Source of the DNA: a virus | Length of the DNA: 31,808 nucleotides | Direction: 5' to 3' (one strand) | Virus record (IMG/VR): IMGVR_UViG_3300027933_000039 | Part shown: piece after piece, positions 1 to 31,808 of the stretch | How positions within the stretch are numbered: the first letter of the stretch is position 1 | Layout of the letters: each line of letters opens with the position of its first letter | Notes under the pieces: generated by a model | Seen by the model: only the letters and a program-made list of their open reading frames with translations | Database searches by the model: none | Told to the model about the DNA's origin: nothing | Position numbers and translations under genes: made by a program

Positions 1-408
1 TTGGCGACGATTGAGGGACAGCCGATTTCAGTCACGGTGGCAAACACGCCAAGAGTCCTTGCCACGATTGAGGGACAACCCATCTCCGTGAATGTGGCAA
101 ACACCCCATCCGTAAACGTGGCAAACACGCCAAGAGTCCTGGCTACGATTGAAGGGCAACCAATCTCCGTCACCGTGTCGAATACGCCAACGGTACTTGC
201 AACAATTGAGGGACAACCCATCTCCGTTACGGTGTCAAATACGCCCACCGTGTTAGCCACAATTGAAGGACAGCCCATCTCCGTCAACGTGGCAAACACC
301 CCTACTGTGTTAGCGACAATTGATGGTCAACCAATCTCCGTCAACGTGTCGAATACGCCCACCGTTTTAGCCACAATTGAGGGACAGCCCATCTCCGTAA
401 ACGTTACG
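1..408 (+). repeat. Coding tandem repeat, about 7 x 57 bp, with one 24-bp internal partial duplication in unit 2
   Basis: Units start at about 1, 58, 139, 196, 253, 310 and 367. The protein sequence is nearly identical between units and the DNA differs mostly at third codon positions. Confidence 0.95.
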
Positions 409-747
409 GGTGGCACTGTAAACACTGTGGAACAACCTAACGCAACTCTACTAGGACAGGTGGTGAATGGTAGCATAACGGCGAACACAAACATCTTCTC
501 AAACAACTTGTCGATTACACAACCCAGCCGTATCTTCACAGTTGCCGCCGCAGGTGTATCTGGTACGCTAAGCCTGGCGTTAACTGTTGGCACGACAACT
601 GTACGAAACTACTTCAACAGCGGAAACCCATTGAACGCAAACTCGTGGTATGAATTCAGCATAGACTTACCATCAGGAGTGCAAATAAACTACCAGTACA
701 CAAGTAACACGACGATAACAATCCTTGTATTAAGTGAGCCGCTCTAG
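1..747 (+). CDS. Repeat-containing putative virion fibre/spike protein, 5'-truncated by the window edge
   Basis: Seven 19-aa repeats (VLATIEGQPISVxVxNTPx) followed by a ~105-aa T/N/S-rich beta-sandwich-like C-terminal domain. The TTG at position 1 is an internal Leu of the repeat. Confidence 0.6.
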   Translation: MATIEGQPISVTVANTPRVLATIEGQPISVNVANTPSVNVANTPRVLATIEGQPISVTVSNTPTVLATIEGQPISVTVSNTPTVLATIEGQPISVNVANTPTVLATIDGQPISVNVSNTPTVLATIEGQPISVNVTGGTVNTVEQPNATLLGQVVNGSITANTNIFSNNLSITQPSRIFTVAAAGVSGTLSLALTVGTTTVRNYFNSGNPLNANSWYEFSIDLPSGVQINYQYTSNTTITILVLSEPL

Positions 748-1011
748 CTATTTAATGTTGTTTAAAACCTTCCTCAATAACTTTAGTGCCGGTCCTTGGT
801 ACTCCTTCGGTACTAGCAAGTCTATCAAGTTACCGACGTTATTCTCATCACTATTACCCTTCTCCATCAGAAGGGTAGCAACTTTGTTACTAATCTCCTC
901 CAATTCCTGTAGGGAGAGTTTACTCCACCTAACTTGTAACCCCAAGGCTTTGTTAAGCGTCTCCTCATACTCCTTCTTAGTAGTCTCATCCTCACTTTTC
1001 CTTCTTGTCAT
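748..1011 (-). CDS. Hypothetical helical protein (87 aa)
   Basis: Charged helical composition; overlaps the upstream 61-aa ORF by 20 nt; its stop directly abuts the stop of the convergent ORF 1..747. Confidence 0.65.
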   Translation of the reverse strand: MTRRKSEDETTKKEYEETLNKALGLQVRWSKLSLQELEEISNKVATLLMEKGNSDENNVGNLIDLLVPKEYQGPALKLLRKVLNNIK

Positions 1012-1177
1012 TCTTCAGCTCCTCCAATATCTTACTCAACAGTTTGTTATTCTCCCTCTCCAACGCCACTAGCTCGTTCATCAAGTTAACTAGGGAGGAC
1101 ATGTTATTCCTAAGGGTTTGTATATCCCCACTACTGATCATGTTTGCCACATCTTTAAGTTTTGAAAGACCGCTCAT
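992..1177 (-). CDS. Small coiled-coil protein (61 aa)
   Basis: Heptad pattern LMNELVALERENNKLLSKILEEL; TATA-like AAAAAGTTAAAA about 25-30 nt upstream on the minus strand. Confidence 0.65.
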   Translation of the reverse strand: MSGLSKLKDVANMISSGDIQTLRNNMSSLVNLMNELVALERENNKLLSKILEELKNDKKEK

Positions 1178-1367
1178 GACTTAAACTAGTGGGACACCAT
1201 TTTAACTTTTTTTGGTACTCTTCTTGACGGGCATTCCTCAGCCTCACAAAGAAGAACGAAATCTTGACACCTATGAAGATAATAAGGTAAAGCGTTTCAT
1301 CGTTCTACAATCCTCTTCAACACAAGATTAAGACGATTGATGCTATCACTATTACACCCCCTAACAT

Positions 1368-1562
1368 CTAACATTTCCAATACGCTAATGCACCCGTCGT
1401 TGATACCGTTAAGTTTGTGTATGCCTTATATGTACCCAAGTCAAAGTACTGATATTCCTGTTTTGCGTATTGATGTTGTCCTTGTATCTGCGGGTTAGAA
1501 TCCCCCATCACTTGGAAACACATATCAACAGGGACGTTTACAGTTATCTTTCTAGCCATCAT
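1368..1562 (-). CDS. Small hypothetical protein, possibly a partner of the upstream structural protein (64 aa)
   Basis: 4-nt overlap with ORF 1559..2812; beta-rich, two Cys. Confidence 0.55.
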   Translation of the reverse strand: MMARKITVNVPVDMCFQVMGDSNPQIQGQHQYAKQEYQYFDLGTYKAYTNLTVSTTGALAYWKC

Positions 1563-2812
1563 TCCACCTCCACATAAACCATTCTTCCTAACATATATCC
1601 TATATTAATTCCCCCACCACGTGTCTCTCCCAACCCATACTGAGGATATTGCTCACTATATCCCTCTGCTATGTGATGTAATTCTAAAATAAACTTGGGG
1701 GTTGTATTAGTTAATTGGTATAATTTTGCGTTTCCTACCTGAGCTATATAACTTTGTGTCATGTACGACTGCCAATATTGCCAATTATAATAACCAGCAA
1801 TGAGACTACAGCAACTACCAGTTTGATTTATTAAACCTGCCACAGAAGAAATTGTAAAATTCGCTTGCCATATGGCAGACTCTGGCAAAGATCCATAGCT
1901 CAACATAAATACAATGGTTGGGTTAAATTGAAGTTGATTCGCCCTAAAGAACATAAGTTGATGCGCATATCCTTTCTGAATATTAAATCCACTTACTATT
2001 ATCGATATGTTGTAATACCCTATCAGAACGCTATTATTTGCTGAAACAGAAATAGTAAGAGTGGCATTGGCGTTTCCATCCGATATACTAACTGGAAAAG
2101 CCCTTCCAGCATATATCCCATCTCCATTCGTGTTTAGAACTGTTGTACCATTTTCTAAGTTTATACTTGTAACTCCAGTTGTAATTCCAAATGGGTCATA
2201 GATCCCTACCATCACCCCAAGTCCAAATGGAATCCCGTAATATGGCTGAATAATAGATGGATCGTCATTAATAAATATAATGGATTTAGAAATAGGAATT
2301 TGTACGGTTAGTCCGTTAGTCCCACCATTTAGTAATACAGCAAACATGTATTGAACTTGGCTTATCGTTACTGACGCTGTACCAGTCCCTAGTGTTATGT
2401 CTATTTGTAGCGAATTACCAGCATTCTGTTGGTAGCCCGGCGGAAAACTTGAATAGGGAATTATCTGATTTATTATTAATTGATTACTTGTATTGCTAAT
2501 CGTAGTACTGTAAAGTGTCGTCCCATTCATAACCACGCTTACAGTAGCCGATCCACTAGTAGCCCCAACAGCCAATTTGATATACCCGCTCACCCGAATT
2601 ATGAGGACTAAATAGTTTATGAGAGGATTACTGGACTTGGATGGATAAGGAGTGAACGGGCCATAACTTTTAGCCGTCCCGTTAGCTGATACTGTTACGC
2701 TAGTTGTATCATTGTTGTGCTGGGCTGAAAATTCGTCCCATTCTCCGCCAATCATGATCAGCCTCCTCATTCTCTGCGTATTAAAGCCTTGAACTGGGAA
2801 AGCTATCCCCAT
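1559..2812 (-). CDS. Beta-rich putative virion spike / receptor-binding protein (417 aa)
   Basis: G/S/T/N/I-rich beta-strand composition, about 11 N-x-S/T sequons, no enzyme motifs, SD-like GGTGGG before the ATG. Confidence 0.55.
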   Translation of the reverse strand: MGIAFPVQGFNTQRMRRLIMIGGEWDEFSAQHNNDTTSVTVSANGTAKSYGPFTPYPSKSSNPLINYLVLIIRVSGYIKLAVGATSGSATVSVVMNGTTLYSTTISNTSNQLIINQIIPYSSFPPGYQQNAGNSLQIDITLGTGTASVTISQVQYMFAVLLNGGTNGLTVQIPISKSIIFINDDPSIIQPYYGIPFGLGVMVGIYDPFGITTGVTSINLENGTTVLNTNGDGIYAGRAFPVSISDGNANATLTISVSANNSVLIGYYNISIIVSGFNIQKGYAHQLMFFRANQLQFNPTIVFMLSYGSLPESAIWQANFTISSVAGLINQTGSCCSLIAGYYNWQYWQSYMTQSYIAQVGNAKLYQLTNTTPKFILELHHIAEGYSEQYPQYGLGETRGGGINIGYMLGRMVYVEVE

Positions 2813-2865
2813 TATCCCACCTTATATATTATGATCAGATATCAACTTACTACAGAAGTATTTTA

Positions 2866-2877
2866 GGTTTAAAAATC
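2866..2877 (-). promoter_or_regulatory. TATA-box-like element (GATTTTTAAACC on the minus strand) upstream of ORF 1559..2812
   Basis: Same TTTT(T)AA(A)CC core as other promoters in the window; about 54 nt from the ATG, consistent with a leadered mRNA carrying an SD. Confidence 0.5.
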
Positions 2878-2896
2878 TTTCTTTGACAAAGAAAGA
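2876..2896. promoter_or_regulatory. 21-bp palindrome TCTTTCTTTG-A-CAAAGAAAGA, candidate operator
   Basis: Perfect 10-bp arms with a 1-nt centre, abutting the TATA box in a divergent intergenic region. Confidence 0.5.
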
Positions 2897-3039
2897 CAAG
2901 TCTCCCTACCTTCTAGTGTGTAGTAAGTCAACTGAAGAAAGAGGAAGCTAAATTCTTCCCCTTTCAACCCACCATTCTATAAAATTCTAAGATCTAGAAA
3001 TATGGAAAACTTAAATGCGATTTCGTACATGTTGTGTGT

Positions 3040-3378
3040 ATGTTGTCAATACATAGGTGGAGGATTTCCTCGTACCTAAACTGCTTGAAGGACTACTACA
3101 CGGATGACGAGGTTGTGTCAACCATTGCCTTCTTAATTGCCTCAACTAGAGGTGACAACCTAGAGTTCTTTGCACCAGATGATGAAGGTGTGATGTACAC
3201 GGATAGGTTGGAGGACGTTAAGGGAGAATGTGATGAGTACGTTAGCCTACTTGGTAAATACAGTGAGAGTACAATAAAGAGCACAGGTAGGAAACTGTGG
3301 TACTACTACGCAAACGAACCTGTGGAGTTTACGAGTGAGGAAAGGCAAATCTTATTAAAACTGGAAATCAAGATCTAA
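3040..3378 (+). CDS. Hypothetical protein (112 aa)
   Basis: Open frame with protein-like composition; ATG 3040 lies about 24 nt downstream of AAAACTTAAAT. Confidence 0.65.
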   Translation: MLSIHRWRISSYLNCLKDYYTDDEVVSTIAFLIASTRGDNLEFFAPDDEGVMYTDRLEDVKGECDEYVSLLGKYSESTIKSTGRKLWYYYANEPVEFTSEERQILLKLEIKI

Positions 3379-3479
3379 ATGCAATTCGTCGAAATTTGAT
3401 GGTACTATTTCTTGAAAGTCCACCAAGTACGAACTCTAATAGCCCATCTATCTACATGCTTATCCACACGAAGTCAATT

Positions 3480-3489
3480 GTTTTAAACC
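3480..3489 (+). promoter_or_regulatory. TATA box GTTTTAAACC for a leaderless ORF starting at 3510
   Basis: Matches the window's promoter consensus; about 25 nt before ATG 3510. Confidence 0.55.
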
Positions 3490-3509
3490 ACTGTACAATA
3501 AGTATCATC

Positions 3510-3812
3510 ATGCCAGCCAAACAGGATCAAGAAATTGACGAGATAAGGACGGCAATAGACAGAATACTAAAGACAATGGATGAACAGAGTAAAAGTTTAC
3601 AGTTAACCAACTACAGGCTGGAACAGGTGGAGAAGAAGGTTGACGAACACACAAAACTTCTCATGGGTGACGTGGAGAATCCGGGCTTACTCGTACATAT
3701 AGCAGAATTGGAGCGGGATCAGAAAAACAATTCCCGGTTGTTACAGTTGTTGGTTACAATGCTGGGTGGTTTGTACGTGTTGTTATTGGCGACCCTCCTA
3801 CACCTGATCTAA
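3510..3812 (+). CDS. Coiled-coil protein with a C-terminal transmembrane helix (100 aa)
   Basis: Long heptad region followed by hydrophobic LLQLLVTMLGGLYVLLLATLLHLI. Start moved from 3396 to ATG 3510 because of the TATA spacing. Confidence 0.7.
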   Translation: MPAKQDQEIDEIRTAIDRILKTMDEQSKSLQLTNYRLEQVEKKVDEHTKLLMGDVENPGLLVHIAELERDQKNNSRLLQLLVTMLGGLYVLLLATLLHLI

Positions 3813-4207
3813 TCCGGCTTTTGCCCCTGTAAAACGTAGTGTTTAGCCACATCTGAATATCTCTCATGTAAAACCCTAAACCTATTACAACCATTACACT
3901 GGTAATACTTCACATTCCTCCTCCTTAGTGCGAACGACCTCCTCAGGTTATAGAGGATTGGTGAGATTGAATAAGCCGCATCCTCACCGAAACCATAAGT
4001 ATGTAGTAATTCATGTACCACCGTCTCCTCAGTGGCGGTTTTTGAAAGGACTATCACGTCATGTAACCAGGATGGCGTCGCACCGTTAACGTAATACATC
4101 CTCTCGGAGAATTCGTCCAACACGTAGTCGTCAATTATTATCACGTGTTTTGGTGGCTTGATCATCACATGCCTTGATAAAACGTTTTCAACCTTTTCTA
4201 TGTCCAT
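3809..4207 (-). CDS. Zincin-like metallopeptidase (132 aa) with a C-terminal CxxC
   Basis: TVVHELLHTYG (HExxH) with a downstream E (GFGEDAA), and CNGC; purine-rich SD before ATG 4207. Confidence 0.7.
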   Translation of the reverse strand: MDIEKVENVLSRHVMIKPPKHVIIIDDYVLDEFSERMYYVNGATPSWLHDVIVLSKTATEETVVHELLHTYGFGEDAAYSISPILYNLRRSFALRRRNVKYYQCNGCNRFRVLHERYSDVAKHYVLQGQKPD

Positions 4208-4361
4208 TCTTCCTCTCTCTCCTTGGTACCTCTCCAAGGATGTTGTAGATGTCGCTAATAAACAATTCCTGGAATAGCCCTCGTTGACCCTCTATGTGAT
4301 ACTCACCAACCGAAAACCTTTGTAGCAACCTCCTTAACAAAGGGCTGGCTAGAAGAACCAT
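4188..4361 (-). CDS. Small ORF not in the supplied track (57 aa, MVLLASPLLRRLLQRFSVGEYHIEGQRGLFQELFISDIYNILGEVPRRERKNGHRKG)
   Basis: Translated by hand; ATG 4361 to TGA 4188, overlapping the zincin start as in the other operons. Confidence 0.4.
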   Translation of the reverse strand: MVLLASPLLRRLLQRFSVGEYHIEGQRGLFQELFISDIYNILGEVPRRERKNGHRKG

Positions 4362-4479
4362 GAATTAAAAACGTACATCTAGAATAAATAGATTACAATA
4401 AAAGGTTTCTATAATGGGCTATCATTACGTGGGACTTCCGAACCCTTAACCCCAGAAAGTTGAAAGATTAATTTCATAG

Positions 4480-5157
4480 TCATAGTTTAGGAAGGAGTTT
4501 CATAAGCTCATAGAAATCGTCGATAGTGAGGGAGTAAATAACCTTAGATGATGGATATCGATAACAACGTACTTCGAGTTCGTTTAGATGAATGATTTTA
4601 CCGAAAGCTTCGGGTTTGCTATCACCGATTAATTCATATTCAAGAGCAAGGTTATCATACCAGACTTTACTACAGATATTATCGTCGTAAGGGGCAACGA
4701 GGACTCTAATGTCTTCAGGGCGTGAAACATGGCTTTTAATATATTTTTCGACATATCTATCCGAGACGTAAGGACTGACAGACCAAAACGATAAATAACG
4801 TTGATTTGAAAAGAAACTTGACGAATAAACGTAATCATAGATCAAAGTTATTTTAGTCGTACGATAAATGTATTTATTTTTAAGGTCATAATTGTTCCAT
4901 AAACTAAGAAAATTGGCAAGCCCGGGTATACAGCGAAGGTCGTATTTGATACGTAACCCTGGAATAATTTTATCAACATCAAAAGCGAGTTTAATCATAA
5001 AAGACGAAGCGTCTTCACCATAGCAGGATTCAAGGTAGTCACGATAATACAAAGTAAGAGGATAGACTCTTCTCCACTGTTCCAAAAGAGGTAACTTGGA
5101 AATTACATCATTAACGATATCTTGATACCGCACCACATCCTTAAAATGTCGCTCCAA
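4480..5157 (-). CDS. Putative ADP-ribosyltransferase (R-S-E clade)
   Basis: Motif order YIYRTT ... LSFWSVSP ... VLV ... LEYELI matches ART beta1-Arg, the S-x-S motif and ExE. The real start may be GTG at 5136 or 5133. Confidence 0.5.
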   Translation of the reverse strand: MERHFKDVVRYQDIVNDVISKLPLLEQWRRVYPLTLYYRDYLESCYGEDASSFMIKLAFDVDKIIPGLRIKYDLRCIPGLANFLSLWNNYDLKNKYIYRTTKITLIYDYVYSSSFFSNQRYLSFWSVSPYVSDRYVEKYIKSHVSRPEDIRVLVAPYDDNICSKVWYDNLALEYELIGDSKPEAFGKIIHLNELEVRCYRYPSSKVIYSLTIDDFYELMKLLPKL

Positions 5158-5738
5158 GTTATAAAATATTTATAAGTCTCACGGAAGTAACATAGAATCA
5201 TTGTCCTGGTACTCATTCTTAATGTAGTTTCAAGGTCTTTGACGATCGTCCACTTATCCCCACATATAACGATCTCGTTATTTGACGATATGCTCCCGAC
5301 CTGGACATCATTTAAATAAATTTTGTTATTGGAAACGATAACTGGAGTATAAATCGAACCTATAGCATTACAGGGTATCGATTGAGAAAGAGGGATGTGG
5401 ACGGGAGAGAAACTGATCTTCGATTCGTCTACCTGGATTCCAAATTTCTCTATAATGTCAGTAGGAATGAAAGAGAGGTACTCGGCAGAGCTCCCAACCA
5501 TGAAACCCAACATCTTCCAGAGGTCTTCGATATTATCATAAGTCAAGTAATAAAGAGGAGTGACCTTACTCGTAGAAGGATAAACGACTATACGTGTTGC
5601 AAAAGTAGGCAGTATAAAGTAAATTGGTTCAAACGAATCGAATATGGCGTCGTAAGCCTCTATACCGTTAGGGGTGTAAATAGTACCTGAAACGTAGTAC
5701 CTATTCCCTGACTCTACGACGAAAAGTTGTACTTCCAT
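5103..5738 (-). CDS. Hypothetical beta-rich protein (211 aa)
   Basis: Long ORF whose start overlaps the stop of 5738..5926; no recognisable motifs. Confidence 0.65.
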   Translation of the reverse strand: MEVQLFVVESGNRYYVSGTIYTPNGIEAYDAIFDSFEPIYFILPTFATRIVVYPSTSKVTPLYYLTYDNIEDLWKMLGFMVGSSAEYLSFIPTDIIEKFGIQVDESKISFSPVHIPLSQSIPCNAIGSIYTPVIVSNNKIYLNDVQVGSISSNNEIVICGDKWTIVKDLETTLRMSTRTMILCYFRETYKYFITWSDILRMWCGIKISLMM

Positions 5739-5926
5739 TAGCCCACCATGACATATCCGTTCTTAATAAGGTAATCGAGAACTTTCTTGACGCTCTCCTC
5801 GGGAGGCAGTCCTAATATCAGGGAGATACTTTCAGTATAATGTAAAATACCGCTATAATCCACGGTATCACCATTAATAACCCCCATGTCACGGAGAAAA
5901 CCGATGGCGTCTTCAACAGTACCCAT
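5738..5926 (-). CDS. Small hypothetical protein (62 aa), possibly wHTH-like
   Basis: ATG about 28 nt downstream of a TATA box; C-terminal EESVKKVLDYLIKNGYV resembles a wHTH helix 3 and wing. Confidence 0.6.
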   Translation of the reverse strand: MGTVEDAIGFLRDMGVINGDTVDYSGILHYTESISLILGLPPEESVKKVLDYLIKNGYVMVG

Positions 5927-5950
5927 GGTAATAAAAAAGTAAAAGAAAGA

Positions 5951-5963
5951 GGTTAAAAATGTT
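5951..5963 (-). promoter_or_regulatory. TATA box (AACATTTTTAACC) for the 5926-4480 cassette
   Basis: Consensus match at about -28 from ATG 5926. Confidence 0.55.
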
Positions 5964-6285
5964 TACTCAGTAATCAAGAAAAGTACGTGTACTGTACTTA
6001 TCACATTCTAAAACATTTTCGTTGTGGCGTGATAAAAGTGCTCTACCTACCACGGTGTTGAATCCGGTAGGAATCAGAGAGGAGTAGTCTGTTGTCATGA
6101 TGGACATAGACTACACAGTGACTTGAACGGTACATTGAACATCCAGAAGAAAACTGTTGACATCGTAATTTCAACAATGAAGAAACCGTCATTATTCCTA
6201 GTAATGCATAACGGATTAGCAACCTTAAAAAGGGAGCAAAAACTGAGAACTCGGAAAATCCTCTACCTTTACGGAATGTTGGAGT

Positions 6286-6681
6286 TCACATATTCTCTGG
6301 GGCGACTGGGAACGGATAGCTGAATTGTCCTTTCTTCAGGTAGTAATTCTCTCCCCATATCAATTTCCTATTATTCTCCGCAAACCCTGTCGCCATGTTA
6401 AACACAGCACCGATCACTCCGCTACCCCTCATACTTACCGTAAGGGTGTTTATGACGTTGTTAAACCTGTCATCAATCACCATCCTACCTAACGCCTGTC
6501 CCTGTCCGATACCAGGTGGGTTATAACCAAACGGGTGTGGGGACTCTATGACGTTAGGACCAAAAGGTATGACCTCTGGTCCATTTGGTGTCCCTTGCCT
6601 GTAAAACCTTCTAGTACCATACCTCATAGGTGTTATTTCGCATGGGAGTATAAAAAAATCACGTTCAGACTCTTGGGGCAA
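6286..6681 (-). CDS. Hypothetical Pro/Gly-rich protein (113-131 aa)
   Basis: Directly follows and overlaps the UbiA-family gene; alternative ATG at 6627. Confidence 0.6.
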   Translation of the reverse strand: MPQESERDFFILPCEITPMRYGTRRFYRQGTPNGPEVIPFGPNVIESPHPFGYNPPGIGQGQALGRMVIDDRFNNVINTLTVSMRGSGVIGAVFNMATGFAENNRKLIWGENYYLKKGQFSYPFPVAPENM

Positions 6682-7615
6682 AGTCCGTATTCCACAGGTA
6701 CTTATTCATCAAAACGAAGTAACCAAGCCCAATAATTACCAACAAGAGGAAGTAGATGGATGGAAGAATTGTCAAAACCCTGAAGAACTCGAACGCCTCA
6801 GCCATTCCAAAATACCTCAACATCTTTAGACGGTCGCTATACTCAACATGTACGTGGTAAACTGAATAAGCCTCAAGTAGTGTAAAGGTTACAAACAATA
6901 ACGTGTTAGAAATCTCGTGAGGAAGGAGAATAAGGATTAACAAACTGTCTATCAACAGCCTATCCAACATAAAAAACAACTCAAACAGTTTTGACTTCTT
7001 GCCCTCACTGTAAATACCATACCTAGAGTAAAGGTTGTCCTCATGCGAAGAGTCCTTCTTGTTACCCTCGTACGCAATTTGATAGAAGATGACATTCACC
7101 CCCAGTAAGAAGAAGACTAACATTAGGAATTGGCTACTACTTTGGAGAAGGAGTGAATAGACCGTTAACGAGGCGAACGATATGGAGATTGGTATCCACG
7201 AGTGAAGGGATACGTGATCCACCCCGTCGTTGTAAACATGCCCAAAAACAACGTAGAGTAGCAAAAAGACGAGGGAGAATAACCTGCCCGTGTAGAGGGT
7301 TAACAAGATTAAGGAGATGGCAGAGATAACCTGTAATAGGTTTACAGCTTTTACAGCCTCATCATACTTTATTCTTCCGGAGGTTAACGGGTGGTGTACC
7401 TTATTCTCATCCTTCAAATCGTGGTAGTAATCCATAACACTGTTATGCCCAAATGATGAGTAGTGTACCAGTAAGCCCACAAGTACTAAGGGTAAGACTA
7501 ACCCTCTTCCTCCTGCATACATGTATGGTATTAACAACGTGTAGATTGTGGCAAAAGCCGTCTGTGCCCGGAATAACTGTAACCAGTCACGTATCGACCC
7601 TTTTACGAGACGCAT
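6665..7615 (-). CDS. UbiA-family intramembrane prenyltransferase
   Basis: Multiple transmembrane segments; first Asp-rich motif NSVMDYYHD followed by KVHHPLTSGRI (cf. NxxxDxxxD...RPLxSGxI); VYND and YEGNKKD in second-motif positions. Confidence 0.8.
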   Translation of the reverse strand: MRLVKGSIRDWLQLFRAQTAFATIYTLLIPYMYAGGRGLVLPLVLVGLLVHYSSFGHNSVMDYYHDLKDENKVHHPLTSGRIKYDEAVKAVNLLQVISAISLILLTLYTGRLFSLVFLLLYVVFGHVYNDGVDHVSLHSWIPISISFASLTVYSLLLQSSSQFLMLVFFLLGVNVIFYQIAYEGNKKDSSHEDNLYSRYGIYSEGKKSKLFELFFMLDRLLIDSLLILILLPHEISNTLLFVTFTLLEAYSVYHVHVEYSDRLKMLRYFGMAEAFEFFRVLTILPSIYFLLLVIIGLGYFVLMNKYLWNTDFAPRV

Positions 7616-7690
7616 GAATGTTTTTGAATTTTAAGAATAAGAAACTAATGGAAGGGAAAGGTCATTATTCTGAGTCAACAAAGGGGTGTT

Positions 7691-9133
7691 ATGGTACATA
7701 TTTCAAAAAAGGTTATTGACCTTGTTGGTAGCAAGGTTAACACAATACCAGTCATTGTACAAACCACTCCTGAAAAGCTGGATGAAATCGCGAAGGTGTA
7801 CATGAAGGTCGATAACGGACCTTTGAACGGGTTAAGGCTATCTAAAATATCCTACGTTAGAAAGATTCCAACCTTCAGTATGTTCTCCACAGTGTTAACA
7901 CCAAAGGAGGTTGACGCATTATCACAGGACAGTAACGTTGTCGCAATCTACTACAATGGTAGGAATAGAATCCTCTCATCCGTACCGCAAATGCCAACTA
8001 AGGTTACACAAACTTACAGTCTACGTGAATTACACAACCCCTACGGTGACACCTTTACCACAAGTGTGTACACGACTAAAATGATTGGTGTGGATACCCT
8101 CAATAAACTGGGTTACCAGGGCGGAGGAGTAAAGGTGGCGATTATTGACACGGGTTTAGCCTTACGCCACCTACAAATGCCTACAGAGGGTGGGTTTAGG
8201 TTAGGGCATTACTCAAGCGTATTCCCGTGGGGTCTCCTTGACACTACTGGGCATGGGACTTGGTGTACCCTATTGATTGCCGGAAGGAAGACAGTCTCAA
8301 CCCTTATGGGATTGAGGAGTAACCTATTCCCAATAGGTGTGACTGGGATTGCGAGTAAGTCAAGTTGGATGGCGATAAAGGGGCTGGATTACATAGTGGG
8401 TACGGGTACGGATTCGGACTTAATCTCAGCGTTTGAGATTGCCTATAACCAGGGTGTAAAGGTTTACAGCAACAGTTGGGGTGGTACACCACAGAGTGAC
8501 GACCCAACGGACTCACCCTTCTACCCAGTCCTGGAGAGGGTGACACAAAGTGGGGGAATACCGGTGTTTGCCGCAGGGAACAGTGGCCCTGGTTGTGGTA
8601 CAATAGCATCTCCGGGTGACCTACCACAGTCGTTAACCGTTGGTGCGTGGGATGAAATAAACGGTAACCTAGCCACCTTCAGTAGCAGAGGTCCGACAAC
8701 CTTCAACAGTGTTAAGCCAGATGTTGTTATGCCTGGTGTGAATATACTAAATGGTATAACTGGTTGGCTAACCCTTCTATACCAACACTTACCGTCCAGG
8801 TTTGACGCATTGAGTGGTACTAGTATGGCTACGCCGCACATGGCTGGTTTCGCCGTATTGATGGCTGAGGTGTACAGAAAGGTTTTGGATAAGGAGCTGA
8901 CTACGATCGAGATAAAGAGGATGATGTGTAGCTGGGCTAAGGAGAGCGGCTTTACGAGGAGTTACATGGCTAACGACAAGTGTGATAGAGATAGGGATGG
9001 TCTAGTTGGTAATGATGGCCTACCAAATGAATGCCTAGAGACTAAAAGTAATGAGATAGGCTGGGGTATGCCAACCTTCAACGTACTTAACTGGTGGCTG
9101 GAGACCGAGTATTCGACAAGTTTACAAGGTTGA
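7691..9133 (+). CDS. Subtilisin-like S8 serine protease with an I9-like prodomain and no signal peptide
   Basis: Catalytic motifs VAIIDTG (D), GHGTW (H), AAGNSG (oxyanion N) and GTSMATPH (S); SD GGGGTG. Confidence 0.95.
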   Translation: MVHISKKVIDLVGSKVNTIPVIVQTTPEKLDEIAKVYMKVDNGPLNGLRLSKISYVRKIPTFSMFSTVLTPKEVDALSQDSNVVAIYYNGRNRILSSVPQMPTKVTQTYSLRELHNPYGDTFTTSVYTTKMIGVDTLNKLGYQGGGVKVAIIDTGLALRHLQMPTEGGFRLGHYSSVFPWGLLDTTGHGTWCTLLIAGRKTVSTLMGLRSNLFPIGVTGIASKSSWMAIKGLDYIVGTGTDSDLISAFEIAYNQGVKVYSNSWGGTPQSDDPTDSPFYPVLERVTQSGGIPVFAAGNSGPGCGTIASPGDLPQSLTVGAWDEINGNLATFSSRGPTTFNSVKPDVVMPGVNILNGITGWLTLLYQHLPSRFDALSGTSMATPHMAGFAVLMAEVYRKVLDKELTTIEIKRMMCSWAKESGFTRSYMANDKCDRDRDGLVGNDGLPNECLETKSNEIGWGMPTFNVLNWWLETEYSTSLQG

Positions 9134-9139
9134 GATCTC

Positions 9140-9195
9140 TTAATAGATCAAGAAGAGAAAGAACAGAAAGAAGAAAAAGATTTTCAAAAAACTGT
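9140..9195 (-). terminator. Oligo-T / pyrimidine-rich archaeal terminator after ORF 9203..9589
   Basis: The minus strand reads TTTTTTGAAAATCTTTTTCTTCTTTCTGTTCTTTCTCTTC immediately after the stop. Confidence 0.55.
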
Positions 9196-9202
9196 ATTAA
9201 AA

Positions 9203-9589
9203 TTAATATCTGGGACCAAATCTGTAGACCCTCACTGATCCTGAGGTACCTGCGGGACCAGTTGGTGGTCCTCCACCACCAGCCGTGCCGGTACCGATAC
9301 CGAAAGCCTGGCTGAACTTTGTGTACCACCTGTTCTGGTTGGCCGCATTTTCCACACCATCTTTAAATGCATCCTTGTAGGCATTGGGGTCATTTGCAAA
9401 GTTCTTGTAGTTGGTAACATGAACATTGGCTTCGGATACAGCCTGCCCGAAGAAGCTTGTTAGACCCGCAACATAATTATTAGCGTATTTCTTAACGTTA
9501 GTGGCCCAGATATCAGCCGCGGCTAAAGTATTGGTTTCCCACTTCTGTGCGGCTTGTTGTGGATTAGATTTTGCTCTACCGCCTGGCAT
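9203..9589 (-). CDS. Putative major DNA-binding virion (nucleocapsid-like) protein, helical with a Gly/Pro tail (128 aa)
   Basis: N-terminal GRAKS..QKW..., Ala/Asn-rich amphipathic helices, its own TATA-like region (TTTATTAACCTTAAAT) and its own terminator; reminiscent of helical DNA-wrapping capsid proteins of crenarchaeal viruses. ATG 9589 preferred over GTG 9598. Confidence 0.45.
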   Translation of the reverse strand: MPGGRAKSNPQQAAQKWETNTLAAADIWATNVKKYANNYVAGLTSFFGQAVSEANVHVTNYKNFANDPNAYKDAFKDGVENAANQNRWYTKFSQAFGIGTGTAGGGGPPTGPAGTSGSVRVYRFGPRY

Positions 9590-9627
9590 GTTCTCCACTT
9601 AATACTTAGATTTAAGGTTAATAAAGA

Positions 9628-10344
9628 TTAGGTTCGAGATTCATCCTTTTCGTTCCTCATCTCCCTCAATCTGTACAGGAAGGTGTTATCGACCTCATTT
9701 ATCTTTTTCACAAGCTTCAAACCGTTAAGGTATCTGAAATCAGTAAACTTGTCAGCCACCGTCATTAATTGCACAAACCTCAACAACTGTAGCCCGTAAT
9801 AGTTACGTATACCCGTATCCCACAAGGTATATAACTCGTCCTTATCCACGTTGTCAAACACACCAGTATTAAAAGCCTGTATTAACAACGTTTTGTAGCT
9901 AACGTCGGAAACGACCTGCCCTCCAACCACAACCTTCCACCAATTCCTAACCTTCACTCCTCTAGCCTCAAAGAATGACAATGGTGGTGTGTCAACCCAT
10001 ATCGTCTGTACGGAATACCTTGGTCTATCCTCCTCGATAACCACTAATCCCCTCTCCTTAAAGGGCTTATCAGTCCCATCATACCAGTATGAGGGATGAT
10101 CCAAGTGTAACACAACCTTGTTACCGTCGAAGTCCAGTTTTGGGTAGTCCTCATACCTATCCAGTGTGATACAAACGTAGCCTAACTCCTCACAAGCCTT
10201 CCTTATCGAGTAAGTCTTCCCACTGCCAGTATGCCCAACAACCTGTATTACGTTTTCGTTTGCCAACTCCTGCTTTATCCTGTCTATTGCCCTGGGCCTA
10301 AACGTTGTATCCTTTGGTTTAGATGTGGAGGACAATTCTATCAC
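9628..10344 (-). CDS. Short AAA+ ATPase, clamp-loader large-subunit (RFC-L)-like
   Basis: Walker A GHTGSGKT followed by ACEELGYVCITL (cf. RFC-L AxExGxExxEL); degenerate Walker B (LHLDH); located next to RFC-S. Confidence 0.6.
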   Translation of the reverse strand: MIELSSTSKPKDTTFRPRAIDRIKQELANENVIQVVGHTGSGKTYSIRKACEELGYVCITLDRYEDYPKLDFDGNKVVLHLDHPSYWYDGTDKPFKERGLVVIEEDRPRYSVQTIWVDTPPLSFFEARGVKVRNWWKVVVGGQVVSDVSYKTLLIQAFNTGVFDNVDKDELYTLWDTGIRNYYGLQLLRFVQLMTVADKFTDFRYLNGLKLVKKINEVDNTFLYRLREMRNEKDESRT

Positions 10345-10984
10345 CCAAACAGATTATTTGGTAACCACACGTATCGCACTTTGAATAGGTACGCTTAAAC
10401 TCCTTGTCGTTGATTATCGTTTCAATCTCCGTAGTAACGTCGAAAGGTTCCACCTCCTCCCAATTGCCCCAATCCAGGAAGACAACGTAAGCCTTGTCCG
10501 CATTTACCATCCACGAGTAAATCGACAACTGGCGTAAAATGTCCTCAGTTACGTAACCATTGTAACCAGTCTTCCAGTCAACGATAACATACTTATCCCC
10601 AGCCTTCAACAACAGGTCGATTACGCCAACTATCGTAACACCCTTATACTCCTTGGTAACCCTCTTCTCCGAGGCAACAAACCTGTACATTCTCTCCTTC
10701 CTCCAAACCTCAAACTTGGCAAAGTTAAGCAAGGAGTTCTCAATCTGTTCACTGTGTATACTTGAGATGGTGTGGTAAATTTGTGACAACCTTAACTTAA
10801 TCTCAGTAAGCGTATAACCATCCACATCACCCTTGTAAAATTCCTCAATAATCTTGTGTGTAATCGTACCCCTCTCTAGACTCTCCTTATAGTATGGGGC
10901 AATCTCCTTAAAGCCCATTATCTTGTAGTAAGCCATTCTGGGGCATTCGAAGTACATGTTAAGAGTTGTTGGGCTTACCCTCAC
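10319..10984 (-). CDS. Stand-alone Cas4-like PD-(D/E)xK exonuclease with Fe-S cluster cysteines
   Basis: CPR near the N-terminus, GVID-LL, IVDWKTG, QLSIY, C-terminal CDTC...C. Confidence 0.88.
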   Translation of the reverse strand: MRVSPTTLNMYFECPRMAYYKIMGFKEIAPYYKESLERGTITHKIIEEFYKGDVDGYTLTEIKLRLSQIYHTISSIHSEQIENSLLNFAKFEVWRKERMYRFVASEKRVTKEYKGVTIVGVIDLLLKAGDKYVIVDWKTGYNGYVTEDILRQLSIYSWMVNADKAYVVFLDWGNWEEVEPFDVTTEIETIINDKEFKRTYSKCDTCGYQIICLGDRIVLHI

Positions 10985-11891
10985 TAGTTACCACCTCATA
11001 GAATAACCTAGCGACAACACTACTTAACTGTATTAACGGGTTTGCCCCCTCCTTCACCGCCTGTTCAGCCCTAGCCAGCTCCATAAGGCAAACGGCACGA
11101 TACCTCATATCAAGTTTTGAGATACTTTGGTAAATCTTCCTAAAGGCTAAGTTGTAGTCCAACCCCAAGTTTGTGTACACATCCTCCAATTGCTTTAAAG
11201 CCTCATTCAGATCTCCCTTCATTGCCAGTTGTAACACGGAGTTCATTAGGTTGGGAGATACGAGTAACTTAAGGTAGTTAAGGCTAATGTTACCACCAAT
11301 AATACTCTGTTCAAGTAAGTTCATTGTCCTCCTCAGGTCACCCTCACTCAACTCCACAATACCATTGATAACCTGTTGTACCTCCTCTTTACTCTTGAAC
11401 TTCACGTTCTCCTCCTTAAGTACCCTAACGATCATCCTTGTAAGTTCGTCTTTTGGTATGGGCTTAAACCTAAACAACGAACACCTACTTTTTATTGCGT
11501 CTATAATGTTACTCTCATTGTTACCAGTAAGTATGAAGTGTGTACTCTTCGTCTCCTCCATAATCCTCCTTAATGCAAACTGGGCATTCTGTGTCATTGC
11601 GTCAAACTCGTCCAGTAGTATAATCTTCTCCTCTACGTTCATGGCTATTGGCTTTATCCTCTCCCTTATGAACTCCAGTGTCCTGTCGTCACTGGCGTTG
11701 AACTCTATAATTGGTATACCAGCGTCGTGTGCGAATGCGTAGGCAGTACTTGTCTTTCCTAAACCTGGAGGGCCAACAAACATGAGGTGTGGAAAGTCCT
11801 TTCTCCTAATGAACTCCTTTAATGCCGCCACTATCTCCTCTTGTCCAACAATCTCATCCAACGTTTTTGGACGGTACTTTTCCGACAGCAT
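10959..11891 (-). CDS. rfcS: Replication factor C small subunit (clamp loader)
   Basis: EKYRPKTLDEIVGQ, GPPGLGKT, EFNASDDR, ILLDEFD, ALRRIME, AIKSRC. ATG 11891 overlaps the polB stop (TAATG). Confidence 0.96.
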   Translation of the reverse strand: MLSEKYRPKTLDEIVGQEEIVAALKEFIRRKDFPHLMFVGPPGLGKTSTAYAFAHDAGIPIIEFNASDDRTLEFIRERIKPIAMNVEEKIILLDEFDAMTQNAQFALRRIMEETKSTHFILTGNNESNIIDAIKSRCSLFRFKPIPKDELTRMIVRVLKEENVKFKSKEEVQQVINGIVELSEGDLRRTMNLLEQSIIGGNISLNYLKLLVSPNLMNSVLQLAMKGDLNEALKQLEDVYTNLGLDYNLAFRKIYQSISKLDMRYRAVCLMELARAEQAVKEGANPLIQLSSVVARLFYEVVTSEGKPNNS

Positions 11892-14071
11892 TACTCCCAC
11901 AACTCCAGTGTAATATCGTTTGTTATTCCCAAATTCTTGAATGGTCCTTCAATGACCGACTCAATCTGCCTCTTCCAATCCACAATAGGCTTTGGTAACC
12001 CGTCATCAACAACACACACATCCGCTGAGATTCCGTTTTCGTAACCCTTACACCAAACGTACCTTATCCTACTACCATAACCATAGTTTTTGTTAAAGTA
12101 TTTGTTAGCCAGGACTGCCGCTCTAACGTGTGGTGGAAGGGTTTTGTACTCGTCAATTCTCCTCGTAATACCCCTATACAAAGCCACGTCCTCCAAGGGC
12201 AACTCCTTTATCTTTCGTATGAAGTCATTCTTAACCTGTATTACCTCAGTCATGGGTCTTCCATCAAGTAACAACTCAAACACCTTCTCCTCCAATTCCT
12301 GAGTAATCTTGGACGAATCTGTCCTTATCGCCTCAAATCCCTTAATGTCAATCTCGTTAACCTGTTTACCCTTCTTCCACACAACCTTAGCCGCATACCT
12401 TTTCTTCACCCCAGTGAAATAGACAGCCCCTAGGTACTTCTCAAACTTTAGGCTTAAGGTAGGTTCGGACTTCAACGAGTACTTCTCCATGAAGTATCGA
12501 CGTAGATCATTTGTCAACTGTTTGGATAATTCCTCCGCCTTCTCGAAGGGTACTTGTATGAATACGCTGTCTGTGTCACCGTACAACGTTTTGTAGCCGT
12601 AACGTTTGGACTGTTCAATAACGTACTGTATACCCTCCCTAGCCAACGCCGTTATTGTACTTGCACAATCCCTGTCGTAAAACCTAGCCTGCGGATGCCC
12701 CATGTAACCGTAGGTTGAGTTTATTATGTATTTTAAAGCCATCACCTTCTTTTCCAAAGTTTTATACTCCTCGCTATCACCAGGGTACTTTTTCATCTCA
12801 TCCTCCACCTCCTCCCTCCTCTTCAGTAGAATCATAGCTAACTTGGGCATTAGCCCCGCCTTGTCCTGCCTAAAAGCCCATATCTCATCAGTAATACGAT
12901 TTAACTTTGTCTCTGGAGACACGTTGAAACTAATGATGATGGATGGGTAATACCTTGACATATCCAGGACTGCAACGTTCTCATACCTTCCCGATGGTGG
13001 GTTTAACACAATTGCACCCCTAATGGGGTTTTCATCCCTATCGACGCTAGTTGGCAACACTACACCCTCTCTCTTCGCCAACCTAAGTAGTAAAGTGTCA
13101 ATCACAATACTCGTGTAATACTGGAATGAGAAGTCCTCCACACCAACTACGTTCTTTAAAGCTTGGTAGTAATCAACAATTGAATACTTTTTATCTATCA
13201 TCACAATCCTCCATACATCACGAATGTTGTAACGTATTATCTCGTTGGGGTTTTTGGTAACCTTCACAAACTCCACTGCCTCCTCTTTCTTCTCCAATCC
13301 CTCCGAAACAGTTACCTCCTTCAGCTTATAGCTCCTTGCCCTAACAAACTCCTTATAACCGGAGAGTAAATCCAACTCCAACCATCCGTTGTAAGTAAAC
13401 TTAACGTTGAGGTGTTTTGCCCTAGCGTAAAGGTACCTCATGTCAAAACTAACATTCCAAGCCGTAACAATATCCACATCCTTTATTAGGTTGTAAACCT
13501 CCTGTATCAAGTCCTTTTCGTTAGTGAAACTACGGGCGTGGAGGTACAAAACGTACTCCTTATTGTTTGCAGTTAGCTTGTAGTAACCAGTCCTTTCCTT
13601 TGCCACATCATTCAGGTAATAGGCGTGATAATCACCCTGTATGTGTACTGTCACAGCAACAATCTTGTATATGGGGTTTTCCTCAGAGGGTAATTCGCCG
13701 TTCTCATTATCCACCTCAATGTCAATATAGGCAACGACGGGCTTAATCGTACAAGGTTTTGCCTCAAGTGTGTCAATGTCATGGCATTCCTGTATATCCT
13801 TGTCTATGAGGTACCTTCTCACGTAGGGTATATCAGCCTCGTAATGCCTCTCGTACTTCTCCCTAGCAGTCCTTACATCAATGGGAGTGTTAACGTAAAC
13901 CCTATCCAGTGGCTCACCAAACACACTCCTGTACACTCCAAGTTTTGACGGTACGTAGAAGAATGGCCTGTACTGGTAAACTTTGTACTTTTTACCACTC
14001 TCAGTCCTCCACCAAATGCCTATATCCCTCTCATTCACAACACGACTAGTTATGTACAAACCAACCGTCAT
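11891..14071 (-). CDS. polB: Family B DNA polymerase, RNA-primed archaeal type
   Basis: ExoI DIEV, ExoII WNVSFD, ExoIII YNIRD; motif A DMSRYYPSII, motif B KYIINSTYG, motif C YGDTDS; KKRY; C-terminal PIP-like DITLELW. ATG 14071 overlaps the dpdA stop. Confidence 0.98.
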   Translation of the reverse strand: MTVGLYITSRVVNERDIGIWWRTESGKKYKVYQYRPFFYVPSKLGVYRSVFGEPLDRVYVNTPIDVRTAREKYERHYEADIPYVRRYLIDKDIQECHDIDTLEAKPCTIKPVVAYIDIEVDNENGELPSEENPIYKIVAVTVHIQGDYHAYYLNDVAKERTGYYKLTANNKEYVLYLHARSFTNEKDLIQEVYNLIKDVDIVTAWNVSFDMRYLYARAKHLNVKFTYNGWLELDLLSGYKEFVRARSYKLKEVTVSEGLEKKEEAVEFVKVTKNPNEIIRYNIRDVWRIVMIDKKYSIVDYYQALKNVVGVEDFSFQYYTSIVIDTLLLRLAKREGVVLPTSVDRDENPIRGAIVLNPPSGRYENVAVLDMSRYYPSIIISFNVSPETKLNRITDEIWAFRQDKAGLMPKLAMILLKRREEVEDEMKKYPGDSEEYKTLEKKVMALKYIINSTYGYMGHPQARFYDRDCASTITALAREGIQYVIEQSKRYGYKTLYGDTDSVFIQVPFEKAEELSKQLTNDLRRYFMEKYSLKSEPTLSLKFEKYLGAVYFTGVKKRYAAKVVWKKGKQVNEIDIKGFEAIRTDSSKITQELEEKVFELLLDGRPMTEVIQVKNDFIRKIKELPLEDVALYRGITRRIDEYKTLPPHVRAAVLANKYFNKNYGYGSRIRYVWCKGYENGISADVCVVDDGLPKPIVDWKRQIESVIEGPFKNLGITNDITLELWE

Positions 14072-15060
14072 AACCAACCCTCCACGTTCTCCATGTATGA
14101 CACGTAATCGTAAAGTCCCTTATCCTTCAACATCACATCAATTGAGTCTGAGTTGTACAAATTGTAAACGTGGTCATAGAAATCCAGCAACCTCCACAGG
14201 TTGTGTAGTGTTAGTTTTACATACCAATTAATGTCTATGTAAACGTCCTTCGTAAAATTAAACCTAGTACAGACTGGACAGTGACACCTAACCTCAGACG
14301 AATACCTCTTACCAATGTAGATAGCCGAATTCTGTGTGTAAAACCTTCCGTATGCCGCCGCCATGCTGTACTTGCTACTATCCATACTTATTAACTCGAA
14401 GTAATTCCTCTTCAGTAAAGCCGAACTAATTAGCATTGCACCCTCGTTACCAGCACCAAGTAAGTGTATCTTTTTAACACCGTTTTGGTAAAGGTATAGC
14501 ATTTGCCTAACCATGGTGGAGTAATTTGTGGTTGGTCGAAAGGCTATTGCCACACCCTCAAGGTCATCTACGTAATCTCTTATTGCGTACTTGTACCAAA
14601 TTTCAATCTGTTCTAAAGTATCGCCGTGTAGGATACCCCACAGTGGCTTATCCACCTTATCCAACATAATCTTGTTATTTTTACCAGTCATCTTGGCATA
14701 ATCCTCAATCTTCTCCAGACTAACAGTCTCCATAGTGTCGTTAACTCCTGCAGGTGCGTAGTCCAAACTTAAAGCCCAGTCCGCATACTCGTTCTGAAAG
14801 TCGATCAGCTCATTGATATTTACGGGCAAACCTATAGTAAAGGTTTGCAACCCCCCACTATCAACGAAGACGAAGGCGTTACAGTCATTCAACAACTCCT
14901 TCCTTAACTTAGCCTTAGTTTGTTTGGCAGAGCCATAGGATAGCATTACCTTCTTGTATGCTATTGGCGATTCGTCACACCAGTAAATCATATCCTTTGG
15001 CAAACTGTGTAGTACCGCTAAGTAACTACCCGTGATAGCAGGAAAGAAGTACAAATTCAC
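14068..15060 (-). CDS. dpdA: TGT-fold base-exchange enzyme, DpdA-like (7-deazaguanine insertion into DNA)
   Basis: VDSGGLQ, ALSLD, GILHG, IHLLG, SMDSS, Zn site CHCPVC...HN; 330 aa with no PUA domain; lies between folE and polB. Confidence 0.8.
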   Translation of the reverse strand: MNLYFFPAITGSYLAVLHSLPKDMIYWCDESPIAYKKVMLSYGSAKQTKAKLRKELLNDCNAFVFVDSGGLQTFTIGLPVNINELIDFQNEYADWALSLDYAPAGVNDTMETVSLEKIEDYAKMTGKNNKIMLDKVDKPLWGILHGDTLEQIEIWYKYAIRDYVDDLEGVAIAFRPTTNYSTMVRQMLYLYQNGVKKIHLLGAGNEGAMLISSALLKRNYFELISMDSSKYSMAAAYGRFYTQNSAIYIGKRYSSEVRCHCPVCTRFNFTKDVYIDINWYVKLTLHNLWRLLDFYDHVYNLYNSDSIDVMLKDKGLYDYVSYMENVEGWL

Positions 15061-15539
15061 TGGCTACACCTCCTTGTAACCATAACACTGTTATTCCGTA
15101 TTCCTCTCATTAACACACAGTAGTGTTTACCAGTAACCACAACACTTAGCCGCTTTGGCTGAAGACAGGAATAGAGTATCTCGTAAAGCAAGTTAGTGTA
15201 TTCCTCCTGTACTCTGGGATACCTGGCTAAGTCCCTTGCTATTCTACTAAACTTCGACATACCCAGTATCCTTCCGTTGGGTACGTACACGATCTCTATC
15301 TTCATGTCCACCGGAAGGAAGTGATGGGGGCATAACATGTACGTGTCATTAACCACAATCTTAACCTCTCCTTGGTGGTTGCTTGGAAAGGTCACACAGT
15401 ACTTCTCCTTTATCTCCTCCAGAGGGATAAGGGTAGTATACTCCTCAAGCCACCTCTGCATCCTCAATGGTGTCCTGTTGAAGTGTGGGTCGCTTAAATC
15501 TACGTTTTTAAATACGTCAATAGCCCCTTTCTCTTCCAT
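15057..15539 (-). CDS. folE: GTP cyclohydrolase I
   Basis: TPLR, LCPHHFLP, GMSKFSRI, RVQEE, HYCVLMRG. Confidence 0.95.
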   Translation of the reverse strand: MEEKGAIDVFKNVDLSDPHFNRTPLRMQRWLEEYTTLIPLEEIKEKYCVTFPSNHQGEVKIVVNDTYMLCPHHFLPVDMKIEIVYVPNGRILGMSKFSRIARDLARYPRVQEEYTNLLYEILYSCLQPKRLSVVVTGKHYCVLMRGIRNNSVMVTRRCSQ

Positions 15540-16200
15540 GTGCCACCACGTGTATCTGTAAGTATGCCTTGAACATTGTATACCTTTGACTTACGAGGTC
15601 AAACAACCTCGTAAACATGTTGAGGTCACTTGTGGTTACGTAGATGGGGTAATCCCTTAGTAACATGGCGTAGTCCTGCAGTATTTCATCCAAATCCTCC
15701 GGTAGCTTACTCGTTACGAACTTAAATATCGTCCTATCTGGGCTATACTCGTTATTGGCATACCTGTAATTCACCCCTGAGCTCCTCAGCTTTGGAGAGA
15801 CAGCCCAGTAAACCTTGGAGTGATCACTGTTCAATGCCTTCTGTATCTCCTCGGGTATTCTAACCGTGCCATTCGTCTCTATCACAAACGCCTCAAATTT
15901 ATTGTACAACTTTTTGTACAATGCATAAACTTGCGTTATGTACATCGTAGGCTCCCCACCCGTTATCACAAGCACTCTAATTCCCTTCTGCCTACTTACA
16001 TCATCCACCCACTTTGCTATACTGTCAATATCTCGTAAAGTATAGTCACCCGTATCGTAGCTGTACTTAGTATCACACCAAACACACCTTAAGTTACAGC
16101 CGTAGAACCTAAGGAAGGTTGATGGGTAACCCCACAACGGTGGCTCGCCGTTAATACTGGTGAACACCTCGTTGACCGGTAACGCATCAGTTGACGGCAT
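15517..16200 (-). CDS. queE: 7-carboxy-7-deazaguanine synthase (radical SAM)
   Basis: EVFTSINGE, FLRFYGCNLRCVWCDT (CxxxCxxC), ITGGEP, ETNG, VSPK. Confidence 0.96.
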   Translation of the reverse strand: MPSTDALPVNEVFTSINGEPPLWGYPSTFLRFYGCNLRCVWCDTKYSYDTGDYTLRDIDSIAKWVDDVSRQKGIRVLVITGGEPTMYITQVYALYKKLYNKFEAFVIETNGTVRIPEEIQKALNSDHSKVYWAVSPKLRSSGVNYRYANNEYSPDRTIFKFVTSKLPEDLDEILQDYAMLLRDYPIYVTTSDLNMFTRLFDLVSQRYTMFKAYLQIHVVAHGRERGY

Positions 16201-16202
16201 GG

Positions 16203-16613
16203 CTATTCCACCACCACATTGTAGTCTATTCTGGATTTATCGTTTTCTTCCACCTTTATGGAGTAGGACTGTACTTTAGCCTTCCTACTGTTCACCTTCT
16301 TTATTATCTCTCCAAAGGGTATGGTAGATTCAAGGTACATGGCAAGTCTTTCTGCTGATGCGTTATCCCCAACGTAATCGTTTAACGACTTGTGATCAAT
16401 CCTATCAATCACTGGTTTCACATACTCATCAAGCTCCGTAAAGTCCATATAATAACCTACATCTGGCAATTCAGTAATAGCGGCTGTAAGGCAGATTGTT
16501 ATCAAGTAGTTATGCCCATGTAGATTACGGCATTTAGTGTCGTATGCCAACGCTATCCTATGTGCCATGCTAGCCCTGTAATCTTTACAAATCTCTAGTA
16601 TCCTTTGCGTCAT
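16203..16613 (-). CDS. queD: 6-carboxy-5,6,7,8-tetrahydropterin synthase
   Basis: AHR, CRNLHGHNY, MDF, DHKSLND, SAERLA. Confidence 0.95.
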   Translation of the reverse strand: MTQRILEICKDYRASMAHRIALAYDTKCRNLHGHNYLITICLTAAITELPDVGYYMDFTELDEYVKPVIDRIDHKSLNDYVGDNASAERLAMYLESTIPFGEIIKKVNSRKAKVQSYSIKVEENDKSRIDYNVVVE

Positions 16614-16780
16614 CAGTCCTCACCTAAGTCCCTTCTCACCAAGTCCCGTATGTACTCTGCGTACGTCCGGCATCCCTTCTCCTTCATACTTTTATCCACC
16701 CTTGTCCTCCATTCTGACGGTAGGGACACCGTCAGAACCCATAAATCCTTCGTTTTTTCTAAACTTTTTTCTTCATACAT
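16613..16780 (-). CDS. Ribbon-helix-helix (CopG-like) regulator, 55 aa, absent from the supplied ORF track
   Basis: Hand translation MYEEKSLEKTKDLWVLTVSLPSEWRTRVDKSMKEKGCRTYAEYIRDLVRRDLGED; its TGA overlaps the queD ATG (TGATG); TATA box about 25 nt upstream. Confidence 0.8.
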   Translation of the reverse strand: MYEEKSLEKTKDLWVLTVSLPSEWRTRVDKSMKEKGCRTYAEYIRDLVRRDLGED

Positions 16781-16801
16781 TGAGTAAAAAGGACGACGCT
16801 A

Positions 16802-16813
16802 ATATAAAAAGTC
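16802..16813 (-). promoter_or_regulatory. TATA box (GACTTTTTATAT) of the RHH-queD-queE-folE-dpdA-polB-rfc operon
   Basis: Located 22-33 nt upstream of ATG 16780 in the only intergenic gap. Confidence 0.65.
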
Positions 16814-16844
16814 TGTGTTTTCTACCCAAAAACAATGGAATAAA

Positions 16845-17774
16845 TCAGTCATACCACCAATTGTGGTATTCACAAACGTTACAGCCTATTCCCCTCTGTT
16901 TCAACACGGAACAGGAGACGGGGAATAGCTTCTTCTGCTTCACCTTTTCATACAACTTGATGACGTGGTACTTACTTATGTTGTAGTCGAAATTCTCCCA
17001 TCCCATCTTCCTCAAAATGTTAACAACACTCTCAACATCGTAACCAAGGTAGATTAGCTCAAGGGCAAACTGCGTCCTTATAAAGTGATCAGGTTTCTTA
17101 GTGTACGCCTGTCTAAAAACACAAGGTCGTACAATCTCACTAACCGTACTTAACTCCACATCGTCAATCTTGTAACTAGTAACCTCAAAGGACACATCCT
17201 TAACCTTCCTACTGTAATCTACATAAACGGTTATGTCGTACTCCTTGCCGTGGTGGACGATGAGAGGATTTGGATGTTCACTGTCCTTAAGTATAGTGTT
17301 GAAATCGGCGTGGCAAGGTACGTAGGTGCAATACCTTCCGTTTAAGTGAATTGTGTTTGGTATACGTATCAGTCCATTACCCGTAGCCAACCTTATGCTG
17401 GTGTTGTAGTCCCAACTTTTTAACTGTAATTCATCTCTTATGTAGTTTATAAATCCCATAAAATACAGTTTTGTCATTTCATTCAATGGGATCGGCTTTA
17501 TCTTCAGATAGAAGTGAAAACCCTTCCTTCCACTAAAAACGTGTACGTGTTGAAAATTACTAAAGTACTCACAAAGGGTGTTGTTGTCCTCATAACTAGT
17601 AACACCATCCAGGTCAAAAATGAAGTAGTTGATTTGGCTAGAGAATTTGTATGGGTTATAAAAAAGATTTGCAATACCATTATACCTATTTATTACGTAT
17701 TGTATATCATCCACAACTTTTCTAAAAAACTTACCTCCGTTTTCAATGCCGACCTCAAACTTCAATCTCCTCAC
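16845..17774 (-). CDS. Archaeo-eukaryotic primase, fused PriS plus PriL-CTD-like
   Basis: FDLD (motif I), FSGRKGFH (motif II), IRIPNT (motif III); C-terminal RPCV...HFIR...SC...C..C resembling the PriL Fe-S domain. Confidence 0.85.
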   Translation of the reverse strand: MRRLKFEVGIENGGKFFRKVVDDIQYVINRYNGIANLFYNPYKFSSQINYFIFDLDGVTSYEDNNTLCEYFSNFQHVHVFSGRKGFHFYLKIKPIPLNEMTKLYFMGFINYIRDELQLKSWDYNTSIRLATGNGLIRIPNTIHLNGRYCTYVPCHADFNTILKDSEHPNPLIVHHGKEYDITVYVDYSRKVKDVSFEVTSYKIDDVELSTVSEIVRPCVFRQAYTKKPDHFIRTQFALELIYLGYDVESVVNILRKMGWENFDYNISKYHVIKLYEKVKQKKLFPVSCSVLKQRGIGCNVCEYHNWWYD

Positions 17775-18484
17775 TTTACTCTCTGGTTAAGTAGGTAGGC
17801 TATTACTGAGTACTTGTCTGGTTTCCCTATCATTAATTGGTATGCCTTACCCTTCATCAACACTAGGCTAATCTTGCCACTTAACACGCTAGTTATCTTG
17901 TTGATTAGGTTAGCGTCAAAATAGACGTCGAAGTCCTCAGTAGCCTTTTCACCGTAGAATATACGTGATGACTCCCCCTCGAGATACTTAAACTTTATCA
18001 TCAATCCCTTTTCGTTGCTTACAAACTGCACTGTATTCTCATCCGTCTTTATACTAGCAAGTGCGTCAGCGTCCACTGTATAGTTTGCTATAATTGTCCT
18101 TTCGAAAACCGGTAACTGTCCAAACTCAAAAGACTTGGGTTTCATAATGTTGTCAATGACGGCATCCTCCCTCATCTTCACTACGTAGCTGGTGTCACTA
18201 TTGGAGATTATAATATCTGTATCCGTCACAGTAAACTCAGCAATTGGGTTATACTTAAACAGGTTTCTTATTACCTTCATTGTACTATCAGCTGAGATTA
18301 CTACCTTCTTATCCAACGGCAGGTACTCCCTGCTGTACTTTGCGTGTATTCCTACCATCCTACCCTTATCCATCAAATCCACGTTTACTGTCTTCTCGTC
18401 GGGTGTTAGCTTTACAACATCTATGTAACCATCTAAACTTACTTGCTTTATTACGTCATATAACCTATTCAAATCGAACTGCAT
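17771..18484 (-). CDS. pcn: DNA sliding clamp (PCNA-like)
   Basis: 237 aa two-domain alpha/beta pattern; DLMDKGRMVGI (cf. MDxSxVxLV), VYFDANLI, C-terminal IAYLL; replisome context. Confidence 0.8.
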   Translation of the reverse strand: MQFDLNRLYDVIKQVSLDGYIDVVKLTPDEKTVNVDLMDKGRMVGIHAKYSREYLPLDKKVVISADSTMKVIRNLFKYNPIAEFTVTDTDIIISNSDTSYVVKMREDAVIDNIMKPKSFEFGQLPVFERTIIANYTVDADALASIKTDENTVQFVSNEKGLMIKFKYLEGESSRIFYGEKATEDFDVYFDANLINKITSVLSGKISLVLMKGKAYQLMIGKPDKYSVIAYLLNQRVK

Positions 18485-18486
18485 TT

Positions 18487-19401
18487 TTACTCACCCATTA
18501 AGGAAGTTATGCCCTTGCCAGTAATGTCATATTCTCCTGGTTTTAGTTTTTCCGGATTCTTGGTAGTCACAACTCTAGCCTTATAACCGTCCTTATAGTA
18601 TGCGTGAATGACGTAGTCACTCTCAAACATTATTATATCAACCCACTTTGGTACCTTCCTCTGTTGTGTCACCTCGCCGTCGTTAATTATCTGTTCCATT
18701 GTAGTGTACATAGTGTAGATTACCCCCTTTCTTGCGACATTTAACGCAAGGTTGTGTACATGCCTCAGTAGGAATCTCCTCTCCTTCCACAGGTTTAGGT
18801 TGGCTATTCCCTGGAAGGCTGTCAGCCCATGGTTTGCCCTCATCACAAATTCGCTAATCTGTTCAAGTATCTCCACGCCGTCAATCAACACCCAGTCCAC
18901 ACCATTCTCCCCAAACTTGTGGAATATCTCCTCAATAACGTCAAATACCTTCTTTGATGTAACCACTACAGATCTATCGTCCGTCTGCACCCAGAACTTG
19001 ACTGGATCATAGACGTGTATATCTTTCCTATTCTTGTACAAATTCCACCTTATTGGAGAGGTCTTCCTGTCGAAGGATAACGCCAATATCTCTCCTGGGA
19101 ATGATAAAGCCAATGTAGTCTTACCCTCACCCTTGTCACCATATATAACGAATACCTCCTTACCAGTCGTTAGCTCCTCCTCTATCTCGATCTCTCCACC
19201 CTTTTCTTCGGTTTTTGTAGTCGTGTTGTTTACATTAACCATGGGCTTTTCCTCCTCCTTTGTCGTTGTCCTCTCCTCACTAACCAATTCATCCAGTTGT
19301 ACCTCGGCTTTCCTCTCCGTTTGTTTTGTTGTCTCCTTCTTCTCCTCCTTCACTTCTTCCTTCTTTTCCTCTCCAACCAATTCATCGAATATATCCGACA
19401 T
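18487..19401 (-). CDS. P-loop ATPase, Sak4/AAA_24-like annealing protein, with an acidic disordered N-terminus
   Basis: IYGDKGEGKTTLA (Walker A), VLIDG (Walker B); adjacent to an SSB. Confidence 0.65.
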   Translation of the reverse strand: MSDIFDELVGEEKKEEVKEEKKETTKQTERKAEVQLDELVSEERTTTKEEEKPMVNVNNTTTKTEEKGGEIEIEEELTTGKEVFVIYGDKGEGKTTLALSFPGEILALSFDRKTSPIRWNLYKNRKDIHVYDPVKFWVQTDDRSVVVTSKKVFDVIEEIFHKFGENGVDWVLIDGVEILEQISEFVMRANHGLTAFQGIANLNLWKERRFLLRHVHNLALNVARKGVIYTMYTTMEQIINDGEVTQQRKVPKWVDIIMFESDYVIHAYYKDGYKARVVTTKNPEKLKPGEYDITGKGITSLMGE

Positions 19402-19412
19402 GTGTTGTCACC

Positions 19413-20219
19413 TCAAACTAAGGGTATTGGAGTAATAGGGATTATGCCTTGAACCATAAACTGCGTCACCCCATTCTTGTCCATCTGCAAAGTCCCATAC
19501 ATGTAAAGTTCGCTACCCTCGTCGTACTTGTATAAAGGTGGAGGAATCCAGCAAGTCAACGTACTGTCGGGATTGTTAGGATCGCTTAGCTCGTAAACCC
19601 CAAACACCACGTTACCCTTATCGTCCTTCTTGTAGTTCGCCCTCGTTACGATACCCTGTGTTGCCCTTAGGTCAAACTCGTCGTAATACTGCCCGTTCAT
19701 CCTACTCAACATGTTATATGCGTTATTTATCTCAAATTCAGCGAAGTTTGTGGTATCTTTCTTCAATATAGCCAATACCTTTTGTGGGTCGACAGGTTTT
19801 CCGTTCACGAAGTTCGTATTTGCGGTCGCGAGCAACGCACCCTTACCTGTCTCAACAACGTTGACAGTGTAGAGGTGGAATAGTTGTGCGTTCTGGTAGA
19901 GAACGCTCATGTCATCGAAGAGGGTTATAACTCCCTTCCTATCACCCTCCTCCGTACTGTATATGACGTAAACCCTGGCAATTTTTCTCTTTGCCTTCTG
20001 TATCGGCTCCCTAAGCCCGTAGACAATCACCTTCAAGTCCTTACCAACCGGCTTCGCCAGCATCTTTGCCCTGTAGTAGATGAACGCCTGTGTCAGCCTC
20101 TTCTTCTCGTCTGGTATTGCGGCAAACTTAGTGTCCGCCAACTCCTTCACCCTCCTTTTAACCTCATCTACGCTCATGTGTAGTCTTTCCGCCAGTGTTG
20201 CTATATCCCTTTCACTCAT
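19413..20219 (-). CDS. OB-fold single-stranded DNA-binding protein (RPA-like)
   Basis: Helical N-terminus followed by two beta-barrel-like regions (GVITLFD, LTCW, LYMYGTL); lies between replication genes. Confidence 0.65.
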   Translation of the reverse strand: MSERDIATLAERLHMSVDEVKRRVKELADTKFAAIPDEKKRLTQAFIYYRAKMLAKPVGKDLKVIVYGLREPIQKAKRKIARVYVIYSTEEGDRKGVITLFDDMSVLYQNAQLFHLYTVNVVETGKGALLATANTNFVNGKPVDPQKVLAILKKDTTNFAEFEINNAYNMLSRMNGQYYDEFDLRATQGIVTRANYKKDDKGNVVFGVYELSDPNNPDSTLTCWIPPPLYKYDEGSELYMYGTLQMDKNGVTQFMVQGIIPITPIPLV

Positions 20220-20421
20220 CTTCCACCACCTTCAACAATTCCCCATCTTCGTACAACCAGCCACCGTTTCTTTTGGCATATTCCATTGCTAACATCCTTG
20301 CGTATGTGGGGCTTACATCAAGCAACAGGGAAATCTCTAAAACCTTCAACCTTCTCAACCTCCGTTGCCTGATGTGTTCTTCCAAGCTGGACAGGAGTTT
20401 TTCTCTGTTGTACTTTTGCAT
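20212..20421 (-). CDS. Small HTH/wHTH protein (69 aa)
   Basis: LEISLLLDVSPTYARML HTH pattern followed by a beta-wing; first gene after a TATA box. Confidence 0.6.
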   Translation of the reverse strand: MQKYNREKLLSSLEEHIRQRRLRRLKVLEISLLLDVSPTYARMLAMEYAKRNGGWLYEDGELLKVVEDE

Positions 20422-20453
20422 GTGTGTGTTAGTGTAACACAGGTTTAAAAGTT
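20422..20453 (-). promoter_or_regulatory. Promoter of the HTH-SSB-ATPase-PCNA-primase operon, with a GTGTWACAC palindrome
   Basis: The minus strand reads AACTTTTAAACC-T-GTGTTACAC-TAACACACAC-ATG. Confidence 0.65.
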
Positions 20454-20499
20454 TAACTTTATAAAGGTTAGAAAATCCTCGTGGTCTATTCTAGAAAAA

Positions 20500-21345
20500 T
20501 TATTTCGTTTGGCTGACGTTTTTCGTAGTGTTTGTGGTTACTGGATTGGAGGACAGCTTATTTAACTCCTTGAGGAATTCGTTCACGTTCACGTTTACCT
20601 TCACCCCGTATTTCTTAGCTGACAACATAACACTGCCCCACATCTGTAACGTTAATTCCCTTGCGTTCTTGTACCACTCGAGTAGCTTGTCACTCACCTT
20701 CCCATCTATAAAAACGTCATTAACTATCACTACCCTTGGGTCGATGTCGTAAAAGTACTTAACAACGTGTGGCTTATGCCTCTTGATAAACTCTATCTCA
20801 ATGGGAAGGATGAACTCGCTGGAGAATGGCTTTGGATGGTAGACAAGTAGTCCATCATCGTGGCAGTAATTATCTCCACCACTCTCCAAATACCTCCACA
20901 ACAAGTCCGTGTCACTTCTCCACCCATATCCTGCGTTACCAAACTTAGGATTGCCCCAATCCTCCTCAAACCCGCCAAGCCTTCTAAAAACCTCGGTTTT
21001 AACCGTTAGGTTGGTACCAATTGCATGATATGCCTGTCCAAAAAACCTACCGTTGCTGTACACGTAACCCGTAATAATGTCACATCCCTTCCTAATATTC
21101 CTCAACAGGTTTTGATACCAATTTGTACTTGGGTATGCGTCATCGTCGATGAAGGAGATGTAAGGGGTTGTAACACCCTCAGCCACAAGATTCCTAACGA
21201 CATATTCGTTGACGGTTGGGTCGTAATACGGTATTACCTCTGCCTCTGTGTACTGGCGGATGTATGGCATAGTCTTAAATATTGACTCCCTCAACAAAGT
21301 TGGTATGACAATAGTCGTGTACTTGCCTCGTGTATTCTCCCTCAA
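20500..21345 (-). CDS. GT2 (GT-A fold) glycosyltransferase
   Basis: IVIPT, YISFIDDDAY (DxD), GTNL, GGFEE, SDTDL. Confidence 0.9.
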   Translation of the reverse strand: MRENTRGKYTTIVIPTLLRESIFKTMPYIRQYTEAEVIPYYDPTVNEYVVRNLVAEGVTTPYISFIDDDAYPSTNWYQNLLRNIRKGCDIITGYVYSNGRFFGQAYHAIGTNLTVKTEVFRRLGGFEEDWGNPKFGNAGYGWRSDTDLLWRYLESGGDNYCHDDGLLVYHPKPFSSEFILPIEIEFIKRHKPHVVKYFYDIDPRVVIVNDVFIDGKVSDKLLEWYKNARELTLQMWGSVMLSAKKYGVKVNVNVNEFLKELNKLSSNPVTTNTTKNVSQTK

Positions 21346-22292
21346 GCCTTCACACCTCGTGTTTCCGTTAAACCTAACCCCTTCAACATGTCACTAACCA
21401 CACGTCTAACGTCTTCCGCCCACCTATTCACTGAGAAGAACTCCCTTGCCCTCTTCCTTAACAAAGCCCTGCTTATCTTAGTGACTTCATTCACCCCATT
21501 CACGAAGCAGTCTATATCGTCGTGTCTACAGTAAACTCCCCCATCCATCAACACACCAGTCCTGACCTCCTTACCGAAGGACAACAACTCGGATGTACCT
21601 TCACCACTAGTAACAACTGGACAACCCGACAGCATTGCCTCCATTGCCACAATCCCCAGGCTTTCAATACTGGACAGTGACCTCCAATCACTAGGCATTA
21701 CTAATGCGGACGCATGCGACAACAACTCATACTTTTCCTCATCATCTATGTTAATCCTGTATTCAACACCATTCATGTATCTCCTCATTAAATGCCTGGC
21801 GTAGTAACCATCAGAAAATTTACCAACATGCCCAGCCAAAATAATCCTTCTTCCTAGCTTTCTAGCCACCTCTATTGCCAAGTCAGGTCTCTTTATCTCA
21901 CTAAACCTACCTAGGAAGAGTAAGTAACCCTCATCACCTTCTGGCTTATCGATATAACTTACCCCAGGATAGCTCACAAAACCTGGTAACTTATACATGT
22001 TCGCAATTGCACGAGTTGTATACATGTTGTAACGTAGGCTAGCAGGATCGGGATGGAATGGTACACCAAGAACTAAACTACCTAAGTTTTGAAAATATTT
22101 TTGGTGAGAGAAGTCGAACATGGCGTCATAATTCGTGTTGATGTCATCGTAAGTCATCACATCATCCGTCCTTGGTACACCGAAGATGTCGGCGTTTAAT
22201 TCCTTACCTAAGTCGTAAGCCAACCTTTCAACACCCCCGTAACGAAGTGGGGGTGTCTTCTCCTCCTTAGTCGATATGACTGCAAATCTCAC
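21342..22292 (-). CDS. GT4 (GT-B fold) glycosyltransferase
   Basis: PPLRYGGVER, FLGRFSEIKRPD, ESLGIVAMEAMLSGCPVV. Confidence 0.92.
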   Translation of the reverse strand: MRFAVISTKEEKTPPLRYGGVERLAYDLGKELNADIFGVPRTDDVMTYDDINTNYDAMFDFSHQKYFQNLGSLVLGVPFHPDPASLRYNMYTTRAIANMYKLPGFVSYPGVSYIDKPEGDEGYLLFLGRFSEIKRPDLAIEVARKLGRRIILAGHVGKFSDGYYARHLMRRYMNGVEYRINIDDEEKYELLSHASALVMPSDWRSLSSIESLGIVAMEAMLSGCPVVTSGEGTSELLSFGKEVRTGVLMDGGVYCRHDDIDCFVNGVNEVTKISRALLRKRAREFFSVNRWAEDVRRVVSDMLKGLGLTETRGVKA

Positions 22293-23256
22293 GGTTGTTC
22301 ACCATCGCATGGCTGTAGTCCATTACCATTATGTTTAAACCCTCAGTTAATGGTAGAAACTCCTTACTCTGCCAGAATTTCTTCAACCTAGTGTTATCCA
22401 GTAGTAGGCTGTTGGGATCTACAGGACGGGGTTTCACACCCCACACAACCTCCCCATCCCACTCTGTATACCTTTTGGCTAACTTAACTATCTCATCCAA
22501 CGTCTCAGCGTTGTCCTTTGCGACATTTATTACGTTACCAACATCGTTCACCCTCTCCAAATGATCCAATGCGTACTCGTACATTGAAACGTGATCAGTA
22601 TAATGTATCCACTGCCTTTGGGATTGCGGATAACCATGATAGCTTATCTTCTTAAAACCACACAACATTGACAACACTGTCTTCTCCACAAAGTAACCCC
22701 TAGCCTCTTCCGGTAACTTAAACACATCCCTGTGGTAGGTGTTTGTCATTCTAAAGATCAAGTAGTTTTTGCGTCGTGTGGAGTAGTGATGGTGTATAAG
22801 CATCTCCTGACCAATCTTGCTTATTGCGTAAGGTGAGGATACATCCGTGATATTTACATCCTCCTCCTTAAACTTCTTCGAGAAGTCCGCCACGGAAAGA
22901 TATGGGTAAACCTCGGCTGTGCTTGCGTGAATTAGGAAGGTGTCCTCGTGTTTGTCAAGGTATTGTAATACATTCTGTACCAACAAAAGATTGTTTACCA
23001 AGTACTGTTGTGAATTGTCGTAACTATACCTCACTGGGGTGATACTTGAGAGGTTTATAAGCACATCCAACTCAACGTTCTTTGGTATAGGGTTACTCGT
23101 CAGATCTACCTCAACGTAATCCACACCTTCAACCCTATTCCTTGAGAAACCGTCATTCCTTACAAAACCAACTACTTTATAACCCTTCTTCACGAGCCTT
23201 GAGGACAACTTTGAGCCTATAAAACCCGTTACACCTGTTATTCCTACTTTCATCAA
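22267..23256 (-). CDS. NAD-dependent NDP-sugar epimerase/dehydratase (extended SDR)
   Basis: ITGVTGFIG, ASTAEVY, SPYAISK (YxxxK), RQWIH. Confidence 0.92.
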   Translation of the reverse strand: MMKVGITGVTGFIGSKLSSRLVKKGYKVVGFVRNDGFSRNRVEGVDYVEVDLTSNPIPKNVELDVLINLSSITPVRYSYDNSQQYLVNNLLLVQNVLQYLDKHEDTFLIHASTAEVYPYLSVADFSKKFKEEDVNITDVSSPYAISKIGQEMLIHHHYSTRRKNYLIFRMTNTYHRDVFKLPEEARGYFVEKTVLSMLCGFKKISYHGYPQSQRQWIHYTDHVSMYEYALDHLERVNDVGNVINVAKDNAETLDEIVKLAKRYTEWDGEVVWGVKPRPVDPNSLLLDNTRLKKFWQSKEFLPLTEGLNIMVMDYSHAMVNNREICSHID

Positions 23257-23330
23257 CAGATGTTACAGAAGATTGAATAATAAGCCTTGTTTGAGTTGGT
23301 ATTCTCGTGGTAGAAAAATACGTGTACGCC

Positions 23331-23624
23331 TCAATCGTACAGAATACGTAACAACACTAGTTTTGTGGGTAGTTTACCGTGGTATTTCCTCCTTAGGTGA
23401 GACAACCACTCATCGACATTCTTGAAAGTACTATACTGTACATAATCCCCAAGAATTTTCCGTACGTCACCGTTCCTCAAGTTTACAACCTCCACGACCC
23501 TGGCCCTCACTCTTTCGTTCAACCTCACAATTCTACCAGGAGGAAGAGTCTGATTTCTAACAACGGCGTAGAAATCAGGTGTGGAGAGTAAATAAAGGAA
23601 AAACCTTTTGCCTTCTACCTTCAA
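23331..23624 (-). CDS. ASCH/PUA-like domain protein (97 aa)
   Basis: Beta-rich core (PPGRIVRL...RARVVEV) and C-terminal YSTFKNVDEWLSHLRRKY resembling the ASCH GFxsxeEw...Y element. Confidence 0.5.
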   Translation of the reverse strand: MKVEGKRFFLYLLSTPDFYAVVRNQTLPPGRIVRLNERVRARVVEVVNLRNGDVRKILGDYVQYSTFKNVDEWLSHLRRKYHGKLPTKLVLLRILYD

Positions 23625-23633
23625 TAGATAATA

Positions 23634-25007
23634 TTACATCACTGGATCTTTCAATCCATTTATCTCGAACGCCTTCTTTCTCATAAAACACGGACCACAC
23701 TTACCACAGTGTTTCTTCCTCCCCTCATAACAACTCCACGTGATCTCGAAGGGTACTTTCAGTTCGTAACCTAGCCTGACAATCTCATGTTTCATTAGAT
23801 TGCCAACCGGCATTAACAACCTTATTCTCCTTCTTGGTTCCGTTGCCAACGGTAAAACCCTGTCCAACAAGATGTTAAACTCCATCTCATTATCAGGATA
23901 GGCACCTGACTCCTCCAGGTTTATCCCAGTACCAACGGCGTCAAACCCGTTAGCCTCAGCCAACGCCACTGCGACACTAACGAAGACTAGATTTCTAGCT
24001 GGTACCCATTCGTATGCGTACTCTGCCCCAACAATTCCTCCCCTATCCTTCGCTATTGGTATTTTACTACCCTTAAGCAAGTTAGTCCCTCCAATAACCT
24101 TAAACATGGAGGAGGTATCCATTGTAATCAACTCAAGGTTGTAATACTCCGAGATCTTCTTTACAGCTGTGAGCTCAGGTCCCTCAGCCTTGTGATGATA
24201 ATTAAAGTGTAGTAACGTAACCTTATGCCCCCCATTCAGTAGTTTTGCCGTAGCCACAGTACTATCAAGCCCTCCACTAGCTATCATTAACACCTTCATC
24301 TGTTCAGCCGTCTTCAACAGGTTATACTTTGTAAAGCTATCTTGTGAGAAACAATACATCGTATAAGGTTCGACATACGTTGTGTTCACCTTACTGTAAA
24401 CCTCACGGGGATAGTACCTCTCCAAGGACGTGATGACTAAGTAATTATTCTCAAAGTCGTTATGTATGTAGGCGGGCTTATAGTCAACACTAACGCATAA
24501 CTCTCCCCTCCTCACATTTGTGAAGACCATGGCGTGTGATCCCCTAAACTCCTCCGAGAGGAATCTGCTCACACCCTCATAAGACCCAATCCTTGAGAAT
24601 ATACGTGGTAAGACTGCACTGTCGATGTTTGTATCCAGTATTAAACCGTACTTCTGTATCAACTCCTTATCGTTAGCAACCACACCGTTGTGTGAAACAA
24701 TCCAGTCGTTATATTGGAAGGGTTGGATATCCTTTGGGCTTTTGTTAGGTACGTACTCCGTCGTTGGCTCAGCCCTATTATTCCCTATAATCATCTTGGG
24801 CTTCATCCTAATCAGGAAGTCCTTGACAATGTCGTAGTCAGGTGTACCAGTACCCTTCAACACCTCAACCTCACCATTCTCCCTTATGGCGTAAATTCCC
24901 CAGCTATCCCTTCCTCTGTCTGAACTATCTACAAAGGATTTGGAGATCTTACTTGCCTTCTTGTCATCCAACTCCTCACGGATGTAGACACCGAATATGC
25001 TACACAT
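23634..25007 (-). CDS. queC: Gat-QueC fusion: Ntn glutamine amidotransferase plus preQ0 synthase (archaeosine-base forming)
   Basis: N-terminal MCSIFG, RGRDSWG, QPF, HNG; QueC SGGLDST, VPARN, YPDN, TWSCY, CGKCGPC. Confidence 0.95.
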   Translation of the reverse strand: MCSIFGVYIREELDDKKASKISKSFVDSSDRGRDSWGIYAIRENGEVEVLKGTGTPDYDIVKDFLIRMKPKMIIGNNRAEPTTEYVPNKSPKDIQPFQYNDWIVSHNGVVANDKELIQKYGLILDTNIDSAVLPRIFSRIGSYEGVSRFLSEEFRGSHAMVFTNVRRGELCVSVDYKPAYIHNDFENNYLVITSLERYYPREVYSKVNTTYVEPYTMYCFSQDSFTKYNLLKTAEQMKVLMIASGGLDSTVATAKLLNGGHKVTLLHFNYHHKAEGPELTAVKKISEYYNLELITMDTSSMFKVIGGTNLLKGSKIPIAKDRGGIVGAEYAYEWVPARNLVFVSVAVALAEANGFDAVGTGINLEESGAYPDNEMEFNILLDRVLPLATEPRRRIRLLMPVGNLMKHEIVRLGYELKVPFEITWSCYEGRKKHCGKCGPCFMRKKAFEINGLKDPVM

Positions 25008-25040
25008 ACGTGTGTGTTACACGTACTAACTTAAAAAGTT
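25007..25040 (-). promoter_or_regulatory. gat-queC promoter with palindromic elements
   Basis: The minus strand reads AACTTTTTAAGTT...GTGTAACAC/TAACACACAC-GT-ATG; inverted repeat TACGTGT-N5-ACACGTA at 25007-25025. Confidence 0.6.
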
Positions 25041-25206
25041 TCAGTTTTTGAAGATTCAGGAATTGGTGTAATTAACCTGAATTTAGCCTCCTCCTTTCCA
25101 TCCACAATCTAGTCTTACCCATGAGTTTTTAACTTTCTGGTATTGATTACAGTACCGACATTTTGAATCCCCAAAAAGTTAAGTACTTGTCGTATGAGTA
25201 AACTTC

Positions 25207-26289
25207 ATGAAAGAAAAGGTAATGATTGCGTCAGATGGGCCAAACTTTAACACGGGTTACGGAAAACTTGGTAGAGTTTTAACGAATGGGCTGATAGCAA
25301 ACGGTTACGATGTCTCATACGTGTCATTCCAACATCAAGGTAATCCTCTTTACTATATTTTTATGAACCAAAAGGTCAAGGTTTACAGTGGTTTAACCCA
25401 ACAACTGATTGAGGAGGCGGTGAGAGAGTTTAAGCCCGATGTACTAATACACATAAGGGATCCGGTAGTACACACGGAATACTACAAGTATCCATATCAA
25501 TTCGACAGGATAAGGAAGAGTACAAAGACTATAGGATATTTAATGGTTATGCACGACTACTTCGACTCCAAGGTAATGAAGGCAATTGTTGTTAATTATG
25601 ATATCGTTGCAACCCCAACGGAATGGGGCAGGAGAGTACTAGTATCGTCTGGTATGCCGATCAACCTAGTGTACACCGTTAAACCGTGGATACCCAGGCC
25701 AGTAAAACCGGAGAAGGTACAGGGGCTTCCGGATAAATACCTTCTGTTCATAGGTGTGAATGACGATAGGAGAAAGAACCACGCACTCCTATTACACGTT
25801 TTAAGCAAGTTACCAGAGGAATACAAACTGGTTTTACTAAGTGGTAGCGGTGCGTACATACTTGAGAGTATTATAGAGAGATATGCCTTGTACAACAGAG
25901 TTTACACACCCCAATCTTATCTGAAAGGTTACGGTCTTACGGAGGAGGAGTTGGCGTACATTTACTTGAATGCACACGTATACGTAACCTTATCCTCCCT
26001 GGAGGGGATAGACATGCCGGCGTTAGAGGCGTTAACCTATAACACCCCAGTGGTTGCAAGTGAAATACCAGTCCACAAGGAGTTACTATCCCCTTACGCA
26101 AAATTTGTGAAGGTTAACCTTGGTTACCCTGATACGAGCGGAGTGTACTGGATTCCAGACGTGGATGACGCAGTGGAGAAGATAATGTCAATAGGAGGGG
26201 TAAGGCATAAATATGGGAGGAAGGTGTACTCGACTTACAATGTAAATAGGGCGATAAGTGACTTCAGACAACTATTTAATCTCGCTTGA
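25207..26289 (+). CDS. GT4 (GT-B fold) glycosyltransferase
   Basis: TGYGKLG, RKNHA, HVYVTLSSLEGIDMPALEALTYNTPVVAS. Confidence 0.9.
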   Translation: MKEKVMIASDGPNFNTGYGKLGRVLTNGLIANGYDVSYVSFQHQGNPLYYIFMNQKVKVYSGLTQQLIEEAVREFKPDVLIHIRDPVVHTEYYKYPYQFDRIRKSTKTIGYLMVMHDYFDSKVMKAIVVNYDIVATPTEWGRRVLVSSGMPINLVYTVKPWIPRPVKPEKVQGLPDKYLLFIGVNDDRRKNHALLLHVLSKLPEEYKLVLLSGSGAYILESIIERYALYNRVYTPQSYLKGYGLTEEELAYIYLNAHVYVTLSSLEGIDMPALEALTYNTPVVASEIPVHKELLSPYAKFVKVNLGYPDTSGVYWIPDVDDAVEKIMSIGGVRHKYGRKVYSTYNVNRAISDFRQLFNLA

Positions 26290-26503
26290 GCAACGTGATC
26301 TTCTCGGGTCTTGTCTCCTCAAGTTTAACTAGTTTAATGTCGTAACCGTACTTTTTAGCAGTTGGTACAACAAAGTTGTTGACGAAGTTTAGAAAGTCCA
26401 GTCCATCATCAAAATGAAGGGAGAGTGTGGAGACTTGTGTTGACTCCATTGAGGGTATACCATCCTTAATGGACAGACTACCGTTATACGCAAACCACTT
26501 CAT
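26276..26503 (-). CDS. Hypothetical protein (75 aa)
   Basis: ATG about 25 nt downstream of AACTTTTAAGCC (26523-26534). Confidence 0.65.
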   Translation of the reverse strand: MKWFAYNGSLSIKDGIPSMESTQVSTLSLHFDDGLDFLNFVNNFVVPTAKKYGYDIKLVKLEETRPEKITLLKRD

Positions 26504-26533
26504 AAGAAGAATAAAAAATTCTGGCTTAAAAGT

Positions 26534-26881
26534 TTAAATGTTACCAACCCTTCCATATACGAAGTAGTAGCCTAAGGTTACACTCACGAAACCACCATCA
26601 GTCCTCAAACCTAGGTATTTTGAAGGACCTATCCTCAATACTCCCTCGTCGTGCTGTTCAACATAGGTTGGCGAGGAAGGTGTAACGGTTACCTCCTGAA
26701 TCACTACAGTACCACTATAAATCTGTAATGTAACGGTACCTAAACCAGCTGATGAGTCCAGGCTGAGCTGTATCTTGTTAACAACTATGGACTGGTTATT
26801 CATTGTTGACGCAACTGTCGCCATCACCGTACCTACGAGATACCTACTGTAAATTATATCGTAAACCTGTACCTCATCCAC
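26534..26881 (-). CDS. Small beta-sandwich putative virion protein (115 aa)
   Basis: Beta-strand composition; lies in the capsid-candidate operon. Confidence 0.55.
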   Translation of the reverse strand: MDEVQVYDIIYSRYLVGTVMATVASTMNNQSIVVNKIQLSLDSSAGLGTVTLQIYSGTVVIQEVTVTPSSPTYVEQHDEGVLRIGPSKYLGLRTDGGFVSVTLGYYFVYGRVGNI

Positions 26882-27629
26882 TTCCTATCCCCTCCTTTAT
26901 CACTTTCAATGCATCATCCTTGGTACTATTTAACACAAGGCTAGGTTTTATTGGTGTTACTCCGTAGGTGTTATACTCGTTAATCGTGTACGATGAGGCA
27001 CCACCAACGATCAACTTTTTCGTGTTCTCCCTTGTAAACATGTCATAAACAATCTCCGTATTTGTTATCTTATCCACGATCATCCTATTTACGACAAACC
27101 TAAAGAGGGGAGATATTGGGACTGTAGTGGGGTTGACTAGACCGAACGCAACCTCAAGACCGTATGGGACTGCAATTTGCGTATATGGGCTAGGATTATT
27201 AAGCGGGCTTTGGTATCCGTCAATAAAGCCAAATTGGTTGTAGCTGGAGTTCCACGTCGCAACGTCAAGTCTTCCCTGTGCAACGTTTGCAGGTTGGTAG
27301 ATGTAGACACGTGTGTAGCTTGGTGCTACACCGAAGAATAACTGTAGAAGGTTGTTTGTCTTATCAACCTTGAAGACGTCGTTTGGATTGCCAGTTATGT
27401 ATTTAGATCCGAACAGGACGTCAGTGGCAATCGTCAAACTTGTAATACCATTTCCCTGAGGACTTGCCGCTAACGGAGACTGTAACGCACCCTCAGTTAC
27501 AGGATCGTAGATAAAGCTGTAGGGAATGTCACCGTCTACGACTACTAGAGGGACGTAACCTTGTGGAAAGACCAGAAAAAATTTGTCACTTGGCTTTAAA
27601 AGGTAATTGTCTAGATTCATAGCCCTCAC
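26874..27629 (-). CDS. Putative virion (second capsid or penton-type, jelly-roll-like) protein (251 aa)
   Basis: Beta-rich, with G/P-patterned motif GFIDGYQSPLNNPSPY...GLVNP; downstream of the capsid candidate. Confidence 0.4.
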   Translation of the reverse strand: MRAMNLDNYLLKPSDKFFLVFPQGYVPLVVVDGDIPYSFIYDPVTEGALQSPLAASPQGNGITSLTIATDVLFGSKYITGNPNDVFKVDKTNNLLQLFFGVAPSYTRVYIYQPANVAQGRLDVATWNSSYNQFGFIDGYQSPLNNPSPYTQIAVPYGLEVAFGLVNPTTVPISPLFRFVVNRMIVDKITNTEIVYDMFTRENTKKLIVGGASSYTINEYNTYGVTPIKPSLVLNSTKDDALKVIKEGIGSG

Positions 27630-27636
27630 ATAATTC

Positions 27637-27978
27637 TTAGTTACCCTCCACTAATAAGGTTATTACACCGTTTATAGTCCCTGTCGGAGCCTCTTCCACC
27701 ACTCCACCGGAGATTTGTTGTACGTATATGTGTATTCCATTTGTCTGTGGGGCTTGCTTCCCAACGGTACCGGTACTTAAACCAGTATTTACAACGGCAA
27801 CGTGGTAAGCAACCGTATTAACGTTACTCTGTACACCAAGAACACCGGCGTTAGTAACAGCCTGCAACTTACTGGAGAGGATTATCACTCCTCCCTGTCC
27901 TGCAACATAATAAACGTTACTAAACTTCTCTATACTAAGTTTCAAGTTACCTTGATTAACGCTATAGGGAACGCTCAT
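27637..27978 (-). CDS. Small beta-rich putative virion protein (113 aa)
   Basis: V/G/T-rich strands; second gene of the capsid-candidate operon. Confidence 0.55.
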   Translation of the reverse strand: MSVPYSVNQGNLKLSIEKFSNVYYVAGQGGVIILSSKLQAVTNAGVLGVQSNVNTVAYHVAVVNTGLSTGTVGKQAPQTNGIHIYVQQISGGVVEEAPTGTINGVITLLVEGN

Positions 27979-27987
27979 TTAGATCGC

Positions 27988-28695
27988 CTAAGTTTGTTGT
28001 AGTAAGTAGGATCCTTTAGCAAAAGTTAGTCCGAATAACTGCAGGTTACTGGGTCCAGTGGCAACCACGTTACCATAGACGGTGAGGTTGGTGTTCACAC
28101 CTACGTAAACCAGTCCTGGGAATTTGTAGTAGTACACGTTTGACATCGGAAGGTAGGAGGCGGACTCAACCATATAGGTGGTATTCTCAACCCTTACTTG
28201 GTACTCACTAACCTTTGGAGGAAGGGTGTCGATCATTCCGAGTATGGCAAGGGCAACCGTATTCTGCAGTTGTGTAGCCCCACCGTTTGCAAGCCCAGTC
28301 TGTCCAGTATTAACATTGAAGATTGGTTGCCATCCAGTCGTAGTGAAATTCCTATACCAAGAAAGCTGTGGTGTCTGTCCTGGGGCTATGTTGGTATTCA
28401 TTACAGTTACAGCCCTTATCAACTGCATTCCTATCTGTGAGGAGGAGGTTGCGGCAAGACCTGCGAAACTGGACTGCGGTGCAAGCTGTGCCACAGCCTG
28501 TTGAGCGGTAGAAGCCAGGACATCGCTATACTTTAACAAGATTTCTCCTAAGTCCCTTTGCAAAGCCGGCATTTCCGCCAACGTTGCCAGATCCCTTATG
28601 AATATCTCCTGCTCCTCTTGTGTAAATGCCCTACCAGTGATCTGGTTTGAGGCAGAGATTACCAGCGGTCCTACACTTTGGGTAGGGGTACTCAT
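27988..28695 (-). CDS. Putative major capsid protein: helical N-terminus plus single jelly-roll-like domain (235 aa)
   Basis: About 75-aa helical arm, then about 8 beta-strands (IGMQLIR, SWYRNF..TGWQPIF, LAILG, EYQVRV, YYKF, LTVYG, LQLFGLTFAK); first gene of an operon with its own TATA box. Fold assigned by recall only. Confidence 0.5.
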   Translation of the reverse strand: MSTPTQSVGPLVISASNQITGRAFTQEEQEIFIRDLATLAEMPALQRDLGEILLKYSDVLASTAQQAVAQLAPQSSFAGLAATSSSQIGMQLIRAVTVMNTNIAPGQTPQLSWYRNFTTTGWQPIFNVNTGQTGLANGGATQLQNTVALAILGMIDTLPPKVSEYQVRVENTTYMVESASYLPMSNVYYYKFPGLVYVGVNTNLTVYGNVVATGPSNLQLFGLTFAKGSYLLQQT

Positions 28696-28720
28696 GTTTT
28701 CACTAAAGTTACAAGTCTTT

Positions 28721-28729
28721 GTTAAAAAT
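28721..28729 (-). promoter_or_regulatory. TATA box (ATTTTTAAC) of the capsid-candidate operon
   Basis: 26 nt upstream of ATG 28695; the leader ends GTGAAAACATG, similar to GTGGAGAACATG before 9589. Confidence 0.6.
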
Positions 28730-28860
28730 ATATTGATTATGTTCTCGTACCCTCACATGTTCACCCAATGATAAATTGTGGAGAAACATGTTCGGAGAAT
28801 ACGTAGTGGCGGGAGGAATTCAACCAAAAGTAGATATTTTCCAAACAACAAAACTTTCCA

Positions 28861-29244
28861 ATGACTAAGAAAGGATTGAACTTCAGATCGCCAACGGAGT
28901 TCATGAGGGAATTAAGGGCGACGCAAAAACTGATTGGGTTAACGGACAACACGTTATTTCTTGAGGCATGTATACGATGCCTTGAGACGAGAACGCTCCC
29001 ATTCCGTAACATACTTAACCTCACTCCAAAGAAGACTCACAACAATGACCCAGTACACACCATCATGTGTAACCCATCGGTGATAAGGAAGATTAAGCTA
29101 CTTATTTTACAACACGATCTAGGGAATGTTTATACGTTATTGTATTACGGGCTAAAGTGTATACAAGGGCAGTATGGGGTGAAACTCTCCATGAATGGTA
29201 AAAAAGACGATCAAAGTTCGCAGGTTTTACAACCACCTGAGTAG
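28861..29244 (+). CDS. Putative tandem ribbon-helix-helix regulator (127 aa)
   Basis: Two strand-helix-helix units: [14 protein letters not shown]...[13 protein letters not shown] and [14 protein letters not shown]...[13 protein letters not shown]. Confidence 0.55.
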
Positions 29245-31622
29245 GTCTCACTTACCTCCACGAACTTCTTCTCCAACCTGAGGTTTGTGGACTGCTTAGC
29301 TTTCTCCTCTCTCTCTTTCTTTATCCCAAAGTATATCACCTGCTGGGACTTACTCTTATCCCTATACACCGTTATCCCCTTTATTCCCAGTTTCCATGCG
29401 GTTATGTATACCCTCTCCACAGCCCCCTTAGTCTCCTCACTTCTCAGGTTTATTGTCTTTGAGGTACCGGAGTCGTTCCACTGTTGCCATACGGCCTGAT
29501 GGAGGACGTGAAAGATGGGAGGGACTTCGTGGGCAGTCCTGAAAATCCTCTTAAGGGTTTTTGGAATGAATGGATTGTCTCCCACCTCCCCACTCTCGGC
29601 TATCTTCTTAACTACCTCCGGTGTGTCCAGTTCATACCTCCTAAGATGCTCAAGGAATAACGGGTCTATCTCCATAAAGGTCCCTACAGCAACACTCCTT
29701 ACAAAGGCTAGGGCGAAGAGTGGCTCTATGGAGGATGATGTACCAGCTATGATGGAGATCGTGCCCGTTGGGGCGACGGAGACGACAGTGGCATTCCTTA
29801 GACCGTACCTCATCCTCATGTCCTTCAACGTGGAGAAGTCTAGCTTGTCCACCTCTGCCGTCAGTCTTTTTACGTACTCCGATGGCTCACCCTGTATACC
29901 GGATATGGAAAACAGATCCTGTAAATCCCTTACATCCTCCCATATATCCTTGTACCTCACAGGATCGTAGGCTGGGAAGGGACCTTTCTCCTTAGCCAAC
30001 TCCACTGAGGTGTGTAAGGCGTGATAGTAAATGAATCTCGCTAACTGATATGAGAGGAAGACCGCGTCGACGCTGTCGTAGGGTATGCCCAACTTTATCA
30101 ACATCCTGGCCAAGCCCATAACCCCCAAGCCTACCTTCCTCGTCCTCTTGGTAGCCTCCTCTATCTGTCTCAACGGGTATCTGTTGGCGTCAACCACGTT
30201 ATCAAGGAAACGGACGGCGTACCTTATAGTATCAGCCAATCCAATCCAGTCTATCCTACCGTCCACCACGAACTTCTCCAGGTTTATGGATCCAAGGTTA
30301 CAGGACTCCCAGGGAAGGAGGGGTTCCTCACCACAGGGGTTAGTTGCCTGTATCTTGCCCAAGTACCAGGCTGGGTGTCTCCTGTTTATCTCATCAATGA
30401 AGAGGAGTCCTGGGTCACCGGAGTCCCATGCCCCCTTCACTATCTCGTTGAAGAGCGTCCTGGCGTCAACCCACTTCACAACAGCCCCCTCCTTTTCAGC
30501 TATAACTAACGCCTCGTCCACAGTTACTATTCTACTCTCCTCAAGATAGATTGAACCCTTCTCCTCCAATTCCCTTAGGATCTCCTCCTGTACCCACTCC
30601 TCGTCCATGTAATTCCTCGCCCTCACTATGTAGTATTCGTAATCGGTACCTGGTATCCTTGTCCTCCTAGGGGTGATTAGGGGTACCTCTCCTCCAGACT
30701 CGACCGCCCTCATAAAGTAATCGTAAACACCAACGGATATGTTGAAGTTTTGTAAATGTGTATCCTTCAACTCTCCAGTCTTTGCCTTAATGAAGTCCTC
30801 TATGTCTACGTGCCAAACGTGCATTACGCCCATGTTTGCCCCTCTCCTCTTTCCTCCCTGCTTCACTACATCCGTGGAGACGTCGAAGATCTTCATGAAT
30901 GATACAGGACCAGAGGCAACACCCGCAGTTGACGCAACTACATCACCCTTAGGTCTCAACTCGGAGAAGTCGAATCCAGTACCACCACCCTGTTGGTGGA
31001 CTAACGCCATTGCCCTCAAGGTATCATATATGCCATCCCCATCCTTGGTGGTCATGGAGTCCTTAACCGGCAGGACGAAGCAGGCTGAGAGTATTCCCAA
31101 CCTAGTACCAGAGTTCATTAACGCAGGAGTGTTGGGGATGAACTTAAGGGTTGACATTATCTCGTAAAACCTCTCTTCGTATTCCCTCCTCCTATCCTCC
31201 ACGCTAGCCAAATGCCTAGCCACCCTCCTAAACATCATCTGTGGAGTCTCTGTGTACCTGAGGGTGTTGGGATCCTTTAGTAAGTACCTAGCCTCCAGGA
31301 CTTTCAGGGCATTGTAGCTTATCAGGAGATCCCTCTCGTCGAAGGACTTCCACCCTCCCTTACCGAACACGTGATTATAGATCCTGGCTAGGACAAACTT
31401 CTTGGCCAAATCCTTGAGCTCTGGGTACTCCAGGGAGTTCTCAACTAAATTCCTCTCCACTATATCGCCTACAACCCTGCTTTCAATAAGGTTATCCTTA
31501 CTATTTTGTAACACGTCATTATATATATCCTCGTAAACCTTGTCTGGTAACTGTAAATGCTTTAGTATCTTCTCAGGCTTAAACTCCTGCAATCTACCGT
31601 CCCTTTTTAAGACTTGTGGCAT
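29211..31622 (-). CDS. nrdJ: Class II (adenosylcobalamin-dependent) ribonucleotide reductase with an ATP-cone-like N-terminus
   Basis: [70 protein letters not shown]-terminal CKTC; no small-subunit gene seen. Confidence 0.95.
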
Positions 31623-31627
31623 GCGGA

Positions 31628-31664
31628 TCGTAGAAAAGTGTAGTCAAAACTCGTAGAAAAGTGT
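31628..31664. repeat. Perfect 14-bp direct repeat TCGTAGAAAAGTGT (31628-31641 and 31651-31664) immediately upstream of nrdJ
   Basis: Read directly from the sequence; period 23 bp. Confidence 0.9.
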
Positions 31665-31808
31665 GTTTTCCAAAAGGAATCTAAAATACTAGGAATTCTG
31701 ATCTGTGAAGATTCAGGTATACAAGGTTGTAGATACTCACAAGAAAGTTGAAAAATAGGTTAAATAAACTTACTCCATGAGAAAGTTACACGCAGATGTG
31801 AAAGGGAT

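Follow-up and report, generated by a model that had tools for sequence, protein, structure and literature searches.

A candidate self-sufficient 7-deazaguanine DNA-modification pathway, linked to the DNA polymerase gene, in an uncultured hot-spring archaeal virus

Introduction

Does the virus described here encode all that would be needed to exchange guanines of its DNA for archaeosine (dG+)? Phages and haloarchaeal viruses are well known to use 7-deazaguanine bases in their DNA against restriction. For viruses of hyperthermophilic Crenarchaeota, the publications surveyed describe no more than a DpdA on its own (rudiviruses) or DpdA together with ArcS (STSV1/2), and the sole measurement for such viruses contradicted prediction, the DpdA and ArcS genes of STSV-2 having pointed to dG+ where 0.04% dCDG was found (PMC10516641). 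We examined a 31.8-kb stretch of DNA (the window, i.e., the whole stretch that was analysed) for which a complete, self-contained gene set of the phage 9g type, in a thermophilic archaeal virus, had been proposed (the original prediction).

Results

Source of the window

The window probably derives from an uncultured hot-spring archaeal virus with Sulfolobales as hosts. Megablast with positions 11000-26000 found no match among 50,697 records of phages and archaeal viruses, so the virus is not among the deposited isolates; near-identical variants of it are numerous across metagenomes. The window encodes its own replisome and carries a two-gene cassette resembling lipothrixvirus SIFV0067/0068 (identity up to 53%, for SIFV0067), and no tRNA genes were found within it. 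An exact-match look-up with the RNR protein for sequence extending the genome found nothing. The Atlas search with a 251-aa candidate structural protein returned only sub-threshold leads; the earlier description of the virus as apparently non-tailed does not follow from the window, which at 31.8 kb is possibly incomplete.

An overlapping operon for preQ0-pathway and replication genes

The five pathway genes named in the original prediction were all found on the minus strand where it had placed them, with domain matches and intact motifs (Table 1).

Table 1. Positions of the pathway genes and their neighbours in the window, with the matches obtained
Feature	Coordinates	Strand	Matches and remarks
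55-aa ORF	16613-16780	minus	stop overlaps queD start (TGATG)
queD, 6-carboxytetrahydropterin synthase, 136 aa	16203-16613	minus	PF01242 E 4e-21, TIGR03367 E 1e-19, phrog_2389
queE, radical SAM	15517-16200	minus	PF04055 E 5e-15, phrog_2076 QueE-like E 4e-41, TIGR03963 E 5e-24
folE, GTP cyclohydrolase I, 160 aa	15057-15539	minus	PF01227 E 9e-30, phrog_2197 E 4e-31
DpdA-like guanine transglycosylase, P0001, 330 aa	14068-15060	minus	TGT catalytic barrel only
polB, family B DNA polymerase	11891-14077	minus	PF00136 E 2e-48, PF03104 E 8e-17; translationally coupled to the transglycosylase gene
gat-queC, class II glutamine amidotransferase-QueC fusion, P0153, 457 aa	23634-25007	minus	GATase_6/7 and QueC E 3e-54, phrog_10428 full-length E 7e-105
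97-aa ORF	23331-23624	minus	9 nt downstream of gat-queC; phrog_17595 E 1e-7

The gene order is QueD-QueE-FolE-TGT-PolB-RFC-nuclease-AAA; neighbouring genes overlap by 4 to 26 nt, except at one junction, where a 2-nt gap separates them. The transglycosylase gene overlaps folE by 4 nt and, as had been claimed, polB (by 10 nt, with its stop inside the polB ORF); its identity as a TGT came from a family profile and a structural model, not from Pfam. The enzymes leading from GTP to CDG (FolE, QueD and QueE) are all present and intact by Pfam, PHROG and NCBIfam matches and by their motifs, which are Cx3HGH in QueD (CRNLHGH at residue 28), CNLRCVWC at residue 35 of QueE, and CPHH in FolE. Five pathway genes at such E-values within 11 kb exclude chance. 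The 55-aa ORF at the head of the operon is a candidate small regulator; an RHH fold considered for it was not confirmed by Pfam.

A Gat-QueC of cellular origin

Between gat-queC and queD, which lies downstream of it on this strand, there are 7.0 kb, in agreement with the distance first reported. Its product is 37.5% identical to the phage 9g protein over 100% of the latter, and 47-51% identical to cellular Sulfolobales Gat-QueC. The N-terminal nucleophile Cys2 (MCSIFG), RGRD, HNG, D129 and the PP-loop SGGLDS (SGGxDS) are invariant with the cellular and 9g proteins, as is the C-terminal zinc cysteine cluster C426/C434/C437/C440, so that the protein has each hallmark of the fusion and is predicted from its sequence to be a preQ0 synthase and archaeosine-base synthase. 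The tree places the viral protein within the Sulfolobales clade (SH-aLRT 97) and not in the phage clade, which indicates capture independent of phage 9g. An ORF at the end of a related locus (L188) was considered as a second Gat-QueC and rejected, its Pfam match being a plain QueC N-terminus; Gat-QueC was thus seen only in the window virus and its near-identical variants.

The gene is flanked by a GT2 gene, two GT1/GT4-type transferase genes, an NAD-dependent sugar epimerase/dehydratase gene, and the 97-aa ORF. The latter is possibly an accessory to gat-queC; its homologues found were 85-94% identical only, and its model (pLDDT 60) gave no significant fold match, ASCH proteins appearing at E above 1.

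The DpdA-like transglycosylase as a bare catalytic barrel

P0001 gave no match in Pfam and only a sub-threshold one to TIGR00449 (E 5e-4). A word-based protein search returned one variant only (95% identical), and an IMG/VR pattern search gave no match; the family alignment was too diverged for pattern searches. Used as a single sequence against the PDB sequences, P0001 retrieved only a spurious bacteriorhodopsin match; a family profile was needed. The profile built from 60 homologues matched arcTGT 1iq8 (E 3e-21) and bacterial DpdA 7ui4 (E 4e-9). The AlphaFold model (pLDDT 91.9) superimposed on residues 32-352 of arcTGT 1j2b with Z 25.2 at 17% identity; the part of the model that aligned, residues 1-326, was matched by residues 27-379 in bacterial TGT.

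The alignment starts only at residue 32 of arcTGT and stops at residue 352 of 582, so P0001 has neither the N-terminal lid nor the C-terminal tRNA-binding domains and is, by this confident model, a bare TGT catalytic barrel. The arcTGTs (1iq8/1j2b), the best match among solved structures, share with it the catalytic Asp and the Zn site and differ in carrying about 30 extra N-terminal and some 230 C-terminal residues (C1, C2 and PUA domains); at 330 aa versus 530-625 aa P0001 is no arcTGT in its architecture. Lid loss has been reported for bacterial DpdA (PMC10164549).

The TGT TIM-barrel fold, the three invariant Asp residues and the structural Zn site were all found in P0001. D67-S-G-G, D100, D227 and C259/C261/C264/H286 are invariant in the 60-sequence alignment, and of 150 family members at least 148 keep D67, D100, D227, C259, C261, C264 and H286. 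At the position of H145 the 9g, STSV2, phi3ST:2 and Motura proteins likewise have His, where three arcTGTs have Gln, the residue with which TGTs read the base; H145 would be the equivalent of His181 of S. Montevideo DpdA. Within the transglycosylase family this position is divided (92 His versus 57 Gln, n=150).

Placement of P0001 among transglycosylases

In pairwise comparisons the best references were phage proteins from deazaguanine clusters, namely the jumbo-phage TGT BUDD (E 8e-12) DpdA2 of Acidovorax phage ACP17 (ASD50403; E 8.5e-11, 26% identity) and STSV2_15 (E 5e-8); arcTGT scored E 1e-5. BUDD and ACP17 DpdA2, with Vibrio phage nt-1 DpdA2 (Foldseek E 3e-13), are the best pairwise and structural viral matches; like the jumbo-phage TGT Motura, they lie in preQ0 clusters. 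Although DpdA2 is the closest pairwise (E about 1e-11), P0001 falls in a separate clade and has another length and signature (330 aa and His versus 424-473 aa and Gln); ACP17 and BUDD formed a separate long-stemmed clade, and the P0001-DpdA2 pairwise scores lie below the alignment-score cut-off of 15 of the published similarity network. The family profile gave 85-92 bits to arcTGT catalytic domains versus 29 to 9g DpdA1 and 12 to Rosebush. P0001 does not belong to the DpdA1 subfamily (9g DpdA1, pairwise E 3e-4), and neither DUF6610 (PF20314) nor likeness to the HVTV gp68/gp69 type, which mark DpdA4, was seen in it (HVTV-2 gp68, presumed to be DpdA4 by position and length, did not match the family profile, E 1.3).

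The local clade of P0001 had 100% support and stood apart from arcTGT; the deep part of this TGT-superfamily tree, made without bacterial TGT, bacterial DpdA or DpdA3 sequences, is poorly resolved with long-branch joins, and the tree was used for the local clade and the arcTGT separation only. From these sequence comparisons P0001 appears to lie outside the DpdA1, DpdA2 and DpdA4 references compared, DpdA3 not being among them.

Linkage of the transglycosylase to PolB in related loci

The P0001 family comprises 368 or more cluster representatives. In 8 diverged loci of hot-spring viruses, whose PolB proteins are 33-44% identical, the gene immediately upstream of PolB encodes a family member; one of these loci is L187, an element without biosynthetic genes. 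The deazaguanine genes beside the PolB-linked transglycosylase differ between loci; in L005, L010 and L012 the module adjoining it includes a GT4-like transferase, a PIG-L-type deacetylase and a radical SAM enzyme. Integrases were found in two relatives (L007 and L187), and some relatives had been assigned to archaeal MAGs. The samples that yielded relatives include JGI 3300025462, 3300005964 and 3300000340 and ENA ERZ27246777.

It is conceivable, though we hold it as a rather unlikely reading, that the PolB-coupled short transglycosylases are a new archaeal-virus-centred DpdA subfamily acting at or behind the replication fork, in which a fixed inserter is combined with varied tailoring, and that some members, possibly including the window virus through its gat-queC-linked sugar cluster, carry a sugar-decorated 7-deazaguanine undescribed in any DNA. 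The tailoring genes may then be gat-queC here, and QueF-like, PIG-L deacetylase, GT4 transferase and radical SAM genes in the relatives.

Discussion

Proposed pathway

The reading that we favour, by a modest degree of belief, is a virus-encoded, post-replicative replacement of some DNA guanines by a 7-deazaguanine base, with dG+ as the predicted main product. From GTP, FolE, QueD and QueE would produce 7-carboxy-7-deazaguanine; the QueC half of Gat-QueC would form preQ0, and the glutamine amidotransferase half would turn the nitrile into the formamidine group of archaeosine (G+), this amidation taking place either before or after base insertion. P0001 would act on duplex DNA, taking out guanine and putting in the deazaguanine by the double displacement typical of TGTs. 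Asp227 would be the nucleophile and Asp67 the general acid/base, Asp100 and His145 would recognise the base, and the Zn site would be structural. Because the transglycosylase gene shares an overlapping operon with those for PolB, RFC and a PD-(D/E)XK nuclease, the modification would follow close behind replication. The benefit would likely be the shielding of viral DNA from host nucleases; the anti-CRISPR and heat-stabilising roles put forward in the original prediction are candidates as well.

We infer that DNA is the substrate and dG+ the product of the window system from the four biosynthetic enzymes with their signature motifs, the fold of P0001 with its loss of lid and domains, H145, the phage proteins as best references, and the adjacency to PolB in the 8 loci, which has a counterpart in phage 9g, where dpdA adjoins the clamp and DNA polymerase genes. 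Counted against it are the family profile, which scores arcTGT above 9g DpdA1, the Gln at position 145 in 57 of the 150 members, the result for STSV-2, the derivation of the viral Gat-QueC from a cellular enzyme with a presumed role in making tRNA archaeosine, and the location of gat-queC 7 kb from the other pathway genes inside a sugar-transfer cluster. Given the arcTGT-leaning profile scores and the poor resolution of the deep tree, DNA specificity rests on architecture and context.

Comparison with known systems

Phage 9g (FolE, QueD, QueE, Gat-QueC, DpdA1; Hutinet et al. 2019, PMC6884629) has the same five functions and is likewise self-sufficient from GTP, so that the statement that the window has the same gene set as 9g stands by function; it fails by orthology, since the transglycosylase is not DpdA1. 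Unlike the 9g transglycosylase, P0001 aligns through a CxCxxC...H zinc site; the Gat-QueC of 9g is of the phage clade whereas that of the window is of cellular Sulfolobales origin; the thermophilic archaeal host and the distant gat-queC are further differences. HVTV-1 and HVTV-2 are archaeal viruses with FolE, QueD, QueE and QueC genes next to PolB and RFC genes, but are tailed haloarchaeal viruses without Gat-QueC that make dPreQ1 via QueC and QueF. STSV2, also a Sulfolobales virus, encodes a short TGT-fold protein with the His signature (STSV2_15, E 3e-9), and differs in that this protein is without the zinc motif and the virus has no preQ0 pathway and ArcS (ArcS2) in place of Gat-QueC. The literature background of the original prediction was accurate: co-expression of 9g Gat-QueC and DpdA in E. 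coli gave dG+ in DNA (PMC6884629), HVTV-1 DNA carries dPreQ1, and STSV-2 DNA carries trace dCDG (PMC10516641). With these amendments the proposal of a complete 9g-type set agrees with all testable sequence evidence.

Alternative products, substrates and carriers

The same machinery could modify DNA with an end product other than dG+: dPreQ0 (Gat-QueC acting as QueC only), dADG, dCDG, or a base further decorated (e.g., glycosylated) by the neighbouring sugar enzymes. We regard this as possible but the less expected outcome. STSV-2, yielding dCDG in place of the predicted dG+, sets a precedent; the sugar enzymes and 97-aa ORF flanking gat-queC, the GT4-like, PIG-L-type and radical SAM genes in the modules of three relatives, and the several gene sets across the lineage, hence a plastic chemistry, point the same way. 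Every catalytic residue is nevertheless kept in both halves of Gat-QueC, and in the sole case tested Gat-QueC with DpdA gave dG+. Between the window transferases and those of the relatives' modules no similarity was detected (E below 1e-5), and glycosyltransferase clusters also occur in other Sulfolobales viruses without deazaguanine genes (a glycosyltransferase in SIFV). Such clusters often serve virion glycosylation.

It is improbable that the genes are auxiliary metabolic genes raising archaeosine in host or viral-phase tRNA, with P0001 a minimal tRNA-guanine transglycosylase and the DNA unmodified. The nesting of Gat-QueC among cellular Sulfolobales tRNA-pathway enzymes and the match of the family profile to the arcTGT catalytic core (E 3e-21) would suit such a role, and the absence of PUA by itself proves little, the PUA domain of arcTGT being dispensable for activity. 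The original prediction, which described P0001 as a PUA-less TGT, was correct that PUA is absent, but by this loss on its own DpdA and arcTGT cannot be told apart; stronger arguments are that P0001 is without all C-terminal domains and the N-terminal lid, that it has His where arcTGTs have Gln, and that its pairing with PolB is conserved, in one element even without biosynthetic genes. Full-length arcTGTs were moreover encoded separately in the three archaeal genomes from which they were retrieved (530-625 aa), the window has no tRNA genes, and DpdA-family proteins in viruses are a published signature of DNA modification.

That the window is a plasmid-like or integrated element, not a virus, with Dpd-like self/non-self marking (restriction-modification) is very improbable: bacterial dpd islands do mark DNA through DpdA (PMC10164549), and relatives include integrase-bearing loci and MAG-binned sequences, but the window has its own replisome, the cassette up to 53% identical to SIFV0067/0068 and many near-identical metagenomic variants, Pfam scans of it revealed no ParB-like DpdB, PADLOC on the tested window proteins gave no Dpd match except QueC (the transglycosylase was not called), and the DpdB ATPase partner and DpdC-K genes that define the bacterial island were not found.

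Significance

With its self-sufficient gene set for dG+, this Sulfolobales-type virus is a clean test case. It asks whether archaeosine is present in DNA at temperatures of 70-85 °C, whether a Gat-QueC derived from the cellular tRNA pathway can serve DNA modification, and whether duplex stability, CRISPR targeting or host nucleases would be affected by the cationic base. The PolB-coupled transglycosylases are the mark of an uncultured lineage of viruses with a diversified deazaguanine module, and are a place to seek new DNA bases.

Deazaguanine genes and operon layout

A complete deazaguanine gene set had been proposed for this virus, and family scans directly bore out four of its five genes (FolE, QueE, QueD and Gat-QueC, an amidotransferase-QueC fusion). 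The window has about 43% GC with strongly negative GC skew between 10 and 24 kb, where a 15-kb string of minus-strand genes runs in one direction throughout. Between queD and the AAA gene at 9628 the first junction is a 2-nt gap and the following ones are overlaps of 23, 4, 10, 10, 26 and 26 nt, so that the transglycosylase gene shares an operon with those for PolB, a homologue of the RFC small subunit and a PD-(D/E)XK nuclease. The gat-queC gene lies 7.0 kb upstream of the other deazaguanine genes on the same strand; about 28 nt ahead of its ATG is a TTTTTAAG box, which we infer to be an archaeal promoter for a leaderless mRNA. The stop of an unlisted 55-aa ORF shares TGATG with the queD start, and its ribbon-helix-helix-like pattern was not confirmed by Pfam. 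Genes for a UbiA-family prenyltransferase and a subtilisin-like S8 protease adjoin the replication operon in divergent orientation; relative L186 also has the protease gene.

Features of the window and of related loci (L numbers)
Feature	Position	Strand	Evidence
Left-edge ORF	1-747	+	seven tandem repeats of 57 nt (19 aa) at 1-398
Two-gene cassette (225 and 211 aa)	4480-5738	-	phrog_11741 E 1e-50; phrog_31381 E 6e-45
225-aa cassette ORF	4480-5157	-	53% identity to SIFV0067
UbiA-family, S8 protease	6665-9133		PF01040 E 2e-11; S8 E 2e-42
P0001	14068-15060	-	330 aa
FolE	15057-15539	-	PF01227 E 9e-30; CPHH
QueE	15517-16200	-	radical SAM; phrog_2076 'QueE-like' E 4e-41; CNLRCVWC
QueD	16203-16613	-	PF01242 E 4e-21; TIGR03367 E 1e-19; CRNLHGH
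55-aa ORF	16613-16780	-	
97-aa ORF	23331-23624	-	pLDDT 60
Gat-QueC	23634-25007	-	GATase_6/7 + QueC E 3e-54; phrog_10428 full-length E 7e-105
Deazaguanine genes	L007:6524-11035		
Conserved module	L005:627-4985		
Conserved module	L012:5385-11092		
Conserved module	L010:3578-11122		
Split PolB (458 and 296 aa)	L012:11092-13361		

The transglycosylase

P0001, the DpdA-like transglycosylase, has no Pfam match and only a sub-threshold match to TIGR00449 (E 5e-4); in tblastn it shares about 25% identity with jumbo-phage 'queuine tRNA-ribosyltransferase' genes. An exhaustive HMMER search gave 368 cluster representatives at E <=1e-3, and 41 of 60 aligned members have a Pfam TGT match. In the 60-member alignment D67-S68-G69-G70, D100, H199, D227, C259, C261, C264 and H286 are invariant, and its profile matched arcTGT 1iq8 (E 3e-21), bacterial and eukaryotic TGTs (E about 1e-10) and the bacterial DNA-guanine transglycosylase DpdA 7ui4 (E 4e-9). 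The three aspartates and zinc ligands correspond to residues whose essential role in DpdA and TGT is established by mutagenesis or structure (PMC10164549).

The confident AlphaFold model (pLDDT 91.9, pTM 0.91) superimposed on arcTGT with Z 25.2 and rmsd 3.6 Å over 296 residues. Its residues 1-326 match residues 32-352 of the 576-residue arcTGT chain and 27-379 of Z. mobilis TGT, which makes the protein a bare catalytic barrel; missing are the N-terminal lid and all the C-terminal tRNA-binding domains of arcTGT, among them the PUA domain whose absence the original prediction had noted. Absence of the lid has been described as a DpdA feature (PMC10164549). His145 occupies the site where TGTs read the base with Gln; it aligns with His in 9g DpdA1, STSV2_15, phi3ST:2 DpdA and Motura TGT, and three arcTGTs and DpdA2-type proteins have Gln. 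The conserved His is missing from DpdA2 (Hutinet et al., PMC6884629). Across the P0001 family this position is His in 92 members versus Gln in 57.

Similarity of reference proteins to P0001 (pairwise E) and to its family profile (bits)
Protein	E	Bits
BUDD TGT	8e-12	57
ACP17 DpdA2 (ASD50403)	8.5e-11	72
Motura TGT	4e-9	111
STSV2_15	5e-8	48
arcTGT (profile: catalytic domains)	1e-5	54-92
9g DpdA1	3e-4	29
Rosebush		12
HVTV-2 gp68 (presumed DpdA4)		no match

ASD50403 is entered as DpdA2 in the supplementary table of Hutinet et al. (PMC6884629). A quick maximum-likelihood tree, with arcTGT, DpdA1 and DpdA2 as references, grouped P0001 into a clade of ten metagenomic proteins that had full support. 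The references stood apart from it on long branches of their own, and resolution at the deep nodes was poor. We conclude from these comparisons that the clade is probably distinct from the DpdA1, DpdA2 and DpdA4 references, and that its nearest characterised relatives are DpdA2 and arcTGT. The papers searched gave no name for any further DpdA subfamily.

Linkage to PolB among relatives

P0001-family contigs came from hot-spring metagenomes (one JGI record named after 'EchG' is taken to be from Echinus Geyser) or from hyperthermophile MAGs (Desulfurococcaceae, Archaeoglobaceae, Thermofilum). Relatives have in common a replication module of x268, AAA_24, x237, PrimPol, TGT-like, PolB and ERCC4 genes, together with RFC and PD-(D/E)XK nuclease genes, with PolB 33-44% identical to that of the window. 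In eight distinct loci (the window, L005/L006, L007/L008, L012, L013, L186, L187 and L188) the transglycosylase gene immediately precedes PolB, in most cases with an overlap; in L010/L095 the two are 7 kb apart. In L012 the PolB that directly follows is in two adjacent ORFs. The virus-like element of L010 recurs as L095 at one end of a 71-kb contig (CAZVLA010000052.1) from the Desulfurococcaceae MAG, where it may be a provirus or viral sequence binned in error.

The neighbouring synthesis genes vary: QueD, QueE and FolE with plain QueC in L188, or with distant Gat-QueC in the window; QueE, QueD, FolE and a second radical SAM in L186; none in L187. In L007 QueE, FolE, a SAM methyltransferase and two QueC paralogues (216 and 277 aa) immediately precede the transglycosylase and PolB, and no QueD was seen nearby. 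Beside the PolB-linked transglycosylase, L005, L012 and L010 share a module of QueF-like, small ORF, PIG-L-type deacetylase, GT4-like glycosyltransferase and radical SAM(-SPASM) genes, preceded by a transporter in L012 (QueT) and L010 (YhhQ/Vut_1); GT4 paired with PIG-L is reminiscent of GlcNAc being transferred and then deacetylated, and the DNA of these viruses may therefore contain a preQ1-type base that bears a sugar. The same pattern, constant insertion enzyme and variable base synthesis, is known from phages (PMC10516641); in phage 9g dpdA is likewise beside clamp and polymerase genes, and in HVTV-2 the preQ genes are near PolB and RFC. This fixed transglycosylase-polymerase coupling is the strongest contextual argument for the predicted DNA substrate.

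Source of Gat-QueC and likely host

Full-length identity of the viral Gat-QueC to cellular homologues is 47-51% for Acidianus, Saccharolobus, Sulfolobus, Metallosphaera and other Sulfolobales and 43-46% for Thermoproteales and Thaumarchaeota; to the 9g protein it is 37.5-39%. The catalytic residues of both halves are all invariant. Rooting a tree on 9g placed the viral protein inside the Sulfolobales clade (SH-aLRT 97) on a long stem, with Vulcanisaeta plus Caldivirga and Thaumarchaeota plus Bathyarchaeia falling elsewhere. This nesting means that the gene was captured from a Sulfolobales-like host, independently of phage Gat-QueC. The two-gene cassette ties the element to known viruses of Sulfolobales: its 225-aa ORF resembles a Sulfolobus islandicus filamentous virus (SIFV) protein, and PHROG match and gene order make the 211-aa ORF the SIFV0068 counterpart. 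Taken together, Gat-QueC placement and cassette suggest that the virus infects Sulfolobales or thermoacidophiles closely related to them. Weaker copies of the cassette occur in Acidianus betalipothrixviruses.

The window, which may be incomplete, has no tRNA genes or terminal repeats, and family scans of it turned up neither terminase nor portal nor any known capsid family. The left-edge ORF has weak matches to minor-tail or fibre-like and to beta-flower families and is possibly a fibre or adhesin truncated where the window begins.

Predicted product

In E. coli, 9g DpdA alone inserted dPreQ0, and with Gat-QueC it replaced 9-18% of G by dG+; amidation may come before or after insertion (PMC6884629). 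By analogy the window gene set should yield dG+, a prediction tempered because STSV-2, for which dG+ was predicted, gave only trace dCDG (PMC10516641), and because the viral Gat-QueC descends from a tRNA-pathway enzyme. The gat-queC gene opens a block that continues with a 97-aa ORF, a sugar epimerase/dehydratase, GT1 and GT2 genes and a second, divergent GT1; its products may glycosylate the virion or decorate the base further. We regard decoration as a minority possibility, since no similarity was detected between these transferases and those of the relatives' deazaguanine modules. The 97-aa ORF, 9 nt after gat-queC, matched ASCH-type proteins non-significantly; its only homologues, 85-94% identical, are in 14 metagenomic clusters, which makes the virus a recurrent population in several JGI and ENA samples.

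Viral deazaguanine DNA-modification gene sets are already known as a kind of system. Full pathways have been described for haloarchaeal tailed viruses. Crenarchaeal viruses in published surveys had lone DpdA or DpdA with ArcS only (PMC10516641; PMC6884629). What is new is the host group, a complete pathway in such a virus, a divergent PolB-coupled transglycosylase clade and an independent cellular origin of Gat-QueC.

Follow-up and report, generated by a model that had tools for sequence, protein, structure and literature searches.

A conserved four-gene cassette with candidate single-jelly-roll capsid proteins in an uncultivated archaeal virus from a Yellowstone hot spring

The DNA analysed here (31,808 nucleotides; hereafter the window, 31.8 kb) comes from an uncultivated archaeal virus of a Yellowstone hot spring and raises the question of what kind of particle this virus builds. 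Near one end, a compact operon of beta-rich proteins had been put forward as a jelly-roll-type virion module carried together with a replisome, marking an enlarged, replication-autonomous relative of the non-tailed icosahedral archaeal viruses. The reading preferred here is that these proteins form the core of the virion shell in an uncultivated, non-tailed virus infecting thermoacidophilic archaea, and this reading is judged to have about an even chance of being correct.

Four open reading frames lie on the minus strand, just where the original prediction placed them. They encode proteins of 235 aa (P0001, 27988..28695), 113 aa (P0002, 27637..27978), 251 aa (P0003, 26874..27629) and 115 aa (P0004, 26534..26881), with intergenic distances of 9, 7 and -8 nt, the 115-aa gene overlapping the 251-aa gene by 8 nt. 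The 251-aa frame is counted from a GTG; gene callers and homologs use an ATG three codons in (27620), giving 248 aa. A gene for a 75-aa protein (26276..26503, minus strand) begins 30 nt downstream of this cassette and is the last of the unit, overlapping the end of a convergent GT4 gene. The operon had also been credited with a promoter of its own, and a TATA-like box, ATATATTTTTAA (28722..28734, minus strand), is indeed present about 30 nt upstream of the 235-aa ATG. A box about 30 nt before the start codon is the usual layout for leaderless crenarchaeal and other archaeal transcripts. From the sequence we infer that ATATATTTTTAA is the putative promoter of the cassette, producing a leaderless or short-leader mRNA, and that the cassette genes would be co-transcribed from it. 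The span first given for the operon, 26534 to 28729, contains all four reading frames, but its end coordinate cuts through this box.

The cassette is not confined to the window: thermal metagenomes, from Yellowstone and elsewhere, yielded homologs on more than 25 contigs. The genes shared throughout by the window and the divergent loci are limited to those for the four cassette proteins, in the same order and with 27-54% identity to the window copies, plus a 75-aa or a 178-aa protein downstream. Homologs of the 75-aa protein are present in five of the eight loci compared; close relatives have them right behind the cassette, L006 and L010 at other sites, and it is the 178-aa family that occupies the position downstream of the cassette in divergent relatives. 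Comparison with a subgroup relative at approximately 70% DNA identity places the 235- and 251-aa proteins among the best conserved (81% and 78%). With the profile of the 251-aa family, an exhaustive HMMER search clustered at 50% identity recovered 241 clusters at E<=1e-3 (113 at E<=1e-10), all of about 210-290 aa, a few members being in MAGs labelled Calditenuaceae, Bathyarchaeia and Micrarchaeaceae. Neither the 235-aa protein nor the 251-aa family brought up contigs of relatives in scans of IMG/VR. Replication genes and other content vary between the cassette-bearing elements, with a SNF2 helicase and a methylase in L011, ParB in L012 and an integrase in L006. The cassette is the hallmark module of a large undescribed group of thermophile elements.

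Two other kinds of gene were observed near cassettes. Mrp/NUBPL-type P-loop NTPases (PF10609) occur at L006:1294-2544, L010:1050-1691 and L031:6877-7467, and have no homolog in the window. On L031, a contig of 53.9 kb, the cassette has a full-length aromatic amino-acid lyase of the HAL/PAL family 5 kb upstream (E 8.5e-166; L031:3460-4992), which may belong to flanking host DNA, implying integration, or be an auxiliary gene.

None of the four cassette proteins matches a family in Pfam or PHROGs, and neither the 235- nor the 251-aa protein had a tblastn match among 50,697 records of phages and archaeal viruses, a collection without SPV1 (KY780159). PDB sequence searches with the single cassette proteins and with family profiles returned nothing meaningful. 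Profile-profile comparison was negative for paralogy between the 113- and 115-aa proteins and between the 235- and 251-aa proteins. In a PHROG scan of 142 members of the 251-aa family, one matches a PHROG annotated 'tail fiber'.

Structure prediction, proposed at the outset as the check on the two larger proteins, bears out the beta-rich character of the cassette. The 235-aa model, from a 9-sequence alignment, has a pLDDT of 76 and a pTM of 0.77 and consists of three N-terminal helices (residues 26-71) followed by a sandwich of approximately 10 strands. The 251-aa model, a sandwich with C-terminal helices, is poorer (pLDDT 68), with one good model out of five and with residues 111-148 unmodelled. 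The best conserved motif of the 251-aa family, YNQFGFIDGYQSPLNNPSP, is at residues 130-148 (window 27186-27242). The G, S and P of the family motif G..DG..SP...P (residues 134-146) are nearly invariant across the 142 members, and this motif falls in the sole long low-confidence stretch of the model.

Foldseek found no PDB match at E<=1e-3 for either model, but the weaker rows are mostly jelly rolls, and for both proteins the likeness, in the form of weak fold matches, is greatest to the capsid-type jelly rolls of Sulfolobus virus SPV1. The BFVD fold search was non-discriminating. BFVD and ESM results for the 251-aa protein are non-specific (fibres, C1q, discoidin/CBM32), as are the ESM features of the 235-aa protein (unnamed virus-labelled clusters at 0.97). 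On the strength of the models, the 235- and 251-aa proteins are probably capsid-type single jelly rolls that would form the shell of a new non-tailed virus lineage. The 235-aa protein, with a predicted SPV1 VP4-like fold and an N-terminal helical arm, is the candidate major capsid protein, and the 251-aa protein may be a second jelly-roll capsid protein or a penton. The Gly/Thr/Val-rich 113-aa protein, whose position is conserved in relatives, is a candidate minor shell or cementing protein and the small beta-type 115-aa protein, a conserved downstream partner, a candidate minor shell protein; together with the 75-aa protein they would be the minor or cementing components.

Attachment to the host would depend on separately encoded, fast-evolving proteins. 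One of these is a beta-rich protein of 417 aa (1559..2812, minus strand) with 11 N-glycosylation sequons, a candidate surface, vertex or adsorption protein. It is hypervariable, with 46 diversified homologs at 38-94% identity. A homolog at L032:10001-11236, 38% identical over the N-terminal 267 residues of the 417-aa protein, is placed among the structural genes of an STIV-like element, beside a PF22405 capsid gene and a B204-like ATPase. Another, at L034:1728-2984 with 54% identity, is on one of two contigs (L034 and L035) binned to Ca. Nanopusillus that are otherwise unrelated to the window, having in common with it only the 417-aa gene, the 64-aa gene next to it and a repeat protein's C-terminal domain. 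In its distribution the 417-aa gene looks like an exchangeable adsorption gene, which argues against its product as a hidden capsid protein. The 417-aa protein had been considered as a hidden major capsid protein and was rejected, being hypervariable and present in elements with capsid genes of their own.

The other candidate is the repeat protein itself (1..747, plus strand), possibly a fibre or spike, within whose gene the 5' end of the window breaks. Seven copies of a 57-nt tandem repeat (19 aa, LATIEGQPISVNVANTPTV-like) stand at the very start, in window 1-400, and a 304-aa protein of L034 matches the C-terminal domain that follows the repeats at 56% identity. The gene has two repeat families (D1 and D2) and a weak Pfam match to beta-flower. 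Related assemblies also stop near this gene. Adsorption-type proteins are also recurrent neighbours of the cassette. A fibre-like repeat protein follows it in L004, as does a protein of more than 1065 aa whose N-terminal DUF2341 domain is 39% identical to the structural protein of SIRV1/2/3, the terminal-fibre protein P1070 of rudiviruses.

These genes bear on the possibility that the cassette is itself a virion-surface module, made up of a vertex complex, a spike base or lectin-like receptor binders. The true major capsid or nucleocapsid protein would then be encoded elsewhere, for example by the gene for a basic helical protein of 131 aa (9203-9598), and the particle could be enveloped and spherical, ellipsoid or filamentous. 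This, the main rival explanation, deserves to be taken seriously, but is considered unlikely. Receptor binders usually diverge fastest, yet the cassette genes are the best conserved and the only universal ones, and the hypervariable gene is that of the likely adsorption protein of 417 aa. The best-ranked structural matches are to capsid jelly rolls, not to lectins. Searches of the other loci and of Pfam, PHROG, NCBIfam and PDB sequences, the last including the solved archaeal nucleocapsid proteins, gave no homolog of the 131-aa protein.

The replisome attributed to the virus is confirmed in part. Family matches identify a PolB with an exonuclease domain (E 1.6e-48), the large subunit of a class I/II ribonucleotide reductase (RNR; E 9e-156) and an RFC small-subunit-like clamp loader, but the candidates for PCNA, primase and SSB (309, 237, 268 and 131 aa) have no match in Pfam, NCBIfam or PDB sequences. 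The replisome is a trait of this subgroup and not of the cassette group as a whole. The window also encodes a PD-(D/E)XK nuclease and an AAA_24 ATPase. A preQ0-type 7-deazaguanine set is present at 14068-16613 and 23634-25007, comprising FolE, QueD, QueE, Gat-QueC and a weak TGT/DpdA-like protein. The relative with approximately 70% identity has, in place of Gat-QueC, a 230-aa protein matching its amidotransferase half only (41% identity; L007:8469-9161, L019:5464-6150). Adjacent genes for 225- and 211-aa proteins at 4480-5738 (minus strand) are homologs of SIFV gp67 and gp68, with 53% and 40% identity (phrog_11741 and phrog_31381), and the 225-aa family is also found in Acidianus betalipothrixviruses.

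It is improbable in the light of this gene content that the cassette is non-viral and encodes, on plasmids or integrative elements of thermophilic archaea, a polymer of beta-sandwich proteins at the cell surface or inside the cell (Ena-like or thread-like fibres, or a protein compartment). PolB, RNR, the Gat-QueC/QueD/QueE/FolE/TGT-like set, the SIFV gp67/68 homologs and the protein shared with an STIV-like element are all virus-typical. No signal peptide, pilin-type leader or TM segment is predicted in any cassette protein, so export is not predicted. The cassette was not found in species-representative genomes at the stringency used, and the scatter of family members over MAGs of different phyla fits mobile DNA. 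For the virion-shell reading, the lack of signal peptides suggests that the cassette proteins would assemble in the cytoplasm.

The known genome is at least 32.9 kb, made up of the window and a further 1055 nt beyond RNR in L001, a JGI sister contig with 94% identity, which add one gene of no known family. No overlap was found between the ends of the window, including the L001 extension, and a circular genome inferred from end overlap was rejected for that reason. Among the 41 ORFs of the 31.8 kb there is no Pfam or PHROG match to terminase, portal, HK97, tail, tape-measure or STIV-like capsid families, in agreement with the original prediction for the first three; the single 'terminase' row in the PHROG search is a Walker-A match (E 6.7e-5). 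That the window is a fragment of an HK97-type tailed archaeal virus, with its head and tail genes on the unassembled remainder, is suggested by its incompleteness at both ends and by the automatic 'Uroviricota' labels on ESM neighbours of the 235-aa protein, but is very improbable given that protease-scaffold and tube matches are also absent from the window, that no genes of any of these kinds were seen around the cassettes of divergent relatives, and that independent assemblies of close relatives end at similar sizes and places (31.5, 29.5, 29.8 and 23.3 kb). The window differs from Caudoviricetes in the absence of the large terminase, portal and HK97-fold capsid over its 31.8 kb, both ends being incomplete.

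With regard to the non-tailed groups, only two species of SPV1-type viruses are known, and they stand as an orphan group. The likeness of the cassette proteins to those of Portogloboviridae (SPV1 VP4 and VP10; PDB 6oj0) is in predicted fold only, with no sequence similarity. Circular genomes of approximately 20 kb are typical of this family, and SPV1 encodes no DNA polymerase (PMC8459092). In contrast, the genome described here is at least 32.9 kb and has PolB, RFC-like, RNR and DNA-modification genes. The four-gene cassette architecture is not described for SPV1. No CRISPR-like repeat family corresponding to the mini-CRISPR array of SPV1 is present in the window, and the basic 131-aa candidate for a VP1-type homolog has no PDB sequence match. 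The proposed relationship to Portogloboviridae-like non-tailed viruses holds only at the level of the predicted fold, and does not extend to sequence similarity, genome size or the lack of PolB.

In Halopanivirales/Helvetiavirae (HHIV-2, SH1 and P23-77), two single-jelly-roll capsid proteins are accompanied by a packaging ATPase. No FtsK/HerA-type ATPase gene lies next to the cassette, either in the window or at any other locus compared, and the gene pattern of these viruses is therefore not reproduced. The fold match is also weaker than to SPV1, there is no sequence similarity, and the hosts (halophiles and Thermus) and habitats are different. The only candidate for a packaging ATPase in the window is a P-loop protein of 238 aa encoded at the end of the replication operon (9628-10344, minus strand), which matches only the Walker-A regions of PilB/VirB11, ABC and terminase-like ATPases. 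With Turriviridae only the adsorption-type 417-aa gene is common, and L032 has no cassette. Sequence-family searches found neither a PF22405 double-jelly-roll capsid gene nor an A32/B204-like ATPase in the window; the same Pfam model finds its target in L032. For Adnaviria, the shared genes are accessory only (SIFV gp67/68), and no ORF of the window, the 131-aa protein included, has a Pfam, PHROG or PDB sequence match to the SIRV2-fold capsid protein.

The genes around the cassette suggest what else may be involved in building the particle. An S8 subtilisin-like protease (7691..9133, plus strand; Pfam Peptidase_S8, E 2e-42) has no hydrophobic N-terminus or signal peptide. Its homologs directly adjoin the cassette in at least eight loci (L004, L006, L022, L024, L025, L026, L027 and L030), and in many relatives the gene is adjacent and divergent to it. 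It is a candidate virion maturation protease that would process virion proteins. An S8 subtilase is an unusual class of protease for a virion-linked role.

A UbiA prenyltransferase is encoded in the window at 6665-7615, and isoprenoid-lipid genes recur in the relatives (L006:5885-6997, L010:2055-2999, L011:5575-6534, L031:1076-3116 and L031:7866-8810). These recurring genes, for UbiA prenyltransferase, polyprenyl synthase and a geranylgeranyl-reductase-like oxidoreductase, suggest that the virus directs the synthesis or modification of lipids. The window also has genes for three glycosyltransferases and a sugar epimerase, and glycosyltransferases recur near cassettes. For the virion-shell reading, we infer an icosahedral shell, probably over a lipid layer, to which the UbiA and glycosyltransferase genes would supply lipid and glycan tailoring.

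The host is probably in, or associated with, Sulfolobales. Genes in common with SIFV, rudiviruses and an STIV-like element, together with the G+C content of 43%, point to the Sulfolobales virus pool. The contigs from MAGs labelled as DPANN (Micrarchaeaceae and Nanopusillus) are a competing hint, weaker than that for Sulfolobales, as MAG labels are weak evidence of host. Nanoarchaeota virus 1 (NAV1) is reported by Munson-McGee et al. (J Virol 2020) to be an uncultivated Yellowstone virus with a 35.6-kb circular genome and 52 ORFs that is widespread in YNP springs, and could be this genome or a relative. The likeness to NAV1 consists of relatives in several YNP metagenomes, a genome size of at least 32.9 kb and the occurrence of a 417-aa protein homolog in a Ca. 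Nanopusillus MAG. In contrast, the G+C content and the shared SIFV, rudivirus-type and STIV-like genes of the window point, as above, to Sulfolobales.

A wider reading, advanced only tentatively, is that the cassette-bearing elements are a widespread and unrecognised lineage of non-tailed viruses, at family level or above, whose shells would be built of two single-jelly-roll proteins distantly related to those of Portogloboviridae. Replication strategies within it would be diverse, this subgroup having PolB replication, deazaguanine DNA modification and lipid and glycan tailoring. The shell would then be linked to an unusual cargo: PolB and RNR, enzymes for isoprenoids and glycans, and the complete preQ0-type set for base modification.

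Should the capsid reading prove wrong, the cassette remains a highly conserved and uncharacterised structural module of mobile elements from hot springs. With its 241 sequence clusters, all unannotated, it would provide a marker gene for a group of thermophile viruses that current classifiers miss. Ideas on the origin of the double-jelly-roll virus kingdom give a central place to the single-jelly-roll capsids found in archaeal DNA viruses. If the lineage reading is true, SPV1 would gain its first relatives, and the evolution of jelly-roll capsids in archaea could be reconstructed with an extra branch.
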